From an uncultured Actinomycetota bacterium (GTDB lineage: Bacteria; Actinomycetota; Actinomycetes; Streptosporangiales; Streptosporangiaceae), in contig CAWJGE010000010.1 in assembly GCA_963842265.1 (NCBI GenBank), positions 114,673-178,672 on the forward strand: a stretch of DNA of 64,000 nt, written 5' to 3'. The notes below the pieces were generated by a model that saw only the letters and a program-made list of their open reading frames with translations, was not told the DNA's origin and did not search any database. The translations under genes were made by a program, and so were the position numbers. Shown here piece by piece: positions 1 to 64,000 of the stretch (positions are counted from its first letter, which is position 1; each line of letters begins with the position of its first letter).

Positions 1-873
1 GTAGACCAGCCCCGAGGCGGAGTTGGCCTGCAACTTGGCCGGAGACACCACTCCCTGCAGGCCCACCTGCGGGAGGACGTACATGACGACGAGCAGCGCG
101 ACCGCCCAGAGGGCGGCCCGGCCCGGGTTGACCCGTCGGTGCTTTACTTCCTCGTTGACGTAGACCGTGGCGTCCCAGCCGGAGAACATGAAGACCGCGA
201 TGAGCAGTCCCGACGCCAGGCTGCCTTTGCCGTTGATCCCGCTCAGGCTCAGCCAGCCCTTGGTGATCGGGTAGCTGCCGGGATGGTGGCCGAGCACGTA
301 CAGCAGGCCCCAGACCGAGACGCCGAGCAGGACCGCGTATTCGATCACCGCCAGGCCGACCTGGGTGCGCGCGGTGATGCGAATGCCGACCACCGCCACG
401 ATCAGCATGATGATGGTGACGGCGGTGCTGATGAAGATATTCGGCCAGGTGCTGTTGGCGCTGGCGCCGAAGATGGCCAGGACCGCGGGTGAGAGAACCA
501 CGACTACGGAGATCGTCCCGATAAGGCAGCCCGCAAGCATCAGCCAGCCCACCATGAAGCCCAGGTAGGGGCTGATGGCGCGGCCGACCCACTCGAACGA
601 AGCGCCGCAGTTGGCGTTCCACAGGTTAAGCCGGCGATAGCAGTTGGCGATGATCAGCATCGGGACCGCGCACAAGATGACGACCGCCCCGCCGCCGTAG
701 GCGGCCGTCACCGCCAGCGTGGCCAGCGTCGCCGCCATCGTGGCCGCGGGCGCGGACGAGGCCAGCCCGATGATCGTGTCCTGGGCGACACCGATCGCGT
801 CGGGCTCGAGCCGGGCCGGGATCTCGGGGACCTGCAAAGGTCCTGCGACGGTAGTTACCGGTTGATCCGTCAT
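1..873 (-). CDS. APC-family amino acid permease (C-terminal part lies outside the window)
   Basis: Minus-strand ATG at 871-873. My translation (MTDQPVTTVAGPLQVPEIPARLEPDAIGVAQDTIIGLASSAPAATMAATLA...) is hydrophobic and clearly paralogous to the permease at 3678-5171 (shared ...PMLxIAxxYxRLNxW...GAxxxWVGRA...GFxxGW...). Confidence 0.8.
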   Translation of the reverse strand, partial: MTDQPVTTVAGPLQVPEIPARLEPDAIGVAQDTIIGLASSAPAATMAATLATLAVTAAYGGGAVVILCAVPMLIIANCYRRLNLWNANCGASFEWVGRAISPYLGFMVGWLMLAGCLIGTISVVVVLSPAVLAIFGASANSTWPNIFISTAVTIIMLIVAVVGIRITARTQVGLAVIEYAVLLGVSVWGLLYVLGHHPGSYPITKGWLSLSGINGKGSLASGLLIAVFMFSGWDATVYVNEEVKHRRVNPGRAALWAVALLVVMYVLPQVGLQGVVSPAKLQANSASGLVY

Positions 874-1113
874 CTGTGCTCCTGTCGTGTCGGCCCGCCT
901 GCGCCGTTTTCTGGGCTCAAGCCAGTAACGGGGGCCAACAGCCTCCCCTGTGGGCTCATCTCGCATAGTTGGCACACAGCCGCGCTGAGCGTACTGCGAA
1001 ACCGCAGACCATAGTGCCAGAAGCTGGGCCGCATTGGGGCAAAGGTGACTATTTTCCAGTTTGACCTGGGCCTGGCCGATCGGGTCCCGGTCCCGTGAAT
1101 CCGAAAGCGCTAT

Positions 1114-1130
1114 TGAACATACAGAGTATG
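1114..1130. promoter_or_regulatory. Operator-like motif TGAACATACAGAGTATG (candidate GntR/HutC box)
   Basis: Contains palindrome CATAC-N3-GTATG just upstream of the aminotransferase start. A near-identical 17-mer recurs at 3579-3595. Confidence 0.45.
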
Positions 1131-1179
1131 CTGGGTATCGTCCTTGGGCGGCGCTGTTAACGAAAAGAGGGGAGCCGCC

Positions 1180-2571
1180 TTGAACAAGCGAACCCTGAAC
1201 GAGCGAGCCTTCGATGAGCGGGCGTTCGACGAGCGGTACCGGCTCTGGGCGCGGCGTTCTGGCGAGTTGTTCACCGAGGCCAGCCGGTACGTTCCCGGTG
1301 GCGCCGGCAGCAGCGCGCGTACGGTTAAGTTCGGCTGGAAGCCGTACCCCCCGTTCATGGCTGAGGGTCTGGGATCCCGGTTGCGCGATGTCGACGGGCA
1401 TGAGTACGTCGACTACCTGCTGGGCCTGGGCCCGATGATCCTGGGCCACCGGCACCCGGCCGTGACCGAGGCCGTCACCAGGGCCGTCAGCGAGCTGGGC
1501 ACCTGCTTCGGCCTGCCCTACGAGCTGGAGATCGAGGCGGCCCGCAAGGTCACCGAGGCGGTGCCGGGGGTGGACCTGGTCCGGTTCTCCAACTCCGGCA
1601 GCGAGGTGGTCGGCACGGCCGTCCGGCTGGCCCGTGCGCACACCGGCCGCCGGCTGATCATCCGCTTCGAGGGGCATTACCACGGCTGGCAGGACACCGT
1701 CTACTGGAGCAACCACGTGGACCCGGAGCTGGCCGGACCGGCCAGCATGCCCCGCCCGGTCCCGTCCGGTCCCGGTGTCCCGGCCGAGCTCGAGGCCACG
1801 CTGATCGTGCTGACCTGGAACGACCCCGACAGCTTCGTCAAGGTGATGCAGGAGCGCGGCGACGAGGTGGCCGCGGTGATCACCGAGCCCGCGGTGTTCA
1901 ACACCGGTTGTATCCTGCCCGAGCCCGGCTACCTGGAGCTGCTGCGCGAACAGACTAAGCGGCACGGCGCGCTGCTCATCTTCGACGAGGTCATCACCGG
2001 CTTCCGGTTCGCGCGCGGCGGCGCGCAGGAGTACTTCGGGGTCACGCCGGACCTGACCACGATGGCCAAAGGGCTGGGCGGCGGCTTCCCCGTAGCGGCC
2101 ATCGGCGGGTCCCGCGAAGCCATGTCGATGATCGCGGAGGGCCGCTATTCGCACTCGGGGACCTACAACGCCAACACCATCGCGTGCGCGGCCGTCAGCG
2201 CGACCATGGACGTGCTGGCCGAACCCGGCCTGTACGAGCGGCAGCGTGAGCTGGGCGAGACGCTGATGAGCGGGCTGCGCAAGCTGGCCGCCGAGGCAGG
2301 CCTGCCGGTCATCGTGGAGGGGCTGGGCACGGTCTTCCAGGTCTGGTTCAGCGAGCGGCCGATCAGGAACTGGCGGGACGCGCAGCGTTACGCCGACGAG
2401 GAGCTGTTCACCCGGTGGTGGCAGGAGATGCTGCTGCGGGGCGTCTTGTTCCACCCCAGCCAGTACGAGAACCTGTTCCTCTCGCTGGTGCATACCGCCG
2501 AAGACGTCAACGAGATGCTCAGCGCCGCTCGGGAGGCATTCGCCGTTATCGGGCGTCGGCGACTAGGGTGA
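1180..2571 (+). CDS. Class-III PLP aminotransferase (glutamate-1-semialdehyde aminomutase-like)
   Basis: ORF 1144-2571. Motifs SGSEVVGTAVRLARAHTGR, FDEVITGFR, TMAKGLGGGFP. I prefer the TTG at 1180, which follows an AGAGGGGA Shine-Dalgarno-like run; the track start is 1144. Confidence 0.85.
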   Translation: MNKRTLNERAFDERAFDERYRLWARRSGELFTEASRYVPGGAGSSARTVKFGWKPYPPFMAEGLGSRLRDVDGHEYVDYLLGLGPMILGHRHPAVTEAVTRAVSELGTCFGLPYELEIEAARKVTEAVPGVDLVRFSNSGSEVVGTAVRLARAHTGRRLIIRFEGHYHGWQDTVYWSNHVDPELAGPASMPRPVPSGPGVPAELEATLIVLTWNDPDSFVKVMQERGDEVAAVITEPAVFNTGCILPEPGYLELLREQTKRHGALLIFDEVITGFRFARGGAQEYFGVTPDLTTMAKGLGGGFPVAAIGGSREAMSMIAEGRYSHSGTYNANTIACAAVSATMDVLAEPGLYERQRELGETLMSGLRKLAAEAGLPVIVEGLGTVFQVWFSERPIRNWRDAQRYADEELFTRWWQEMLLRGVLFHPSQYENLFLSLVHTAEDVNEMLSAAREAFAVIGRRRLG

Positions 2572-2577
2572 AGCGCC

Positions 2578-3480
2578 ATGGTCCTGGATCTCGGTGGCAA
2601 CCAGGCCCGGTCGGCGACCCCAGGCCGGCCCGGTTCCCAGCTGCTGTATGAGCAGGTCGTGGCCTACGTCGAGGAGCTGGTGGCCGAAGGCGGCCTGATG
2701 CCAGGCGATCGGCTGCCCACCTACGCCGAGCTGGCGGCCAGCGTCGGGGTAAGCCTGATTACCGTCCGCCGGGCGCTGGACGAGCTCGAGCGGGCCGGCA
2801 AGGTCCGCCGCCATCAGGGCCTCGGAACGTTCCTGACCAGGCCCAGGATCGTCACCGAGCCCGGCCGGGCCGGCAGCCTGCTTGGCACGCTGAGGCAGGA
2901 CGAGGCCGACCCGCGGACCGACTCGATCGACACCCGGATCATGGAGATGCGCCGCGGCCTGCCCTCGCCCGACGTGGCGAGCGCGCTGCGGATCGGGCCG
3001 GACGCGCGGGTGTGGCAGCTGCGGCGGCAGCGGCTCATCGACGGCCAGCCCGCCGTGGTCGAAACCTCGATTATCCCGCTGGCGCTCGCCCCGGACCTGG
3101 ATCAGCTGGTCAGCCGGCTCGGCGGCTCGCTGTATAACCTGCTCGCCCGCGAATGCGGCCTGGAGGACGACTACGAGGAGCAGTACCTCGAGGTTATCGT
3201 CACGCCCGCCCTGGCGGAGCGGCGGCTGCTGAACATCGCGCCGCGGACCCCGGTCGTGCGGATCCGCGGGCTGAGCATGGACAAGTCGGGGACGCCGTTC
3301 GACTGCTTCGAGCAGCTCTACCGGGCTACGGAGTTCGCCTTCGCCATCTCTGGCAGCACGTCACGGCAGCTGTTCCCGACGCCGGGTTTTCAGGACTGGA
3401 GCGTGCGCGCGCTCTCGGACGTGCCGCCGCCTCACCCCGGCCGCCCGGCCCGGGCCAGGCGCGCACGGAGGTCACGTTAG
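2578..3480 (+). CDS. GntR/HutC-family transcriptional regulator (winged HTH + UTRA-like effector domain)
   Basis: N-terminal YVEELVAEGGLMPGDRLPTYAELAASVGVSLITVRRALDELERAGKVRRHQGLGTF is a typical GntR HTH. The C-terminal 200 aa is HutC/UTRA-like. Confidence 0.85.
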   Translation: MVLDLGGNQARSATPGRPGSQLLYEQVVAYVEELVAEGGLMPGDRLPTYAELAASVGVSLITVRRALDELERAGKVRRHQGLGTFLTRPRIVTEPGRAGSLLGTLRQDEADPRTDSIDTRIMEMRRGLPSPDVASALRIGPDARVWQLRRQRLIDGQPAVVETSIIPLALAPDLDQLVSRLGGSLYNLLARECGLEDDYEEQYLEVIVTPALAERRLLNIAPRTPVVRIRGLSMDKSGTPFDCFEQLYRATEFAFAISGSTSRQLFPTPGFQDWSVRALSDVPPPHPGRPARARRARRSR

Positions 3481-3578
3481 GGCCAACGGGTGGTTGAATT
3501 CCCGTTTTAGCTGGCTAAATCCAGATACTGTGACTTTATTGCGTCACCGTCGGCGATCCTCTAGGGTCGGACCCGTAC

Positions 3579-3595
3579 TGAACATACACAGTATG
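3579..3595. promoter_or_regulatory. Second copy of operator-like motif TGAACATACACAGTATG
   Basis: 16 of 17 nt identical to 1114-1130. Lies upstream of the permease/kinase genes. Confidence 0.45.
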
Positions 3596-3677
3596 TCTTT
3601 TGACCGAATAGACCGAATAGCCAGCACGTTGTCCTCCCAGCGCGGAGATGCCCTCCCGATCGAGACGGAGATGCGCC

Positions 3678-5171
3678 ATGTCATCGCGAGCCAGTAGTGG
3701 TTCTGCCCCGGCCGGGGCGCGGTCCCCTGATCAGGCGGGCGGCACCCTGAAGGATGCTGCCCTACGCATCGGCAACGTCGTCATCCTCTCCATGGCCAGC
3801 TCCGGACCGACGCAGAGCATTGCGGTCACGCTGGCCGTCCTGCTGGCCACCGTCGGCTACGCCAGCTTCCTGCCCATCGTGATCTGCCTCATCCCGATGC
3901 TCGGCATCGCCATCGGCTACCAGCGGCTCAACGCCTGGCAGCGCAGCGCCGGCGCGACCTACTCCTGGGTCGGGCGGGCCCTTGACCCGCACGTCGGGTT
4001 CTTCGGCGGCTGGATCATGCTGATGTACTACTGCGTCGGCACGACCAGCCTGACCGTCCCGCTCGGCACCTACATGCTGAGCTTCTTCAGTACCACGCTG
4101 CCCAACAACGTCTATGCGGTCGCCGCCGTCGGCACCGGGTTCGACCTCCTCGTCCTGGTCATCGCGGCGCTCGGGATCCAGCTGTCGGCCAGGTTCTCGT
4201 GGGGTTGGGCCATCTTCGAGTACGGCCTGCTGGTCGGCTTCTCCATCGCTGCCCTCGTCGGCATCTACGGCCACAGCCTGCACCACACGGTGCACATCTC
4301 CACCTCGTGGTTCACCATCAGCGGCGCGGGCGGGTTCAGCGCGCTGGTCTCCGGCTGCCTGCTGGCCATCTTCCTGTACTCCGGCTGGGACACCGCCGCC
4401 TACGTCAGCGAGGAGGCCCGGGGCAAGCAGGCCGGCCGGGCCGGGGTGGCCAGTGTGCTAATCCTGTTCGTCATCTACGCCGGCGTCATCTTGTGCCTGC
4501 AGGGCGTCGCGCCCAACAGCGCTATGCAGAACAACGCGGCCAACATCCTGGCCTACGTTGGCAACCTGATCGGCGGCGGCGGCTGGGAAAACGTCATGAT
4601 CGTCGCCGTGCTCGGCGGCACGCTCGCCTCCCTGCTGGCCGCCATCGTCAGCGCCGGGCGGATCTCCTACGCCATGGGCCGCGACCGCACCTTCCCGCGC
4701 TGGTTCGCGAACGTGAACCCCAAGTACCGCACCCCGTGGAACGCCACGATCCTGTTCGGCCTGCTTAACATCGTGTTCCTGTGGGGTACGACGCTGGCCG
4801 GCTCCATCGGCAAGGCCCTGTCTGACATCGTCAGCACGCTGGGCCTGATCGCGGCGATGTTCTACCTGCTCACCGCGAGCGCGGCGGTCTGGTACTACCG
4901 CCGGACCATCATGAGCAGCGCGTCGAACTTCTTCCTCGGAGGTTTCCTGCCCGGACTGGGTGCGGCGTTCATGCTGTTCGTGATCATCTACACGCTGGAG
5001 CAGGGCCTGCTCAACGGGGTCGAGCTCGCCTTCGGGTTCGGGCTCGCGGCGGTCGGCCTGGTGCTCTCGTTCGTATCCCAGTACGTCGGGAAGTCGACCT
5101 TCTTCTCCGACCCGACGACCAGTTACGGCGACCGGGTCGAGGAGGAACTCGCCGGGCCCCAGGATTCATGA
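3678..5171 (+). CDS. APC-family amino acid/polyamine permease
   Basis: ORF 3648-5171, about 12 predicted TM stretches, paralog of the gene at 1-873. The ATG at 3678 follows GGAG and is the likelier start. Confidence 0.85.
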   Translation: MSSRASSGSAPAGARSPDQAGGTLKDAALRIGNVVILSMASSGPTQSIAVTLAVLLATVGYASFLPIVICLIPMLGIAIGYQRLNAWQRSAGATYSWVGRALDPHVGFFGGWIMLMYYCVGTTSLTVPLGTYMLSFFSTTLPNNVYAVAAVGTGFDLLVLVIAALGIQLSARFSWGWAIFEYGLLVGFSIAALVGIYGHSLHHTVHISTSWFTISGAGGFSALVSGCLLAIFLYSGWDTAAYVSEEARGKQAGRAGVASVLILFVIYAGVILCLQGVAPNSAMQNNAANILAYVGNLIGGGGWENVMIVAVLGGTLASLLAAIVSAGRISYAMGRDRTFPRWFANVNPKYRTPWNATILFGLLNIVFLWGTTLAGSIGKALSDIVSTLGLIAAMFYLLTASAAVWYYRRTIMSSASNFFLGGFLPGLGAAFMLFVIIYTLEQGLLNGVELAFGFGLAAVGLVLSFVSQYVGKSTFFSDPTTSYGDRVEEELAGPQDS

Positions 5172-6685
5172 GCCCGGGCGGCCTGGACCAGGGCGCCGCG
5201 CGGGACGTCTACATCGGGCTCGACCTCGGCACGTCCGGGCTCAAGGCGGTGGCGCTGGACTCCTCGGGCACGATCCTGGCCCGGGGCGGCGCGGCCTACC
5301 CCACGCACCGGCCCGCCGCCGGCGCGTGCGAACAGCACACCGCCGACTGGCAGCGCGCGGTGGAACAGGTGGTGGCGCAGCTCGGCGAGGTGGTCCCGGC
5401 CCGGCGCTGGCGGGCCATCGGCCTGTCGGGCATGATTCCCACGCTCGTCACCCTCGGCCCGGACGGTCGGCCGAACGGTCCCGCGATCACCTGGCAGGAC
5501 TGCCGGGCCGACGACCTGGGCGACGAGTTCCGCGAGCGGTGCGGCCCCGCCGAGCTGTACCGGCTGACCGGCCAGTGGGTGGATGGCCGGTACCTGCTGC
5601 CGATGTTCGGCCGGATCGCCGGGATCGATCCCGCCCGCGCGGCCGCCACGGTGACCATTGCCTCGGCCAAGGACTACCTGTTCGCCTGGCTGACCGGTGA
5701 GCTGGCCACCGACCCGAGCACCGCCGCCGGCTACGGTTGCTACGGACTCCAGGCCGGCCGCTGGAGCGCCGAGGTCCTGGCCACGGCCGGAGTCGGCGCA
5801 GCGGGGCCGGGGCTGCCGGCCGTGTGGCCGTCGACCGCCAGCGCGCCGCTGCGGCCAGAGGCGGCGGCCCGGCTGGGCTGCTCCCCGATCCCGGTCGTCC
5901 TGGGCGCGGCCGACTCCGTGCTCGGCGCGCTCGGGCTGGGGGTCCGCGAGCCGGGGCAGGTGGCGTACATCGCCGGCACCAGCAACGTCATTCTGGGTAT
6001 CGCTGGCCGGCTCGTCCTTGACCCGGCGCACAGGTTCCTCGTCACGCCGCTGGCCGAACCCGGCCGATGGGGCGTCGAGATGGACCTGCTCGCCACCGGC
6101 AGCGCGATCACCTGGCTGGCCGGCCTGCTTGGCGGTGACCTGACCGCGGCCGGACTGGTCGAGCTCGCCGCGAGGACCGACCCCGCGCAGGCCCCCGTCC
6201 TGCTTCCCTACCTGAGTCCCGGCGAACAGGGCGCGCTGTGGGACCCTTCGCTGCGCGGCGCCGTCGTCGGCCTCGACCTCAGCCACGGCCGGGAGCATCT
6301 GGCCCGCGGGCTGGTCAACGGCATCATCCTGGAGAGCCGCCGCTGCCTGGCCGTGCTGGAGGAGACCGGCGGGTTCGGCCGCGCCGTCGAGGTGGCCGGC
6401 GGCAGCGCCGCCGACCCGTCCTTCCGGGCCGACCTGGCCGACGCCACCCGCCGGCTGGTCTCCCTGCCGCGCGACGACGACACCGACCACTCCGCCCGCG
6501 GCGCGGCGCTCATCGCGGCGCTGGGCGTCGACGGCGGCTGGCCGGACGGCGCGTTCCCGGCGGCCGCCGTGGCCGCCGAGCCCGACGACACCCGCGCCAA
6601 GCTGTGGGACGAGCTGTGGGACACCCACGAGGCGGTCCGCCGCCAGCTCCATCCACCTACCAATCCAGATACCAGCGAGCCGTAG
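5168..6685 (+). CDS. FGGY-family carbohydrate kinase (xylulokinase-like)
   Basis: N-terminal YIGLDLGTSGLKAV motif, about 500 aa. ATGA start/stop overlap with the permease gene. Confidence 0.85.
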   Translation: MSPGGLDQGAARDVYIGLDLGTSGLKAVALDSSGTILARGGAAYPTHRPAAGACEQHTADWQRAVEQVVAQLGEVVPARRWRAIGLSGMIPTLVTLGPDGRPNGPAITWQDCRADDLGDEFRERCGPAELYRLTGQWVDGRYLLPMFGRIAGIDPARAAATVTIASAKDYLFAWLTGELATDPSTAAGYGCYGLQAGRWSAEVLATAGVGAAGPGLPAVWPSTASAPLRPEAAARLGCSPIPVVLGAADSVLGALGLGVREPGQVAYIAGTSNVILGIAGRLVLDPAHRFLVTPLAEPGRWGVEMDLLATGSAITWLAGLLGGDLTAAGLVELAARTDPAQAPVLLPYLSPGEQGALWDPSLRGAVVGLDLSHGREHLARGLVNGIILESRRCLAVLEETGGFGRAVEVAGGSAADPSFRADLADATRRLVSLPRDDDTDHSARGAALIAALGVDGGWPDGAFPAAAVAAEPDDTRAKLWDELWDTHEAVRRQLHPPTNPDTSEP

Positions 6686-6717
6686 CCCCGCCGTAGTTGA
6701 TGGCAGCGCAACTCCCG

Positions 6718-6746
6718 GCTAACGTTAGCGTTGACGAACGTTAGCT
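6718..6746. promoter_or_regulatory. Palindrome GCTAACGTTAGC plus repeated AACGTTAGCT (candidate ArsR operator overlapping a TTGACG -35-like hexamer)
   Basis: Perfect 12-bp palindrome at 6718-6729. The half-site repeats at 6737-6746. TTGACG lies at 6731-6736 and AAGGAG at 6750-6755. Confidence 0.45.
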
Positions 6747-6761
6747 GATAAGGAGCGAGCC

Positions 6762-6892
6762 GGGAATGAGCCCGGGAATGAGCCCGGGAATGAGCCCGGG
6801 AATGAGCCCGGGAATGAGCCCGGGAATGAGCCCGGAATGAGCCCGGGAATGAGCCCGGAAATGAGCCCGGAAATGAGCCCGGAAATGAGCAG
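6762..6892 (+). repeat. 12-bp tandem repeat (GGGAATGAGCCC / GGAAATGAGCCC), about 11 units, each carrying an ATG
   Basis: ATGs at 6766, 6778, 6790, 6802, 6814, 6826, then 6837 (11-nt unit), 6849, 6861, 6873 and 6885, read directly from the sequence. Confidence 0.95.
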
Positions 6893-7286
6893 GGCCATGG
6901 GCCGTGACCGGCCCGCGCGTCTGGCCGAGCCGGATGCACAGCGGGAGGCCGACACCGACGAGGCGCTCCGCGCGCTGGCCGAGCCCCGCCGCCGTGCCAT
7001 CTTGGAGCTCGTGGCCCACTCGGAGCTCTCGGCAGGCGAGATCGCCGGCTGCTTCGACGTAACCAGGACCGCCGTGAGCCAGCATCTGACCGTACTCAAG
7101 AACGCAGGTCTTTTGACCGAACGGAGGCAGGCTACGCGCCGTCTTTACCGTGCTCGCCCGGAAGGGCTGGCCGGATTGCGCGAGTTCCTCGACCAGATGT
7201 GGGCGTCCTCCCTGGAGGTCGCCCGCGACCTGGTGGAAGCCGATCGCGGGGCGGCCGGTGTCGGCCAGGCCCCGGCCGCGGGCTGA
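6837..7286 (+). CDS. ArsR/SmtB-family transcriptional regulator with repeat-encoded N-terminus (MSPGMSPEMSPEMSPEMS)
   Basis: LRALAEPRRRAILELVAHSELSAGEIAGCFDVTRTAVSQHLTVLKNAGLL is a canonical ArsR HTH. Confidence 0.85.
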   Translation: MSPGMSPEMSPEMSPEMSRAMGRDRPARLAEPDAQREADTDEALRALAEPRRRAILELVAHSELSAGEIAGCFDVTRTAVSQHLTVLKNAGLLTERRQATRRLYRARPEGLAGLREFLDQMWASSLEVARDLVEADRGAAGVGQAPAAG

Positions 7287-7467
7287 CCGGCCGCCAGTGA
7301 TGAACGGGGCCATGAGCACGAACCGACACGACGGGAGCAGGCTGGCATGACCCACGATGGCGAGGCTCCGGCCTCGGGTACGGTCACGGCGCTGCGGCGG
7401 CGGCCGGTGCGGCAGTCGATCGTGGTCCGCAGACCCAACTCCCGTCCCCTGACGTGCCACGCTCCGG

Positions 7468-8490
7468 GTGAACATCCCTTGCGCCGCCCCCGCTGACCTG
7501 GCCACGATGTCTGGGAGCGGCGGTCGGCCAGGGACCGCCACGAGACCGCGTGACCGGAGGGTGGTGACGGTGATCTGGACGGGTGAGCGCAACCGGCAGC
7601 AGGGACGCCTGGTGGCCGAGATGTACCGGGCCGCCGCCGGGGTGCCGTGCGAGCGCAGCGCGGCCATCGCGGGCGGCCTGCCCGGCGCGGACAAGGCCGC
7701 CGCCCTCGACCAGGCCGGCCTGGACAGATCCCAGTATCTCACCGTCAGCATCGACGCGGTCCTGGACCGGATGGCCGCGGCCGACCTCATCCCTGAGGTC
7801 GACGGGCTCTCCCCGCTCGAGCGGGCCGGCCTCGTTCACGCGGAGGCCCAGTACCTGGCCAAGCGAGTCGGGCTGCGGGCTCTGATGGACGGCAGGAACC
7901 TGATCCTGGACGTCTCGCTGGCCTCCTGGCGCGCCGCCGAGGCCTGGACGTACGCGCTGCGGTTCGCGGACTACGCGGTGACCGCGGTGTTCGCCGACAT
8001 CGGCGTCGAGGAGGCGGTGCGCCGGTCCGGCGAGGCCCACCAGTGCGGGGAGGAAGCATTCCGCCGCGGGCACGGCCACGGCGGCCGGCGCATCCCGGCC
8101 GCGGCCATCAGGGCGCTGGCCAGTCCGGCCGCGGCCGCGCCCAGGAACCGTATCCGGTGGGCGGTCGGCGCGCGGTCCGCCGGGGCCATCGGCGGCACGG
8201 TGGGGACCGGGAGCTTTCCCGGCAGCGCCGTGACCGCGATGCTCGTCTCCTACCGGGACGGGCGGCTCAGCCTGGACGATCTGTCCCTGGAGTTCCGCGC
8301 CCGCCGCTGGCCGCAGGTCCCGGACGTCTGCCCGCCGGAACTCGAGCAGGCCAGGGAGGCTATCGACGACCCCGAGCCCTATGTCCCCGGCTCGTTCGAC
8401 GATGTCGTGCTCGGCTACGATCTCGGCTGGCTGTCCGACGCCGACTACGACGTCCTGGCGACCGCGGCCGACGGCTTGCCCGACGCCTGA
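7468..8490 (+). CDS. Hypothetical protein, zeta-toxin / P-loop-kinase-like with degenerate Walker A (tentative)
   Basis: AIAGGLPGADKAAAL sits where zeta-type kinases have GxPGxGK[ST]. The downstream layout (NLILDVSL..., FADIGVEEAVRR...) resembles that fold. Similarity was judged by eye only, and the start is uncertain. Confidence 0.35.
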   Translation: MNIPCAAPADLATMSGSGGRPGTATRPRDRRVVTVIWTGERNRQQGRLVAEMYRAAAGVPCERSAAIAGGLPGADKAAALDQAGLDRSQYLTVSIDAVLDRMAAADLIPEVDGLSPLERAGLVHAEAQYLAKRVGLRALMDGRNLILDVSLASWRAAEAWTYALRFADYAVTAVFADIGVEEAVRRSGEAHQCGEEAFRRGHGHGGRRIPAAAIRALASPAAAAPRNRIRWAVGARSAGAIGGTVGTGSFPGSAVTAMLVSYRDGRLSLDDLSLEFRARRWPQVPDVCPPELEQAREAIDDPEPYVPGSFDDVVLGYDLGWLSDADYDVLATAADGLPDA

Positions 8491-8511
8491 GCGGGACCGG
8501 CTGTAGACGGG

Positions 8512-8550
8512 GGAGCGGGGTGCCGGTGACAGGGCGCGGCACCCCGCTCC
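8512..8550. terminator. GC-rich hairpin (14-bp perfect stem, 11-nt loop) between convergent genes
   Basis: GGAGCGGGGTGCCG at 8512-8525 pairs with CGGCACCCCGCTCC at 8537-8550. Confidence 0.5.
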
Positions 8551-8613
8551 TATGAGGCAGGCGCCTGCGGGGCAAACGCCGCACCGCGCACCCGCCTATG
8601 GCCCCGTTCTGGT

Positions 8614-9231
8614 TCAACGATGACTTAACCGCCCAAATCGGGTCAACTCGTTTTCCTGTGCGTTGCTGGCCGCCCACCGGGTGAAGGTGGCGAAGACATC
8701 GATCGCGGTCTGCCGGGCGAGTTGCCTGCCCTGCCTGCCGCTGACATACAGGTCGGCGAGCCGGCCTAGCTCCCGCCACATCGGCTGGGTGCGGTCGCCG
8801 TGCCCGTCGAGGAACCTGACCGGCACCGGACCGAGGCGGGCTTCGATGCGACGTCGCAGCACCCGGCCGCCCAGGGTAGCTCCTTCGGTGACGTACAGGG
8901 TTCCCCAGACGGCATCTGGGCCGGCCAGCGCGGGCAACCCGGCAGCTTCGGGCAGTGAAGTACCGGACACGCCAAGATCGGCGAGATCCGCGGCCAGCGC
9001 ACCCAGCCGCTGTCGCGCCGGCCAGCCGACCGATGACGGCAGCTCCTGGTCATTCAGCAACCGCTCCAGGGGTGCTTGAAAACCCCACAGGACACGCAGC
9101 AGCGCCGCGTACCGGGCGAGGCTGTCCGGCTGCGCCAGCGGGGCCAGGCTCGCCTCGGCTTGGGCGTGCGCCTCCTGGGTGGATTCCCGTAGCTGCGTCC
9201 AGAGGAGCCCGCGCCGCGGTCGCTGCGTCAC
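8614..9231 (-). CDS. bphO: Heme oxygenase (biliverdin-producing, BphO-type)
   Basis: LRESTQEAHAQAE..., YVTEGATLGG motif. Lies divergently next to a bacteriophytochrome gene. Confidence 0.8.
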   Translation of the reverse strand: MTQRPRRGLLWTQLRESTQEAHAQAEASLAPLAQPDSLARYAALLRVLWGFQAPLERLLNDQELPSSVGWPARQRLGALAADLADLGVSGTSLPEAAGLPALAGPDAVWGTLYVTEGATLGGRVLRRRIEARLGPVPVRFLDGHGDRTQPMWRELGRLADLYVSGRQGRQLARQTAIDVFATFTRWAASNAQENELTRFGRLSHR

Positions 9232-9338
9232 CGCATCAGCCTAACCAAGCACGTACGCTTCCGGCATCAGCTGCACTAGCCTGTCAAGCAACGTCTGCGC
9301 TTTGAGCCGAGGGCGGCCCCGGCGGCGCGGGAGGCGGC

Positions 9339-11558
9339 ATGACGGAAAAAGACCAGCCCGGGCTCTCGGCGCGCCAGATGGCCGCCGAGTATGCCGCCGG
9401 CACGGTATTCGACATCAACGCATGCGCGCGCGAACCCATCCATCTGCTGGGCTCGGTGCAGTCGTACGGCGCGCTGCTGGCGCTGGCCGAGCCGGGCCTG
9501 ACCGTCGCGGTGGCGAGCTCCAATACCGCCGCGCTGCTGGGGGTGGCGCCGGAGGCGCTGCTTGGCTTGCCGGTAGCGGACATTCTCGGCCCCGAACAGG
9601 CGGAGCGGCTGCGCCTGGCAGCGTCCGACGATGACGGCGTGCCGGCGATAGTGCCTGTTCAGCTGGAGGAGCGCCAGCAGGGCTATCAGCTTGAGGTCAG
9701 CCTGCATCGCGGCGACGGCTTGGTGATCTGCGAGTTCGAGCCGTCGGCCGACGAGCCGTTCCGGTTCTCGTCGTTCTATCCGGGTGTGCGACGTGGGTTG
9801 CTGCGGCTGGAGAGCACGCGGACGGCGGCGGACCTGTGCCAGGCCGCGGTCCGGCAGGTACGGGCCTTCACCGGCTACGACCGGGTGGTGGCCTACCGCT
9901 TCGAGGGCGACGGGCCAGGCGAGGTGATCGCGGAGGATGCCGCCCCCGGCTGGGAGCCGTGGCTGGGGCTATGGTTCCCCGCGATCGATGTGCCGCCGCA
10001 GGCGCGGCAGCTTTACCTGCGGAACTGGATCCGGGTCATCGCCGACGTGAATGACAGCGGCGCGGCGCTGACCCCTGCGCTGCGGCCGGGAACGCAGCGG
10101 CCGCTCGACTTGTCCAGTTCGGTACTGCGCACCGTGTCGGGCTACCACCTGGAGTACCTGCGTAACATCGGCGTGCGCGGTTCGATGTCGGTATCGCTCG
10201 TCAAGGACGGGCGGCTGTGGGGACTGATTGCCTGCCACAGCGGCGTGCCCCGGCGGCTGACGGCCGATCAGCGCGCCGCGTGCGAGATGTTCGGAATCGC
10301 GCTGTCGCTGCAGCTTGACAGCATCGAGGACCGCCAGCGCGCGGCGGACGAAGCTGAGGCCCGGCGAATCCTGCAGCAGATGACCGCCACTGCGGGGGCC
10401 AGCGCGCCAGAGCGCTTCGGCGAGCACATCGTCGCCGGATCCGCCCGGCTGTCCGACCTGATCGGCGCCGATGGCATCTACCTGCGCTTGGGCGCCGCCT
10501 CGTACGCATCTGGCCTGGTCCCGGAGCAGTCGGCCCTGCCGGCCTTGCTGGCGCGCCTGCCCACGGTGCCGGTGGGTCAGGCATGGTCGACGAACCGCCT
10601 GGGCGAGGAAGCCGGGGACCTGGCCCACCTCGCCGGTGACTGCGCTGGCATCCTGCTGGTACCGCTGAGTTCCGGTGGCGATGTGCTGGCCTGGTTCCGC
10701 GGTGAGGTATCGCGCACGCTGCGGTGGGCGGCTGATCCGGAGCGCCCGGTCGTCACCGGCAGCCGGGGGCAGCGGCTGACCCCGCGCGGGTCCTCCTCGG
10801 TGTGGCTCCAGACCGTGCGCGGGCAAAGCCTGCCCTGGTCGGACCAGGCTCACGGCATCGCCGTGGAAACGTACCGGGCCTTGCTCGAAGCTGCCGTGCG
10901 GCACGTGGCGACGCTGAGCAAAGCCTGCGCGGAGCCTCTCCAGGGGATCGCAGGCTACGCCACCGTCATCGAGGAGGACTCCGCGGCACCTGACGACGTG
11001 ATCGGGCAACGGCTGGACACCATTCGCTGGCTCGCCGTGCGCATGGATGAGCTGCTCAACTCGCTGCTGGAATATTCGCGCCTGGGCCGGGCGGACCTGA
11101 ACGTGACGGCGGTATCGCTGGACGACGTGCTCGACGAGGTCGAGGAGATCCTCGGTGCCCGGTTCGCCGAGGCCAGCGTGCAGCTACGCCGCCCCATGCG
11201 GCTGGGCGTCGTCTCCGGCGATCGTATCCGGCTGCAGGAAGTGCTGGTCAACCTGATCAGCAACGCCGTCAAGTACGCCGCGGCCGACCTGCCGCGGTGG
11301 GTGGAGGTCGGCTACGAGGACGTCGTGCCGCCCGATACCGGTCAGCCGGTGCGCGCTTTCTACGTTCGGGACAACGGCACCGGCGTCTGGGCCGACCAAC
11401 AGGCGTACGTCTCCCGGCTGCTAGACGAGCCGGGCACCGGCGGCGGCGGTGCGGGCGCCGGGTTGACGATCAGCCGCCGCATCATCGAACGCCACGGAGG
11501 GCGGCTGTGGGTTCGTTCGGCGCCGGAGCAGGGCACCACGTTCTACTTCACCGTCTAG
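9339..11558 (+). CDS. bphP: Bacteriophytochrome (PAS-GAF-PHY photosensory core + HisKA-like/HATPase_c output)
   Basis: N-terminal Cys followed by CAREPIHLLGSVQSYGALLAL. C-terminal N box LVNLISNAVKYA, G1 VRDNGTGV, G2 GAGAGLTISRRIIERHGG. Confidence 0.9.
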   Translation: MTEKDQPGLSARQMAAEYAAGTVFDINACAREPIHLLGSVQSYGALLALAEPGLTVAVASSNTAALLGVAPEALLGLPVADILGPEQAERLRLAASDDDGVPAIVPVQLEERQQGYQLEVSLHRGDGLVICEFEPSADEPFRFSSFYPGVRRGLLRLESTRTAADLCQAAVRQVRAFTGYDRVVAYRFEGDGPGEVIAEDAAPGWEPWLGLWFPAIDVPPQARQLYLRNWIRVIADVNDSGAALTPALRPGTQRPLDLSSSVLRTVSGYHLEYLRNIGVRGSMSVSLVKDGRLWGLIACHSGVPRRLTADQRAACEMFGIALSLQLDSIEDRQRAADEAEARRILQQMTATAGASAPERFGEHIVAGSARLSDLIGADGIYLRLGAASYASGLVPEQSALPALLARLPTVPVGQAWSTNRLGEEAGDLAHLAGDCAGILLVPLSSGGDVLAWFRGEVSRTLRWAADPERPVVTGSRGQRLTPRGSSSVWLQTVRGQSLPWSDQAHGIAVETYRALLEAAVRHVATLSKACAEPLQGIAGYATVIEEDSAAPDDVIGQRLDTIRWLAVRMDELLNSLLEYSRLGRADLNVTAVSLDDVLDEVEEILGARFAEASVQLRRPMRLGVVSGDRIRLQEVLVNLISNAVKYAAADLPRWVEVGYEDVVPPDTGQPVRAFYVRDNGTGVWADQQAYVSRLLDEPGTGGGGAGAGLTISRRIIERHGGRLWVRSAPEQGTTFYFTV

Positions 11559-11578
11559 CGCACCGGTCCGCCGGACGG

Positions 11579-11938
11579 TCAGGGCCAGAACGGCCTGACC
11601 TCGATCTTCCCGAACGCGGCCACCGGATGCGCCGCGGCCACCTGCACAGCTTCGGCGATGTTCGCGCACTCGAGCACGTCGTATCCGCAGATGATCTCCT
11701 TGGTCTCGGCGAACGGGCCGTCGCTGACCAGGATCTCGCCGTCGCGCACCAGCACCGTCTTGGCCTCCCGGGGAGGCCGGAGCCGGTCGCCGTCCAGCCG
11801 GATGCCGCGGGCGATCACGTCATCGAGCCAGGGAAAGCTCTCGCCGTCCCCGGTGTCCGCCGCGTCCGACGTCTCCTGGGGCGCCTCGTCGTTCTCGAAG
11901 CGGTCTTCCTCGACGCACACCAGCATCAGGAACTTCAT
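11579..11938 (-). CDS. YciI-family (YCII/DGPF) small protein
   Basis: MKFLMLVCVEEDRFE...DGPFAETKEIICGYDVLECANIAEAV. I place the start at the internal ATG (11936-11938) of track ORF 11579-12196. Confidence 0.75.
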   Translation of the reverse strand: MKFLMLVCVEEDRFENDEAPQETSDAADTGDGESFPWLDDVIARGIRLDGDRLRPPREAKTVLVRDGEILVSDGPFAETKEIICGYDVLECANIAEAVQVAAAHPVAAFGKIEVRPFWP

Positions 11939-12132
11939 GTCGCCTCCGATCTTCGTGGCCTGCCCGGGGTAGCAGGCGTTTACATCATCTCGACGAACGG
12001 GAGTCGCGCAAAAGACACCCCGGACGCGTCGGACCCGCACCCGGGCGGGTCCGACGCGAGCCAGCAGTTCTTCAGCTGATGGCAGTGACCGCGAAGGCCG
12101 CCACCGTGCCCAGCACGGCCAGCACGGCGGTT

Positions 12133-12249
12133 CGCAACCACGTATCGGCCATCTTGATGAAACTGCAGGTGACCGACCGGACCGCCGCCGCATCAAGGCC
12201 CGCGACGCTCGCTAGCCTCTCGCCCGCTCGGCGTGATATAGGAACCTAA
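12133..12249 (+). pseudogene. Remnant of a LuxR-type C-terminal HTH (last ~25 residues only)
   Basis: Translation RNHVSAILMKLQVTDRTAAAS... matches the end of LuxR/NarL DNA-binding domains. There is no upstream coding continuity. Confidence 0.4.
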
Positions 12250-12740
12250 CGAGCGAGGTTCGTGCCCCCCGGATGTACCAGCCCGTTCTCGTAGGCGAAC
12301 ACCACCGCCTGCACCCGGTCCCGCAGGTTCAGCTTGGCCAGCAGGCTGGCCACGTGCGACTTGACCGTCGAGGGCTCGACCACGAGCTGCGCGGCGATCT
12401 CGGCGTTGGACAGGCCCCGCGCCAGCAGCCGCAGCACGTCGGTTTCGCGGGCCGTCAGTGTCTCCAGCTTCGGCCCGGGCGCGGCGGGCCGGGCGAACTG
12501 CTCGATCAGCCGGCGGGTGCTGGCCGGCGCGAGCAGCCCGTCGCCCGCGTGGACAGTCCGGATCGCCGCGACGAGCTGCGCGGGCGGGGCGGTCTTGAGC
12601 AGGAAGCCGGACGCGCCCGCCTGGAACGCGTCCACCACGTAGTCGTCGAGGTCGAACGTCGTCAGCATCACCACGCGGGTGCCGCCGAGCTGCGGGGCCA
12701 GCCGCCTGGTCGCCTCGATCCCCCGCGCGGCGGAGCGAAC
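12246..12740 (-). pseudogene. NarL/LuxR-family response regulator lacking the N-terminal half of the receiver domain
   Basis: [43 protein letters not shown]...[22 protein letters not shown]... is intact. The region that should hold the phospho-acceptor Asp (DxRMPxMD) is absent and is replaced by unrelated sequence overlapping the next plus-strand gene. Confidence 0.6.
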
Positions 12741-12822
12741 TTCGCCACCGCGGCCGAAGACGCACCCGGGTCGCCGCTCGTAGCGTCGGAGCTCACGCAA
12801 CCACCTGCCAGGAGGCACAACC

Positions 12823-13437
12823 ATGAACCAGCCCATGCTCCCCCGGCTCGGAGCCGCTTGCGGCGCCGTCTTCGCGATCGTCCTCACCGTCGCCGCAGGC
12901 AACGGCAACCAGTCTTTCTCCGGCCCGCGGGCGGTGGCCGGCATCGCGGCCATCACTCTCGCCTTGCCGTTTATCGCCTACCTATGCAGCGTGCTGCGCG
13001 AGGCCGAAGGAGCGGACGGCTGGCTGGTGTCCACGGCGTTCGCCGCCGGGATCACCGGCATCGTGCTTAAACTCGGCAGCGGCGCCCCGGAGCTAGCCAT
13101 GCACAAGGCCCATCTCCTCGCAGGCACTCAGCTCAACACCGCGATCAGCGCGATCGGCGACGGCGCGACCGTGATCTGCCTTTATCCGCTCGCCGTATTC
13201 TGCGCGGCCACCGCCGTCGTCGCCTTCCGCACCCGCGCCCTGCCGCGCTGGCTGGCGGTCGGCGCCGCGGTCACCGCCGCCGCGCTCGCGGTCAACGGCG
13301 CCTTCCTCGGCACCGATTCCGTTCCCGCCCTGCTCCTCTTCCTGCTCTGGACCTTGCTCGCCAGCGTGCACCTGCTGCGCCGCACCTGGCGCAAGCCCGC
13401 GCCCGCCGCGGTGGCCGAAGCGGTGGCGCGCGCCTGA
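12823..13437 (+). CDS. Hypothetical integral membrane protein (about 5-6 TM)
   Basis: AGGAGG lies 7 nt upstream of the ATG. Hydrophobic segments run throughout. No family recognised. Confidence 0.6.
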
Positions 13438-13559
13438 GCGTCCGCGGCCCGCGGGCCCGCGCGCCGGAGCCTGCCTCCCGCGCGGGCCCGATGCCGTTGA
13501 CAACTCATCGAGGCCAGCGAAGACTATCTGCTCATCGGCAGTTGCCTGGGGGAGAGAAA

Positions 13560-15137
13560 ATGGACAGATGGCCAATCGTATACATTCGCGGCTACGCCGG
13601 GGCGACCGCCGGGATAAATGCTCAGGTCGAGGACCCGTTCTACGGCTTCAATAACGGGTCTACGCATATCCGCGTGGCCGGTGACGGCGCCCCGGCTTTC
13701 TTTCAGTTCGAGGGCCCGCTGGTCCGGCTGATAGGGGACGAGCAGTACAAGGTCTACGTCCGCGGCAGCCAGGATCAGGTCCTCGACGACCAGCAGGTGG
13801 AAATCGAGTCGGCGTCGCTGTGGATCTACCGGTTCTACGACCAGGCCGCGACCACCTTCCAAGCGCCGCCGCACCAGAATCTCGCCGAGAAGCTGCTTAC
13901 CTGGGGACGCCAGAAGGTCACCGCCGACGGGTTCAATATCGAGGACGCGGCCGTCGGCCTGTACGACTTCATACAGAAAATCCTGACTCGGACCCGCGCG
14001 CCGAAAGTGTATCTGGTCGCCCATTCGATGGGCGGTCTTATAGCGCGCTGCATGATACAGAAGAAGTGCCAGCAAGATGGCCGGGTCGCGGCGCGTGACA
14101 TCGTCGCCAGGCTCTTCACCTACGGAACCCCGCACGGCGGCATTCGGTCCGCTGGCGGCGTGGCCCAGTGGATCGAGGCGACATTCAGCCCGGCCGGGTC
14201 GGACATTTTCGCTCCCGAGAAGATGCAGGGCTACCTCGACCCGGCCAAGAATTTCGGCGATGACTGCGACCGGGGGTGGGATCCCCAGGTCATAGCCCCC
14301 GCGCTGTTCCCCGTCGACGACATCTTCTGCCTGGTCGGCACCGATCCGGCCGACTACGGATGGGGGCCCCGCACGGTCATGGGCCCGCAGACCGACGGCC
14401 TGGTCCACATCGCCAATGCCTACGTGCGCGGCGCGCACCGGGCTTATGTCTACAAGTCCCACTCGGGCCCGTACGGCGAGGTCAACTCCGAGGAGGGGTA
14501 CCAGAACCTGCGCCGGTTCCTGTTCGGCCGGTGGGCGGTGGAGGCGACGCTGGCCGGCGTCCAGTTGCCGCAGGAGGCGGGCACCTCGTTCCAGATGGAC
14601 ATGCGCCTGGCGATCCGCGGCCTGTCCGTGGTCATGAGCGAGCAGACCACCGATCACTGGTGCCCCATCATGCTGACCAACCCGCCGCCCGCTGGCGGCA
14701 CCACGCTCGTCCGCACCTTCCTGCTCGACCCGGCCGATCACCCGGCCGACACCGCCGTGGCCGAGCGGCAGATGCGCTACACCGTCACCCTGCGGCTGTT
14801 CCGCGTCCGCGATTCCAACGGCATATTCGATTTCAGCAACTCGATCGAGCAGGTCCCGCTCTGGTCGGACGCGCTCATCGTCGACGTCGATCCGGACCAG
14901 GACGGCACCGGGCTGGCCGCGCATGCCGTGTGGAACTCCGCCCTGCCCGGGGCCAGCCAGAATCCCGCCTCGATCCCCGACCAGCTGCCGCCCGGCGCCA
15001 CCGAGCCGCTGACCTTCCAGCTCGAAGGGCAGGCCCTGGTCGCGTCGGTCGACTTGCCCGCAGCGGTCCTGGCGGCCGGCCTGCTGGGCGGCCAGGCCGG
15101 CCTCCGGCTGACCGTCAGCCCGCGGCCCGCCCCGTGA
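13560..15137 (+). CDS. Alpha/beta-hydrolase (PGAP1/lipase-like serine esterase) with about 200-aa C-terminal domain of unknown function
   Basis: Nucleophile elbow VYLVAHSMGGLIARC, then GTPHGG, QTDGLV and KSHSG (candidate Ser-Asp-His). ATG at 13560 is preceded by GGGGGAGAG. A/T-ending codons (ATA, AAT, TAT, TTT) are visibly more frequent than in the neighbours. Confidence 0.75.
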   Translation: MDRWPIVYIRGYAGATAGINAQVEDPFYGFNNGSTHIRVAGDGAPAFFQFEGPLVRLIGDEQYKVYVRGSQDQVLDDQQVEIESASLWIYRFYDQAATTFQAPPHQNLAEKLLTWGRQKVTADGFNIEDAAVGLYDFIQKILTRTRAPKVYLVAHSMGGLIARCMIQKKCQQDGRVAARDIVARLFTYGTPHGGIRSAGGVAQWIEATFSPAGSDIFAPEKMQGYLDPAKNFGDDCDRGWDPQVIAPALFPVDDIFCLVGTDPADYGWGPRTVMGPQTDGLVHIANAYVRGAHRAYVYKSHSGPYGEVNSEEGYQNLRRFLFGRWAVEATLAGVQLPQEAGTSFQMDMRLAIRGLSVVMSEQTTDHWCPIMLTNPPPAGGTTLVRTFLLDPADHPADTAVAERQMRYTVTLRLFRVRDSNGIFDFSNSIEQVPLWSDALIVDVDPDQDGTGLAAHAVWNSALPGASQNPASIPDQLPPGATEPLTFQLEGQALVASVDLPAAVLAAGLLGGQAGLRLTVSPRPAP

Positions 15138-15383
15138 GCGCGGCGGCCAGCACCCCCGCCACGCAGCCGACGACCGACTTCGACACCGACATGAGCAGGT
15201 GCGGGGTACCGGCGGTCATGCCCGCGTCGTACCGTTCGGCTACCAGCTGCCCGTCGTGCAGCACCACCAGCGCGTCGGGTGACCCGCGCCCGCGGGGGCC
15301 GGAGGGAAGCCGGTCATGAGCGAGCCGTCGGCTGCGGAAGCCGCGTCGTCGCGCGCGGCGGCCTGGGCCGCACCTTCATGAGT
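15113..15383 (-). pseudogene. N-terminal fragment of a beta-lactamase-fold serine hydrolase (frameshifted, truncated just after SxxK)
   Basis: My minus-strand translation PDALVVLHDGQLVAERYDAGMTAGTPHLLMSVSKSVVGCVAGVLAAALTGRAAG* parallels AYLVLQDGELVTEWYGRLGAPDRPHALMSVSKSVLGCVAAVLIDRG of the intact gene at 15442. Confidence 0.55.
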
Positions 15384-15441
15384 CATGTGGCGCAAGACTA
15401 ACCCAACATTGGCACTGGGAGCCGTGATCTAGGATTCGGCT

Positions 15442-16773
15442 ATGCCGCAGGAGCCGGATCCCGAAGTCCAGGGCGCGCCGGTCACCGCGCGCAACTGGCA
15501 GGACCCGCCCGGCAACCGCTGGGCCTTCTGGCACGTCGGCGAGCTCCTGCCCACCTACCCCGTGTCCCGCGGCGACGGCCCGCCCCGTGAGCTGCCTCGG
15601 TCGCCACGCGCAGACCACCGGCCCGCCCGCGACCTGCTCGCGGTCGTCGTGACCCGCGCGGACGGCTCGGCCGGCACCGTGGGTGAGGTGCTCGATGACA
15701 CCTTCACCGACGCCTACCTGGTGCTGCAGGACGGCGAACTCGTCACCGAGTGGTACGGCCGGCTGGGCGCCCCGGACCGGCCGCACGCGCTGATGTCGGT
15801 GTCGAAGTCCGTGCTGGGCTGCGTGGCCGCCGTGCTCATCGACCGCGGCCAGCTCGACCCCGACCGGGAGATCACCGGCTACGTACCCGAACTGGCCGCC
15901 AGCGGCTACGCCGGCGCCCTGGTCCGGCACGTCCTCGACATGCGCAGCGGGGTCAGGTTCGTGGAGGAGTACGCCAACCCGCACTCCGACATCCGGCGGC
16001 TCGACGAGTGGATCGGCTGCCGGGAATCGGCAGGGCCTGGCCAGAGCGAGCCCCGCGGGCTCTACCGGTTCCTGGCCACGCTGTCAGCCGAGGCGCCGCA
16101 CGGTGAGAGGTTCCTGTACCGCTCCGCGGAATCGGACGTACTCGGCTGGGTGTGCGAGCGCGCGGCCGCCCGGTCCATGGCCGACCTGGTGTCCGAGCTG
16201 ATCTGGGCGCCGATGGGCGCCGGCCACGACGCCGCCCTGCTGCACGACGGCCTGGGCACCGCCGTGCACGACGGGGGCCTGTGCGCCACCGCCCGCGACG
16301 TGGCCCGGTTCGGCCAGATGCTGCTGGACGGCGGGCTGGTTCCGGACGGGACACCGAGTTCCCGCCGGGTCGTGCCGCCCCGCTGGCTCCGCCAGGCCTG
16401 GGCCGTCGACTCCGGCACGCGCGCGGCGTTCGCCGCGTCGCCCGCCGAGTGGGCGTTTCCCGGCGGCTGGTACCGGCACCAGTTCTGGTTCCGCCCGGGC
16501 GACTACGGCGACGTGCTGCTCTGCCTGGGTATCCACGGCCAGATGGTGCACGTGAGCCGGGCCACGAACACGGTCTGCGTGAAGTTCTCCACCTGGCCGG
16601 AGGCGCAGAACCCGGCCTATATGGAGGACACGCTGCGTGCCTTCAACGCCGTCGGCGGCTTCCTGGTCGGCCGGGAACCCGGGCGGCGCCGCCTGGCCGG
16701 GGTGGTCTCCGGCCTGAGCCGCAGCGGCGACACGGCCCCGCCGACCCCACCCTCGCCGCCGACCGTGATCTGA
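15442..16773 (+). CDS. Beta-lactamase-fold serine hydrolase
   Basis: SVSKS (SxxK) motif, 443 aa. Confidence 0.85.
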   Translation: MPQEPDPEVQGAPVTARNWQDPPGNRWAFWHVGELLPTYPVSRGDGPPRELPRSPRADHRPARDLLAVVVTRADGSAGTVGEVLDDTFTDAYLVLQDGELVTEWYGRLGAPDRPHALMSVSKSVLGCVAAVLIDRGQLDPDREITGYVPELAASGYAGALVRHVLDMRSGVRFVEEYANPHSDIRRLDEWIGCRESAGPGQSEPRGLYRFLATLSAEAPHGERFLYRSAESDVLGWVCERAAARSMADLVSELIWAPMGAGHDAALLHDGLGTAVHDGGLCATARDVARFGQMLLDGGLVPDGTPSSRRVVPPRWLRQAWAVDSGTRAAFAASPAEWAFPGGWYRHQFWFRPGDYGDVLLCLGIHGQMVHVSRATNTVCVKFSTWPEAQNPAYMEDTLRAFNAVGGFLVGREPGRRRLAGVVSGLSRSGDTAPPTPPSPPTVI

Positions 16774-16847
16774 GCCAGCGCCCGGCCGCGGCCCATCGCC
16801 AAGATCGCTTCTCGACGGCGGGCCAAGCGTGGCTTTAGCCTGGCGGT

Positions 16848-18321
16848 ATGGCAGGTTCAGAAAGCTCCGCCGGTTCGCCGCCCCGCCGCCACCTCGACGG
16901 CATCGCCGAGATCCGCACGTTCTTCCGGACCAACTCCCAGCCGATCTACTTCGTCGGCCCGACGGCATTCAACCTGCTCGGCATCGACCGATGGGTGCGC
17001 AACTTCCAGTACGTCGCCTACTACGACTCCTGGGACGGCCAGCACCCTCGGGTGTTCACCCCGGAGAACCGACCGTACATCGAGTTCTCCTCGAGCGAGC
17101 AGATCAACAACTACCTGCTGCGCGACGCCGAAGTGCGCGAATACCTGCGCGCGGCGCGGCGGGACGCCGATGGTCGCGATGGTGTTCTTCGACGCCGAGA
17201 CCGAGGAAATCTGCCGGGAGCAGGGCTATACGCTGATCCTGCCGCCGGATTCGCTGCGGCGCCGGCTGGACTCCAAGATCGTCACCACCCAGCTGGGCAA
17301 CGAGGCGGGCGCACCGTCGGTTCCGAACGTGCTCGGCCGGGCCGACAGCTACGCCGCGCTCTCCGCGCTCGCGGAGAGCGCCGGCCTCGGCGACAACCTG
17401 GTCGTGCAGACGCCCTACGGAGACTCCGGCAAGACGACTTTCTTCATCGCCTCCGAACGGGACTGGGACTCCTACGCCGCGGACATCGACGGCCAGCAGC
17501 TCAAGGTGATGAAGCGCATCAACAACCAGGCCGCGGCGGTGGAGGCGTGCATCACCAGGTACGGTACGATCGTCGGCCCGTTCATGACCGACCTGACCGG
17601 CTACCCCGAGCTCACCCCGTACAAGGGCGGCTGGTGCGGCAACGACGTGTTCCCCGAGGCGCTGTCGGAGGCCGAGCGCACCATCGCGATCAGCCACGTC
17701 CGCAGGCTGGGCGACCAGCTCGCCCAGGAAGGCTACAAGGGCTTCTTCGAGGTCGACGTGCTCACCGATACGGACACCGGCGCGGTCTACCTCGGCGAGC
17801 TGAACCCCCGGATATCGGGGGCGTCCTCGATGACCAACGTCACGGCCGGCGCCTACGCCGACGTGCCGCTGTTCCTGTTCCACCTGCTCGAGTTCATGGA
17901 CGTGGACTACACGGTCGACGTGGAGGAGATCAACGACCGCTGGCGCGCGCTGGCCGCGGTGGACGTCTGGTCGCAGCTGATCATGAAGGAGCCCGGCGAC
18001 GAGGTGGAGCGCATCCTGGCTGCCCCCCGCACCGGAGCCTGGCGGCTGGCCGACAGCGGCGCGCTCACCTTCGAGCACGTCACCAATGACTGGCACGAGA
18101 TCACCACCGAGGACGAGGCCTTCTTCATGCGCGTATACGGCCCGGGCGACTTCAAGTTCCACGGCGCCGACCTGGGCATCCTCGTCACCAAGGGCCGCAT
18201 GCAGACCCCCGAGGGCCTCACCGAGCGCTGCCGCCGCTACATCGAGGGCATCCGCGCCCAGTACAAGTCCGAGCCCCTCCCGCAAGCCCCCCCGGTCATC
18301 CCCATCGCCTACGTTAAGTAG
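16848..18321 (+). CDS. ATP-grasp ligase with pre-ATP-grasp N-domain (PGM1-like peptide-ligase type, tentative); apparent 1-nt frameshift near 17150-17172
   Basis: Track ORF 16848-18089 is protein-like only to ...EVREYLRAA. ORF 17170-18321 continues MVAMVFFDAETEEICREQGY... and carries the ATP-grasp GELNPRISG motif. The combined length is about 490 aa. Confidence 0.7.
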
Positions 18322-18564
18322 CCCGCTCCCGCGTTTTCATGATCTCAGTTCGGAGCAAATAGCGCCTGTCACCGCAAGTGGTTCCGGACCACTCCGCCCC
18401 TTCGCCCAGCCCGCGCCTGCTTTCCCCGGTGCCTCATGAGCCCGCCTCGCCACCCGAATCCGCGCCCCCGCCCGCGGCGGTAACAACGCCAATGTTCCAT
18501 TGGTGCACCCAGGCCCGGAAAAACCGGTCGCGGGCCGGACGGCACAGAGCGCATCCTTGAACAC

Positions 18565-18741
18565 ATGTTCCGGTTCGCCGTCAGCCTGGCGCCCGCTGCC
18601 GCGGGCGCGCTGACGGCTGCCCAGGCAAAGGCCCACGCCCAGGCAAAGGCCCACGCCCAGGCAAAGGCCCAGGCCTGCGCCCAGGCCCACGCCCAGGCAA
18701 AGGTCTACGCCCAGGCCCTGCCCGGCGGCGAGCGAGGCTGA
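18565..18741 (+). CDS. Possible 58-codon micro-ORF encoding a signal-like N-terminus plus AQAKAH-type hexapeptide repeats (speculative)
   Basis: My translation is MFRFAVSLAPAAAGALTAAQAKAHAQAKAHAQAKAQACAQAHAQAKVYAQALPGGERG*. There is no clear Shine-Dalgarno, and it is below the ORF-track length cutoff. Confidence 0.25.
   Translation: MFRFAVSLAPAAAGALTAAQAKAHAQAKAHAQAKAQACAQAHAQAKVYAQALPGGERG
18619..18716. repeat. 18-bp tandem repeat (GCCCAGGCAAAGGCCCAC), about 5.5 units
   Basis: Units start at 18619, 18637, 18655, 18673, 18691 and 18709, with a few substitutions. Confidence 0.9.
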
Positions 18742-18831
18742 CCCTTCCCCGGCGAGGCCGGGAGACCCCACGGGGGAGGGTTGGCACTCCCCGCGGGTCT
18801 CCGCGCCACTGCCCGAACCGGGAGAAGGAAC

Positions 18832-20112
18832 ATGACCAGGCAGACCTACCTGCGGACCAAGCCGCACCTGAACATCGGCACGATGGGGCACGTCGACCAC
18901 GGCAAGACCACGCTCACGGCGGCCATCACCAAGGTCCTCGCCGGGCGCGGGATGGCGTCGTACGTGCCGTCCGACCGCATCGACCGGGCGCCGGAAGAGA
19001 GCGCCCGCGGCATCACCATCAACATCGCGCACGTCGAGTACGAGACCGCGACCAGGCATTACGCGCACGTGGACATGCCCGGTCACGCCCGCTACGTGAA
19101 GAACATGATTACCGGCGCGGCTCAGGTCGACGGCGCCATCCTGGTGGTGTCCGCGCAGGACGGCGTCATGCCGCAGACCCGCGAGCATGTGCTCCTGGCC
19201 AGGCAGATCGGGGTGCGGCACATCGTCGTCGCGCTGAGCAAGGCCGACGTGGCCGACGACGAGCTGGCCGAACTCGTCGAGCTCGAGGTACGCGAGCTGC
19301 TCGACAGGTACGGCTATCCCGGCGCGGAGGTCCCCGTCATCAAGGTGTCCGCGCTGGGCGCCCTGGCCGGCGAGCCGCGCTGGGTCGCCTCGGTCGGCGC
19401 GCTGCTGGACGTGGTCGACGCGTACCTGCCGGTGCCGGAGCGCTACGTCAGCGGGCCGTTCCTCATGCCGGTGGAGAACGTGCTGACCATCACCGGGCGC
19501 GGCACCGTGGTCACCGGCGCGGTCGAGCGCGGCCGGATGCGGTCCGGCAACGCAGTCGAGGTCATCGGGCTCGGCGCCACGGTGGCCTGCGTCGTGACGG
19601 GCGTGGAGACTTATCGCAAGGCGATGGAGCACGCCGAGGCGGGCGACAACGCGGCGCTGCTGCTCCGCGGCGTCCGCCGGCACCAGGTCAGGCGCGGCCA
19701 GGTGGTAGCCGCGCCGGGGAGCCTGGCCGCGTACCGGGCGTTCGCGGCCAGCGTGTACCTGCTGCCCGCGGCCGAGGGCGGGCGCCGGACCGAAGTGCGC
19801 ACGGGGTACCGCCCGCAGTTCTTCGTCCGGACCGCTGACGTGGTGGGCGTGCTCGACCTCGGGCCGGACGGCGTCGCTGCGCCGGGTGACCGGGTGAGCG
19901 TCACCGTCGAGCTGGGCCAGCCGGTCGCGCTCGAGCCCGGGCTCGGCTTCGCCATCAGGGAAGGCGGCCGGACGGTCGGTGCCGGAACCGTCACCGCCTT
20001 GCTCGACTTAACCGAGGAGCCCTTCGGTCACGCCCCGGTTTGCGGTTCCCCGGCGGGGAACCGCAAACCGGGGCAACATACCTATGTGCTCTTGTTCACA
20101 AGCGCCCGCTAG
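18832..20112 (+). CDS. tuf: Divergent elongation factor Tu paralog with about 30-aa C-terminal extension
   Basis: [92 protein letters not shown] lies upstream of the ATG. Not in an str-operon context. Confidence 0.85.
20033..20073 (+). terminator. Perfect 19-bp stem / 3-nt loop hairpin inside the 3' extension of the EF-Tu-like ORF
   Basis: CCCCGGTTTGCGGTTCCCC-GGC-GGGGAACCGCAAACCGGGG. No U-tract follows. Confidence 0.5.
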
Positions 20113-20180
20113 GAGCATCCTGCCTGTTAGGCGGCCAGCGAGGATGCTGTGCGCCTGTCGAGATCGCGGAGGTGGTTACC

Positions 20181-23122
20181 GTGTCGGTCGGCCTCAAGCC
20201 GTTGGCGTATAACAGTCTGTGGCAGCTCAGGAACGACACCTGGTCCAGCCTGGAGGAATCGACCACTCAGCTGGCCCTGGCCGAGGCCCGGCAGCGGCCC
20301 GTCGAGCAGTTGACCGAGACGGTGACCGGGTTGCTGGATGTCCTCGGGTCGATCGAGCGATTCTGGGCGTTTCCCGGCGCGCAGATCTTCCGAGAGTTGC
20401 AGCGGCTCTTCGCCGCCGGCAAGTATATTCGGCTCGCCGCCGTAGTGAGCCGGGCCAACCGGGCCCTCGTCACCGAGTCCTACCGCGGCGGTCACGCCTG
20501 GGATCTGCGGGCCGAAGATGATGACGCCTACGATCGCGATACCCGCCCGGCCAAGCAGTTCGGCAGCGACCGGCCCTATTTCGAGGTTCTCGTCGTCGAG
20601 GACCTGACCGAGGAGCAGGAGAACTCGCTGCGGGAAGAGCTGCGGCGGTGGCGTCGCCCGGATGACCAGTTCATCTACGAGATCGTCGTCGTGCCCAGTT
20701 TCGACGAGGCGGTGATGGCCGCGCGGCTGAACTTCCGGCTGCAGGCGTGCGTGGTCCGCCGCCGGTTCACCCACCATTCCCGCCACGACTCGCCGTTGCT
20801 CGCACAGTTCGTCGGCCTCGACGGAGCTGACGACCTGATGGAGCACACGCCGGATGACCGCGCCCAGGAACTCGCCAGGACGCTGGCCAAGATCAGGCCC
20901 GAACTCGACCTGTACCTGATGACGGAGATCTCCGTCGAGGACCTGGCCGGCGGCTCAGCCACCATTTCCGGCGCATCTTCCACGCCCGGGAAGGGTCACT
21001 CGAGCTGCACCTGTCCATCCTGGACGGCGTCGCGGCCCGGTATCGTTCGCCGTTCTTCAGCGCGCTGCGCAACTACAGCCACCGGCCCACCGGGGTGTTC
21101 CACGCGCTGCCGATCTCGCACGGCAAGTCGATCGTCAACTCCCACTGGATCAGGGACATGGTCGACTTCTATGGCCTGGAGATCTTCCTGGCCGAAACGT
21201 CGGCGACCTGCGGCGGCCTGGACTCGCTGCTCGAGCCCACCGGGCCGCTGCGCGAGGCGCAGCAGCTCGCGGCCGAGGCGTTCGGCTCACGGCAGACATA
21301 CTTCGTCACCAACGGGACCTCGACGGCCAACAAGATCGTCGTCCAGGCGCTGGTCCAGCCCGGGGACATCGTCCTCGTGGACCGGAACTGCCACCAGTCG
21401 CACCACTACGGGCTGATGCTGGCCGGCGCCATGGTGACCTACCTGGAGGCGTATCCGCTCAACGAGTACTCGATGTACGGCGCCGTCCCCCTCGCCGAGA
21501 TCAAGCGCCAGCTGCTGGCGCTGCGCCGGGCCGGCAAGCTAGACCGGGTCAAGATGCTGCTGCTGACCAACTGCACCTTCGACGGGATCGTCTACGACGT
21601 CGGGCGGGTGATGGAGGAATGCCTGGCCATCAAGCCCGACCTGGTCTTCCTCTGGGACGAGGCCTGGTTCGCCTTCGCCCGGTTCCACCCGGTCTACCGG
21701 CCGCGCACCGCGATGCGGGCCGCCCGCACGCTCGCCGAGCGGCTGCGGCTGCCCGAGTACCGCGAGCGTTACGACGCCCAGGCCGCCGAGATCGGCGCGA
21801 TCGATGCCGCGGACGACGAAGTGCTGCTCCACCGGCGGCTCACGCCCGATCCGGCCCGGGCTCGGGTCCGGGTGTACTCCACCCAGTCCACCCACAAGAC
21901 GCTGACCTCGCTTCGGCAAGGCTCCATGATCCACGTCTGGGACCAGGATTTCAGCCAGAAGGTCGAGGCAACTTTCCACGAGGCGTACATGACACACACC
22001 TCGACCTCCCCGAACTACCAGATCCTGGCCTCCCTGGACCTGGGCCGGCGCCAGGCGGCGCTGGAGGGGTTCGAGCTGGTGCAAAAGCAGATCGAGAACG
22101 CGATGCGGCTCCGCGACGCGGTCGACCACCACCCGCTGCTGAGCAAGTACATGCGCTGCCTGACCACCGCCGACCTGATCCCGGCCGAGTACCGGCCGGC
22201 CTGCATTGACCAGCCGCTGCGCTCCGGCCTGCCGAGCATGGTCAAGGCCTGGGAGTGCGACGAGTTCGTCCTGGACCCGTCCCGGATCACCGTCTACATC
22301 GGCACCACCGGCATCGAGGGCGACTCCTTCAAGCGAAAGCAGCTGATGGACCGCTACGGCGTGCAGATCAACAAGACCTCGCGGAACACCGTGCTGTTCA
22401 TGACCACGATCGGGACCACCCGCAGCTCGGTGGCCTACCTGATCGAGGTGCTGGTGACCATCGCCCGCGAGCTGGAGACCCAGCTGGCCGACATGAGCCC
22501 GAACGAGCGCGCCGCTCACGAGCGCGCGGTGGAGCGGCTGACCGCGCCGTCGGCGCCGCTGCCGGACTTCAGCGGCTTCCACCCCAGCTTCACCGACGGC
22601 CAAGGGGTGCCCACCCCGGAGGGTGACGTGCGGCGTGCCTACTACCTGGCCTACAACGACAGCTACTGTGAGTACCTGACGCCGGAAGAAGTCGAGCAGC
22701 GGGTGGAGAACGGCGACCAGGTCGTGTCCACCACCTACGTCACGCCCTACCCGCCCGGCTATCCCGTGCTGGTGCCCGGCCAGGTGTTCAGCCGGGAGAT
22801 CCTGTCGTTCATGCGCAGCCTGGACACGCCCGAGATCCACGGCTACCGGGCCGACCTCGGCTACCGCGTCTACCTGGACAAGGCCCTGGAGATCGCGGCC
22901 ACGACCCGCCCGGCCCCCCGCCCCGACCAGCTACATCGGCTTGAACAGCCGGCCGGTGGCGCTGCCCGCGACGGTGCAAGCCGCGACGACGAGCCAGGCA
23001 GCCAGCAGCGCAAAAAGCAGGATCGAGGCACCACGCAGCACGTCGGCCTGGCTGCGGGCGGCCAGGGCGATGGTGCCGGTGACGCAGGTGCCGACGGGGA
23101 ACGTGAAACTCCACCACGTTAG
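20181..23122 (+). CDS. Large Orn/Lys/Arg decarboxylase family protein (PLP, with N-terminal wing domain); apparent 1-nt frameshift near 20945-20955
   Basis: ORF 20040-21416 is protein-like to ...ISVEDLAG. The frame of ORF 21095-23122 continues RLSHHFRRIFHAREGSLELHLSILDGVAARY...FHALPISHGKS...STQSTHKTL (PLP Lys). GTG at 20181 follows GGAGGTGG. The last ~60 aa are low-complexity and overlap a convergent gene remnant. Confidence 0.75.
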
Positions 23123-23170
23123 GGCAAAGGCAGCCCGCGGCGTGCGCAGCACGGCCGCGGCGTTGGCCAC
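22931..23170 (-). pseudogene. C-terminal remnant of a TDT (TehA/Mae1-type) transporter
   Basis: 79-aa ORF with ...LTWWSFTFPVGTCVTGTIALA..., typical of the last TM helices of that family. The N-terminal ~250 aa are absent. Confidence 0.45.
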
Positions 23171-23198
23171 GATGCCACTCCCGCGCCCCGGACCAGCC

Positions 23199-23819
23199 TT
23201 ACTCCCGCGCGAACCAGGAGGCAGGGGACGGGGCAGGCGGCCGGACCGGCCAGCTCGGCGCGGCCGGCCACGCTGGCGCAGCCGGGAAGCCGGGCGCGGG
23301 GGCCGGCACCGGCTGCGGGAGCACGACCTGCCGCTGTACCTCTCGCTCTACCTCCCGCTGGGCCGCGGTGGCCAGCGCCAGCGTGCCGACGTAGCACAGC
23401 AGCGCCACCCCGGTCAGGACGGCCATCGCCAGCGACGCGCCCGGCATGCCGTTGCGCACGAAGATCTCCCCGGCGCCGAACGCCCCGCCGATGGCGGTCA
23501 GGCCGGCCGCGGCCAGCACGGCGAGCAGCCGGTCCCGTTCGTGCACGGACCTGGCCACTAGCAGGATCGCGGTCCCGATCAGGGCCAGGCCGAGCAGCGC
23601 GTGAACGGTCAGCGCCAGCGGGGCGGTGGCGATCTCGGCGAAGAGGCTGGCATGCGCGTCGGAGGCCGGGACGGCGATGTAGAGGTTCAGGAAGATGCCC
23701 AGGCCGTACTCGAGCACCAGCATGATCAGCGCCGTCACGCATACCCGGCGCAGACCGGCCCGCCCCGGCCGGCGCGTATGCCTGCCCGGGGCCACGAGTT
23801 TGTCAAGACCACTAGCCAT
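23199..23819 (-). CDS. Hypothetical membrane protein with Pro/Ala-rich tail
   Basis: Four hydrophobic segments. No family recognised. Confidence 0.5.
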   Translation of the reverse strand: MASGLDKLVAPGRHTRRPGRAGLRRVCVTALIMLVLEYGLGIFLNLYIAVPASDAHASLFAEIATAPLALTVHALLGLALIGTAILLVARSVHERDRLLAVLAAAGLTAIGGAFGAGEIFVRNGMPGASLAMAVLTGVALLCYVGTLALATAAQREVEREVQRQVVLPQPVPAPAPGFPAAPAWPAAPSWPVRPPAPSPASWFARE

Positions 23820-24071
23820 CGGACCCGCTCACCGTTCCTCTCCTAGGTGGTTCTTGGGTCCCTGTCCGTGCGCTCCCAACAAGTAACTACGGCCCCGCAT
23901 CCACCTCAGTTCAACCGTGTCCGGTAAAGCCCGCGAAGTCACGATCATCCCTACGGCGGCTGGTGTTTCCAGCACCATTCCTCGGCGCTCCGCCTGGTGC
24001 GCAAGGCCAGGAAGATCCCGAGGTGCGGCGTGGCGTAACCCGCCGGAAACATCCGGCATAGATCATGAATC

Positions 24072-24917
24072 ATGGATACGCGCCGGCTCCTGATCGGATG
24101 CGACTTCACCTATGTCGCCGCCGTCAGCACACCGGTCATCTTCCAGGTCCAGCCGGCTGAATCCCCGCATATTTCCATCGACGGCGGGCAGTGGGGATCC
24201 GAGCCCGTCATGGACATCCGCGGCTACACCGACCTGTACGGCAACCCCTGCCTGCGCGCGGTGCTGCCCGCGGGCCGGTCGAGCTTCCGGTACCACGCCG
24301 TGGCCGTGGTGCCCGACCTGACCGAGGAGGTAGACGAAGATGCGCCGGAGTGCGTACCCGACGACCTCCCCGACGACACCTTGATCTACACCCTGCCGAG
24401 CCGGTACTGCCTGCCCGACGTGCTCGGCGACGAGGCCTGGTCGCGCTTCGGCGGGCTGAAGCCCGGGTACCGCCGGGTGCAGGCCATCTGCGATCACGTG
24501 CACAACCACCTGGACTTCCAGTACGGCAGCACGACGGCCCTGTCCAGCGCCGCGGACGTGAACATGGCCCGGCGCGGGGTGTGCCGTGACTTCACCCACC
24601 TCGCGGTCTCGTTCTGCCGGGCACTGAACATCCCGGCCCGCTACGTGTTCGGCTACCTGCCCGACATGGACGTCCCGCCGGATCCGGCGCCGATGGACTT
24701 CGCGGCCTGGATGGAGGTGTGGCTGGGCGACCGGTGGTGGACTTTCGATCCGCGCAACAACACCAGGCGCAAAGGCCGTATCGTGATCGGCCGGGGACGC
24801 GACGCCTCCGATGTCGCCATGGCCACCACGTTCGGCGGCCCGCTGCTCGAGTCGATGGTGGTCCAGGCGGAGGAGGACCTGACGGGGGAGGACCTGACGG
24901 GGGAGGGAGCCCGATGA
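24072..24917 (+). CDS. Transglutaminase-like cysteine-protease-fold protein
   Basis: GVCRDFTHLAVSFCRALNIPARYVFGY...W (Cys-His-Asp core context). Confidence 0.8.
   Translation: MDTRRLLIGCDFTYVAAVSTPVIFQVQPAESPHISIDGGQWGSEPVMDIRGYTDLYGNPCLRAVLPAGRSSFRYHAVAVVPDLTEEVDEDAPECVPDDLPDDTLIYTLPSRYCLPDVLGDEAWSRFGGLKPGYRRVQAICDHVHNHLDFQYGSTTALSSAADVNMARRGVCRDFTHLAVSFCRALNIPARYVFGYLPDMDVPPDPAPMDFAAWMEVWLGDRWWTFDPRNNTRRKGRIVIGRGRDASDVAMATTFGGPLLESMVVQAEEDLTGEDLTGEGAR
24873..24908 (+). repeat. 15-bp tandem repeat (GAGGACCTGACGGGG), about 2.4 units, at the 3' end of the gene
   Basis: Encodes ...EDLTGEDLTGEG... immediately before the stop. Confidence 0.85.
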
Positions 24918-25831
24918 TGCTGGATACCTCGGTGCTGCACGCTCCGGTGCTCGATCACCGCGGGCTGGACCTGGCCGCCGCCCGCCGCGTCCGCTACGTT
25001 CTCGAGCAGAGCTTCCGCTACGAATACGACGCGCCGGTGGAGTCGCTGCGGCAGCGCCTGGTCATCGTGCCTCCGGCCCGCCACGGCAACCAGTACCTGC
25101 GCGCGCACCGGCTCGAGGTGACCGGCGCGAAGGTGCGGCGCCGGGTGCGCCGGGACGCGGCAGGCAACGTCGTCGCGCTGCTGCAGGCCGAACGCGTGCC
25201 TGAGGCCATCGAGTTCCGGCTGGCCGCCGTGCTAGAACGGATCCGCGACGACGGGCCCGCGGTGCTCGCGGCGCAGGCGCTGCACAGCCCGCGCCTGCTG
25301 CGGCCGACCCCGCTCACCTCGGCCGACGACCGGCTGCGCGCCATGGCCGCGGACATCGTCCCGGACACCGCCCAGCCCGGCGAGGACCCCGAGACCCCCA
25401 AGAACCCCGAGGAGACCGCGGAGCGGGTCTGCGCCGCCGTCTTCGCGGCGATCACCTACGAATACGGCATCACGTCGGTGACCACGACGGCCGCCGAGGC
25501 GCTCGCCGCCGGGCGCGGCATCTGCCAGGACTTCGCGCACGTGATGCTGGCCCTGTGCCATCTGCTCCGGCTGCCGGCCAGGTACGTGTCGGGGCACCTG
25601 CTGGGCCAGGGCGGGACCCACGCCTGGGTCGAGGTGATCGTGCCGCGGGCCGGCCACGCCGAGGCCGTCGCGTTCGACCCGTGCAACGGCCACCGCACCG
25701 ACGGCGGCTACGTCACCGTCGCGACCGGCCGCGACTACTCCGACGTCGCCCCCACCTCCGGCTCCTACGTCGGCACGTCCCCCGGCCGCCTGACCGCCGG
25801 CCGCCGCGTGGGCGTCCTGGCCGCCGCCTGA
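24914..25831 (+). CDS. Second transglutaminase-like protein (ATGA-coupled to the first)
   Basis: Internal ATG of track ORF 24719-25831 overlaps the upstream TGA. GICQDFAHVMLALCHLLRLPARYVSGH...HAWVEV. Confidence 0.8.
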   Translation: MMLDTSVLHAPVLDHRGLDLAAARRVRYVLEQSFRYEYDAPVESLRQRLVIVPPARHGNQYLRAHRLEVTGAKVRRRVRRDAAGNVVALLQAERVPEAIEFRLAAVLERIRDDGPAVLAAQALHSPRLLRPTPLTSADDRLRAMAADIVPDTAQPGEDPETPKNPEETAERVCAAVFAAITYEYGITSVTTTAAEALAAGRGICQDFAHVMLALCHLLRLPARYVSGHLLGQGGTHAWVEVIVPRAGHAEAVAFDPCNGHRTDGGYVTVATGRDYSDVAPTSGSYVGTSPGRLTAGRRVGVLAAA

Positions 25832-25903
25832 CCGCCGGCCGCCGCGTGGGCGTCCTGGCCGCCGCCTGACCGCCGGCCGCCGCGCAGGCGTCCTAGCCGC
25901 CGC
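25790..25903. repeat. 38-bp tandem repeat x3 (CTGACCGCCGGCCGCCGCGTGGGCGTCCTGGCCGCCGC) spanning the stop codon
   Basis: Units start at 25790, 25828 and 25866. Each unit contains the TGA. Confidence 0.9.
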
Positions 25904-25950
25904 CTGATCACCAGGCTAGGGTGAGGTTACCCGTCCGTAACAGGAGCGTC

Positions 25951-27474
25951 ATGAGTTTCAACCTGGCCACCATGCTGCGGGAGTCTCGCAACGCCAAGCC
26001 GGACCACCCGCTGTGCCACATCAGCGACCTGACCTTCAGCTACGCCCAGGTGGACGAGATCTCCGGGCGCGTGGCCAGCGCCCTGCTCGGCACCGGGCTG
26101 CGCCGCGGCGACAAGGTCGCCATGCAGCTGCCGAACCTGCCGCAGTTCCTCTTCACCTACTTCGCCATCCTCAAGGCCGGCCTGGTGGTGGTGCCGCTGA
26201 ACCCGCTGCTGAAAGCGCCCGAGGTCGCCTACCAGCTACAGGACTCCGAGTCCAGGCTGCTGATCACCTTCGAGGGTTTCGCCGCGGAATCGGTCGCCGG
26301 CGCCCGGCAGGCCGGGGACGTGCCCACGTACGTGGTGAACCTCCCGGGCAACGACCAGCGGCCCGAGAACACCAAGCACTACGACGAGCTCTACTTCGCC
26401 GATGACACCGGCGAGATCGAGCCCACCAACGCCGACGACACCGCGGTGATCATCTACACCAGCGGGACCACCGGCAAGCCCAAGGGCGCCGAGCTCACTC
26501 ATTACCAGCTGTACATGAACTGCACCGTGGCCGGGGAGCTGTTCGGTTTCCGGGACGACGACATCGGGGTCGCGGTGCTCCCCATGTTCCACGTGTTCGG
26601 CCTGTCCAGCGTGCTCAACACGGCGGTTCGGTTCGCGGGCACGCTGGTGCTCATTCCCCGGTTCGAGGTCGGCCCGGTGCTCGACGCGATCGAGCGGTAC
26701 CGGTGCACGATCTTCTCCGGCGTCCCGACCATGTACTACGCGCTGCTGCAGGCGGACTTGGCCGGCCGGGACCTGTCGACGCTGCGGGTTGGTATTTCCG
26801 GCGGTGACGCGATCCCCGGCGAGGTGATCAGGGCGTTCGAGGAGAAGTTCCCCGGCGTGGTCATCCTGGAAGGCTACGGCCTGTCCGAGACGGCCAGCAC
26901 CACGACCTTCAACATCAGTGCGGAGCAGCGCAAGGTGCTGTCCATCGGCAAGCCCATCTGGGGCGTGCAGGTCCAGGTGGTGGACGAGCAGGACAAGGCG
27001 CTCCTGCCCGGCCCGGAGAACATCGGCGAGATCGTCATCCGCGGCCACAACGTGATGAAGGGCTATTACCGGCGGCCGGAGGAGACCGCCGAGGCCTTCC
27101 GCGGCGGCTGGTTCCACACCGGCGACCTCGCCTACGCCGACGAGGACGGCTACCTGTTCGTCGTCGACCGCAAGAAGGACCTGGTGATCCGCGGCGGTTA
27201 CAACGTCTACCCGCGCGAGATCGAGGAGGTCCTGTTCGGCCACCCAGCCGTGGCCGAGGCGGCCGTCATCGGCAAGCCGGACGCGCGCGTGGGCGAGGAG
27301 GTGGTCGCGTTCGTCGTGCCCAAGCCGGGCGCGGACGCCCGCCCGGAGGAGATCATCGCGTACTGCCGGGAGCGGCTGGCCGCCTACAAGTACCCGCGCG
27401 AGGTCCGCGTCACCGCCGAACTGCCGAAGGGCCCGACCGGCAAGATCCTCAAGCGGGAGCTGCGGGCGGACTGA
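25951..27474 (+). CDS. AMP-dependent acyl-CoA synthetase/ligase (long-chain fatty-acid-CoA ligase-like)
   Basis: IIYTSGTTGKPKGA and GWFHTGDLAY...DRKKDLVIRGGYNVYP motifs. Confidence 0.9.
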   Translation: MSFNLATMLRESRNAKPDHPLCHISDLTFSYAQVDEISGRVASALLGTGLRRGDKVAMQLPNLPQFLFTYFAILKAGLVVVPLNPLLKAPEVAYQLQDSESRLLITFEGFAAESVAGARQAGDVPTYVVNLPGNDQRPENTKHYDELYFADDTGEIEPTNADDTAVIIYTSGTTGKPKGAELTHYQLYMNCTVAGELFGFRDDDIGVAVLPMFHVFGLSSVLNTAVRFAGTLVLIPRFEVGPVLDAIERYRCTIFSGVPTMYYALLQADLAGRDLSTLRVGISGGDAIPGEVIRAFEEKFPGVVILEGYGLSETASTTTFNISAEQRKVLSIGKPIWGVQVQVVDEQDKALLPGPENIGEIVIRGHNVMKGYYRRPEETAEAFRGGWFHTGDLAYADEDGYLFVVDRKKDLVIRGGYNVYPREIEEVLFGHPAVAEAAVIGKPDARVGEEVVAFVVPKPGADARPEEIIAYCRERLAAYKYPREVRVTAELPKGPTGKILKRELRAD

Positions 27475-27865
27475 CCCCCTGGCGGGCGTGCGCGCGCAGG
27501 ATCTCCGACCAGCTCCGCGGCCGCTCGGGGGCCGGCAGCGACGCGTGCGGCCGGCCGCCGACCAGCACGACCGGGTACCGCCTCAGCTCGTAGCCGGCCG
27601 CCGTCCGGCACCGGCCGGTGGCCAGCTCGTAGCTGTACCAGTGCCACGGGCAGGTGACCACGCCGTCACGCACCAGGCCTTCGGCCAGCGGACCGCCGTT
27701 GTGCGGGCACGCGGCGTCGGTGACGCGCAGCTCCCCGTCGACCTGGAAGACCGCGTACGACCGCCCGGCGTGCTCGAACGTCCATTGCGCCCGCCCGTCC
27801 GGGCGATCGAGCGGCACCAAGGCCCCGGGGAGCTCGTTCGGGGTAATCTCGTCGCTCACGTGCAC
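27449..27865 (-). CDS. Rieske [2Fe-2S] domain protein (NirD/ferredoxin-like)
   Basis: CPHNGGPL...CPWHWY. Confidence 0.8.
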   Translation of the reverse strand: MHVSDEITPNELPGALVPLDRPDGRAQWTFEHAGRSYAVFQVDGELRVTDAACPHNGGPLAEGLVRDGVVTCPWHWYSYELATGRCRTAAGYELRRYPVVLVGGRPHASLPAPERPRSWSEILRAHARQGVSPPAAPA

Positions 27866-28626
27866 CCGAGCTCGACGCTGCCGAGCCGGTCGGCGGTCGC
27901 GGTCACCACGTCCCCGGCCTTCACCGGCACGGCCGCGGTCAGCCCGCCGGACAGCACGATGTCACCGGCCCGCAGCCCTTCGTTCTCCGCCGCCAGCGAG
28001 CGGACCAGCCAGGCGACCGCCGCCGCCGGATGGCCGAGCGCCGCGGCGCCCGCCGCGGTCGCCACCACCTCGCCGTTGTGCTCGAGCACCACGCCGATCA
28101 GCCGCAGGTCCAGACCGGCCGCCGGGACGGCCGGACCGACCAGGTAGCGGCTCGCCGAGGTGTTGTCCGCGACCACGTCCGGCATGGTGAACTTGTAGTC
28201 GGTGTACCGGGAGTCCAGCACCTCGATGCCCACCGCCACCGAAGCGGTCGCGGCCAGCACCGCCGAGGAGGTGACCGAAGGCCCGGACAGGTCCGCGCCC
28301 ATGACGAAGACGATCTCCGGCTCGCACCGGGGCTGGATGTGCCGGGCCACGGTGAGCGGCTCGCCGAGGTCGAGCGCGTCCGCGGCGGCCAGGTGGCCGC
28401 GGACCGGCTCGTGCACCCCGACCTGGGCCTGCTTGGCGCGGGAGGTCACGCCGAGCTTCCAGCCGGCCAGCTGGCCGGCCTGCTGTCGCAGCAGCCGCTG
28501 CACCTCGTACGCCGCGGCCAGGTCGAAGCCCCCGAGCTCCGCGGACAGCGAGCCGATCGGCGCGCGGTCGGCCCGGGCCTTGGTCAGCCGGGCGGCAATC
28601 TCGTCAGGAGAGGTCATCAAAGCCAT
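27856..28626 (-). CDS. 2-oxopent-4-enoate hydratase / 4-oxalocrotonate decarboxylase family protein
   Basis: MhpD/XylJ/XylI-like GWKLGVTSRAKQ motif, about 256 aa. Confidence 0.8.
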   Translation of the reverse strand: MALMTSPDEIAARLTKARADRAPIGSLSAELGGFDLAAAYEVQRLLRQQAGQLAGWKLGVTSRAKQAQVGVHEPVRGHLAAADALDLGEPLTVARHIQPRCEPEIVFVMGADLSGPSVTSSAVLAATASVAVGIEVLDSRYTDYKFTMPDVVADNTSASRYLVGPAVPAAGLDLRLIGVVLEHNGEVVATAAGAAALGHPAAAVAWLVRSLAAENEGLRAGDIVLSGGLTAAVPVKAGDVVTATADRLGSVELGCT

Positions 28627-28628
28627 CC

Positions 28629-29414
28629 TTACTCGGTGACGCGGACGGTGAGGGGGCCGAGGCGGTCGAAGTCGGCGCGGAACACGTCCCCGGCTCGCAT
28701 CGGCACGGCGGCGTGCAGCGCCCCGGTCATGACCAGATGCCCGGCGTCCAGCTTGGTCCCCATCTCGCCGAGCGTGTTAGCCAGCCAGGCCACCACCCGG
28801 ACCGGGTCGCCGAGGGCGGCGGCGCCCGCGCCGGTGTCGACCAGCTCGCCCCGCCGGGTGAGCACCATCCCGATCAGCCGCGGGTCCACGCCATCCAGCG
28901 GGACCAGCCGGCTCGAGACGGCCACGGCCCCGTTGGAGGCCAGGTCGGCCACCGTGTCCGCGAGCTTGATCCGCCAGTCGGCGAACCGGGAGTCGACGAT
29001 CTCCACCGCCGCGGTCATCCCCGCGATCGCGGCCCGGGCGTCCAGCACGCTCACGCCCGGCCCGGCCAGGGGAGATCCCAGCACGAACGCGATCTCAGCC
29101 TCGATCTTCGGCTGGATGAACGCGGAGACCGGCACGGCATCGCCGTCGGCGTAGACCGTCGAGGCCAGCACCGGCCCGTAGTCGGGCTGGTCGACCCCGA
29201 TCATCTGCTGCATCGGCTTGGAGGTCAGCCCGACCTTGTAGCCGACGATGCGGTCGCCGTCGGCCAGCAGCATGCTGGTCAGCAGCTGCTGCACCGCGTA
29301 GCCGTCGGCCATGCCGAGGTCGGGATCGGCGTCGGTGAACGGCTCGATCGGCTGCCGGGTGCGGCGGGCCTCGTACAGCGCTCTGGCCTTGCCGGCCACG
29401 TCCGTCAGCGGCAT
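28629..29414 (-). CDS. 2-oxopent-4-enoate hydratase / 4-oxalocrotonate decarboxylase family protein (paralog)
   Basis: GYKVGLTSKPMQ motif. Paralogous to the gene at 27856-28626. Confidence 0.8.
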   Translation of the reverse strand: MPLTDVAGKARALYEARRTRQPIEPFTDADPDLGMADGYAVQQLLTSMLLADGDRIVGYKVGLTSKPMQQMIGVDQPDYGPVLASTVYADGDAVPVSAFIQPKIEAEIAFVLGSPLAGPGVSVLDARAAIAGMTAAVEIVDSRFADWRIKLADTVADLASNGAVAVSSRLVPLDGVDPRLIGMVLTRRGELVDTGAGAAALGDPVRVVAWLANTLGEMGTKLDAGHLVMTGALHAAVPMRAGDVFRADFDRLGPLTVRVTE

Positions 29415-29421
29415 GTCAAGA

Positions 29422-30228
29422 TCAGCCTTCCTTCCGTTGCTGCGAAGACGATTCTGGCGACCAGCCCAGGCGCCGCGACGCCGCCTCGGCCGCCTCCACG
29501 ATCACGGGCGCCAGCCTGCGCAGCGACATGACGCTGCAGCGGGCCAGCGGGACGCCGATGCTGATCGCCGCGACCACCTCGCCGGTGACGTCGCGCACCG
29601 GCGCCGCGATCGACGCCACGCCGATCTCGCGCTCGTTGATGGCCTCGGCCCAGCCGAGGCGACGGACCCGGACCAGCTCGGCGCCCAGCCGTTCGGTGTC
29701 GGTGATCGTGTGCGGCGTCAGGGCGGTCAGCGGGGCCGCGCGCAGCACGGCGTGCCGCCGGGCCTCCGGCAGGTGGGCCAGCAGGACCTTGCCCGAACTC
29801 GTGCAGTGCACCGGTACCCGCCGCCCGGTCTCGGTGAACAGCCGCAGCGAATGCGTGCTCTCCAGCCGGTCCACGTACACGACCTCGTGCCCGTCGAGCA
29901 CCCCGACCTGGGATGACTCCCCGGTCTGGGCGCGCAGCTCGGCGAGCACCGGCGCGGCCGCGGCGTGCAGGTCCATGTGCACCCGGACCGCCTCGCCCAG
30001 CTCGAACATCATGATGCCGAGCCGGTAGCCGCCAGTGCGCGGATTCTGCTCGATCAGCCCCTCGGCCGCCAGCGTGGTGAGTATCCGGTGCACCGTGCTC
30101 TTGCCCAGGCCCAGCCGCCGGGCGAGCTCGGAGACCCCGAGGTCAGCCTCGCGGGACCGGAACACCTTGAGCAGCCGCGCCGCGTTGCGCACCGTGGAAA
30201 GGCCGCCCGCGGGGGCACCCGGCGTCAC
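29422..30228 (-). CDS. IclR-family transcriptional regulator
   Basis: LLKVFRSREADLGVSELARRLGLGKSTVHRILTTLAAEGLI plus an IclR effector domain. I prefer the GTG at 30226-30228, which gives a GTGA overlap with the upstream gene. Confidence 0.85.
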   Translation of the reverse strand: MTPGAPAGGLSTVRNAARLLKVFRSREADLGVSELARRLGLGKSTVHRILTTLAAEGLIEQNPRTGGYRLGIMMFELGEAVRVHMDLHAAAAPVLAELRAQTGESSQVGVLDGHEVVYVDRLESTHSLRLFTETGRRVPVHCTSSGKVLLAHLPEARRHAVLRAAPLTALTPHTITDTERLGAELVRVRRLGWAEAINEREIGVASIAAPVRDVTGEVVAAISIGVPLARCSVMSLRRLAPVIVEAAEAASRRLGWSPESSSQQRKEG

Positions 30229-30947
30229 CCCGGCTCCCCGGGCGAAACGGGCGACGCAGGCTCCGGTGGCTGCCACTGCCTCCGGCCGCCGACCGCGGCC
30301 AGCAGCTCGCGCCGCACCGCGTCCGGGTCGGGCCGCTGCTGCGCAGCCAGGGTGCCAAGGGCCTGATTGCGCGGTGCGATCGCCGCGGCCAGCATGGCGT
30401 GCGCCCGGACCAGCCCGGCCGCCGCCGCGCCGGCCATCTCGTCCACCAGGTCCTCCCGGCCCCGCACCCGGCTGCGGATCGTCTCGAAGTCCCGCGCCGC
30501 CGCCGAATGCCCGCCCGCTAGCCCGGTACCGACGTGCGCCGCCTGATGCCCGGACAGCCCCGCGCCCGGCTCGGCCACGAAGTGGTAGACCACGGTCCCC
30601 ACCCCGAGCGCGTGCCGGACCTCGTTGAAAGCCGGGCCGCCGGACTCGTCGATCAGCGCGAGTTCCGGCAGCACCACCGAGTCGTAGAACCGAAGCGTCC
30701 AGGAGAGCCCCTCCACCGCCCCGGACAGCTCGACCTCGGGCGGACGCACCGGCCCGAGCGAGTCCCGCGTCGCCAGCACGTGCAGGTTGCGCGCGCCCAC
30801 CGCAGCCACCGTCAAGGGCCCCGGAGCCAGTAGCGGCATCTGGCCGCGGACGGCGGCCGGGAAGGTCAGCGCCTGCGCCACGTAGGCGCGGTGGATCTCC
30901 TCGACGTACCGCGCGACCGCCGCGCGCATCTGTTCCGGCGTCGACAT
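30225..30947 (-). CDS. Hypothetical protein (no family recognised), first gene of the IclR/hydratase operon
   Basis: 240-aa ORF with coding-like composition, translationally coupled to the IclR gene. Confidence 0.5.
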   Translation of the reverse strand: MSTPEQMRAAVARYVEEIHRAYVAQALTFPAAVRGQMPLLAPGPLTVAAVGARNLHVLATRDSLGPVRPPEVELSGAVEGLSWTLRFYDSVVLPELALIDESGGPAFNEVRHALGVGTVVYHFVAEPGAGLSGHQAAHVGTGLAGGHSAAARDFETIRSRVRGREDLVDEMAGAAAAGLVRAHAMLAAAIAPRNQALGTLAAQQRPDPDAVRRELLAAVGGRRQWQPPEPASPVSPGEPG

Positions 30948-30983
30948 CGCAGTGCCCTTTCGAGAGGGCTCCCAGCGGACGAG

Positions 30984-31004
30984 GCGTTCCTCTATATGGA
31001 ACGC
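30984..31004. promoter_or_regulatory. Inverted repeat GCGTTCC-N7-GGAACGC in the divergent promoter region (candidate IclR operator)
   Basis: Perfect 7-bp arms at 30984-30990 and 30998-31004. An extra TGGAACA half-site lies at 31017-31023. Confidence 0.4.
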
Positions 31005-31074
31005 TGGGGCTTTATCTGGAACATTAGGCGAGGTATGTTCGAGCCGTCAAGCGTTACCAGCCCCGGGAGGCACC

Positions 31075-31986
31075 GTGGGAATCTTGCGCCTTGCCCACGT
31101 CGACGTTCGCACTCCCGACCTCGAGCTGTCCACCGCCTACTACACCGAGGTGCTCGGGCTGCAGCTGGCCGGGCGCGGCGAGGACACCGTGTACCTCAAG
31201 TGCTGGGACGAGGAGGACCACCACTCGGTCCGGCTCCGCTACGACCCGCGCACCGGGCTTGACCTGTTCAGCTTCCGGGTCGAGCACCCCGACGACCTGG
31301 CCGAGCTGGAAAACGCCGTCGTCAGATATGGCTGCCAGGTGCAGCGGGTCAGCCGCGGCGAGGCCGTGGGGCAGGGGGAGTCGATCAGGTTCGGCATCCC
31401 GTCCGGGCAGACCATGGAGCTGGTCTACGAGCTCGACCGGCCCGGCAATATCCTGGGCAAGCTGAACCCGGCGCCGGTTCCGCCGCCCGACCTGCCCGGG
31501 ATCGCGCCGCCGCGGCTTGACCACATGCTGATCAACGCCGAGGAGGTCGGCGAGGCCGGAGCGTTCTTCCGGCAGGTCCTCGGCTTCCGGATGACCGAGC
31601 AGGTTCTCGACGCCAACGGCCACCAGCTCGGCGTCTGGCTGGAGCGCTCGCACTCCCCGCACGACATCGCCATCGTCAACGGCCCGAACGGCGCGCTGCA
31701 CCACTTCGCGTTCTGGCTGGACGACTGGGACCAGGTCCGCAAGGCCGCCGACATCCTCGCCTTCAACGGCGTGCAGATCGACCAGGGCCCGACCAGGCAC
31801 GGGGTGACCCGCGGCAACACCATCTACTTCTTCGACCCGCTCGGCATCAGGAACGAGGTGTTCACCGGCGGCTACCGCCCGGACCCGGACTTCCCGTCGA
31901 TCACCTGGACCGAGGACCAGTTCGGCCGCGGGCTCTTCTACTACGAAAACGTCATCAGCCAGCGTTTTCTGAGCTTCCACACGTGA
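31075..31986 (+). CDS. Extradiol ring-cleavage dioxygenase (catechol 2,3-dioxygenase type, VOC superfamily)
   Basis: GTG at 31075 follows GGGAGG. LRLAHVDVRTPDLELSTAYYTEVLGL...HHFAFWLDDW... Confidence 0.85.
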   Translation: MGILRLAHVDVRTPDLELSTAYYTEVLGLQLAGRGEDTVYLKCWDEEDHHSVRLRYDPRTGLDLFSFRVEHPDDLAELENAVVRYGCQVQRVSRGEAVGQGESIRFGIPSGQTMELVYELDRPGNILGKLNPAPVPPPDLPGIAPPRLDHMLINAEEVGEAGAFFRQVLGFRMTEQVLDANGHQLGVWLERSHSPHDIAIVNGPNGALHHFAFWLDDWDQVRKAADILAFNGVQIDQGPTRHGVTRGNTIYFFDPLGIRNEVFTGGYRPDPDFPSITWTEDQFGRGLFYYENVISQRFLSFHT

Positions 31987-31996
31987 AGGTGAGCTT

Positions 31997-32914
31997 ATGA
32001 GCGACCGCATCCTGCGCCTGCAGCACGTCGAGATCAGGGTTCCCGACCTCGAGCTGTGCACGGCCTACTACACCGAAGTGGTCGGCCTCATCGAGGTCGC
32101 CCACGAAGAGGGCCGGGTGTTCCTGAAGTGCTGGGACGAGCACGAGCACCATTCGGTCGTGCTGCGCCAGGCGCCCACCTACGGCCTGGACCACATGTCG
32201 TTCAAGGTGGCCGAGGCGGCCGACCTGGACTACTACGCCGACCGGGTGGAGAAAGCCGGGATCACGGTCAAGCGCTTCGCCAAGGTCGAGCTCGGCCCCG
32301 GCTGGGGCGAGGCGATCAGGTTCGAGGCCCCCTCGGGCCACCTGGTCGAGCTGGTCTACGGCATGGAGAAAGTCGGCAACCTGCTGCCGCTGACCAACCC
32401 GCCGCCGCGCCCGGCCCACCTGGTCGGCATCGCGCCGCCCCGGCTCGACCACATCTTCATCATGGCCGAGGACGTCGACGGCGCCACCGCGTTCTTCCGC
32501 GACGTGCTGGAGTTCCGGCTGACCGAACAGATCCTCGCCAACGACGGCCACCAGCTCGCCACCTGGCTGGAGCGCTCGCACACCCCGCACGACATCGCCA
32601 TCGTCACCGGGCCGAACGGCGCGCTGCACCACTTCGCCTTCTGGGTGGACGACTGGAATGCCGTCCGCGAGGCCGCCGACCTGCTGGCCTTCAACGGCGT
32701 GACCATCGACGTGGCGCCGACCAGGCACGGCGTCACCCGCGGCTACACCGTCTACTTCTTCAACCCGGTCGGCAACAGGAACGAGGTCTTCACCGGCGGC
32801 TACTGGGTCGACCCGGACTTCGAGCCGATCACCTGGACCGAGGAGGAGATGGGCCGGGCCATCTTCTATTACGCCGGCCAGGTCAACGAGCGCTTCTTCA
32901 CGGTGCACTCCTGA
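31997..32914 (+). CDS. Second extradiol dioxygenase (tandem paralog)
   Basis: Collinear with the previous protein (LRLQHVEIRVPDLELCTAYYTEVVGL...HHFAFWVDDW...). Confidence 0.85.
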   Translation: MSDRILRLQHVEIRVPDLELCTAYYTEVVGLIEVAHEEGRVFLKCWDEHEHHSVVLRQAPTYGLDHMSFKVAEAADLDYYADRVEKAGITVKRFAKVELGPGWGEAIRFEAPSGHLVELVYGMEKVGNLLPLTNPPPRPAHLVGIAPPRLDHIFIMAEDVDGATAFFRDVLEFRLTEQILANDGHQLATWLERSHTPHDIAIVTGPNGALHHFAFWVDDWNAVREAADLLAFNGVTIDVAPTRHGVTRGYTVYFFNPVGNRNEVFTGGYWVDPDFEPITWTEEEMGRAIFYYAGQVNERFFTVHS

Positions 32915-33993
32915 TGAGCGACACCAACGGCGATAACGGGGTCCGTCCCGCTCCGGCTGGGGCCGCCTTCCGCCGTACCGACCGTACCGATGCTCCTTAC
33001 TACCTAGCCCGTTATGCCGAACGGCGTGGGCTCGAGCAGGCTCCTAAGTCCGCGAGCCCCGCCGAGGCCGACGCCGATCTGCCGCTTTACCTGCGCAGGT
33101 TCCGCGAGCGCGGCGGGAATGGGCAGGGTCGCGAGGCCTCCAGTGCCCTGCTGGAGGTGGACGGCGAGCGCTTCACCAGGGAGTTCGCCGGCGCGTCCAG
33201 GGACAAGGAGATCGTCGCGCCGCCGGAGCGCAAGCCGCAGGAGGACTTCGCCACCGAGATCCGGATCATCAGGCACGGCATCACCCAGGGCTACTCGACC
33301 GACTCGGGCCTGACCCCGATGGGCGGCTGGCAGTCCCACCAGCGCGGGCACAGCCTGTCCAAGAGCGTCAGCCCCGGGCAGAAGGTGCGGATCGTCTGCG
33401 CCGACACCAGCCGGGCCCGGCAGACTGCCGACCAGATCTACCGCGGCATGAAGGACGGCCTGCAGCAGTGGGGCCGGGCGGCCGACATCAGCGCGCCCGA
33501 GCCGATCCCGGAACTGCGCAACTTCCAGGTCTGGACGCCGGACGGGCCGCGCGACGTCACCTCGGCGTTCCGCCAGTACCAGGCGCTGATGGAGAAGCTG
33601 GAGCGGATGGCGGTCGGCGACCGGCCGCGCTGGCTGGTGGAGATCGACCGGTTCTACCGCACCCAGCTCGGCGGCGCGGACCCGATCTACATGTGGCTGA
33701 CCATCCCGCTGATGTACTTCGAGCCGCCGCAGTCCTGCGTGCGCCGGTTCTGGCGCGGGTTCGGTCGGCTGATGGCGGAGTCGCCGGACACCCGGATCAT
33801 CGCGGCCACCCACTCCGGGCCGATCCGCGCGTTCGCCACCTGGGCGCACGGCTACGACCCGGGCGAGCCGTACAACACCGAGGAGGTGGTGGTGCGCATC
33901 CGCCGCGGCGGCGGGACCGCGCTGGTGGCCTACCGCAACCGGGTCACCGAGGTGAACGTGCCGCCGCCGGACGAGATCCCGGTCTGGGACTGA
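32914..33993 (+). CDS. Histidine phosphatase (phosphoglycerate-mutase-like) superfamily protein
   Basis: ATGA overlap with the dioxygenase stop. IRIIRHGITQGY (RHG) and ATHSGPIRA motifs. The N-terminal part of track ORF 32056-33993 is out-of-frame overlap. Confidence 0.7.
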   Translation: MSDTNGDNGVRPAPAGAAFRRTDRTDAPYYLARYAERRGLEQAPKSASPAEADADLPLYLRRFRERGGNGQGREASSALLEVDGERFTREFAGASRDKEIVAPPERKPQEDFATEIRIIRHGITQGYSTDSGLTPMGGWQSHQRGHSLSKSVSPGQKVRIVCADTSRARQTADQIYRGMKDGLQQWGRAADISAPEPIPELRNFQVWTPDGPRDVTSAFRQYQALMEKLERMAVGDRPRWLVEIDRFYRTQLGGADPIYMWLTIPLMYFEPPQSCVRRFWRGFGRLMAESPDTRIIAATHSGPIRAFATWAHGYDPGEPYNTEEVVVRIRRGGGTALVAYRNRVTEVNVPPPDEIPVWD

Positions 33994-34007
33994 CCGGAGG
34001 TTAGCTC

Positions 34008-35177
34008 ATGCAGCGCAGCACCGAACGCATCCTCACCACGCACGTCGGCAGCCTGGCCCGGCCGCCCGGGCTGCTGGAGATGATGCAGGAGAAGGAGCAC
34101 GGACGGCCTTATGACGCGGTCGCCTTCGACCAGCAGGTCCGCGACGCGGTGCGCGACGTGGTGCGCCGGCAGGTCGCCGCGGGCCTGGACGTAGTGACCG
34201 ACGGGGAGCAGGGCAAGGTCTCTTTCCTTACCTACGTGAAGGAGCGCCTGGCCGGGTTCGACCAGGTCGAGGGCGAGACCCTGCTGCCGCCGTCCTGGCA
34301 GCGGGAGATCGACGACTTCCCCGAGTACTACCACGGCTATATGTCGAAGTACTCCTCGGCCGTGGCGCCGATGCGGGTGATGGTGTGCACGGGCCCCGTC
34401 GCCTACGCCGGCCGGGAAGCGGTGCAGGCCGACGTCGCGAACCTGCGCGCGGCGCTGGCCGACGCCGGCCGTCCGGTGACCGAGGCGTTCCTGCCGTCCA
34501 CCAGCCCGAGCGGCTTCGGCCGCAACGAGTACTACGCCTCGGAGCAGGATTACCTGGCCGCGGTGGCCGCGGCCATGCGCGAGGAGTACCTGGCCATCGT
34601 CGAGTCGGGTTTCCTGCTGCAGATCGACGACCCGTGGCTGATCGAGATCCTGGCCGACGACGGGCGCAGCGACCCTGCCGAGCGCCGCCGGCGGGCCGAG
34701 GAGCACGTGGAGGCGCTCAACCACGCGCTGCGCGGGATCCCGGCGGACCGGATCCGGCTGCACACCTGTTACGGGCTCAACCACGGCCCGCGGCTGAACG
34801 ACATCCCGCTGGCCGAGGTGGTGCCGGTCATGCTGCGGATCAACGCGGGGGCCTACTCCTTCGAGGTGGCCAACCCCCGGCACCAGCACGAGTGGCGGAT
34901 CTGGGCGGACGCGGCGCTGCCCGAGGGGAAGATCTTGCTGCCCGGGCTGCTCGGGCACGCCACCAACTACGTCGAGCATCCGGTGCTGATCGCCGACGGT
35001 ATCTGCGCCTACGCCGGGCTGGTCGGGCGGGAGAACGTCATCGCCAGCGCCGACTGCGGGTTCTCCTCCCGGGCGACGTTCTCGCCCGAGGTGCATCCGA
35101 CCGTGGTGTGGGCGAAGTTCGCCGCGCTCGCCGAGGGCGCCGCGCTCGCGACCAAGCGCCTCTGGGAAGGGGCCTGA
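34008..35177 (+). CDS. Cobalamin-independent methionine-synthase-like (MetE C-terminal / Meth_synt_2-like) protein
   Basis: [19 protein letters not shown]... and overall TIM-barrel MetE-like layout. Judged by eye. Confidence 0.65.
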
Positions 35178-35179
35178 GA

Positions 35180-35215
35180 ATGGGCACTGAGATGGGCACT
35201 GAGATGGGCACTGAC
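35180..35215 (+). repeat. 12-bp tandem repeat x3 (ATGGGCACTGAG) starting at the start codon
   Basis: Encodes [12 protein letters not shown]. Each unit carries an in-frame ATG. Confidence 0.9.
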
Positions 35216-36121
35216 AGGGGCACGAAAACCCTGGCCGCCATCGTCGGCCCCGGCAACATCGGCACCGACCTGCTGGCCAAGCTGCAGCGCAGCAACACCC
35301 TCGAGATCGCCTACATGGTCGGGGTCATCGAATCCGACGGGCTGGCCCGGGCCCGCGAGCTCGGCCTGGATGCCTCGGCCGAGGGACTGGACTGGCTGCT
35401 GCGCCAGGACCCGCTGCCCCAGCTGGTGTTCGAGGCCACCTCGGCCAAGGCGCACAAAGCCAACGCGCCGCGCTACCTCGAGGCGGGGATGCAGGCCATC
35501 GACCTGACCCCGGCCGCCCTCGGGCCGCCGGTCTGCCCGCCGGTCAACCTGCACGCCCACCTGGACGCCCCCAACATCAACATGATCAGCTGCGGCGCCC
35601 AGGCCACGGTACCGATCGTGCACGCCGTCTCCTCGGTCGTGCCGGTGCCGTACGCGGAGATTGTCGCGTCGGTGGCCTCCCGGTCGGCCGGCCCGGGCAC
35701 CCGGGCTAACATCGACGAGTTCACCCACACCACGTCCCGCGCCATCGAGACCGTCGGCGGCGCGCAGCGGGGTAAGGCGATCATCGTCCTCAACCCGGTT
35801 GAGCCGCCGATGATCATGCGAGACACCGTGTTCTGCGCCATCCCGGCCGACGCCGACACCGACGCGATCGCCGCGTCGATCCACCGGGTGGTGGCCGAGG
35901 TCCAGCGCTACGTGCCCGGTTACTCCCTGCGCGCCGAGCCGCAGTTCGACGAGGCCCGCGACTCCTGGCACGGGAACGCCCGGGTGGCCGTCTTCCTGGA
36001 GGTCCAGGGGGCCGGTGACTACCTGCCCGAGTACGCCGGGAACCTGGACATCATGACCTCGGCGGCCGCCCGCGTCGGCGAGGTCATCGCCCAGCTCCGC
36101 TCCGAGCAGGTGACAGCATGA
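35180..36121 (+). CDS. dmpF: Acetaldehyde dehydrogenase (acetylating)
   Basis: [30 protein letters not shown]. Followed by the aldolase, as in dmpFG/mhpFE. Confidence 0.9.
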
Positions 36122-37284
36122 CCACTCCCACAAATTCCGCCACATCAAACTCACCCGCCACATCAAACTCACCCGCCACATCAAACTCACCCGCCACGTC
36201 AAGCTCACCCGCCACGTCAAACTCACCCGCCACATTTATCACTCCGGTCACTTCGCAACACTTGCGCATCACCGACACCACCTTGCGCGACGGCAGTCAC
36301 GCGATGGCGCACCAGTTCACCGAGGAGCAGGTCCGCGCCACCGTGCACGCCCTGGACGCGGCGGGAGTCGAGGTCATCGAGGTCACCCACGGCGACGGCC
36401 TAGGCGGGTCCTCGTTCAACTACGGGTTCTCCCGGGTGGACGAGATCGCCCTGATCGCGGCCGGCGTCGAGGAGGCCACCCAGGCCAAGATCGCCGTGCT
36501 GCTTGTCCCGGGCATCGGCACCAAGAACGACCTGCGCGACGCCCACAAGGCCGGCGCGTCGGTAGCCAGGATCGCCACCCACTGCACCGAGGCCGACGTG
36601 TCCATCCAGCACTTCGGCCTGGCCCGCGACCTGGGCATGGAAACCGTCGGGTTCCTGATGATGGCGCACAAGACCACCCCGGCCGAGCTGGCCAGGCAGG
36701 CCCGGATCATGGTGGACGCGGGCGCCGAGTGCGTCTACTGCGTGGACTCGGCGGGCGCATTGGTGCTCGGCGACGCCCAGGAGCGGATCCAGGCCATGTA
36801 CGCCGAGATCGGCCACCAGGCCGAGATCGGCTTCCACGGCCACCAGAACCTCTCCCTGGGCGTGGCCAATTCGGTGCTGGCCTACCAGCACGGCGCCCGG
36901 CAGGTCGACGGCGCGCTGTGCGCCCTCGGCGCCGGGGCGGGCAACTCGCCCACCGAGGTGCTGGCGGCCACCTTCGACCACCTCGGCGTGCCCACCGGCG
37001 TGAACGTCGGCGGGGTGCTGGCCGCCGCCGAGGAGGTGGTCCGGCCGTTCCTGCCCCGCTGGCCCAAGATGGACCGGTCCGCGATCGTGCAGGGCTGGGC
37101 CGGGGTGTACAGCAGCTTCCTGCTGCACGCCGAACGGGCCGCCGAGCGCTACGGCGTCCCCGCCCACGAGATCCTGCAGCGGGCCGGCGAGCTCGGCTAC
37201 GTCGGCGGCCAGGAGGACATGATCATCGACATCGCCGTCCGGCTCGCCCAGGAGCGCGACCTAGCCGCGGCCGGCGCGCGGTAG
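36118..37284 (+). CDS. dmpG: 4-hydroxy-2-oxovalerate aldolase with repeat-encoded N-terminal extension
   Basis: [17 protein letters not shown]...[11 protein letters not shown]... Confidence 0.9.
36139..36236 (+). repeat. 18-bp tandem repeat (GCCACATCAAACTCACCC), about 5.4 units, inside the aldolase 5' end
   Basis: Encodes (ATSNSP)n. Units start at 36139, 36157, 36175, 36193 and 36211. Confidence 0.9.
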
Positions 37285-37366
37285 GGCGTTTCCGTGGAAA
37301 CGCCCGTCACGTCCAAGTCACATTTGCACCGCAAGCCTCGCCAGCCACGCAAATCCCAAGCTGGAT

Positions 37367-37420
37367 TCAATGAAAGTGGCACTGTAATGAATCTAGTCAT
37401 TACAGTGCCACTTTCATTGA
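37367..37420. repeat. Perfect 24-bp inverted repeat with 6-nt loop, AT-rich (TCAATGAAAGTGGCACTGTAATGA / TCATTACAGTGCCACTTTCATTGA)
   Basis: Arms at 37367-37390 and 37397-37420, in the intergenic region downstream of the aldolase gene. Confidence 0.9.
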
Positions 37421-37635
37421 CTTATCGTGACTGACCGTTGCAGCCCTGCGGCGTGGCCGGCCCCTGGCCGTCCCCGGCGAGGCGCTCGTTTTCGGCGCTC
37501 GCTTTTCCCGGCTGAGCATTGCCGGCTCCCCGGGGCAGCCCGTAGCGTTCCCCAGGGAGGAACGCGCTCGTTGCCAGCACGAAACGGCAGTGAAACCTTC
37601 TGGACATTGGAGTCCAACCAGCCCTAGGAGCCGCA

Positions 37636-39399
37636 ATGGCCACGGTCATTCCCGTCGACGAGTTCATCACCGATGAGTGGTATCCGGGATTCAAGCCGGG
37701 TTACACCCACGCGCCGTGGTACGTCAACCCGGTCCAGACCTTCCGCAAGGAAGACGAGGAGAACTTCTGGTTCCTGGACTTCCACTGGCCGCGCGGCCTC
37801 ACCCCGATGGGGCTGATCTGGAACGAGGACGGCTACAACTGGTCCTCCCAGCTGGCGGCCGAGCAGATGCCGCTGCCGCCCGGCCGGGGGATCACCTGCC
37901 GCCTCGGCGGCACGCACACCTACGGCTCGCCGCTGCCGGTGACCGACGTGCGGGAGATCGGCCAGCGGGCCAGGCGGCTGGAGCGCGCCCTGCCGCCGTT
38001 CCTGCAGAACTTCGACACGATCTGGGGTGACATGCGGGAGGAGGTCAACGAGAGCTGGGACTACTTCCGCAACGTGGACCTGTCCAAGCTGTCGCTCGAA
38101 GACCTGCGGGAGAACCTCATCCAGGCCCGTCAGTACCACAAGCGCGCCTTCGAGATCCACTTCCAGGTGATGTACCCGCTGCTGGCGAACTATGTCGGTT
38201 TCTACAGCATGTGCACCGAACTCGGCCTGGACCCCGGGCAGATCGGTAAGTTCCTGCAGGGCTACGACACCAAGATCATGGAGACCGACCGGGAGCTGTG
38301 GCGGCTGACCACCGCGGCCCGCGCGGCCGGTCTTGAGCCGGCCTTCGCCGCGCACGAGGCCGACGGGATACGGGCCGCGCTGGCCGCCCAGGGCGGCCCG
38401 GCCGGCACCTGGCTGACCAAGTTCGACGACTTCCTCCAGGTCTACGGCTGGCGCACCGAAGGATCCTGCGACATCGCACTGCCGAGCTGGATCGAGGACC
38501 CGACCCCGGCCCTCGGGACGATCAAGACGTTCCTGCTGAAGGACACCGACCACGACTTCGAGGCGGCCAGGAACGCGGCCGTCGAGGAGCGCGAGGCGGC
38601 CGTCGACGCGGCCCGGTCCACCCTCACCCTGGAGGAGCAGAAGCTCTTCGACGGCGGCCTGGCCTCCTGCCGGGCGGCGAACTTCCCGTGGTGGCAGGAC
38701 GACCACAACTACTACATCGACCTGCGCATCTCGCTGCCGATGCGGTGGGCCTGCCAGGCCATCGCGGACCGGGTCGGCGCCGACCACCAGGACGACACGC
38801 TCTACCTGTTCTGGGAAGAGATCATGGACGTCTCGGCAGGGCGCAAACCCTACGCGGGGTTCCGCAGCCTGATCGAGCAGCGCAAGCAGTACTTCGACTA
38901 CTGGCTGGAGCGGCGGCCCTCGCTGCCCAAGGTGGTCGGCACCATCCCCGAGTCGGTCAACGACCCGATCCTGATCGAGATCTTCGGGCTGAACAGCCAC
39001 TTCCTGCGGGCGGTGGAAGCCGTCAGCTCCGGCGGGCAGGTCAAGACGCTGACCGGCGTGCCCGCCTCCAAGGGCACCGGCCGGGGGACCGCCCGGGTCC
39101 TGCATAACGCCGACGAGCTGCACCGGCTCAGCCCCGGCGAGGTGCTGGTCTGCGAGTCCACCTCGCCGAACTGGACCCCGGCGTTCGCCAAGATCGCCGC
39201 CTGCGTGTGCGACGGCGGCGGCACCTTGTCGCACGCGGCCATCGTCGGGCGCGAGTACGGCGTGCCCACGGTGACCGCGGTTGGCCTGGCCACTATGGTC
39301 ATCGCGGACGGGGACGAGGTCGAGGTGGACGGCACCACCGGCCGGGTCACCGTGCTCAAGCAGGCCGTGGCCGATCAGGCTGCGGCCGGGCAGGGCTGA
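37636..39399 (+). CDS. PEP-utilising-enzyme family protein carrying the swivel phospho-His domain (phenylphosphate synthase PpsA-like)
   Basis: C-terminal VCESTSPNWTPAFAKIAACVCDGGGTLSHAAIVGREYGVPTV. The large N-terminal domain is of unknown specificity. Confidence 0.7.
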   Translation: MATVIPVDEFITDEWYPGFKPGYTHAPWYVNPVQTFRKEDEENFWFLDFHWPRGLTPMGLIWNEDGYNWSSQLAAEQMPLPPGRGITCRLGGTHTYGSPLPVTDVREIGQRARRLERALPPFLQNFDTIWGDMREEVNESWDYFRNVDLSKLSLEDLRENLIQARQYHKRAFEIHFQVMYPLLANYVGFYSMCTELGLDPGQIGKFLQGYDTKIMETDRELWRLTTAARAAGLEPAFAAHEADGIRAALAAQGGPAGTWLTKFDDFLQVYGWRTEGSCDIALPSWIEDPTPALGTIKTFLLKDTDHDFEAARNAAVEEREAAVDAARSTLTLEEQKLFDGGLASCRAANFPWWQDDHNYYIDLRISLPMRWACQAIADRVGADHQDDTLYLFWEEIMDVSAGRKPYAGFRSLIEQRKQYFDYWLERRPSLPKVVGTIPESVNDPILIEIFGLNSHFLRAVEAVSSGGQVKTLTGVPASKGTGRGTARVLHNADELHRLSPGEVLVCESTSPNWTPAFAKIAACVCDGGGTLSHAAIVGREYGVPTVTAVGLATMVIADGDEVEVDGTTGRVTVLKQAVADQAAAGQG

Positions 39400-39403
39400 G
39401 CTG

Positions 39404-40462
39404 GTGCCGGACGTCATCGCCTGGGTGGACGAGATCGCCCCGGAGCAGGCCGTCGGTGCCTGCGGGGCCAAGATGGGCCGGCTCGCCGAACTGCTCCGGG
39501 CAGGCGTGAACGTGCCCAAGGGGTTCACCGTCACGGTCGAGGCGTACCGGCAGCACGAGGCCCTGGCAGGCCTGGACGAGGTGGTCGACGCCGTGATCGG
39601 CGGGCTTGGCCCGGACGCCGGGCCCGCCGAGGTCGAGGCGGCCGCGCAGGCCGTCCGCGCCGAACTGGCCGGCCGGGACATCGGCGCGGACCTGGCCACG
39701 CTGATCGGCGACGCCTACGAGGAGCTGAGCTCGCGCTGCTTCGAGATCAACGTCCCGACCGCGGTGCGCAGCTCGGCCAGCGGCGAGGACTCGGGCACGG
39801 CCAGCTTCGCCGGGATCTTCGACACCTACCTCGGGGTGTCCGGCCCGGACCGCGTGCTCGAGGCGGTCCGCCAGTGCTGGGCCAGCCTGTTCAACGCGCG
39901 CGCGGTGGCCTACCGACTGCGGGCAGGCACGCACCACGGTGAAATGCCGATGGCGGTCGGCGTGATCGAACTGATCCACGCCCGGGCCTCCGGGGTGGCG
40001 TTCTCCGCCCACCCGGTCACCGGCAAGACAGACCGCATCGTCATCGAGACCAGCTGGGGCTGGGGCGAGGCGGTGGTGCAAGGCCTGGTCACGCCGGACC
40101 ACATCGAGGTCGGCAAGGCCGATCAGCGCGTCCTGCGATACCAGGTGGCGGCCAAGAAGGTGGTGTCCAACTTCGACTACGCCGTCGGCCGCGTGATCGA
40201 GACCGCCATGCCGGCCCGCCTGATCGACCGCCGGGTGCTCGACGAGGAGCAGATCGCCGCCGTGGTCGACGCGGTGCTGGCCGTCGAGCGGCAATACGGC
40301 TACCCGGTCGACGTGGAGTGGGTCCTGGACCGCCACCGCCGCGAGGGCGAGCCGGTCTGCGTCGTCCAGGCCCGCCCGGTCACCGTCACCGCCCCCCAGA
40401 CGGCCGCCCCGGCCGAATGGAACCCCGCTGCCATGGCCGCGAAATACGTCTTCGGGACGTAG
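39404..40462 (+). CDS. PPDK_N-type ATP-grasp nucleotide-binding subunit (phenylphosphate synthase PpsB-like)
   Basis: GAKMGRLAELLRAGVNVPKGFTV...VRSSASGEDSGTASFAGIFDTYLGV...CWASLFNARAVAYR. GTG at 39404, 4 nt after the upstream stop. Confidence 0.7.
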   Translation: MPDVIAWVDEIAPEQAVGACGAKMGRLAELLRAGVNVPKGFTVTVEAYRQHEALAGLDEVVDAVIGGLGPDAGPAEVEAAAQAVRAELAGRDIGADLATLIGDAYEELSSRCFEINVPTAVRSSASGEDSGTASFAGIFDTYLGVSGPDRVLEAVRQCWASLFNARAVAYRLRAGTHHGEMPMAVGVIELIHARASGVAFSAHPVTGKTDRIVIETSWGWGEAVVQGLVTPDHIEVGKADQRVLRYQVAAKKVVSNFDYAVGRVIETAMPARLIDRRVLDEEQIAAVVDAVLAVERQYGYPVDVEWVLDRHRREGEPVCVVQARPVTVTAPQTAAPAEWNPAAMAAKYVFGT

Positions 40463-40472
40463 CACACTGCGG

Positions 40473-41102
40473 TCAGGACTGACGCTGCGGAGCTAGCCTG
40501 GCCAGCTGCTGGGAGGAGATGGGGGCCGCGCTGCTGAGCGGCCCGGCGGCTCGCATGCCGGCCAGCTGGATGTCGAGGAATCGCCGCCAGGCGTCGGGAG
40601 CGACCTCCCCGGTGGCCTGCACCAGCCCGCGCATGGCCATGACGAGCGCCATGACGTCGCCGGCGGTGATGCCCGGGTTCACCGTGCCTGCCGCTATGGC
40701 GCGCGCGGTGAGCTCGTCGATTGCCGCCCGTATCCGGTGTCCGGTGGCGTCGTCGGTGTGGCGCGCTAGGAGCAGGCTCGCGTAACGGGCATGGTCGGCG
40801 AAGGACTGGCCGAGGGCGCGCAGCAGCTCCTCGAGGCCGTATCCGTCGGCACGCGCCAGTGCCCGTTCGGTGGACGACAGAACCTCCTCGAGGGCCAACT
40901 GCAGCAGCTCATCGATCAGCGCGTCCTTGCTGGCGAACCGGCGGTACACGGTGCCGACGCCCACCCCGGCCCGCGCGGCGATCTCCTCCATATACGCGTC
41001 GGCCCCGGACTCGCCGAGCACCTCGCGCGCGGCCTCGAGGATGCGGTGATAGTTCCTTACGGCGTCGCGCCGCGCCGCCGGGATCCGGGTCGCGGTCACC
41101 AA
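40473..41102 (-). CDS. TetR-family transcriptional regulator
   Basis: ILEAAREVLGESGADAYMEEIAARAGVGVGTVYRRFASKDALI. Confidence 0.85.
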   Translation of the reverse strand: MVTATRIPAARRDAVRNYHRILEAAREVLGESGADAYMEEIAARAGVGVGTVYRRFASKDALIDELLQLALEEVLSSTERALARADGYGLEELLRALGQSFADHARYASLLLARHTDDATGHRIRAAIDELTARAIAAGTVNPGITAGDVMALVMAMRGLVQATGEVAPDAWRRFLDIQLAGMRAAGPLSSAAPISSQQLARLAPQRQS

Positions 41103-41149
41103 GCCTCCCGGAGGAAGCCCTGGTCTTCAGGCCGGGGAGGAATCCGGTG

Positions 41150-42480
41150 CCCCGCGCAGTGGGGCAGGAAAACGCAGCCCCCCGTACGGCGCGGCTCCCG
41201 CAGTTTTTCGATCACATGTGCGATCATTTCAGGGTGAGGACGGCATACAAGTGCAGGGCCCACCCCGACCAGGCGCAGCAGCAGGTGCTGGCGCGCACGT
41301 TCGGCTGCGTCCGGGTGGTATGGAACCGCACCCTGGCCGCCCGCCGTGCCCGCTGGTACCTGGTGGGCAAAGGCACGTCGTATGCGGAGTCCGACCGGGC
41401 GCTGACCGCGATGAAAAAGGACCCGGACCTTGCGTTCCTGAACGAGGTGTCCTGCGTGCCATTGCAGCAGGCGCTGCGGCACCAGCGTCAGGCATACTCT
41501 GCGTTCTTCGCCAGGCGCGCCCGCTACCCGCGGTTCAAGTCCCGCCGGTCCCGGCAATCCGCGCACTATACCCGCAGCGCGTTCACAATGCGCGGCGGCC
41601 AGCTGCGGCTGGCCAAGATGGCTGCTCCTATCCGGTTCGTGTGGTCCTGGCCGGATGTGGATGTGAGCACGCTGGACCCGGCGATGGTGATCGTTTCGCG
41701 GGAGCCCGGCGGACGCTGGTACGTGACCTTCGCCATCGACACGAATGCCCCGCAGCCCCTGGAGGAAACCGGGCACGCGGTCGGCATCGACCTCGGCGTG
41801 ACGCACTTCGCCGCCACCAGCGACGGGGACAAAATCGCCAACCCGAGACACTTGGAGCGCAAGGCGAGGAAGCTGGCACGCTTCCAGCGGCGGATGGCCC
41901 GCTGCCGGAAAGGGTCCGCCAACCAGCGCAAAGCGGCGGCGAAGGTGGCCCGCGCCCACCGGAAGGTCCGCAATGCGCGGTCCGACTTCCTGCATCGCGC
42001 CAGCACCCGCCTGGTCCGCGAGCACGACGTGATCGTGATCGAAGACCTCAACGTCTCCGGTATGGTCCGCAACCGGCATATGGCACGCGTGATCTCCGAC
42101 TGCGGGTGGGGCGAGTTCCGTCGGCAGCTGGCGTACAAATGCGAGCGGTACGGCCGCCGCCTGGTCATCATCGACCGCTGGTACCCCTCCAGCAAGACCT
42201 GCTCGGCGTGCGGGCACCTGCTCGCGGACCTGAGCCTGTCCACCACCAGCGATTGCAACAGCGCGAACGCCGCCACGCCCAGGGACAACACCGCGAACGT
42301 CACCTGATAATGCGCGCGCTGCCTGCCTACGGTCACGAAGACCTCCCCGAAACGGAACCCTGCTTCCGGTACGGAGTCTAACAGAACCGGAATCTCCATT
42401 CCGGAGTCCGGCCGGGAGCTGTGCCAGCTCTGCAAGTAGTGCCGTCGGGCACACGCCGTCGGGACTTTCGGCCCTGGGCC
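41150..42480 (+). mobile_element. Putative IS1341/IS605-type element (ends not defined)
   Basis: Solo tnpB. The downstream 42300-42480 segment holds several short hairpins (CCGGAAT-CTCC-ATTCCGG, GAGCTG-TGC-CAGCTC) and a direct repeat GCCGTCGGG, as expected for a right end / omega-RNA scaffold. The boundaries are guesses. Confidence 0.35.
41234..42307 (+). CDS. tnpB: IS200/IS605-family TnpB (OrfB) RNA-guided-nuclease-type protein, no adjacent tnpA; C-terminus looks degenerate
   Basis: RTAYKCRAHPDQAQQQVLARTFG..., GIDLGVTHFA (RuvC-I), VIVIEDLNV (RuvC-II), SSKTCSACGH (Zn finger). The ORF ends ...PRDNTANVT then TGA-TAA. The first 170 aa of track ORF 40721-42307 are antisense to TetR. Confidence 0.8.
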   Translation: MRTAYKCRAHPDQAQQQVLARTFGCVRVVWNRTLAARRARWYLVGKGTSYAESDRALTAMKKDPDLAFLNEVSCVPLQQALRHQRQAYSAFFARRARYPRFKSRRSRQSAHYTRSAFTMRGGQLRLAKMAAPIRFVWSWPDVDVSTLDPAMVIVSREPGGRWYVTFAIDTNAPQPLEETGHAVGIDLGVTHFAATSDGDKIANPRHLERKARKLARFQRRMARCRKGSANQRKAAAKVARAHRKVRNARSDFLHRASTRLVREHDVIVIEDLNVSGMVRNRHMARVISDCGWGEFRRQLAYKCERYGRRLVIIDRWYPSSKTCSACGHLLADLSLSTTSDCNSANAATPRDNTANVT

Positions 42481-42675
42481 GGGTCAGGCCACGGTCTGAT
42501 GGTGAGGCAAATAAGGCTGGTTATCGCCATCGCGTAGAGGCCAGTTTTAGCCGCAGCGCATCACCCGGCCAGCGCCCACCCGGGCCCGGGTGGGCGTGGT
42601 CCGGGTCCCGGGCGGCCCGGTCGTTGCTGTCTGACTCGCGCGTTTGGTCATGATGACGGCCGGAAAGGAGCCAAG

Positions 42676-43158
42676 GTGCCCGGCCTGCGCGACTACCTCG
42701 ATCGTTTCCGCCCGGCTGGCGCGCCTGGGGCGGGGGGTACCGGGGTGCCCGCGGATCGTTCCCGTGAGCTCGAGACCGAGCTCACCACGGTGCTCGCGCT
42801 CCTGGATGGCGTGCACGCCGAGTGTGCGGGTGTGGTCGCGCAGGCCCGCCGGGATGCCGAGCGGATTGTGGCAGCGGCCCACGACGAGGCTGCGGCGGTG
42901 GCCGACGGCGCGGACCGGCGCGCCCGCGCCGCGCGCGACGAGGCTGCGCGGGAGGTGCTGGACGCGGCGCGGGCCGAGGCCGTCGGCACCGTGGCTGGCG
43001 CCGACCAGCAGGCCTTGCGAGTACGCGACCGCGCCTGGCAGCGCATCCCGGCGCTGGCGAGCAGGGCTGTCGGCCTTGTCCGCGGCCTGGGGGCCGAGCC
43101 GGGCGCGTCTGCGGCCGACCGGCCAGATCTGCCGGGACTTCCCGGGTGGCCGCCGTGA
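42676..43158 (+). CDS. A/V-type ATPase peripheral-stalk subunit (G/H/E-like, tentative)
   Basis: Ala/Arg/Glu-rich coiled-coil 160-aa protein. It is the first gene of the ATPase operon; GGAAAGGAG lies upstream of the GTG. Confidence 0.5.
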   Translation: MPGLRDYLDRFRPAGAPGAGGTGVPADRSRELETELTTVLALLDGVHAECAGVVAQARRDAERIVAAAHDEAAAVADGADRRARAARDEAAREVLDAARAEAVGTVAGADQQALRVRDRAWQRIPALASRAVGLVRGLGAEPGASAADRPDLPGLPGWPP

Positions 43159-44064
43159 GCGGCGGATGGGTCGCGGGCAGCGTCCGGGCCAAGGCGATGG
43201 TCCGTCGCTGTATCGGGGCTGGCGCGGCGAGGGAGCTGGCGGCGTGCGGCTCGCTGCGGGAGGCGCTGCAGGCGCTGGCGGCTACGCCGTATGGCCGGGA
43301 GAGGCTGCCTGGGCTGACGCTCTCCGCAGCGCAGCACGGAATCGCCGACGTGATCCTGTGGGACCTGCGAGTGCTGGCTGGCTGGCTGCCGGGTGACGGC
43401 GTTCGGCTGCTGCGCGCGCTAGCCGGCTGGTTCGAGCTGGCGAACGTCGAGGAACTGCTGGAGGCGATGGCGGGCCGCCCGGCCGAGGCCGAGTTCGCGC
43501 TCGGCGCGCTGGCCACAGCGTGGCCGCGGCTGCGCCAGGCGGCCAGCCCCGCCGGACTGCGGGCGGTGCTAGCCGCCTCGGCCTGGGGCGACCCTGGCGG
43601 GGAGACCGCGGAGGCGGTGCTGCTGGGGATGCGCTCCCGATGGGCGGTACGCGTCGCGGCGATTGGCGACCCGGCGCGTAGCTGGGCCGCGGGCGCCGAG
43701 GCATTGCTGCTGGCCGGGCAGCGGTTCGCGCCGGAGCGCGAGGCCCGTGACGTCGGCACCGGCGGGGCGCCCGGCATGCTCGGTGCCGCCGCGGCCGGGG
43801 TGGTCACGCTCGATGAGCTGGGCCGTAGGCTCCCGGCCCAGGCGCGGTGGGTCCTTGCCGGGATCAGCTCGCCGGACGACCTGTGGCGGGCCGAGGCAGC
43901 CTGGTGGGCGACGGTCGAGCGGGACGGGTTCCGGCTGCTGCGGACCTCCGGCCTGGACAGCGGGTCCGTCCTCGGCGCCGTGGCCGTGATGGCGGCCGAC
44001 GCCTGGCGGGTCCGCGCCGCGCTGGAGATCGCCGCTCGCGGCGGCGGGCCGCTGGAGGCTTACG

Positions 44065-44078
<14 letters not shown>
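43155..44078 (+). CDS. atpC: A/V-type ATPase subunit C (eukaryotic d-like)
   Basis: About 307 aa, helical, GTGA-coupled to the previous gene. Assigned by position and size within the operon. Confidence 0.65.
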
Positions 44079-45938
<1,860 letters not shown>

Positions 45939-45944
45939 GCGGCC

Positions 45945-46166
45945 ATGTCCAGGGCAGCTGTCATCGGCGAGGCGGTACGGGTCCAGGGCTACGCCATGGC
46001 CGGTGCGGTCGTATACCCGGCCGAGGACGCCGACCAGGCACGCGCGGCGTGGCGCTCGCTGCCGCCCGACATCGCCGTTGTGGTGCTCACTGCCCAGGCT
46101 GCGGCCTGGCTCGGTGAAGCGCCGCAGCGGCGCGACGGCGTCCTGCCGGTGGTGATGTCGCCATGA
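45945..46166 (+). CDS. atpF: A/V-type ATPase subunit F
   Basis: 73 aa. AVIGEAVRVQGYAMAG...IAVVVLT is typical of subunit F. Confidence 0.7.
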   Translation: MSRAAVIGEAVRVQGYAMAGAVVYPAEDADQARAAWRSLPPDIAVVVLTAQAAAWLGEAPQRRDGVLPVVMSP

Positions 46167-46681
46167 CCGCCGCTGCGGCGGCGGCCGAGCTCGCGCCGAC
46201 CCGAGCCCGCATGCTGCGCGACGCCGCGGACCAGGTGACCCGGATTCTCGCGGACGCGCGGCGCGAGGCGGACGGGATCGCCGCGCAGGCGCGCCAGGAA
46301 GCGGAGCGGAGCGTGTTGCTGGCGCGGGCGGCGGGCCTTGCGCAGGCTGCGGCGCAGGCCGCAGCAGTGCGGCGGCGGGCCCGAAGTGATGCCCGGTCGG
46401 CGCTGCTTGGTGCCCAGCGCGAGGCCTACGATGAGCTGCGCGCCCGGATTCGCGTGGCCGTGGACGGGCTGCGGAGCGAGCCCGGATATGACCGGCTGCT
46501 CGAGGCGCTCGCCCGGATGGCCCAGGTGGAGGCGGGCCCCGACGCGACGGTTAGCGCGTCTGCCGACGGCGGTGTCGTGGCCCGCTCTCCCGGCGTGCTC
46601 GTGGAATGCTCGCTGGCCCGGCTCGCCGACCTGGCCGTCGAGGCGCTGGACGGGGAGGTGCAGGAGCTGTGGGCGCCATGA
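46163..46681 (+). CDS. atpE: A/V-type ATPase subunit E
   Basis: 172 aa. N-terminal coiled coil (ILADARREADGIAAQARQEAER) plus a globular C-domain. Confidence 0.7.
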   Translation: MTAAAAAAELAPTRARMLRDAADQVTRILADARREADGIAAQARQEAERSVLLARAAGLAQAAAQAAAVRRRARSDARSALLGAQREAYDELRARIRVAVDGLRSEPGYDRLLEALARMAQVEAGPDATVSASADGGVVARSPGVLVECSLARLADLAVEALDGEVQELWAP

Positions 46682-48441
46682 CTGCGGCGGCGCGAGTGGC
46701 CCGGGTGAACGGGCCGCTCGTCGAGGTAGAAGGGCTGGCGGGGGCGGCGATGTCCAACCTCGTCGAGCTCGGTGAGCGCGGGCTGCCGGGCGAGGTGGTC
46801 GCCATCCGCGGCGACGTTACGACGATCCAGGCCTACGAGTACACCGGGGGCCTAGCGCCCGGCGAACCGGCCCGGTCCCTGGGCGTGCCGCTGTCGGCCC
46901 AGCTCGGCCCGCACCTGCTCGGCGGCATCTTCGATGGCCTGCTGCGGCCGCTGACCGGGGCTCCCACCTGGCTGGAGCCTGGGCGGTCGCGAGAGTCCGC
47001 GACGGGCCGGGAGTTCGGGTTCACCCCCGAGGTGGCTGAGGGCGCGGCTGTCGGCGACGGCACCTGCCTGGGATCGGTGGCCATGGCCGGCGGGATCGGG
47101 TACCGGGTCCTCGCGCCGCCCGGGCTAAGCGGGACCGTCGAGGAGGCGCGGCCGGCCGGGCTGGTCGACGGCGACTCGGTGATCGCGGTCGTGTCCGGCG
47201 TCGCCGTGCGGCTGGTCTCCGACTGGCCGATCCGGCGGCCGAGGCCGTACCAGCGGCGGCTAGAGGGAGGCGACGGGTCCGCGCCGCTGCTCACCGGGCA
47301 GCGCGTGGTCGACGTGCTGTTCCCGGTCACCAGGGGCGGCGCCGCCGCGGTGCCCGGCGGGTTCGGAACCGGCAAGACCGTGCTGCTGCAGCAGATCGCG
47401 AAGTGGGGTGACGCGGACGTGATCGTCTACGTCGGCTGCGGGGAGCGTGGCAACGAGCTGGCCGACCTGCTGGCTGAGCTGACCGAGCTGACCGATCCGC
47501 GGTCCGGCGGGCGCCTGGCCGAGCGGACCGTGGTCATCGCCAACACCTCCAACATGCCGATGATGGCGCGCGAGGCCAGCATCTACAGCGGGGCCACGGT
47601 CGCCGAGTACTTCCGCGACATGGGGCTGGACACCGTCGTGGTGGCCGACTCGACGTCGCGGTGGGCGGAGGCGCTGCGCGAGTTCGCCTCGCGCAGCGGC
47701 GAGCTTCCCGCCGAGGAGGGCTACCCGGCCAGCCTCTCCTCGGCCCTGGCCGCGTTCTACGAGCGCGCCGGCCGGGTGATCACCAGCGAGGGCCGCGAGG
47801 GCTCGGTCACCATCATCGGCGCGGTCTCCCCGGCGGGCGGCGACCTGACCGAGCCGGTCACCACGTACACGCAGCGGTTCGTCCGGTGCCTGTGGTCCCT
47901 GGACCGCGACCTCGCCTACGCCCGGCACTACCCGGCAGTCTCCTGGTCCGGATCGTTCTCTCGCGACGTCGACGCCGTCGCCACCTGGCATGCCGGCAGC
48001 GGCGATCCCGCCTGGGCGGACCGCAGGGGCCGGCTGGCCGCCGTGCTCGCGGACTCCGACCGGCTCAGCTCGCTAGCCGAACTGCTGGGCGTCACCGCCC
48101 TGCCGCCCGCCGAGCGGGTCACCATCCTGGCCGGACGGTTGATCCGGGAAGGCGTCCTGCAGCAGAACGCGCTGAGCCCGGTAGACGCATACTGCGACGC
48201 CGCCCGGGCGGCCGCACTGGCGAGCGCGGTGCTGGCGGTGGCGGACCGCTGCCAGGCCCTGGTCGACCGGGGTGTTCCCGCCGCCGTGATCGAGGAGGAG
48301 GACTTCTCCCCGGTCCTGCGCGCCCGGGAGGACGCCGCCACGGCGGACGCGGTCGCCGAGTGTGAGCACGCTATGCTCGCCCGGCTCGATGACCTGGGCC
48401 GCCAGGAGGAGCGGACACGCGAGGAAGGCGGGGTCGGGTGA
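46678..48441 (+). CDS. atpA: A/V-type ATPase catalytic subunit A
   Basis: VNGPLVEVEGL..., Walker A PGGFGTGKTVLLQQIAKW, GCGERGNE. The ATG at 46678 overlaps the upstream stop. Confidence 0.9.
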   Translation: MTAAARVARVNGPLVEVEGLAGAAMSNLVELGERGLPGEVVAIRGDVTTIQAYEYTGGLAPGEPARSLGVPLSAQLGPHLLGGIFDGLLRPLTGAPTWLEPGRSRESATGREFGFTPEVAEGAAVGDGTCLGSVAMAGGIGYRVLAPPGLSGTVEEARPAGLVDGDSVIAVVSGVAVRLVSDWPIRRPRPYQRRLEGGDGSAPLLTGQRVVDVLFPVTRGGAAAVPGGFGTGKTVLLQQIAKWGDADVIVYVGCGERGNELADLLAELTELTDPRSGGRLAERTVVIANTSNMPMMAREASIYSGATVAEYFRDMGLDTVVVADSTSRWAEALREFASRSGELPAEEGYPASLSSALAAFYERAGRVITSEGREGSVTIIGAVSPAGGDLTEPVTTYTQRFVRCLWSLDRDLAYARHYPAVSWSGSFSRDVDAVATWHAGSGDPAWADRRGRLAAVLADSDRLSSLAELLGVTALPPAERVTILAGRLIREGVLQQNALSPVDAYCDAARAAALASAVLAVADRCQALVDRGVPAAVIEEEDFSPVLRAREDAATADAVAECEHAMLARLDDLGRQEERTREEGGVG

Positions 48442-49886
48442 CCATCTGGGCACGGCGCGAGTACACTGACGTCGCGGAGCTGCGCGGGCCGCTGCTTGTC
48501 GTGCGCGGCGTGACCGATGTGGGCTGGGACGAGTTCGCCACGATTCGGACGGCATCGGGCGCGTTGCGGCACGGGCTGGTGCTGGAGGCCGACCGGGATC
48601 TCGCCGTTGTACAGGTGTTCGAGGGCACTGAGGGCCTGGCGCCGGCTACCGCCCGGGTCGCGTTCAGCGGGAGCCCGCTGCGGATTCCGGTCGGTGCGGG
48701 GTGGCTCGGCCGGGTGTGCAGCGGGCGAGGCGAGCCGGTGGACGGCGGGCCGCCGGTCATGGGCGAGGTCACCATGCCGGTGACCGGGACGCCGCTGAAC
48801 CCGGTGCTCCGCGAGCCGCCGGCCGAGCCGGTGCTGACCGGGATCTCGGTCATCGACGCCCTGACGACCCTGGTGCGCGGCCAGAAGCTGCCGCTGTTCT
48901 CGGTGGCGGGCCTGCCCCACCTTGAGCTGGCGGCACAGCTGGCCGCGCAGGCGTCGGCGGGCGGGGAGCCGTTCAGCGTGGTGTTCGCGGCCATGGGACT
49001 CACCCACGCCGATGCCGCCGCGGTCCGCGCCATCCTGGAGGAACGATCGATGGCGGGGGACCTCGCGCTGCTGCTCAACCTCGCCGACGCTCCGGTGATC
49101 GAGCGGATCCTGACGCCGCGGATCGCGCTCACCGTGGCCGAGCACCTGGCCTTCACGCGCGGCCGGCACGTGCTCGTGGTCATGGCGGACATGACGAACT
49201 ACTGCGAGGCTCTCCGCGAGGTATCCGCCGCGCGCGGCGAGATCCCGGCCCGCCGGGCGTACCCAGGTTACCTCTACAGCGACCTGGCGTCCCTGTACGA
49301 ACGATGCGGGCGGATCCGCGGCGTGCCGGGCTCGGTGACGCTGGTCCCGGTCCTGACCATGCCAGCCGGGGACATCACCCACCCGGTCCCGGATCTCACT
49401 GGGTACATCACCGAGGGCCAGATCGTGCTGTCCGCGGATCTGCACGCACGCGGCATCTACCCGCCGGTCGACGCCCTGGCGTCGCTGTCCAGGCTGATGC
49501 GCCATGGTGCGGGCCCGGGCCGGACCAGGGATGACCACCTTGACGTGGCCGCGCAGTCCCTGGCCGCGCTCGCCGCCGCCCGGCGCGCCCGGGAGCTGGC
49601 GGAGCTGGTCGGGCCGGCCGCCCTCAGTGCGTCGGACCGGCGGTACCAGGATTTCGAGACGGCCTTCGAACGCGGCCTCATGCACCAGGGCCGCGACGAG
49701 AACCGCAGCCTGGAGGAGACCCTGAGCCGCGCCTGGCGGGCGCTGGCCGCGCTGCAGCGCCGCGAGCTGACGATGCTGCCCGCCGCGGCGCTGGACGCCT
49801 ACTACCCGGGCACCGCCGACCGTGCGACCGGCGGGCCCGCGGCCGCGCCGCTGCGGACCGGGCCGACGGGGACGGTGGCGCCGTGA
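48438..49886 (+). CDS. atpB: A/V-type ATPase subunit B
   Basis: EYTDVAELRGPLLVVRGV...RGQKLPLFS...AYPGYLYSDLASLYERCGR. Confidence 0.9.
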   Translation: MTIWARREYTDVAELRGPLLVVRGVTDVGWDEFATIRTASGALRHGLVLEADRDLAVVQVFEGTEGLAPATARVAFSGSPLRIPVGAGWLGRVCSGRGEPVDGGPPVMGEVTMPVTGTPLNPVLREPPAEPVLTGISVIDALTTLVRGQKLPLFSVAGLPHLELAAQLAAQASAGGEPFSVVFAAMGLTHADAAAVRAILEERSMAGDLALLLNLADAPVIERILTPRIALTVAEHLAFTRGRHVLVVMADMTNYCEALREVSAARGEIPARRAYPGYLYSDLASLYERCGRIRGVPGSVTLVPVLTMPAGDITHPVPDLTGYITEGQIVLSADLHARGIYPPVDALASLSRLMRHGAGPGRTRDDHLDVAAQSLAALAAARRARELAELVGPAALSASDRRYQDFETAFERGLMHQGRDENRSLEETLSRAWRALAALQRRELTMLPAAALDAYYPGTADRATGGPAAAPLRTGPTGTVAP

Positions 49887-50503
49887 GCCCGCGACGGCTC
49901 GCCGTGCCGCCGGGCCGGGCCGGCCTCTGGCTGACCAGGCGCCTGGCGGTCGCCAGACGCGGCGCCGACCTGCTCGACCGCAAGCTCCAGGTCCTTCAGC
50001 GCGAACTCGACCGGCAGCGCGGCTCGGCGGCACGTGCCGCCGCGGAGTGGGAGCGCCGCCAGGCCGACGCCGACGGCTGGTTGCTGCGGGCGGCGCTGCT
50101 CGGCGGCGAGCGGGCGATCAGGCTGGCCGCCGCCGGTACGTTCGCGGAGGTGACGATCTCCTATGCCGCCACCATGGGGGTGCGGTATCCGGCCGAGGCG
50201 ACCTGCGCCACCCCGCCGCCCGTCGGCAGGGATGGTCCCGCCCTCGCCGCGGCGCGTGAGGCGCACCGCGTCGCGCTCGCCGCAGCCATGCGGCATGCCG
50301 CGGCGGCCGAGGCGCTCCGGGTCCTCGAGGCCGAGACGGTCGTCACCAGGTACCGGCTCCGCGCGGTCAGGGACCGGTGGATTCCCCGCCTCGAGCAGGC
50401 GCTCGCCGAGGTGACGTTCGCCATAGAGGAGCTGGAACGGGCCGACGCGGCGCGGCTCCGCCTGGCCGAGACCGCCCGGCGTCGGCCGTCCGCGGCCGGA
50501 TGA
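49883..50503 (+). CDS. atpD: A/V-type ATPase central-stalk subunit D
   Basis: LARRGADLLDRKLQVLQRELDR... 206 aa, last gene of the operon. Confidence 0.8.
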   Translation: MSPRRLAVPPGRAGLWLTRRLAVARRGADLLDRKLQVLQRELDRQRGSAARAAAEWERRQADADGWLLRAALLGGERAIRLAAAGTFAEVTISYAATMGVRYPAEATCATPPPVGRDGPALAAAREAHRVALAAAMRHAAAAEALRVLEAETVVTRYRLRAVRDRWIPRLEQALAEVTFAIEELERADAARLRLAETARRRPSAAG

Positions 50504-50508
50504 CCATT

Positions 50509-50790
50509 TCACTCTGCGGCCTCGTGGCCGATGACCCGGTGAGCCAGCACGATGTCGCCGGACCAGCCGCAAGCCCCGCAGAAGCAGACGAAGACGCGGT
50601 CGCGGCCCGTCCAGTACTCAGTGGTCAGCCCGTGGCCGCCATCAGCCAGCGACAACGCCGCCGCGCACGCCGGGCAGTACCGGGGCGCGTCCCGCCGATG
50701 CCGTTCGGCATCAACCGGAAACCACCCCCGCCCGACGTCACCACCAACAGGAACCCAGCGCCAGCCGACCGCGGCCTTCCGGTTTTCGTT
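50509..50790 (-). repeat. Left copy of long direct repeat (degenerate copy of small Cys-rich ORF plus last codons of the Rieske oxygenase gene)
   Basis: My manual alignment to 62071-62387 gives 11 mismatches in the first ~248 nt, then a ~35-nt indel, then shared CCGCGGCCTTCCGGTTTTCGTT. Confidence 0.9.
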
Positions 50791-51126
50791 TATGCCAGGT
50801 GTGCTCTCGGTGATGGTGGCCCGGGTAATGACCTGCTGCTTGTCGGCGCGGAACGCACTCGATGTTGAGCGCGGCGTAGAGGATCTCGCAGAACTAGCTG
50901 GGGCTTGGAGCAGAAGGCGGGGGTATAGGGCGACTCGCTGGCGAGGGCGGGTCGTTGCCGCTGGCGGCCTGAGCGGTGATGGCACCGAGCTTGAGTTTGG
51001 TGATTCCCAGGGTTCCAGGGCGCCCGGTCCTGAGTTCGTCGTTCATCTACCTGATTGGCAAGTGCGGGTACGGGAGCGCGGCGCGATGGTCTCCGGGAGG
51101 AGCTTCAGCCGGTGCGGGCAATAGAC

Positions 51127-52767
51127 TCAAGACGTCTCGCCTGGTGCAGACTGAAGGCGGGCGGCTTGCTTGTCGAGGTTGCGGACCTGCGCCGACTCCG
51201 GCCCGTAGGCGGCGGCGAGCAGTGGCCGGACGGCTCGCAATTCCGCGATCGCTGACTCGGTCTCACCCGTGCTCGCCAGCAACTGGGCGATGACGAACCG
51301 GGATTCCATAACCTTGGCCGCCTCGTCCGCGTCCCGTGCCGCTAGCGGGACGGCGTTCATCACGTAGTAGCGAAGCTGAGGGAGTGCCTTGTCTGGCTTT
51401 CCGGCCTGCGCGTAGGCGTGCCCCGCCTGGTAGGCGCAGTCAAGTGCCCATGGATCAGCGGCTCCCAGGTGCTGCCGGTAGGCCGCTCCGGCCTGCTCGA
51501 AAAGCTGCGCGGCGCGACTGTACTGGCCGCCAATCAGCAGCGCGGCGGCCAGCGTGCGTCGCATCTGCAGTTCGAGGACGGAACCGGGGACGGCGCGGTC
51601 CAGTCCCGCTTCGAGCAGGTTAATCGCATCGGACGGGTGCTCGCCCTCAAGGAGTACCTGGACGTCAGCGCGCATCCGCGCGGCCGCCTCCTCGGTGAGC
51701 GGGCAGGTGGTCCCTGTACCGGGCCCGTCGTCGGCGGCCTTGCCGTCGGCAGGCACATGGAAAGGGTTACGGCCGGTCAGGCCGAGCAGTGGCTGCCGGA
51801 ACGGCCTTACCGGGTCCCGCCTTTCGTCACCTCCCGGCAACAGGCCATCCGCAACCGCGACGGTCCCAGCAGCGACCGGAAGCAGCGCCTGGTACACCGC
51901 CTCGGCGGCAGGCCGCGCGGCCGGGTCCTTGGCCAGCATCGCCGCCACCAGCGCGTCAAGCGCGGGCGGCGCCGAGGGCCGCGCCGCCGCGACGGAAGGC
52001 ACCGCGGATTCCCGGTGCGCGACCCGCAGCGGCAACCGCGACGACCCATGGAATGGCACGTCGCCGGTGAGCAGCTCAAACATCAGGCAGCCGAGCGAGT
52101 ACACATCCGATGCGGCAGTGACCAGCTGTCCGGCCCACTGTTCCGGCGACATGTAGGCGGGCGTGCCGACGGTACGGTCGACCTGGGTAAGCCTGGGCAG
52201 CGCCCCGGCGCCGCGCAGGATCGCGATGCCGAAGTCGAGCACCTTGACCAGGCCGCCGTCGGTCACCATGATGTTGGCCGCCTTGATGTCGCGGTGCACG
52301 ATGTCCACCCGGTGCACGTCGGCAAGAACCGCCGCGATCTGCGCGGCGATCGCCACCGCCCACGCGACGCTCGGCGTATCCGGACCCGAGAAAGACGCGC
52401 CGTCAAGCAGTGTCTCCAGCGTCGATCCGCGCAGTAGCTGCATGACGAGCCAGAGCTGCCGCGCCCCATCCGGCAGATCGTCCACGCCGGTGTCGTAGAC
52501 GGCGGGCACGCCAGCCAGCTCCAACCGCGCCGTTATCCGGATCTCGCGCAGGAACCGCTTCTGGTCCCGATCGAGCGCGTCGAGGATCTCCACCGCCTCC
52601 GGCGAGTCCGGCGACCCAGGCACATAGGGAGGCGGCCGGAGCAGCTTGACCGCGACCGGCCGGTCAAGCCGCTCGTCGTAGCCGAAGTGAACCTCGCTCA
52701 TGCCGCCGCGGCCGAGCAGCCCGTCGATCCGGTACCGCCCGGCGAGTCGGCGTTTCCCGTCTGTCAT
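51127..52767 (-). CDS. Hanks-type Ser/Thr protein kinase with C-terminal TPR-like domain, no TM segment
   Basis: GRGGMSEVH, VAVKLL, HRDIKAANIMV, DFGIA, GTPAYMSPEQ. C-terminal helical repeats (AYAQAGKPDKALPQLRYYV...). The start lies 14 nt after the hsdR stop. Confidence 0.9.
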   Translation of the reverse strand: MTDGKRRLAGRYRIDGLLGRGGMSEVHFGYDERLDRPVAVKLLRPPPYVPGSPDSPEAVEILDALDRDQKRFLREIRITARLELAGVPAVYDTGVDDLPDGARQLWLVMQLLRGSTLETLLDGASFSGPDTPSVAWAVAIAAQIAAVLADVHRVDIVHRDIKAANIMVTDGGLVKVLDFGIAILRGAGALPRLTQVDRTVGTPAYMSPEQWAGQLVTAASDVYSLGCLMFELLTGDVPFHGSSRLPLRVAHRESAVPSVAAARPSAPPALDALVAAMLAKDPAARPAAEAVYQALLPVAAGTVAVADGLLPGGDERRDPVRPFRQPLLGLTGRNPFHVPADGKAADDGPGTGTTCPLTEEAAARMRADVQVLLEGEHPSDAINLLEAGLDRAVPGSVLELQMRRTLAAALLIGGQYSRAAQLFEQAGAAYRQHLGAADPWALDCAYQAGHAYAQAGKPDKALPQLRYYVMNAVPLAARDADEAAKVMESRFVIAQLLASTGETESAIAELRAVRPLLAAAYGPESAQVRNLDKQAARLQSAPGETS

Positions 52768-52781
52768 CCGCCACCACCGCT

Positions 52782-55700
52782 CTACAGGCCATAACGTAAC
52801 GCGCCGGACCCGCCGGTCTCCCGTTCCATCTCGGCGCGTAGCCGCGCCAGTGCCTCCTCGCGCAACGGATCGGTGATGATCCGGTAAGCGCGACGCCGGG
52901 ACGCTTCCTTGACCGCCTTACGGAACTCGTCGTTGTCGAAGTACAGCTTCATGAACTCGGTGTTCCGTTCGGCGTTCTCTGCCACGATGTCGTCCAGCCG
53001 GTCGTCGGCCACCTGGCCGAACCGCGCCTCGTCGTTCATCAGTCCGACCTGCTGCATCTCGGTGTCCGACACCAGCCCGACCACCTGCTGGTACACGAGG
53101 ATCTCGTCCCCGGTGCTGAGGTCGAGCCCGAACCGCTCGTTCAGCTCCCTGATCACCTCCGCTAGGTGCTTGACCTCAGGCTCACGGAAGCCGCTCCCGT
53201 CGGCCGAGTGCCCGCGCACCACGCCATCCTCACCCGAGGAAGACAGCGACACGTTGTGTGCCCCGGTGAGTTCAAGCCGGAAGTGCGACAGGTCAGCATC
53301 ACCGATGTCCACCGACGTGGCGGGCCGCCCCGGCAGCCGCAGCAGCAGCACCCGCCCGTACTGGTACAGCCGCTCAAGCTCCTCGTCGCCCCAGGCGACG
53401 ATCTGCGCGATCAGCGCATATGCCCGCGTGTAGTCCCGCAGCGCCTTACGGAACTCCTCCCGCTGCTCGTCATCCTCCAGGGCAAGGAACCGGTCGATCG
53501 CCGGCCGCAGGTACCCATGCAGCCGCGCGTGCAGCGCCCGTTCGGCCACGTCCGGCAGCCGCCCTGGCCCTCCTTCCATCAGCACCCGGACGAACGCCTC
53601 CATCTCGGGCACGGCGAGTACCGCGTACGCCATTACCTCCCGCTGCTTGTCATACAGCAGGTTCGGGTCCTCAGGCGTCGCGATCGTCGTCTCGAACCAT
53701 GGCTTGAACGCTGCCTGAATGTCGTCGGCCGAGTTCACGAAGTCAAGCACCCGCACGTCATCCTGCGACTTGAGCGGGTGGATCCGGTTCAGCCGGGACA
53801 GCGTCTGCACCGCCGCGACCCCGGTCAGCGGCTTGTCCACGTACATCGCGCACAGCAGCGGCTGGTCGAACCCGGTCTGGTATTTCTCCGCCGCGACAAG
53901 CAGCCGGTACTCCCGCTTGCCGCTCGTCGCGGCGTGTGGGTCGTCGGCCCGCGTGTAGTCGAACATCTTCGGCAGCTGCCCCTCGGGAAACCCGTTGAGC
54001 TGCGCCTCGGTGACCGTGATCCCGGGCGTCGGCTCAAGCGACCCGGAGAACGCCACCAGCGTCCCGTAGCCGAGGGCGTCCGCGTACGTCTGCATCGCCT
54101 GGTACATGGCGAGCGCGTCCGCGCGGCCGCGCGTCACCACCATGGCCTTCGCCCGCCCGCCAAGCCGCCGCGCAACGTTGTCCCGGAAGTCATCGATGAT
54201 GAGCTTCGCCCGCTGGTCGACCGACGTGGGATGGCGCACCGCGAACTTGACCAGTTCCCGCTTCGCTTTCCGCTCGTCCACCTCTGGGTTCGCGGACAGC
54301 GACTCCTGCTGTTCGACGGCGAGGTTGCGCAGCCGCCACTTGAGGTCATAGGTGATGTAGTTGGCCAGGACGTCGAGGATGTACCCCTCCTCGATTGCCT
54401 GCCGCATCGAGTACACGTGGAACGGCACGTTCATGCCGGTCTCACCTGGCTTTTCGGGGTTCGGCCGTGCCGGGTCGAAGAGGCCGAACAGGTTCAGCGT
54501 CCGAGACGTCGGCGTCGCGGTGAACGCGAAGTACGACAGGTTCGGCTGCTTGCGCCGCGTCCGGCCCAGGTACTCGAGCGGCGTCTCGTCCGGCCGCGCC
54601 TCATTGTCCGCCCCGATCGCCTGCCGCAGCCGGGCCGCCGCGTCGCCGCCCTGGGAGGAGTGCGCCTCGTCGACGATGACGGCGTACCGCTTGCCGCCGA
54701 GCTCGGCGCCGGCGATCTTGCTCAGGACGTAGGGGAACTTCTGCAGCGTCGAGATGATGACCTTCGACGTCGAGTCCTCGAGCGCCGCGGCGAGCTGCGC
54801 GGAGTCCTCGTCTATCCGCATCACCACGCCCGGCGTGTGATCGAACTGGTAGATCGTCCGCTGCAGCTGCCGGTCGAGCACGGTCCGGTCGGTGATCACG
54901 ATGACCTTGTGGAACACCTGCTCGTTCGTGTCGGAGAACAGGGTGGACAGCCGGTGCGCGAGCCAGGCGATCGTATTGGACTTCCCCGACCCAGCCGAAT
55001 GCTCGACCAGGTAGTCCTGCCCCGCCCCGTGCTCCCGTGCGTCCGTGACCATCCGCTGCACCGCGTCCCACTGGTGGTAGCGCGGGAAGATCCGCTGCGC
55101 AGCATGCGGATTGTCCTTCGGGCCGGCCGTCTGCACATGCAGGTAGCGCTGCAGGATTTCCAGCCAGTTGTCCCGCTGCCAGATGTTCTCCCACAAATAA
55201 GAAACAGAATAATCATTCCGAACGGGTGCGGGGTTCCCCGCCCCGCCCGAATTCCCCGCCCCGGCGGACCCGACGTTAAACGGCAGGAACTCGGTATCGC
55301 CACCGCTCAACCGGGTCGTGATGAACGCCCGGTCCGGATCGACCGCGAAATGCACCAGCGTCCGCCTGGCGAAGTAGAGTTCATTTGGATCCCGCCGCCG
55401 GTACTGTGTGACCGCATCATCCGCGTCCTGCCCGGTCATCGGGTTCTTCAGCTCGACCGAAGCCACCGGCAGCCCGTTCACGAAGAACGCCAGGTCCACG
55501 GAATCGTTACGGTCCCGCGCCGAGAAATGCAGCTGCCGTTCCACCGACAGCACGTTCGCGTCGTACTCCTTGAGAGCATCGGCAGCCAGCGTATGCCCCG
55601 GCCGGAAATAGCACAGGTCCACCAGCACCCCGCGGTCCTTCACCCCATGCCGCAGCACATCCAGGACCCCCCGCGTGTCGACCTCGTTAGCGACCCGGAT

Positions 55701-55919
55701 CGCGAACGCCCGCATCGCGGTCGCCTGATCCCCGCCATGCAGCTCGATCAGCTTCTCGAACTTATTTATCTGCGTCTTCCCGACGAATTCCCACAACTCT
55801 GCAGTGGCAAGCCCAAGTTCCGTATCATAGGCTCGCGGTCCTCGTATCCACCCCCGCCGCAGCAACTCATACTCAACCCGCTCCTCAAACGCGAACTCGG
55901 TATGCACCCCCGTACTCAT
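52782..55919 (-). CDS. hsdR: Type I restriction enzyme R subunit (HsdR)
   Basis: N-terminal nuclease motif DLAFFVNGLPVASVELKNP. Helicase motifs HSAGSGKSNT and VDEAHSSQ. 1045 aa. Confidence 0.9.
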   Translation of the reverse strand: MSTGVHTEFAFEERVEYELLRRGWIRGPRAYDTELGLATAELWEFVGKTQINKFEKLIELHGGDQATAMRAFAIRVANEVDTRGVLDVLRHGVKDRGVLVDLCYFRPGHTLAADALKEYDANVLSVERQLHFSARDRNDSVDLAFFVNGLPVASVELKNPMTGQDADDAVTQYRRRDPNELYFARRTLVHFAVDPDRAFITTRLSGGDTEFLPFNVGSAGAGNSGGAGNPAPVRNDYSVSYLWENIWQRDNWLEILQRYLHVQTAGPKDNPHAAQRIFPRYHQWDAVQRMVTDAREHGAGQDYLVEHSAGSGKSNTIAWLAHRLSTLFSDTNEQVFHKVIVITDRTVLDRQLQRTIYQFDHTPGVVMRIDEDSAQLAAALEDSTSKVIISTLQKFPYVLSKIAGAELGGKRYAVIVDEAHSSQGGDAAARLRQAIGADNEARPDETPLEYLGRTRRKQPNLSYFAFTATPTSRTLNLFGLFDPARPNPEKPGETGMNVPFHVYSMRQAIEEGYILDVLANYITYDLKWRLRNLAVEQQESLSANPEVDERKAKRELVKFAVRHPTSVDQRAKLIIDDFRDNVARRLGGRAKAMVVTRGRADALAMYQAMQTYADALGYGTLVAFSGSLEPTPGITVTEAQLNGFPEGQLPKMFDYTRADDPHAATSGKREYRLLVAAEKYQTGFDQPLLCAMYVDKPLTGVAAVQTLSRLNRIHPLKSQDDVRVLDFVNSADDIQAAFKPWFETTIATPEDPNLLYDKQREVMAYAVLAVPEMEAFVRVLMEGGPGRLPDVAERALHARLHGYLRPAIDRFLALEDDEQREEFRKALRDYTRAYALIAQIVAWGDEELERLYQYGRVLLLRLPGRPATSVDIGDADLSHFRLELTGAHNVSLSSSGEDGVVRGHSADGSGFREPEVKHLAEVIRELNERFGLDLSTGDEILVYQQVVGLVSDTEMQQVGLMNDEARFGQVADDRLDDIVAENAERNTEFMKLYFDNDEFRKAVKEASRRRAYRIITDPLREEALARLRAEMERETGGSGALRYGL

Positions 55920-57168
55920 ACCGTGACCCCTCCCGTAACCGCCGCCGTGATGAGAGCCTGCCGCCGCTCAGTTGCAAGCAGCGAGAATCGTGCATCGATG
56001 TATCACGAAATTCCGTGAACTCTATTAGGCGATGCGTCGAGAGCTTGTCGTGCCTTGACCTGTTGATCTAGCGGCGGAACGGGAATCCTGAATAGATTTC
56101 AAAACGCTCGTTATTCAAGATCCTTATTCGACTGTACGTGCGGCCCGACGCCCGGATTTCTCTCGTATGCTGACGAAAAGCCGCCATAGGACGAACCTGC
56201 GGAATATCCGCGTGAATCGGACAGATACATGACTTGCTGTACAGCTGACGTGTCGTTCCGCGGTCGCCTCGTGGTCGAGCGTCGGCTACTTTTCCAAGCG
56301 ATTCGCCAATGCCCACAATCAAGATGCTTTCGGCGGGGAATCGCGGAACGCTGCGTCAAAGTCGATCCCTACTCACACTACTTATCGGCGCTGTTCAGGT
56401 CAAGACTTCCCCCAAGAGCCGCCGCGATGTACCACGGCATGTTGCCGGAGTCAGCTGGGCGCGAAGTATCGGTCTGTGGGAGTCGTAGCCGTGTCTGTAC
56501 AGAATTTATGATGCGGCGGAGGGTGCAATGGCTTCCACTCAGGCGTTTGCGATGTCGCCCAGCCTCGCTAGCGCGTCGAAGTCGCCTCAGCAACACCGTC
56601 GGTTGAACGCATGCCTGAAGATTATCTGCAGGCGGATCAAGCTTGCATCGATCCGGGCCGTCTCGGCGTCGAGGAAGTCGGCGATCCGTCGCTGCTCGTC
56701 AAGTGACGGAAGCGGCACTTCTATCGAGCGAAATGCGTCCCAGGAGATGTCGAACTGGTTAGGCGGCATGTACTTGCCAAGACGTTCGTACTCTCGTACC
56801 AGGTGCTTAGATCGCAGCAGGTGATGAACAAACGCGGGGTACGCACGGCTCCGATCGATTTCCATTACCCAGTACGCCGGGCTTGTGATTCCGCGAACCG
56901 AGGAGACGCCTACTGACCCATGCGGCTTGCCGAGGCGGTTCATGATCACATCGCCCTCACGGGCGATCTTGTATCCGGAGAGGTCTTCGCTTGCAGCCGG
57001 ACGTCCGTCATTGTCGTCACGCTGGCGGACGCCTTCGTGTAGCCCCACGCCTAGCAGAGGGAGGTCGATCTCCCCGAAGTGCTCAGTTCGATGCAGGAAT
57101 GCGCGGAGTGCTGTCTGCGTCCAGTGCGCCTTGTTGCCGTGGAACGCCACTGAGCCCTGGAGTGTCAC
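55916..57168 (-). pseudogene. hsdS: Type I specificity subunit (hsdS): first TRD and central conserved region intact, second half decayed
   Basis: GTG at 57166-57168. TRD1 ends ...IEVPLPSLDEQRRIADFLDAETARIDASLIRLQ. Beyond 56587, recognisable pieces (ALARLGDIANA, GNMPWYIAAAL, ILIVGIGESLGKVA, FRIPVPPLDQQ, ERRQALITAAVTGGVTV*) lie in three different frames with in-frame stops. The final TGA overlaps the hsdR ATG. Confidence 0.7.
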
Positions 57169-59163
57169 CCTGTCACCTCGCCAAGCAGCTTCTGGATCTG
57201 GCTTTCCAGGTTCGCGCAGTTCCGCGTCGATCTCGGCCATTGGCCGCGGCGGCGTGTAAACGTAGAAGTGACGCGTGAACGGGATCTCGTAGCCGATCTT
57301 GGTTTTGTCGTGGTCGATCCAGGCGTCAGGGACATGGGGGAGTACCTCGCGGCCGAAGTAGGCCTTCACGTCCTCGTCTAGAGGCACGTTCTCATAGTCG
57401 CGCAGGTCTGGATCCGGCAGGGGAGCACCCTTGGCCGTCTGCACCTCGCCGTCGAGGTCGGACACCGACACCGCCGCCCAGATGCCCTTCAGAACTGGGG
57501 GCGAGCTGGGCCATAGCGCTCCGCCCGCCTTAGCCGCCGCGAGCAGCCCAGCCTCGGCCTCCCGCTTCGTCCACCACACCGAGCCGAGGGCATTCCGGAA
57601 CGCCGTTATGAGCGCGTCCCGCCCATCCCATTTCGCTAGGGCCTTCGACGCTTTCAGGGCGGCGAGGGTGTCGTCGGTCAACTCGAACCGCTGCTTCAGT
57701 GGCCGCTCCACGGTGATCCGCTGGTAGCCGAAGTCCCGCGTCGAGAACACCTTCACTCGCCCGTGGTCCGGATGCTCCGGATCGGCGGCAACGGTCAGGG
57801 CTTCCCCGTACACCGTCGTGATGTGCTCGATCTGGTCGTCGCCGATCTGCTTGCGCTTGTCACCGAGGGACTTGCGCATCTTCTCCCATTGGTCGCGGGC
57901 GTCGAGCAGGACGACCTTGCCCGCCAGGGCCGGGTCCTTCCGGTTGGTGAGGATCCAGAAGTAGGTGGAGATCCCGGTGTTGTAGAAGAGCTGGTCCGGC
58001 AGCGCGACGATCCCTTCGAGCCAGTTGTTCTCCAGGATCCACTTACGGATGTTCGACTCGCCGGAGTCCGCCGCGCCGGTGAACAACGGCGACCCGTTGA
58101 AGACGATCGCGAGTCGGCACCCCTTGCCCTGGACCGGCTCCATCTTGGAGATCATGTGCTGCAGGAACAGGAACGACCCGTCGTTGATCCGTGGCAGCCC
58201 GGCCCCGAACCGCCCCGCGTAGCCGAGGGCGGCCTTCTCGTCTTCGACGTCCTGCTTGACGGTCTTCCACTCGACGCCGAACGGCGGGTTGGCCAGCATG
58301 TAGTCGAACTTCTTCTTCTGGTACCCGTCGTCGCTGAACGAGTTCCCGTAGAAGATCGAGCCGGGCTGGTCGCGCAGCAGCATCTCCGAGCCGCAGGTCG
58401 CCCACGACTGGGGGTTCAGTTCTTGCCCCCAGAGATAGACCCTTGCGTTTGGATTGAATGACTTGATCTTGTCTTCCGCAGCGGTCAGCATGCCTCCGGT
58501 GCCGCAAGCTGGGTCGAGGATGTTGATGACTTGGCCTTCGCCGCTGATCGTGTCCCGGTCCGGGGCGATCAGCAGGTTCACCATCAGGTGGATGACCTCG
58601 CGCGGCGTGAAGTGCTCACCGGCGGTGGCGTTCGCGTCCTCGTAGAACTTGCGGATCAGATGTTCGAAAACATAGCCCATGTCGTGCGTGGACAGCTTCT
58701 CTAGGTCCTTCATCCCGGCGAACTGACCGATAACGTCGTAGAGGATCTTCGACTCGGCCATCCGGGTGATCTGGTTGTCCAAGTCGAACCGCTCGATGAT
58801 CTTCCGCACGTTCTCCGAGAAGTCGGCGATGTAGTCCCGCAGGTTCTTCGCCACCTGCGGCGCGTCGGCTGCGATCGTCGAGAAGTCCTGCCTGGACGTG
58901 TTGTAGAAGGGCAGCTTCGCCGCGAGCTGCAGGGGGCGGTCCTTGTTCTTGATGCCCTGGCTGGTCAGCGCCGCGTCCCGGTCCCGGACCGCTTGCCGGG
59001 TCTTCGCCATCACCGCGTCGAGCCGCCGCAGGACGGTCAGCGGCAGGATCACCTCGCCGTACTCATGCCGCATGTAGTGACCACGAAGCTTGTCCGCCAC
59101 CGACCAGATGTCGGCCGCCATCCGCTGATGCGACGGACCCGAGGTTGTTGGTCCCGTTGTCAC
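57165..59163 (-). CDS. hsdM: Type I methyltransferase subunit (HsdM) with a 1-nt frameshift about 15 codons before its natural stop
   Basis: FTPREVIHLMVNLL, ILDPACGTGGML, LANPPFG. The track ORF 56587-59163 reads through into hsdS. In the alternative frame the tail is ...LESQIQKLLGEVTG* with a GTGA overlap onto hsdS. Confidence 0.85.
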
Positions 59164-61061
59164 TGACGCCGCCCCTTCATCTCGTGTCTGTCCTGCTCCT
59201 GCACCCGGCTCGCGGCCGGAAGTTCATACTCGGGCGCGACCGCGCCGGTGGTCAGCGCGTAGATCGTCTCCCCGATCACCTTCGCGCCGAGGTCTGACAA
59301 TGCGGCCAGTGCCTGCTCAATCTCGCTCAGGCGCCGGAACGCCTCGCCGTACCGCCGCTGCTCGGCGAGGGGCAGCCGGGGGATACGGCACCGGCGCAAG
59401 TCGTCCCGGTTGATTGCTCCGAGCGTATTGGCGACCGGCAGCGCGGCGACGTCGCTTCGCAGGAACAGCGCTACGAAGTACGGATCGAGCCGGGTGCCGT
59501 CGATCTCGACGACCTGCGCGATGCCGCTGACCTCTACGAACCGCTCGATCGCGTCCTCGTCGCTGGCCTTCTCGGCGGTCGCCACGACCGGCGGCCTGCC
59601 CTGGGTCCGCAGCAGCACGTCTCCCGCCTGGGGCGTGTCATCCCGCGCCCGGATCGTCAGCGCCCCCACGCGCTCAAGCTCCGCGAGGGTCACGCAAGCG
59701 TAGCGGCTCGTCGCCGTGGGCGCCGCGAACCGCGGCAGCCCGCGTCCCACCGCCGCGTATATCTCGGCGAGCCGCCCCGTCACTTGGACGAGGTCCGCGG
59801 CGGACGCCTGGCCTCGCCCCGCCAGATAGCGAGACGGCAGCAGGCAGGCGCCCTCATCGAGGAGATCGAGCCGCTCCACCGTGCGGGAAACAGCGGGATC
59901 GCCGCCATCGAACAGCTGCTGCCAGGCGCCGAACTCAAGCGGCACGTCAGCCGGGTCGCCGAGTCCGGAAAGGTCGATCATGCGCACCGGCGTACGGTCG
60001 GGCGCGCCGCCGGGGCGTCGCAGTACCCACAGGCAGATATCGGTGCCAGGCAGCGAACCCATGCCCTTCGGCAGCGCGATCACCGCGCGGAGCACGCCGG
60101 TTCGCACCAGCGCGGCCCGGATGTGCTCACCGGACGGCTGCACACAAGCCCGCTGTGACACTGCGGCGACCGCGACCCCGTGCGGCCGAAGGTGCGCGTA
60201 GCAGTGCTGCACCCAGGCCAGTTCGCTGTCACGCGTCGCCGGTATACCGAACTCCCAGCGCCGGTCCGTGGTCAGCTCCGCGGCTGGCCAGTCCGGCCGG
60301 TCGAACGGCGGTTCGCACACCACGGCAGCGGCCTTGCCCAGGTAAGCGCCGAGCTGGCTGTCGGTGAACGAGTCCCCGGCATGTACTTCATACGGTGCCC
60401 CGTGTGAGTTCCCCGACAGGTTGAATGCCGCGATCCGGGCCGCCTTCTCGTCGGTGTCCTGCCCGGCGAGCCGGATCCGCGCGCCGAACCGGTCTGCCAC
60501 CGCCATCAGGGCCACCGCTGCCCCGCACGCTGGATCGAGGACTACCGGCAGCTCCGGGTCGTCGTTCGCGTCACCGCGATATTGTCCGCCTCCGGACGGG
60601 ACCCTGTCCTGGTCATACGGGCGATCCGGCCAGGCGCTATCGTCACGAGCTGCCCGGTCCGGTGCGATCGACCGAGGAAGCAGCGCCGCCATTGCCCGAG
60701 CCAGCAGGTCACGGGGGAGCAGGTCGCTGATGGATCGCTCCGGCAGCCACTTCCTCGCCTCCGCGAACGTCATGTCGAAGGTCTTGCCGAAGCTCTTATC
60801 CATGGCGTCCGCGCCAGACGCGCCAACCCGGATCGTCCCGCCATCCGTACGCCCCGCCGTTGCGAGCTGATCCGCCTTTCCTGTCTCCTTCAGCCAGGTC
60901 AGGACCTCGGCCCGGTCGAAGGCCGGGCTGTTCGGCGATCCGCCTGCCGGCTTCGGAAACTCCGGATGCCGCTTCCGCCAGTTGGACACGGCAGCCCGCC
61001 CCACCCCGGCCATTCGTGCGATGGCCGCCGCAGTGATCAGCTCCCGCCCCTCGGCCTCCAT
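59160..61061 (-). CDS. HTH + N6-adenine-methylase-like + single TRD fusion protein (atypical EPPF catalytic motif)
   Basis: N-terminal ITAAAIARMAGVGRAAVSNWRKRHPEFP (MerR/excisionase-type HTH). VVLDPACGAAVAL (motif I). VVCEPPFDRPDW in place of NPPF/Y. C-terminal IPRLPLAEQRRYGEAFRRLSEIEQAL (HsdS-type conserved region). GTGA overlap with hsdM. Confidence 0.75.
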   Translation of the reverse strand: MEAEGRELITAAAIARMAGVGRAAVSNWRKRHPEFPKPAGGSPNSPAFDRAEVLTWLKETGKADQLATAGRTDGGTIRVGASGADAMDKSFGKTFDMTFAEARKWLPERSISDLLPRDLLARAMAALLPRSIAPDRAARDDSAWPDRPYDQDRVPSGGGQYRGDANDDPELPVVLDPACGAAVALMAVADRFGARIRLAGQDTDEKAARIAAFNLSGNSHGAPYEVHAGDSFTDSQLGAYLGKAAAVVCEPPFDRPDWPAAELTTDRRWEFGIPATRDSELAWVQHCYAHLRPHGVAVAAVSQRACVQPSGEHIRAALVRTGVLRAVIALPKGMGSLPGTDICLWVLRRPGGAPDRTPVRMIDLSGLGDPADVPLEFGAWQQLFDGGDPAVSRTVERLDLLDEGACLLPSRYLAGRGQASAADLVQVTGRLAEIYAAVGRGLPRFAAPTATSRYACVTLAELERVGALTIRARDDTPQAGDVLLRTQGRPPVVATAEKASDEDAIERFVEVSGIAQVVEIDGTRLDPYFVALFLRSDVAALPVANTLGAINRDDLRRCRIPRLPLAEQRRYGEAFRRLSEIEQALAALSDLGAKVIGETIYALTTGAVAPEYELPAASRVQEQDRHEMKGRRQ

Positions 61062-61086
61062 AGCTCCACCGTACTCACAACCTCAT

Positions 61087-61128
61087 GTTGTCGCAAACGC
61101 TTGTGAACAGTGGCGACAATGTTCACAA
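61087..61128. promoter_or_regulatory. Interleaved inverted repeats in the divergent intergenic region (TTGTCGC/GCGACAA and TTGTGAACA/TGTTCACAA)
   Basis: TTGTGAACA at 61101-61109 pairs with TGTTCACAA at 61120-61128. TTGTCGC at 61088-61094 pairs with GCGACAA at 61113-61119. Confidence 0.4.
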
Positions 61129-61274
61129 ATCTGTATTCTGAACTAAGGCCGGAGGTGGACTACGCCGGTCACTTCGCGAGCGCTCGCAATGTCGGCGGCT
61201 GACTATAGCTTCTCGGCTGCGAAGTGCGACCAAACCAGCTTGGCAGAAAGGTCGTCGTCGGTATGATAAGTGGT

Positions 61275-61508
61275 ATGACACGGCAGAAGATCGCGATTAC
61301 CCTGCCGGAGGAGCAGGTGGCCGCGGCGCGGCAGGCTGTCGCGGAGGGCCGGGCCGCTTCAGTCTCCGCCTTCATTTCGCAGGCACTTGCGCGACGCGAC
61401 GCGGATGAAGAGATGGCCGAGACGATCGCCGAGATCTACGCGGAGAGCGGCCAGCCGACCGAGGAAGACCGGCTATGGGCTCGCCGCGTGCTTGGCATGG
61501 AGCCATGA
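61275..61508 (+). CDS. Ribbon-helix-helix (CopG-like) antitoxin
   Basis: MTRQKIAITLPEEQVAAARQAVAEGRAASVSAFISQAL. The track ORF starts at 61224; I prefer the internal ATG. Confidence 0.7.
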   Translation: MTRQKIAITLPEEQVAAARQAVAEGRAASVSAFISQALARRDADEEMAETIAEIYAESGQPTEEDRLWARRVLGMEP

Positions 61509-61885
61509 CCGGTGCGACCCTCGACACCGGGGCGCTGATCGCGCTTGAGTCGGGCAGCACACGGATGGCGGTGCTGGTGGAGGAAGCTCTCGCCGGCCGC
61601 GCGGAGCTGGCCGTCCCGGCCGGGGTGCTGGCTCAGGCGTGGCGCGGCGGCGGACGTCAGGCTCGGATCGCTCGCCTGCTGCACGCGTCGAACACGTCGG
61701 TCGTCCCGCTGGACGCCAAGATGGCGCTTCGGGTGGGTGCCCGGTGCGCGGCCACTCGGACGGCGGACATAGTGGATGTGAGCGTGGCCATCTGCGCAAG
61801 CGACCGGGGACATCCCGTCATCACCAGCGACCCAGACGATATCGGCGCGATCGACCCGGCGCTGACGCTTGTCCGGCCGACATGA
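61505..61885 (+). CDS. vapC: PIN-domain toxin (VapC-like)
   Basis: ATGA overlap with the antitoxin stop. LDTGALIALE, ...DIVDVSVA..., ITSDPDD acidic residues. Confidence 0.75.
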   Translation: MTGATLDTGALIALESGSTRMAVLVEEALAGRAELAVPAGVLAQAWRGGGRQARIARLLHASNTSVVPLDAKMALRVGARCAATRTADIVDVSVAICASDRGHPVITSDPDDIGAIDPALTLVRPT

Positions 61886-62070
61886 CGCCGGAGCCGCCCT
61901 AGGCAAAGACCATGATCCAGGGCTGCACCGCCACTACCAGCGACGATGCCAGTAAGGTCACCAGCGGTCGGCCCGCCCTGGCGCCCGATGCATATTGCGA
62001 GCGACACCCAGCCCAACCAGTGGCGCTATATAGCACCCGAAACCGCAGACAAATCCTCAACGCCGCGCCC

Positions 62071-62361
62071 TTACTCCGCGGCCTCGTGGCCGACGACGCG
62101 GGCAGCCAGCACGATGTCGCCGGACCAGCCGCAAGCCCCGCAGAAGCAGACGAAGACGCGGTCGCTGCCCGTCCAGTACTCGGTGGTCAGCCCGTGGCCG
62201 CCATCAGCCAGCGACAACGCCGCCGCGCACGCCGGGCAGTACCGGGGCGCGTCCCGGCGATGCCGCTCGGCATCAACCGGAAACCAGCCCCGCCCGACGT
62301 CACCACCAACAGGAACCCCACCACCAGCCGAAGCCCCCGGGCCAGCCGCGACCACCGTCAC
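62071..62361 (-). CDS. Small Cys-rich (CPAC...CFCGAC) zinc-ribbon-like protein, GTGA-coupled to the Rieske oxygenase gene
   Basis: VTVVAAGPG...RYCPACAAALSLADGGHGLTTEYWTGSDRVFVCFCGACGWSGDIVLAARVVGHEAAE. The GTG at 62359-62361 overlaps the oxygenase TGA. Confidence 0.55.
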   Translation of the reverse strand: MTVVAAGPGASAGGGVPVGGDVGRGWFPVDAERHRRDAPRYCPACAAALSLADGGHGLTTEYWTGSDRVFVCFCGACGWSGDIVLAARVVGHEAAE

Positions 62362-62387
62362 CCGGCCGCGGCCTTCCGGTTTTCGTT
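62071..62387 (-). repeat. Right copy of long direct repeat
   Basis: See 50509-50790. Confidence 0.9.
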
Positions 62388-63608
62388 CGCCCTGATGTGC
62401 AGCTTCTTCAGCGCGTCGGCCTGCGGGCTGAACCGGGACGAGGCCCGGTCGATGAAGTCGATGGCGAACGAGACGCCGGCGTCGAACTTGTTCTTCTCGC
62501 ACGGCAGGTCGATCCGCTCGCGGTAGTCCCGGTACACCCCGAGCGGATCCTCCCCCCGGGCCACCAGGGACATGTTCTCCTTGAACATCCGCCGCAGCAT
62601 CGTCACCCCGACGTCCGAACGTCCCAGGTGCTCCACGGTCCGGTCGGTGATCGGCCCCTGGGTGACCCAGGCCATCATGTCCTGCCCCTCGACATAGTCC
62701 ACCCGGTGCCTGCCGTTCGAGTCATACACCGGGATCTGGTAGTCCGGCACCTGCGGCTGATCGGGAAAGTCCACCCCAGCAGGCGCGTGCACGCTGTACA
62801 GCATGAACCTGGTGGTGGTCCGGTCGATCGGCACCCGGATCTGCATCTGCTCGATGTTGGCCCCGCCGACCCGCATGTTGTAGGGGAACACCAGCGGGTG
62901 GCCGATCTTCCAGTCGTCGTCCTCCTCGGACGCGCCCTCGACCACCCGGCGCTTGATGATGCCCCAGTCGAACGCGTCGAACCCCACCTTGACGTGCTTC
63001 TTGCCGAACGAGGGCGGCGCGTCGAAGCCCTGATGACGCGCCATGAACTCGAAGAACCGGCCGTGCAGCCACTCGGTGTGGTGCGGGTCGACGGCGTTCT
63101 CCATGATCTGCACGAAATTGCACGGCAAAAAAGTCCAGCCGATGTCCCGGACCCCGTCCATCACGAACACGTCGAACCGAGGCAGCTCCGGCGCGGGCGA
63201 GGGCCCGATGTAGGCCCACACCAGCCCGCCGAGCTCCTGCGCGACACCGGCGGCCGCCCGCACCCGCGAGCGGAAGTTGGTCTCCTCCCGCTCCGCGGGC
63301 TGATCGAGGCAGGAGCCGTCCACCCCGAACAGCCAGCCGTGGTACGGGCAGCGCAGCCCGTCGGACTCCACCACGCCGTAGGCCAGCGAGGCCCGCCGGT
63401 GCGGGCAGCCCTCCGGCAGGATGCCGTACTTACCGCGCGGCGTCTTGAACACGGCGAAGTCCTCGCCGAGCAGCCGGGCCGGCCGGACCGGGAACTCCTC
63501 GAGTTCGCGGGTGAACGCGACCGGGTACCAGTAGCGCCGCAGCAGCTCGCCCATGGGCGTACCCGCCGCGACCTGGGTCAGCTCGTCGTTCTGTTCGGCG
63601 GTCAGCAT
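62358..63608 (-). CDS. Rieske non-heme iron oxygenase, alpha subunit type
   Basis: CPHRRASL...CPYHGW Rieske motif and NAVDPHHTEWLHG iron motif. Start at the internal ATG 63606-63608 (MLTAEQNDELTQV...). Confidence 0.85.
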   Translation of the reverse strand: MLTAEQNDELTQVAAGTPMGELLRRYWYPVAFTRELEEFPVRPARLLGEDFAVFKTPRGKYGILPEGCPHRRASLAYGVVESDGLRCPYHGWLFGVDGSCLDQPAEREETNFRSRVRAAAGVAQELGGLVWAYIGPSPAPELPRFDVFVMDGVRDIGWTFLPCNFVQIMENAVDPHHTEWLHGRFFEFMARHQGFDAPPSFGKKHVKVGFDAFDWGIIKRRVVEGASEEDDDWKIGHPLVFPYNMRVGGANIEQMQIRVPIDRTTTRFMLYSVHAPAGVDFPDQPQVPDYQIPVYDSNGRHRVDYVEGQDMMAWVTQGPITDRTVEHLGRSDVGVTMLRRMFKENMSLVARGEDPLGVYRDYRERIDLPCEKNKFDAGVSFAIDFIDRASSRFSPQADALKKLHIRANENRKAAAG

Positions 63609-63628
63609 GAAAGCACTCCCAGAGAGAA

Positions 63629-64000
63629 TCAGTCGATGATCGTCACGGTGCCGGCGTTGCCGTCCACCCGCAGCCGCTGCCCGGTCTTGATGGTCTTGGT
63701 GCCGAACGCGGTGCCAGTCACGGCCGGCAACCCGTACTCGCGGCACACGATGGCGGCGTGGCTCATGATCCCGCCCACGTCAGTCACCGTGGCGGCGATC
63801 TTGCCGAACACCGGCGCCCAGCTCGGGGCGGTCAGCGGCGCGACCAGCACCTCGCCGTCGCGCAGCTCGCCGATCCCGTCCGCGGACAGGATCACCCGGG
63901 CCGGGCCTTCGGCGATGCCAGGCGAGGCGGCGAAGCCGGAAAGCCCGCCGTCCTGAGCCCCGCCGAGCCACTGCCGGACGCTGTCGGAGGTGATGCCCCA
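63629..64000 (-). CDS. PEP-utilising enzyme, C-terminal swivel domain (gene continues beyond the window)
   Basis: ...LVAPLTAPSWAPVFGKIAATVTDVGGIMSHAAIVCREYGLPAVTG... Confidence 0.75.
   Translation of the reverse strand, partial: WGITSDSVRQWLGGAQDGGLSGFAASPGIAEGPARVILSADGIGELRDGEVLVAPLTAPSWAPVFGKIAATVTDVGGIMSHAAIVCREYGLPAVTGTAFGTKTIKTGQRLRVDGNAGTVTIID

What the first reader, a model, noticed from the sequence alone, without database searches (positions are those of the whole stretch)
50509..62387. 11.3-kb defence-type island bracketed by long direct repeats (attL/attR-like), with no recognisable integrase
Two direct repeats flank the segment 50791-62070: 50509-50790 (282 bp) and 62071-62387 (317 bp). 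By my manual alignment they differ at 11 positions in the first ~248 nt and by one ~35-nt indel. Both start exactly at the stop codon of a small Cys-rich ORF. Both end in the last codons (..NENRKAA) of the Rieske oxygenase gene, which is intact only next to the right copy. The enclosed segment carries a type I R-M-like operon, a Ser/Thr kinase and a RHH/PIN pair, and has visibly AT-richer patches (55.95-56.6 kb, 61.06-61.26 kb). This looks like insertion of a mobile island into the oxygenase/zinc-ribbon junction with duplication of the target. I could not find any integrase, recombinase or transposase inside.
Basis: partly seen in the sequence, partly recalled or inferred. Interest (0 to 1): 0.7.

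Follow-up and report, generated by a model that had tools for sequence, protein, structure and literature searches.

The report
Restriction-modification defence island with long target duplication
An 11-kb anti-phage gene island with no integrase or transposase sits between two diverged copies of the end of the neighbouring operon; the same island carries such flanking copies at other genome sites, a known but unexplained way for restriction-modification genes to move.

Summary
The repeats are real. 50511-50756 and 62073-62318 are 96% identical. A 35-nt indel follows, then 36 nt at 89%. There are only two copies in the window. Each copy is the whole small Cys-rich gene plus the last 27 nt of the Rieske oxygenase gene.

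They bracket a kinase-linked type I restriction-modification (R-M) operon plus an RHH/PIN pair. No recombinase, transposase or tRNA was found.

The island is mobile. At 88-98% identity it occupies at least five unrelated sites in related actinobacterial contigs. At two other sites it is flanked by direct repeats made from the 3' end of the local neighbouring gene (155 nt; about 614 nt). A fourth site has a weak 29-nt candidate. This matches 'insertion of R-M systems with long target duplication' (Nobusato 2000; Furuta 2010).

The att-site reading is not supported: repeat sequence and length differ at every site.

- Two relatives have the island at this site without the left copy.
- One has the same inner junction but a different outer flank.
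- The ATPase operon is itself an inserted cassette.
- The predicted empty site was not found.

I favour recombination through carried-over flanking homology, but the mechanism is not established. One island end is exact to the nucleotide, which is unexplained.

The parts
50509..50790 (-). Left (orphan) repeat copy: the small Cys-rich ORF from its stop codon, plus the last 27 nt of the oxygenase gene. The oxygenase stop, the GTG start and 35 nt have been lost.
   Evidence: All Cys codons are kept. Its 3' end carries the allele seen in L001, L082 and L164.
50791..50881 (.). 91-nt junction segment of unknown origin between the oxygenase tail and the island.
   Evidence: No homologue in the window or in the other loci except L080 (identical) and L164/L165, which share 50791-50856 together with the same tail junction.
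50882..51126 (.). 245-nt stretch downstream of the kinase gene, shared with island-bearing relatives.
   Evidence: Alignment A2: homology with L081 starts at 50882 and with L082 at about 50929. At other sites the island ends -19 to +36 nt from the kinase stop.
51127..52767 (-). Ser/Thr protein kinase with C-terminal TPR repeats; last gene of the defence operon.
   Evidence: Pfam Pkinase 1.1e-35 and TPR_12; PADLOC PD-T4-6 2.7e-79 and mad6. 2361 homologues at E<=1e-30.
52782..55919 (-). HsdR, the type I restriction subunit.
   Evidence: Pfam HSDR_N, ResIII, SWI2_SNF2, T1R_D3-like; PADLOC REase_I.
55919..56586 (-). Remnant of the second half of hsdS. The C-terminal conserved motif lies at 55919-56179; the AT-rich stretch in between has no ORF with a family match.
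   Evidence: tblastn of HsdS proteins from L082, L164, L166 and L167; GC 0.54-0.59; no Pfam hits for the local ORFs.
56587..59163 (-). HsdM fused to the first half of HsdS (target-recognition domain 1 plus the central motif LDEQRRIADFLDAETARID).
   Evidence: Pfam HsdM_N and N6_Mtase; PADLOC MTase_I 7e-246 and Specificity_I at residues 680-843. Relatives have separate HsdM (about 650 aa) and HsdS (about 410 aa).
59160..61061 (-). Second N6-adenine methyltransferase, with an N-terminal HTH and a C-terminal specificity-like domain; first gene of the operon.
   Evidence: Pfam N6_Mtase 3.7e-22; PADLOC MTase_I 1.2e-61, mad1-like HTH at residues 6-38, Specificity_I at 475-586.
61224..61508 (+). RHH-type antitoxin candidate. 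Its start is uncertain; relatives aa.
   Evidence: Weak Pfam RHH_1 match (E 0.0047, below the curated cut-off). It overlaps the PIN gene. It is conserved at 92-94% nt in L003, L006 and L010.
61475..61885 (+). PIN-domain toxin.
   Evidence: Pfam PIN 6.2e-06, above the cut-off.
61886..61900 (.). Conserved 15-nt island terminus, CGCCGGAGCCGCCCT, directly after the PIN stop.
   Evidence: Homology ends here within 1-2 nt in the hot spot, L003, L010, L166, L169/170 and L171, each followed by different DNA.
61901..62070 (.). 170-nt spacer between the island terminus and the small ORF. It is specific to hot-spot versions that carry RHH-PIN.
   Evidence: Present in L080, L081, L082 and L164. Only its last 40 nt are in L003. 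It is absent from relatives without RHH-PIN. About 40 nt of spacer-like sequence follows the left copy in L164/L165.
62071..62387 (-). Right (functional) repeat copy: the small Cys-rich ORF (62071-62361) translationally coupled to the oxygenase gene, plus the oxygenase 3' end.
   Evidence: The oxygenase + small ORF pair is conserved across Actinomycetota. This copy carries the L081 allele at all 11 sites where the two copies differ.
62358..63746 (-). Rieske (LigXa-like) oxygenase; the target operon.
   Evidence: Pfam Rieske 1.3e-17, LigXa_C 1.2e-11. 536 relatives confirmed in the genome scan.
42438..50507 (+). Context: V/A-type ATPase operon, a separate inserted cassette that abuts the left repeat copy.
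   Evidence: Pfam V_ATPase_I, ATP-synt_F, vATP-synt_E, ATP-synt_ab (x2), ATP-synt_D. Homology to L087 and others runs exactly 42437-50507. None of 80 metagenome loci has the small ORF or the oxygenase nearby. Their flanks also differ from each other.
40473..42437 (.). Context: TetR gene (40473-41102, -), 3'-truncated IS605-family TnpB (41237-42307, +) and the 5' remnant plus upstream region of an MFS gene (42244-42437). This is the left-flank version seen in L001.
   Evidence: Pfam TetR_N; OrfB_IS605, Cas12f1-like_TNB and HTH_OrfB_IS605. Alignment with the L001 TetR-MFS-small ORF-oxygenase locus.

Best explanation
What it is. The two repeats are two diverged copies of the 3' end of the oxygenase operon: the whole small Cys-rich gene plus the last 27 nt of the oxygenase gene. 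They bracket a mobile defence island. The island holds a five-gene operon (HTH-methyltransferase, HsdM, HsdS, HsdR, Ser/Thr kinase with TPR repeats) and an RHH/PIN toxin-antitoxin pair. It encodes no integrase or transposase. This is the arrangement described for restriction-modification gene complexes as 'insertion with long target duplication'.

Shown.
- The repeats exist and there are only two copies in the window.
- The island sits at several unrelated sites in related genomes.
- At two other sites it is flanked by direct repeats made from the 3' end of the local neighbouring gene.
- Repeat length and sequence differ from site to site.

Inferred mechanism. I think homologous recombination made the duplication, not a site-specific enzyme. 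Island DNA that still carried a piece of the neighbouring gene from its previous host entered a related cell. It recombined with the same gene there. This could be a single crossover of a circular molecule, or one homologous join plus one illegitimate join of a linear fragment. Either route leaves one copy of the shared gene segment on each side of the island. One copy stays joined to the rest of the gene and stays functional. The other is an orphan that decays or is deleted.

Once flanked by 74- and 62-nt runs of perfect identity, the island could loop out by RecA-type recombination. It could then re-enter another genome in the same way.

Not explained. How the island first reaches a completely new site is unknown. 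Why its PIN-side end is exact to the nucleotide is also unknown.
For: Repeats and island content.
- The repeat is real and two-copy.
- The island holds R and M genes and no mobility gene. The window has no tRNA.

The same island at other sites.
- L166 (island 90-94% nt to the window in two blocks; kinase 93% aa): between an alcohol dehydrogenase gene and a CN-hydrolase/peptidase gene. A 155-nt repeat (94%) is made of the last 155 nt of that gene, starting at its stop codon.
- L169/L170: in a hut locus. Repeats cover the last about 614 nt of an amidohydrolase gene (87-95%), again starting at the stop codon. The orphan copy has lost 257 nt.
- L171: between a response-regulator gene and a MarR gene, with a possible 29-nt repeat 10 nt from each island end.
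- L167 and L168 (Streptomyces): the five-gene operon without RHH/PIN and without repeats.

At this site.
- L080 is the same arrangement from another sample (98% nt).
- L164/L165 have the same oxygenase-tail/junction-segment joint, but their left flank is DUF222 instead of ATPase. Their left copy has lost Cys codons.
- In the window the left copy lies where L001 has its single small ORF relative to TetR-MFS.

The copies look like diverged alleles.
- The right copy carries the L081 allele at 11 of 11 differing sites. The left copy carries the L001 allele at 6 of 11.
- Differences between copies are enriched for synonymous changes: 23 of 44 pooled over three sites, against 27% expected for random change (P=0.0003).
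- The repeat boundary lies at the stop codon at three sites. That is expected if coding sequence is shared between donor and recipient and intergenic sequence is not.

Literature. Furuta, Abe and Kobayashi 2010 (PMC2853133) list R-M systems of types I-IV inserted with long, variable target duplications and no other mobile element. Left-right repeat identities there include 417/423, 384/412 and 388/397 bp.
Against: - No clean empty site for this exact arrangement (ATPase D, small ORF, oxygenase) was found.
- L081 and L082 carry the island at this site with no left copy. Either the repeat arose after the island arrived or the orphan copy was deleted twice. Their breakpoints differ (50882 and about 50929), which fits deletion but does not prove it.
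- Recombination through carried-over homology cannot explain the first arrival at a new site.
- The excess of synonymous differences is only marginally above what an on-the-spot duplication would give, with the orphan copy drifting and the intact copy constrained (P 0.04-0.09).
- The nucleotide-exact PIN-side end is not expected from random illegitimate joining. It hints at a defined cleavage or recognition event.
- The 29-nt repeat of L171 is at the edge of chance: score 33 against a null of 21.7 +/- 3.0 with a maximum of 35.
Confidence: 0.55

Rival explanations
1. Site-specific integration by a recombinase encoded elsewhere. On this view the island is a non-autonomous, cis-mobilisable element, and its att sites lie inside the repeats or at the conserved PIN-side end.
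For: The PIN-side end of the island is exact to within 1-2 nt in five or six different contexts. The island is bracketed by direct repeats at three sites. L167 has a serine recombinase gene about 9 kb from the operon.
Against: - There is no integrase, transposase or tRNA in or next to the island.
- The repeats at the different sites are unrelated in sequence and range from 29 to about 614 nt.
- The kinase-side end is ragged, from -19 to +245 nt.
- No terminal inverted repeat rises above chance.
- Copies at one site differ by 4-13%.
Confidence: 0.12
2. On-the-spot target duplication. A double-strand break with long staggered ends (perhaps made by a restriction enzyme) is filled in, and linear island DNA is ligated between the two ends by Ku/LigD end joining. 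This would leave identical copies of a 30-600-nt target that later diverge.
For: Repeat lengths are long and variable, as in the published class, for which double-strand breakage was proposed (PMC2853133). Short unmatched filler stretches lie at the junctions: 10 nt at each end in L171, 53 nt in L169, 91 nt here. Orphan copies are decaying in L164 and L169. That Actinomycetota have end joining is my own knowledge.
Against: - The repeat boundary lies exactly at a stop codon at three sites. Random staggered cuts would not give that.
- The two window copies carry alleles seen separately in different relatives.
- The same inner junction occurs with two different outer flanks, the window and L164/L165. 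That needs a later homologous exchange anyway.
Confidence: 0.15
3. The repeat has nothing to do with movement of the island. It is a scar of merging two alternative versions of a variable hot spot. One version is TetR-MFS-ATPase-small ORF-oxygenase. The other is DUF222-kinase...PIN-small ORF-oxygenase. They would have been joined by one illegitimate join inside the oxygenase tail.
For: - The interval between the PPDK gene and the small ORF differs in almost every relative: 0.8 kb in L004, TetR-MFS in L001, other genes in L003, L006, L009 and L010.
- L081 and L082 have the island here without the left copy.
- The left copy sits in an L001-like flank.
- L163 has a partial duplicate of the opposite flank, EthD-PPDK.
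Against: The same island is flanked by repeats of local genes at two unrelated sites, so the association is not peculiar to this hot spot. The junction is shared with L164/L165, which have no ATPase or TetR flank. This rival also overlaps mechanistically with the favoured explanation (one homologous join plus one illegitimate join).
Confidence: 0.15
4. Assembly artefact: a chimeric contig that joins two strains at a shared gene.
For: The relatives are mostly metagenome-assembled genomes. The L080 contig breaks inside the right repeat.
Against: A chimeric join at a shared gene would not create an oxygenase tail fused to a 91-nt segment and the region downstream of the kinase gene. That exact junction is seen in independent assemblies from other samples: L080, L164 and L165.
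Confidence: 0.02

Closest known systems
Restriction-modification gene complexes inserted with long target duplication (Nobusato et al. 2000, Gene 259:99, cited from memory and as ref. 37 of Furuta, Abe and Kobayashi 2010, NAR 38:2428, PMC2853133)
   Same: R and M genes lie in an insert of under 20 kb, with no integrase or transposase. The insert is flanked by direct repeats far longer than transposon target duplications. The repeats are made of target sequence, vary in length between events and are imperfectly identical. Type I systems and one actinobacterium are among the published cases.
   Different: - The unit here is larger and composite: a five-gene kinase-linked type I operon plus an RHH/PIN pair.
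- One island family is seen at five or more sites, which gives several events of one element.
- One end is exact to the nucleotide and the other is ragged.
- No clean empty site for this exact locus was found.
- Two relatives have the island here without the second copy.
Integrase-borne genomic islands, integrative elements and their cis-mobilisable derivatives (attL/attR direct repeats, often the 3' end of a tRNA or protein gene) (own knowledge)
   Same: Direct repeats bracket a horizontally acquired island at the 3' end of a gene, and one copy restores the gene.
   Different: There is no integrase, no tRNA and no conserved core. The repeats at the different sites are unrelated and 29 to about 614 nt long.
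Campbell-type single-crossover integration of a circular DNA carrying chromosomal homology. A natural example is the proposed ISCR1 circles that re-enter class 1 integrons and duplicate part of the 3' conserved segment (own knowledge).
   Same: The product is insert flanked by two copies of the homology segment. The inner junction is kept when the same circle enters a different genome version, as seen in the window versus L164/L165. One element end is fixed and the other variable.
   Different: No rolling-circle transposase or other enzyme that could make the circle is encoded in the island. No circular form has been observed.
Homology-facilitated illegitimate recombination, with one homologous anchor and one illegitimate join (de Vries and Wackernagel 2002; Prudhomme et al. 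2002; own knowledge)
   Same: Foreign DNA is added next to a shared gene without a recombinase. One junction is homologous and the other has no homology.
   Different: The published events usually delete recipient DNA rather than duplicate it. Microhomology at the illegitimate join could not be tested here because the donor sequence is unknown.
Type I R-M systems; kinase-containing defences PD-T4-6 and MADS
   Same: HsdR, HsdM and HsdS homologues are present. The kinase matches PD-T4-6 and mad6 profiles, the methyltransferase matches mad2 and the HTH matches mad1.
   Different: - The operon has an extra HTH-methyltransferase with its own specificity-like domain and a TPR-kinase. It is conserved as a five-gene unit down to Streptomyces.
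- The mad7 and mad8 components that the MADS authors treat as mandatory (10.1101/2023.03.30.534895) did not match: no mad7 or mad8 model hit the seven island ORFs scanned.
- hsdS is broken in this window.

Membership tests
R-M insertion with long target duplication (criteria of Furuta et al. 2010, PMC2853133) | Both R and M gene homologues lie inside the inserted segment | tested here: met
   HsdR at 52782-55919; HsdM at 56587-59163; a second N6 methyltransferase at 59160-61061.
R-M insertion with long target duplication (criteria of Furuta et al. 2010, PMC2853133) | Insert shorter than 20 kb | tested here: met
   50791-62070 is 11,280 bp.
R-M insertion with long target duplication (criteria of Furuta et al. 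2010, PMC2853133) | Flanking direct repeats longer than 30 bp that are not a dispersed multi-copy family | tested here: met
   282 and 317 nt; two copies only in the 64-kb window; a single copy in all 79 related genome loci. The rest of the source genome could not be examined.
R-M insertion with long target duplication (criteria of Furuta et al. 2010, PMC2853133) | No mobility gene in or beside the insert | tested here: met
   No integrase, transposase or resolvase family matches any island ORF or junction ORF. The nearest mobility gene is a truncated TnpB at 41237-42307, 8 kb outside and separated by the ATPase cassette.
R-M insertion with long target duplication (criteria of Furuta et al. 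2010, PMC2853133) | A related genome has an empty site where the repeat occurs once and both flanks align | tested here: inconclusive
   The right flank and a single repeat copy are present in many relatives (L001, L004, L053 and others). The left flank (ATPase) is never adjacent. L001 supplies the TetR-MFS-small ORF-oxygenase version without the ATPase cassette.
Integrase-mediated genomic island with attL/attR | Tyrosine or serine recombinase encoded in the island | tested here: not met
   Pfam and PADLOC scans of all island ORFs and of the junction ORFs.
Integrase-mediated genomic island with attL/attR | Same att core, or a tRNA/tmRNA target, at independent insertion sites | tested here: not met
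   No tRNA in the window. The repeats at the hot spot, L166, L169 and L171 derive from four unrelated genes.
Classical DNA transposon | Terminal inverted repeats and a short fixed-length target duplication | tested here: not met
   The best inverted match between the island ends is 8 nt, at chance level. The duplications are long and variable.
Type I restriction-modification system | HsdR, HsdM and an intact two-domain HsdS | tested here: inconclusive
   HsdR and HsdM are intact. HsdS is split: its first half is fused to HsdM, its C-terminal motif lies at 55919-56179, and the second recognition domain was not recognisable. Activity is not testable with these tools.
MADS (methylation-associated defence system) | MAD6, MAD7 and MAD8 all present (mandatory in the authors' model) | tested here: not met
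   Only mad6-like (kinase), mad2-like and mad1-like matches were found. No mad7 or mad8 model hit the seven ORFs scanned.
VapBC-type toxin-antitoxin pair | Small RHH antitoxin gene overlapping a downstream PIN toxin gene | tested here: met
   PIN 6.2e-06, above the cut-off. RHH_1 match is weak (0.0047, below the cut-off). The genes overlap at 61475-61508. Function was not tested.

The most novel reading that the evidence does not exclude
The kinase-linked type I R-M plus RHH/PIN island may be an autonomous mobile element of a new kind. It would have a defined end, the 15-nt CGCCGGAGCCGCCCT directly after the PIN stop. It would insert at the 3' ends of genes using only its own nucleases or DNA-binding proteins (PIN/RHH, HsdR or the HTH-methyltransferase) together with host repair. 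Each jump would produce a long target duplication of variable length. If so, it would supply the missing mechanism for the 25-year-old observation of R-M insertion with long target duplication.
Probability: 0.12. Interest if true: 0.85.

Novelty: new member of a known kind. Interest (0 to 1): 0.5.

Why it matters
How restriction-modification and other defence genes move between genomes without their own integrase is still unexplained. 'Insertion with long target duplication' was described from genome comparisons in 2000 and 2010, and no mechanism has been shown since.

This island family offers several recent, independent events of one element in related soil actinobacteria:
- sites with repeats and sites without;
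- the same inner junction in two different genome versions;
- one exact end and one ragged end.

That makes the competing models directly testable by read mining and by simple genetics. The models are a homologous single crossover of a carried-over flank, a staggered break with end joining, and a recombinase supplied in trans.

It also shows that what looks like an att-flanked island can be something else. And it shows a conserved five-gene kinase-linked type I R-M operon in Actinomycetota that the defence catalogues I searched do not list as a unit.

Tried and rejected
- Exact-sequence look-ups of the window's own kinase and ATPase D proteins found nothing on record.
- Empty site. The genome scan with the oxygenase gave 79 loci. 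The metagenome scan with ATPase D gave 80 loci. None has ATPase next to the small ORF and oxygenase. L083 (96% ATPase D) ends 12 nt after the stop codon, too short to tell.
- Recombinase remnants. ORFs in 50791-51126, 61886-62070 and 55920-56586 have no Pfam match even at E<=0.1.
- The 91-nt junction segment. There is no nucleotide or translated match in the window or in about 170 loci, except in the sister contigs. I tested whether it is a diverged oxygenase C-terminus and found no support.
- Terminal inverted repeats of the island, and direct or inverted repeats at the ends of the ATPase cassette, are at chance level.
- Plasmid vehicle. tblastn of the kinase against 72,556 plasmids gave no match at E<=1e-40.
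- My own interim reading was that the repeat only reflects insertion of the ATPase-bearing segment and that the island is ancestral here. I downgraded it after finding flanking repeats of local genes at other island sites and the shared junction in L164/L165.
- The codon-position test for 'diverged alleles' against 'duplication on the spot' excludes pure neutral decay but does not separate the two models.
- A literature search for a described kinase-linked type I R-M system found none. One search failed on a term format.

Full report
**Observation.** The repeat is real. The repeat finder gives 50511-50756 vs 62073-62318 (246 nt, 96%) and 50755-50790 vs 62352-62387 (36 nt, 89%). MAFFT places one 35-nt indel between these stretches, with the extra bases in the right copy. 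A BLAST of the repeat against the whole window finds only these two copies. There are 10 mismatches in the ungapped 246 nt, and the longest identical runs are 74 and 62 nt.

On the - strand each copy is the complete small Cys-rich ORF, from its stop codon, plus the last 27 nt of the Rieske oxygenase gene (..NENRKAA). At the right copy the small ORF starts at a GTG that overlaps the oxygenase stop (GTGA), so the two genes are translationally coupled. The left copy has lost that stop and start and the 35 nt. The 35 nt lie in a low-complexity, length-variable part of the gene.

**What lies between the repeats.** All the large genes are on the - strand.
- A Ser/Thr kinase with TPR repeats (51127-52767; PADLOC PD-T4-6 and mad6-like).
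- HsdR (52782-55919).
- HsdM fused to half of HsdS (56587-59163).
- A second N6 methyltransferase with an N-terminal HTH and a specificity-like C-terminus (59160-61061).
- On the + strand, an RHH/PIN pair (61224-61885).

No ORF in the island or in the junction segments matches a recombinase or transposase family. There is no tRNA in the window.

The AT-rich patch at 55.9-56.6 kb is what remains of the second half of hsdS. The patch near 61.1-61.2 kb is the gap between the divergently transcribed methyltransferase and RHH genes.

The five-gene order methyltransferase, HsdM, HsdS, HsdR, kinase recurs in Streptomyces anthocyanicus, where the kinase is 63% identical. It is therefore a conserved system. 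It is not MADS: of the MAD6-8 components the authors treat as mandatory, only a mad6-like kinase matched, with no mad7 or mad8 hit among the seven island ORFs scanned.

**The target.** The oxygenase plus small ORF pair is conserved, with a single small ORF, in nearly all of 79 related genome loci across Actinomycetota. In the closest relatives, the gene to the left of the small ORF is not ATPase but a PEP-utilising enzyme (window 37.6-40.46 kb).

The interval between the two differs in almost every genome:
- 0.8 kb with only an EthD gene in L004 and L053;
- TetR-MFS in L001;
- DUF222, an F420-dependent reductase and RHH-PIN in L003;
- other genes in L006, L009 and L010.

So the whole stretch 40468-62070 of the window lies in a variable hot spot.

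The V/A-type ATPase operon is a separate cassette. Homology to ATPase loci from 80 metagenome contigs runs exactly 42437-50507. None of those loci has the small ORF or the oxygenase nearby, and their own flanks differ from one another.

To the left of the cassette, the window keeps a TetR gene and the 5' remnant and upstream region of the MFS gene seen in L001. A 3'-truncated IS605-family TnpB interrupts that remnant. The left repeat copy therefore sits where L001 has its only small ORF, with the ATPase cassette slipped in between.

**The island in relatives.** Kinase homologues at 88-98% identity are common. Their contigs give the following contexts.

| Locus | Site | RHH/PIN | Flanking repeat |
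|---|---|---|---|
| L080 | same as window (98% nt), other sample | yes | left copy present; contig ends in the right copy |
| L081, L082 | this site; left flank DUF222-EthD-PPDK | RHH called in both; PIN not called in L081 | none |
| L164/L165 | this site; left flank DUF222 | yes | second small-ORF copy, same tail junction |
| L163 | this site | right end not seen | partial copy of opposite flank (EthD-PPDK, 671 nt, 84%) |
| L166 | alcohol dehydrogenase / CN-hydrolase-peptidase | RHH called; PIN region aligns but not called | 155 nt, 94% |
| L169/L170 | hut locus (amidohydrolase) | yes | about 614 nt, 87-95% |
| L171 | response regulator / MarR | yes | possible 29 nt, 83% |
| L167 | next to a RecG-like gene | no | none |
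| L168 (Streptomyces) | other | no | none |

- **L081 and L082.** The right-hand junction (PIN, spacer, small ORF, oxygenase) is the same as in the window. Their homology with the window downstream of the kinase gene ends at different points, 50882 and about 50929.
- **L164/L165.** The second small-ORF copy lies just downstream of the kinase gene. It has the same oxygenase-tail junction to 66 nt of the 91-nt segment. This copy has lost Cys codons. About 40 nt of spacer-like sequence follow it.

**Other sites.** This result changed my reading.
- **L166.** The island (window 51146-61898) lies between an alcohol dehydrogenase gene and a CN-hydrolase/peptidase gene. It is flanked by a 155-nt repeat (94%) made of the last 155 nt of that gene, starting at its stop codon.
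- **L169/L170.** The island (window 51127-61898) lies in a hut locus. It is flanked by repeats that cover the last about 614 nt of an amidohydrolase gene (87-95%), again starting at the stop codon. The orphan copy has lost 257 nt.
- **L171.** The island lies between a response-regulator gene and a MarR gene. A possible 29-nt repeat sits 10 nt from each island end. Its score of 33 is at the edge of chance: the null is 21.7 +/- 3.0 with a maximum of 35.
- **L167 and L168.** The operon lacks RHH/PIN and has no flanking repeat.

So one island family, at five or more sites, is flanked at three of them by long direct repeats built from the local target gene. A fourth site has a weak candidate. Repeat lengths differ at every site.

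**The ends of the island.** After the PIN stop, the sequence CGCCGGAGCCGCC(C)T is shared, and then homology stops within 1-2 nt. This holds in the hot spot, L003, L010, L166, L169/170 and L171, each followed by different DNA.

The kinase-side end is ragged:

| Locus | Island end relative to kinase stop |
|---|---|
| L166 | -19 nt |
| L169 | 0 |
| L167, L171 | +9 nt |
| L164 | +18 nt |
| L163 | +36 nt |
| window, L081 | +245 nt |

No terminal inverted repeat rises above chance. I cannot explain the exact end.

**Comparison with what is known.** Furuta, Abe and Kobayashi (2010, PMC2853133) follow Nobusato et al. (2000). [quoted passage not shown] Left-right repeat identities there include 417/423, 384/412 and 388/397 bp. 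They give no mechanism; double-strand breakage was suggested. They hypothesise a cycle of insertion, amplification through the repeats, and release.

Their operational criteria are R and M genes inside, an insert under 20 kb, repeats over 30 bp and no mobility genes. All are met here. The clean empty site is only partly available. I file the finding as a new member of that kind.

**Mechanism.** I favour recombination through carried-over homology over a site-specific enzyme or a duplication made on the spot. The reasons are these.
1. The outer boundary of the repeat coincides with a stop codon at three sites. That is expected if the two copies come from diverged genomes that share coding sequence but not intergenic sequence.
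2. At the 11 sites where the window's copies differ, the right copy always has the allele of island-bearing L081. The left copy has the L001 allele at 6 sites.
3. The same inner junction occurs with two different outer flanks, in the window and in L164/L165. This needs homologous exchange or re-insertion of an excised circle.
4. Differences between copies are enriched in synonymous changes: 23 of 44 against 27% expected (P=0.0003). This is only marginally more than a duplication on the spot with a constrained intact copy would give (P 0.04-0.09).

This model does not explain arrival at a new site, nor the exact PIN-side end. L081 and L082 may be secondary deletions of the orphan copy, or they may represent the state before duplication. 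The order of events cannot be settled with the data at hand.

**Verdict.**
- It is wrong in its att-site flavour, its island limits and its predicted empty site.
- The kind of event is known. This family is a good system for finding out how such insertions happen.

Noticed in passing
window 42438-50507: The V/A-type ATPase operon behaves as a discrete cassette. It is 85-96% identical to operons on metagenome contigs whose flanks differ from the window and from each other. Here it lies between an MFS promoter remnant and the left repeat copy. No repeats above chance were found at its ends.
   Followed up: partly
window 41237-42307 (+) and 42244-42437: A 3'-truncated IS605-family TnpB (OrfB_IS605, Cas12f1-like TNB) has replaced most of an MFS transporter gene. 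The MFS 5' end and upstream region, and the neighbouring TetR gene (40473-41102), match the TetR-MFS pair of L001.
   Followed up: partly
window 55919-57163: hsdS is broken. Its first recognition domain and central motif are fused to HsdM. The C-terminal motif survives at 55919-56179. The AT-rich stretch between has no recognisable second domain. The recognition-domain region does not align even with the 98%-identical sister contig L080, which suggests a recent domain swap.
   Followed up: partly
window 51127-61061; L168 1786-11587 (Streptomyces anthocyanicus): A five-gene operon (HTH-methyltransferase with its own specificity-like domain, HsdM, HsdS, HsdR, TPR-kinase) is conserved from these Streptosporangiaceae-like genomes to Streptomyces. 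PADLOC sees it only as a type I R-M next to a PD-T4-6-like kinase. I found no paper that describes it as a unit.
   Followed up: partly
window 62071-62361 and homologues in L001-L079: The small Cys-rich protein (CPAC...CFCGAC; weak zinc-ribbon match) is a conserved, translationally coupled partner of a LigXa-like Rieske oxygenase across Actinomycetota. Its N-terminal part is a GGTGCTGG-type low-complexity stretch whose length differs in nearly every relative. Its function is unknown.
   Followed up: no
L163 3188-3858: In another relative a 671-nt partial copy (84%) of the opposite flank, the EthD gene and the end of the PEP-utilising enzyme gene, lies 36 nt from the kinase stop. A DUF222/HNH gene lies between that copy and the intact genes. 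This is a second kind of flank duplication in the same hot spot.
   Followed up: partly
window 61886-61900 and the matching positions in L003, L010, L166, L169, L171: The 15 nt after the PIN stop (CGCCGGAGCCGCCCT) form an island end that is exact to the nucleotide in five or six different contexts. The stop codon sits in the loop of a possible 5-bp hairpin (CCGGC...GCCGG). No explanation was found.
   Followed up: partly
L169 492-577: Three tandem 25-nt units that resemble the first bases of the flanking repeat lie immediately outside the orphan copy.
   Followed up: no
L167 20690-21616: A serine recombinase (Resolvase) gene lies about 9 kb from the RHH/PIN-less version of the operon, beyond DUF397/HTH_31 genes. 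I did not examine whether it belongs to a larger element.
   Followed up: no

Follow-up and report, generated by a model that had tools for sequence, protein, structure and literature searches.

Genes and features of the locus

What lies at this locus? Within the 64,000-nt stretch of actinomycete DNA analysed here (the window), the minus strand carries a copy of a cassette that is conserved among actinomycetes, moves horizontally and keeps its genes in a fixed order and on a fixed strand: a gene for an HTH–methyltransferase-like–TRD protein (gene 1), then hsdM, hsdS and hsdR, which form an ordinary type I restriction-modification (R-M) system, and finally a gene for a Ser/Thr kinase with a TPR tail. 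The first-pass annotation had described an operon with tight junctions, and all three overlaps (GTGA at 59160–59163, GTGA at 57165–57168 and ATGA at 55916–55919) as well as the 14-nt gap between the hsdR stop and the kinase ATG are indeed present in the sequence. Together with the one conserved promoter/operator region before gene 1, these abutting or overlapping junctions speak for a single-unit layout, and we infer one transcript for the whole cassette, starting at the gene 1 promoter. The window copy does not, however, hold the five intact genes expected from that annotation: it has only four long open reading frames, because hsdM carries a +1 frameshift and hsdS at least four. Across all four intact genes, dN/dS ranges from 0.15 to 0.29.

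Gene 1 (59160–61061, minus strand; 633 aa) was characterised with Pfam, PADLOC, an AF2 model, Foldseek and motif statistics. Its product consists of a winged HTH (residues ~8–60), disordered linkers, an N6-MTase-like Rossmann domain (~173–400) and a single TRD with a long C-terminal helix (~440–605). It is matched by Pfam N6_Mtase (3.7e-22), by PADLOC MTase_I PDLC03037 (1.2e-61), weakly in the TRD by Specificity_I (3e-4), and at the N-terminus by mad1 (6e-4). The best Foldseek match of the AF2 model was 7eew_A, a fused M+half-S methyltransferase, and PacII M1M2S and several HsdM structures were also recovered. Gene 1 shares with PacII M1M2S and the fused ‘minimal’ type I-like enzyme of V. vulnificus YJ016 (PDB 7EEW) the succession of a methyltransferase domain, a single TRD and a long helix, but differs from both by its extra N-terminal winged HTH and by EPP[F/L] replacing NPPF/Y in motif IV. 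The HTH-methylase-TRD architecture proposed earlier is thus borne out by model, structural matches, the weak TRD profile and an HsdS-like ‘LPLAEQRRYG’ helix; the idea of an ordinary methylase is not. Motif IV (CEPPF at residues 249–253) reads EPP[F/L] instead of (N/D/S)PP(Y/F/W) in 51 of 51 aligned homologues, and because this holds clade-wide, gene 1 probably does not encode an ordinary methylase. The loop suggests that DNA is read or held by the protein but not efficiently methylated, although EPPF may still allow catalysis, motifs II and III (GQ[E/D] and GDS) being kept in the homologues. Compared with L007, a 94%-identical metagenomic relative in which all five genes are intact, gene 1 has a dN/dS of 0.29.

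The damage in the window copy affects hsdM and hsdS. The former (57165–59163, minus strand) is recognised by PADLOC MTase_I PDLC03029 (7e-246) and by Pfam HsdM_N and N6_Mtase, with canonical motifs DPACGTGG and NPPF. DNA alignment reveals an extra A at 57211–57212 (GCGAACC in the window, GCGACC in L007 and L168), and tblastn places the frame change 45 nt (15 codons) before the stop. The normal end, LESQIQKLLGEVTG plus stop, is therefore out of frame, and the open reading frame (56587–59163, 858 aa) runs into TRD1 of hsdS. The hsdS remnant (55916–57168, minus strand), traced by three-frame translation, tblastn with the intact HsdS of relatives, and tblastx, is intact through TRD1 and into the central conserved helix (57168 to ~56640) and retains its last 16 codons (RRQALITAAVTGGVTV plus stop), which overlap the hsdR ATG. 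For its TRD2, intact homologues exist in L126, L155 and L005, yet the window version contains at least four frame changes in ~500 nt, plus stop codons, with frames hopping 2-3-1-3-2 in tblastx against L126 and L155; GC content at the remnant is 0.60, as compared to ~0.70 elsewhere. In L168, a locus with 98% kinase identity, hsdM, hsdS and hsdR are fragmented as well. Either the genes have truly decayed, or a strain-variable gene was misassembled. Unless the frameshifts are such assembly errors, the window copy probably has an inactive restriction arm, its hsdS being broken and its hsdM frameshifted.

Both remaining genes are intact. For hsdR (52782–55919, minus strand; 1045 aa), Pfam reports HSDR_N, SWI2_SNF2, ResIII and a T1R_D3-like domain, PADLOC reports REase_I, and TIGR00348 matches at 2e-52, under its curated cut-off; a PD-(D/E)xK-type motif (D...ELK), Walker A (GSGKS) and DEAH can be read from the translation, and dN/dS is 0.18. 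The last gene (51127–52767, minus strand; 546 aa, dN/dS 0.22) encodes a soluble Hanks-type Ser/Thr kinase, assigned by Pfam, AF2 model, PADLOC and motifs. As proposed, its set of Hanks motifs is complete (GRGGMSEV, VAVK, HRDIKAAN, DFG, SPE) and no membrane segment was found in its 546 residues, the most hydrophobic 19-mer falling within the kinase fold. Pfam Pkinase spans residues 12–293. The proposed TPR-like C-terminus is likewise supported, by Pfam TPR_12 (401–465) and by the AF2 model, in which the kinase domain (12–300) is followed by a disordered linker (309–353) and a nine-helix TPR solenoid (359–540). The kinase domain is PknB-like (33–35% identity), with a conserved, family-specific insert between beta3-Lys41 and alphaC-Glu75.

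Upstream of gene 1, the window sequence contains a palindromic operator-like element, TGTGAAC-N12-GTTCACA (61102–61127, minus strand), starting 66 nt before the ATG. Allowing one mismatch in each arm, 17 of the 20 cassette loci contain the palindrome, against a background of at least three other matches elsewhere in these loci (~350 kb in total); in 14 of the 17 it starts 64–68 nt upstream of the ATG, and the remaining three loci have versions with two mismatches. It abuts a putative promoter read from the sequence (61068–61096, minus strand), with a −35 TTGCGA (61091–61096), a 17-nt spacer and a −10 TACGGT (61068–61073). The −10 ends 6 nt before the gene 1 ATG (61061) and therefore implies a leaderless mRNA. 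A generic sigma-70 scan made no call at this position; a matching layout, GTTCACA-N4-6-(C)TTGCC...TA(T/C)(G/A)GT, is present in L108, L145 and L002. Judging from position and conservation, the gene 1 HTH may bind the palindrome.

Linkage and mobility of the cassette

The first-pass annotation had made its reading depend on recurrent kinase–hsdR linkage, and such linkage is what we find, with the five-gene order kept across genera. A metagenome scan seeded with the kinase TPR tail only gave 37 informative contigs; in 31 of them a same-strand hsdR ends at most 500 nt upstream of the kinase, two more carry degraded copies and four are unlinked. Gene 1, hsdM and hsdR are all present in 10 of the 11 contigs that reach at least 8.3 kb upstream of the kinase. 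Among genome and MAG loci found via kinase homologues (62–94% identity), five of six contain the same five genes (Microbispora, two Streptomyces, Actinomadura and the metagenome locus L007), a count that leaves out a second, duplicate Actinomadura assembly and the fragmented L168. Loci seeded with gene 1 homologues end with the kinase in three of three cases, and all three hold the complete cassette. hsdR and the kinase overlap or lie 3 nt apart in L007, L170 and L171 and are 67–110 nt apart in the others.

Could the kinase simply share a defence island with the R-M genes, as an independent single-gene defence of the PD-T4-6 or Stk2 kind or as a housekeeping signalling kinase? Defence genes generally cluster in islands, the PADLOC PD-T4-6 profiles match the kinase at 1e-79 to 3e-79, and lone family members exist: the sixth kinase-found locus, in Amycolatopsis mediterranei (L003), has a lone kinase near an AIPR gene, and in L008 a lone kinase is placed after a RhuM gene. 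Together with the four unlinked contigs, these argue that the kinase need not depend on the R-M complex. Nevertheless, more than 25 independent loci, with identities as low as ~60%, keep order, strand and spacing, and in a sister clade a 33–38% identical kinase-TPR gene adjoins gene-1-like, hsdM and hsdR genes, in some cases together with an AAA_21+DUF4276 pair. The PD-T4-6 matches (profile positions 9–270 of 510), like the mad6 and PknB-type ones, are confined to the catalytic domain, and a patchy distribution on mobile elements is unlike that of a housekeeping kinase. We consider chance co-location very improbable.

That mobility is visible in the surroundings. In other loci, the cassette neighbours an AICE integrase with RepSA and FtsK, a TrwC relaxase and T4SS genes, and also defence-type KAP NTPase, CHAT and AIPR genes. 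In the window, a repeat search found two direct repeat copies that bracket the whole island at a spacing of 11.56 kb, the left at 50511–50790 (~280 nt) and the right at 62073–62387, sharing 246 nt at 96% and 36 nt at 89% identity. Each covers the 3′ portion of a small Cys-rich ORF. The right copy looks like the native 3′ end of a small ORF downstream of a Rieske oxygenase gene; in L007 its counterpart follows the Rieske gene.

Relation to known defence systems

As in the database check that had been proposed, known-system profiles (PADLOC, NCBIfam) recognised only "type I RM" and a generic kinase in the cassette, and none claims the whole composition. Nor did we find a published description of it, in a literature coverage that was incomplete and could have missed one. 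The combination of gene 1, hsdMSR and kinase-TPR lies outside any named defence system found here. The earlier statement that no named system can be assigned stands in this respect; its precedents lacked the system closest in composition, MADS, which is followed by Pgl/BREX type 2.

MADS is the methylation-associated defence system, mad1–8, reportedly described by Maestri et al. in 2024. It has in common with the cassette an HTH (Mad1), an N6-adenine methyltransferase (Mad2) and a Ser/Thr kinase (Mad6). In NCBIfam, MAD2 is listed as a DNA methyltransferase, MAD3 as an AAA ATPase and MAD6 as a protein kinase. The window cassette and sister clade yield weak profile matches to mad1, mad2, mad3, mad5 and mad6, and NCBIfam equivalog scores are far under cut-off (114 versus 460 bits for MAD6, 51 versus 720 for MAD2). 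Unlike MADS, the cassette fuses HTH, methyltransferase and TRD in one protein and adds a complete hsdMSR, and its kinase match covers the catalytic domain only. The DUF4276 protein Mad4 belongs to MADS (PMC12065111); a Mad3-like AAA ATPase and a Mad4-equivalent DUF4276 protein are found in the sister clade only, not in the window clade.

In Pgl/BREX type 2, a methylation-based defence of actinomycetes, a DNA methyltransferase is combined with a Ser/Thr kinase (PMC12707154), much as the methyltransferase-like gene is in the cassette. The cassette, by contrast, is without PglZ and PglY, its methylase-like protein is of the HsdM+half-HsdS type rather than PglX, and the PglW profile scores its kinase at 47 bits versus a cut-off of 990. 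Pgl/BREX type 2 is made up of the PglW kinase, the PglX methyltransferase, PglY and PglZ. Stk2 of Staphylococcus and PD-T4-6 of E. coli resemble the cassette kinase in using a Hanks-type kinase domain as effector, but are single-gene defences, whereas the cassette kinase is embedded in an operon, and its TPR tail and beta3-alphaC insert are family-specific.

With classical type I systems, the middle three genes share order, domains and motifs (HsdM of ~650 aa, PADLOC PDLC03029). Plain hsdMSR operons on Rhodococcus opacus pRho-VOC14-C342 and Gordonia pseudamarae p1, whose HsdR are 42–44% identical to that of the window, have neither bracket gene; the cassette adds both the conserved HTH–methyltransferase-like–TRD protein and the kinase-TPR, and in the window its hsdS is broken and its hsdM frameshifted.

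Proposed roles of the bracket genes

Gene 1 and the kinase gene, here called the bracket genes, travel as a pair: both are in every full cassette, and the pair persists in L012, where hsdR and hsdS are missing, and in L015, which has no hsd gene at all. In the window and L168, the R-M genes are damaged and the bracket genes intact, under purifying selection, which, if the damage is real, argues that the pair works without restriction. The pair might thus be an autonomous, MADS- or Pgl-like methylation-linked module that prefers insertion around type I operons, the R-M genes being dispensable passengers or a co-selected first line without physical coupling; PADLOC scoring of the kinase as PD-T4-6 or mad6, and of the L015 gene 1 TRD as mad5, would fit. 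Insertion preference, however, hardly explains the two-sided bracketing of hsdMSR, the overlapping stops and starts and the single conserved promoter; from locus to locus, identity declines in parallel across all five genes, and the MADS matches are far below curated cut-offs. We therefore regard such a module as distinctly unlikely.

How, then, might kinase and restriction enzyme be connected? In EcoprrI, as in the cassette, a type I operon encodes, internally or as its last gene, an extra non-R-M enzyme, providing a model for an R-M-guarded effector: PrrC is kept latent within the type Ic complex (PMC3874165). PrrC is an ABC-ATPase with an anticodon nuclease, not a kinase, and has no homology to the cassette kinase. 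For EcoKI, phosphorylation of HsdR on threonine has been described, and localisation, disassembly or proteolysis has been suggested as its purpose (PMC3874165). By analogy, the cassette kinase would act as an effector or as a regulator. As a regulator, it would phosphorylate HsdR or HsdM and thereby delay or relieve restriction, be it after a conjugative element has brought the cassette into a new host that is still unmethylated, or during a transient lack of modification on host DNA, and gene 1 would serve as the reader of operator DNA or of methylation status; neither would be an infection-stopping effector. Besides the EcoKI precedent, the position of the kinase directly after hsdR, tight and often translationally coupled, is consistent with this, as are the integrative and conjugative elements that carry cassettes, where establishment control matters, and the non-canonical catalytic loop of gene 1 within a conserved DNA-reading architecture with HTH. 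On the other hand, family members occur without any R-M genes (L003, L008, L015), related hsdMSR systems function without bracket genes, and the Pgl and MADS kinases are described as part of the defence itself. We deem a purely regulatory role unlikely, if worth keeping in view.

The best explanation, in our tentative judgement and a little short of an even chance, combines R-M as a first layer, gene 1 as DNA reader and autoregulator, and the kinase as second-layer effector in one mobile cassette. HTH-bearing methylases and C proteins autoregulate in other R-M systems, and here, with the cassette transcribed from the gene 1 promoter, the N-terminal HTH of gene 1 would bind the palindrome and autoregulate the operon. 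Gene 1 would dimerise like the fused M+half-S methylases and read a specific DNA site, its EPP[F/L] loop favouring reading or holding over efficient methylation, and HsdMSR would modify self DNA and cut unmodified invader DNA. The kinase, co-produced with HsdR, would dock through its TPR solenoid on the R-M complex and the gene 1 protein, or on a phage protein, and fire once restriction is bypassed or inhibited, phosphorylating host or phage proteins so that infection is stopped. This would be PrrC-like guard logic with an effector of the Stk2, Mad6 or PglW type, in a cassette that is widespread in soil actinomycetes.

A conserved, mobile five-gene unit on a type I core

How is the cassette laid out? 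Four long ORFs lie on the minus strand at 51127-61061 of the window: gene 1, encoding a 633-aa protein with an HTH, a methyltransferase-like domain and a TRD (59160-61061); hsdM running on into hsdS (858 aa, 56587-59163); an intact hsdR (1045 aa, 52782-55919); and a Ser/Thr kinase gene (546 aa, 51127-52767). Every stop-start junction motif described in the first-pass annotation, as well as the 14-nt spacing before the kinase, is found in the window sequence. Its count of five genes does not hold for this copy, in which hsdS forms no ORF and hsdM is frameshifted. The middle of the cassette is a standard type I restriction-modification (R-M) system: HsdM matches PDLC03029 (PADLOC, 7e-246), with canonical domains, SAM motif I and NPPF motif IV, and HsdR carries HSDR_N, SWI2_SNF2, ResIII and T1R_D3-like domains (Pfam), matches REase_I (PADLOC) and retains D...ELK, GSGKS and DEAH in translation, with PD-(D/E)xK nuclease and SF2 motor intact. 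Flanking this core are the two 'bracket genes', gene 1, with an N6_Mtase domain, and the kinase, with Pkinase and TPR_12 domains (Pfam/PADLOC). All four intact genes are under purifying selection (dN/dS 0.15-0.29, relative to the metagenome locus L007).

Full-length kinase homologues with 62-98% identity are numerous, and the cassette emerges as a conserved, mobile five-gene unit. Five of six genome or metagenome-assembled loci (kinase homologues 62-94% identical) hold all five genes in order on one strand, namely those of Microbispora sp. CA-135349, Streptomyces anthocyanicus, Streptomyces sp. 846.5, Actinomadura syzygii and L007, one of them being duplicated by a second Actinomadura assembly. 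Intact copies lie, for example, in S. anthocyanicus CP109571 (region 4374251-4395837) and in Microbispora sp. CA-135349 CP192001 (region 2795143-2816759). Typical products measure about 590 aa (gene 1), 650 aa (HsdM), 410 aa (HsdS), 1050 aa (HsdR) and 530 aa (kinase). A further locus, L168, holds a fragmented cassette copy, and Amycolatopsis mediterranei has the kinase alone, near an AIPR gene. A metagenome scan seeded with the TPR tail alone returned 80 loci, and its outcome answers the question, raised in the first-pass annotation, of whether the kinase recurs next to hsdR: among the 37 contigs informative in having at least 300 nt 5′ of the kinase start, 31 have an hsdR ending within 500 nt of the kinase on the same strand, and two more carry deleted versions of both genes. 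Where at least 8.3 kb of upstream sequence was available, gene 1, hsdM and hsdR were all present in 10 of 11 contigs, and the kinase closes all three loci found independently through gene 1 homologues. Scanning a genome collection with the full kinase alignment drew in generic Hanks kinases through the peptides VDIVHRDI and KVLDFGIA; useful among the matches listed were at least two close family members and at least about eight loci of a sister clade. No family member was found in the plasmid, phage and IMG/VR collections, which therefore provide no evidence for a plasmid- or phage-borne cassette, and an exact-sequence look-up of the window kinase returned no record. At L008, a RhuM-family gene (4401-5222, 1.6e-102) immediately precedes a seemingly lone kinase (62% identity); RhuM genes often lie within type I R-M operons.

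In the sister clade, kinase-TPR proteins only 33-38% identical to the family are likewise attached to gene-1-like, hsdM and hsdR genes. The Sphaerisporangium locus L011 comprises gene 1, HsdM, an AAA ATPase, a DUF4276 protein, HsdR and the kinase; L012 from Thermopolyspora shares this arrangement without HsdS and HsdR; L013 from Plantactinospora has hsdR and the kinase; and in L015 from Planotetraspora gene 1 is followed by the kinase 1.4 kb downstream. The AAA_21/AAA_15 ATPase and DUF4276 pair sits between hsdM and the kinase (L011 4713-6679, L012 7878-9784), and its best PADLOC score is to HEC-01A/B, with a weak match to MAD3. Conversely, HsdR proteins 42-44% identical to that of the cassette occur in plain hsdMSR operons on Rhodococcus and Gordonia plasmids that lack the bracket genes. 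The R-M backbone thus also exists without the two bracket genes, which travel together and are therefore an addition to a standard type I system.

Apparent damage to hsdM and hsdS, and the surrounding island

Relative to its two closest relatives, the window hsdM contains an extra A at 57211-57212 (DNA alignment); this +1 insertion shifts the reading frame of the last 15 codons and joins the ORF to the first TRD of hsdS. The resulting in-frame 858-aa HsdM-HsdS(TRD1) fusion (56587-59163) resembles in architecture the fused M+half-S methylases, such as the protein of structure 7eew and gene 1. Only TRD1 and the final 16 codons of hsdS are readable: TRD2, clearly homologous to the intact TRD2 of L126, L155 and L005, has at least four frame changes in about 500 nt, plus stops, and the window copy does not encode an intact two-TRD HsdS. 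Frame disruption is absent from the remaining 6.6 kb of cassette coding sequence. HsdS is intact in the relatives L001, L002, L004, L005, L007, L170 and L171, and in L007 (94% kinase identity) all five genes are intact. The frameshifts in the window may reflect real decay or arise from errors in the metagenome consensus where a gene varies between strains, and the hsdM insertion itself may be an assembly error. In L168, whose kinase is 98% identical and which shares the V-ATPase context of the window, hsdM, hsdS and hsdR are each fragmented (3389-9335), while both bracket genes are intact; either the restriction arm has decayed in parallel there, or the assembly, of long-read style, contains indel errors. 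Across hsdS and the 3′ portion of hsdM (window 55000-58000), GC drops to 0.60-0.61 from about 0.70 in the surrounding sequence, which would fit horizontal exchange of the specificity region. The apparent decay of R-M genes in the window also fits a further rival explanation, namely that the two bracket genes work as a module of their own, as do L012, L015 and the lone kinases.

The cassette and an adjoining toxin-antitoxin (TA) pair make up an 11.5-kb island, the whole of which is enclosed by direct repeats of ~280 nt (246 nt at 96% plus 36 nt at 89% identity; 50511-50790 and 62073-62387). Both copies correspond to the 3′ portion of a small Cys-rich ORF (CPAC...CFCGAC); the right one follows a Rieske oxygenase gene, likewise in L007, and the left one abuts V-ATPase genes. 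The arrangement resembles an insertion in which the end of the target gene was duplicated; no integrase was found between the repeats in the window. Adjoining it on the plus strand are genes for V/A-type ATPase subunits A, B and D (46606-50503), and in L168 the rest of the V-ATPase operon follows, with an IS605 OrfB/TnpB-like gene beyond. The VapBC-like TA pair (61224-61508 and 61475-61885, both plus strand; a weak RHH_1 match and a PIN match at 6e-6) is divergent from the cassette promoter and also present in L007 and L168. Many other loci have in its place a divergent gene upstream of gene 1 for a DUF6119/TIGR04141 'sporadically distributed protein' of about 570 aa (L001 1-1494, L002 1-1248, L004 1-1468, L005 1-1431, L171 9186-9920; also L114, L134, L145 and L155), which shares the operator-bearing intergenic region with gene 1. 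The DUF6119 gene is absent from the window and gave no PADLOC match, and a literature search on it yielded nothing relevant.

The bracket genes and a putative operator

The first 60 residues of gene 1 are near-invariant across the family and adopt a winged helix-turn-helix fold (alignment, AF2 model); the JGI annotation names this N-terminus AlpA-like. The predicted fold of the remainder consists of an N6-methyltransferase domain, one TRD and a long helix, with the fused M+half-S methyltransferase of V. vulnificus (7eew) as top structural match, followed by PacII M1M2S and HsdM structures (Foldseek). As the REBASE-derived PADLOC profile PDLC03037 covers the L012 homologue at full length (3e-170), the gene 1 family has already been recorded as a putative type I-like methylase. 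The established catalytic loop of such enzymes, methyltransferase motif IV, reads (D/N/S)PP(Y/F/W). The gene 1 clade departs from this consensus: all 51 aligned members carry CEPP[F/L], with the Glu invariant and Leu in six, as compared to NPPF in the neighbouring HsdM, NPPY in sister-clade L012 and VPPF in L015. Given what is established about this loop, the non-canonical EPP[F/L] suggests that catalysis is reduced or lost. DPAC is invariant in gene 1, and the glycine-rich loop after it varies (G/S/F/A). GQ[E/D] and G[D/N]S (motifs II and III) are conserved, so that gene 1 may still bind SAM. The gene 1 protein may be a reader of DNA or its methylation.

The kinase is intact, soluble and TPR-tailed. 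The first-pass annotation had described complete Hanks motifs, no membrane anchor and a TPR-like C-terminus; we recover the first two, and the third corresponds to a TPR_12 match and a nine-helix TPR solenoid confidently modelled by AF2. In that model, a PknB-like kinase domain is followed by a disordered linker and then the solenoid. In Foldseek searches with it, all matches were to kinase domains such as PknB, and none was informative about the tail. A 33-residue insert (residues 42-74, about 52546-52644) separates the beta3 lysine from the alphaC glutamate; it is highly conserved in the family (P53, S55, P56, A58, E60, L62 and D63 invariant, E57 nearly so), is modelled with low confidence, and may serve in regulation or docking.

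A conserved operator-like palindrome and a putative promoter precede gene 1. The palindrome, TGTGAAC-N12-GTTCACA (61102-61127), starts 66 nt 5′ of the ATG. Allowing up to one mismatch per arm, 17 of 20 cassette loci have it upstream of gene 1, and in 14 of these its start lies 64-68 nt from the ATG; the other three loci have two-mismatch palindromes, and at least three matches occur elsewhere in the same loci (about 350 kb in total). It abuts a -35-like TTGCGA (61091-61096), which is followed after a 17-nt spacer by TACGGT (61068-61073), and this layout is found again in other cassette loci. TACGGT ends 6 nt before the ATG, a position that would imply a leaderless transcript. As a generic sigma-70 and terminator scan yielded nothing informative in this high-GC organism, the promoter was read by comparing loci. 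The 14-nt gap between hsdR and the kinase leaves no room for an intergenic promoter. The whole cassette would be co-transcribed from the putative promoter before gene 1, and the gene 1 HTH may bind the palindrome, thereby autoregulating the operon.

Relation to known systems and possible function

We considered filing the cassette under MADS, BREX-2/Pgl or PD-T4-6 and rejected each, as the scores are far below curated cut-offs or derive from the kinase domain only. Among NCBIfam profiles, no equivalog cut-off is reached by any cassette protein: MAD6 on the kinase scores 113.7 bits (cut-off 460), MAD2 on HsdM 50.9 bits (cut-off 720) and BREX_PglW on the kinase 46.6 bits (cut-off 990), and gene 1 gave no match at all. 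In composition MADS comes closest, with an HTH protein (Mad1), a methyltransferase (Mad2), an ATPase (Mad3) and a kinase (Mad6); Mad4 is a DUF4276 protein (PMC12065111). However, the Mad3 AAA ATPase and Mad4 DUF4276 are absent from the window cassette, and the four window proteins gave no mad7 or mad8 match (PADLOC). An ATPase and DUF4276 pair occurs in the sister clade only, where it scores far better as PADLOC HEC-01, and the TRD of L015 gene 1 weakly matches Mad5. Pgl/BREX-2 shares the idea of a methyltransferase plus a kinase but not the other genes, ORF and Pfam inspection revealing no PglZ- or PglY-like ORF among those of the cassette. PD-T4-6 is a single-gene kinase defence, whereas the kinase here is embedded in an operon; its best match (PADLOC, 2.7e-79) spans profile positions 9-270 of 510, that is, the kinase domain. 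As PknB matches the same catalytic domain (3e-71), the PD-T4-6 profiles act here as generic Hanks-kinase detectors, and all PD-T4-6, mad6, MkoA and PknB-type matches are restricted to this domain. Two surveys of actinomycete defences do not mention kinases, and in the literature searched, whose coverage was incomplete, no cassette that joins R-M genes to a kinase is described.

What, then, might the kinase do? That the cassette is a conserved unit has good support, and we would class it among the methylation-based defences, here equipped with an accessory kinase. As to mechanism, we tentatively favour, at somewhat less than even odds, that the kinase acts as a second layer of defence: an effector that would either be tied to the R-M complex or respond to a phage protein via its TPR tail. 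A latent effector guarded by the R-M complex and freed by a phage anti-restriction factor is a candidate logic by analogy to PrrC, which is encoded within a type I operon (PMC3874165), and draws on genetic linkage and spacing. A further-reaching reading, rather less likely, is that the five genes form one integrated, unnamed actinomycete defence system, wherein a catalytically degenerate HTH-methyltransferase-fold-TRD protein serves as a reader of sequence or methylation state and as operon regulator, and the TPR kinase couples the state of the type I complex to a phosphorylation response, be it abortive infection or controlled restriction. The main rival holds that the kinase regulates restriction, during establishment in a new host or in restriction alleviation, and threonine phosphorylation of EcoKI HsdR sets a precedent for such kinase control (PMC3874165).

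Current annotation tools such as PADLOC would report 'type I RM' and 'PD-T4-6' separately, thereby missing the unit. Its conserved operator-like element and putative promoter could serve to study the control of such operons, and the large methyltransferase-fold family with its invariant EPP[F/L] loop may represent DNA readers rather than enzymes. Several methylation-based defences contain kinases, including PglW (Pgl/BREX-2) and Mad6 (MADS), and the literature searched offers no explanation of what these kinases do. Here, a kinase is attached to type I R-M, the best-understood methylation-based system. Since the cassette is compact, highly conserved and recognizable, with intact copies in culturable Streptomyces, Microbispora and Actinomadura strains, the kinase question becomes directly testable. 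If true, the proposed coupling would link classical R-M mechanistically to Pgl/BREX-2 and MADS, the methylation systems that contain kinases.
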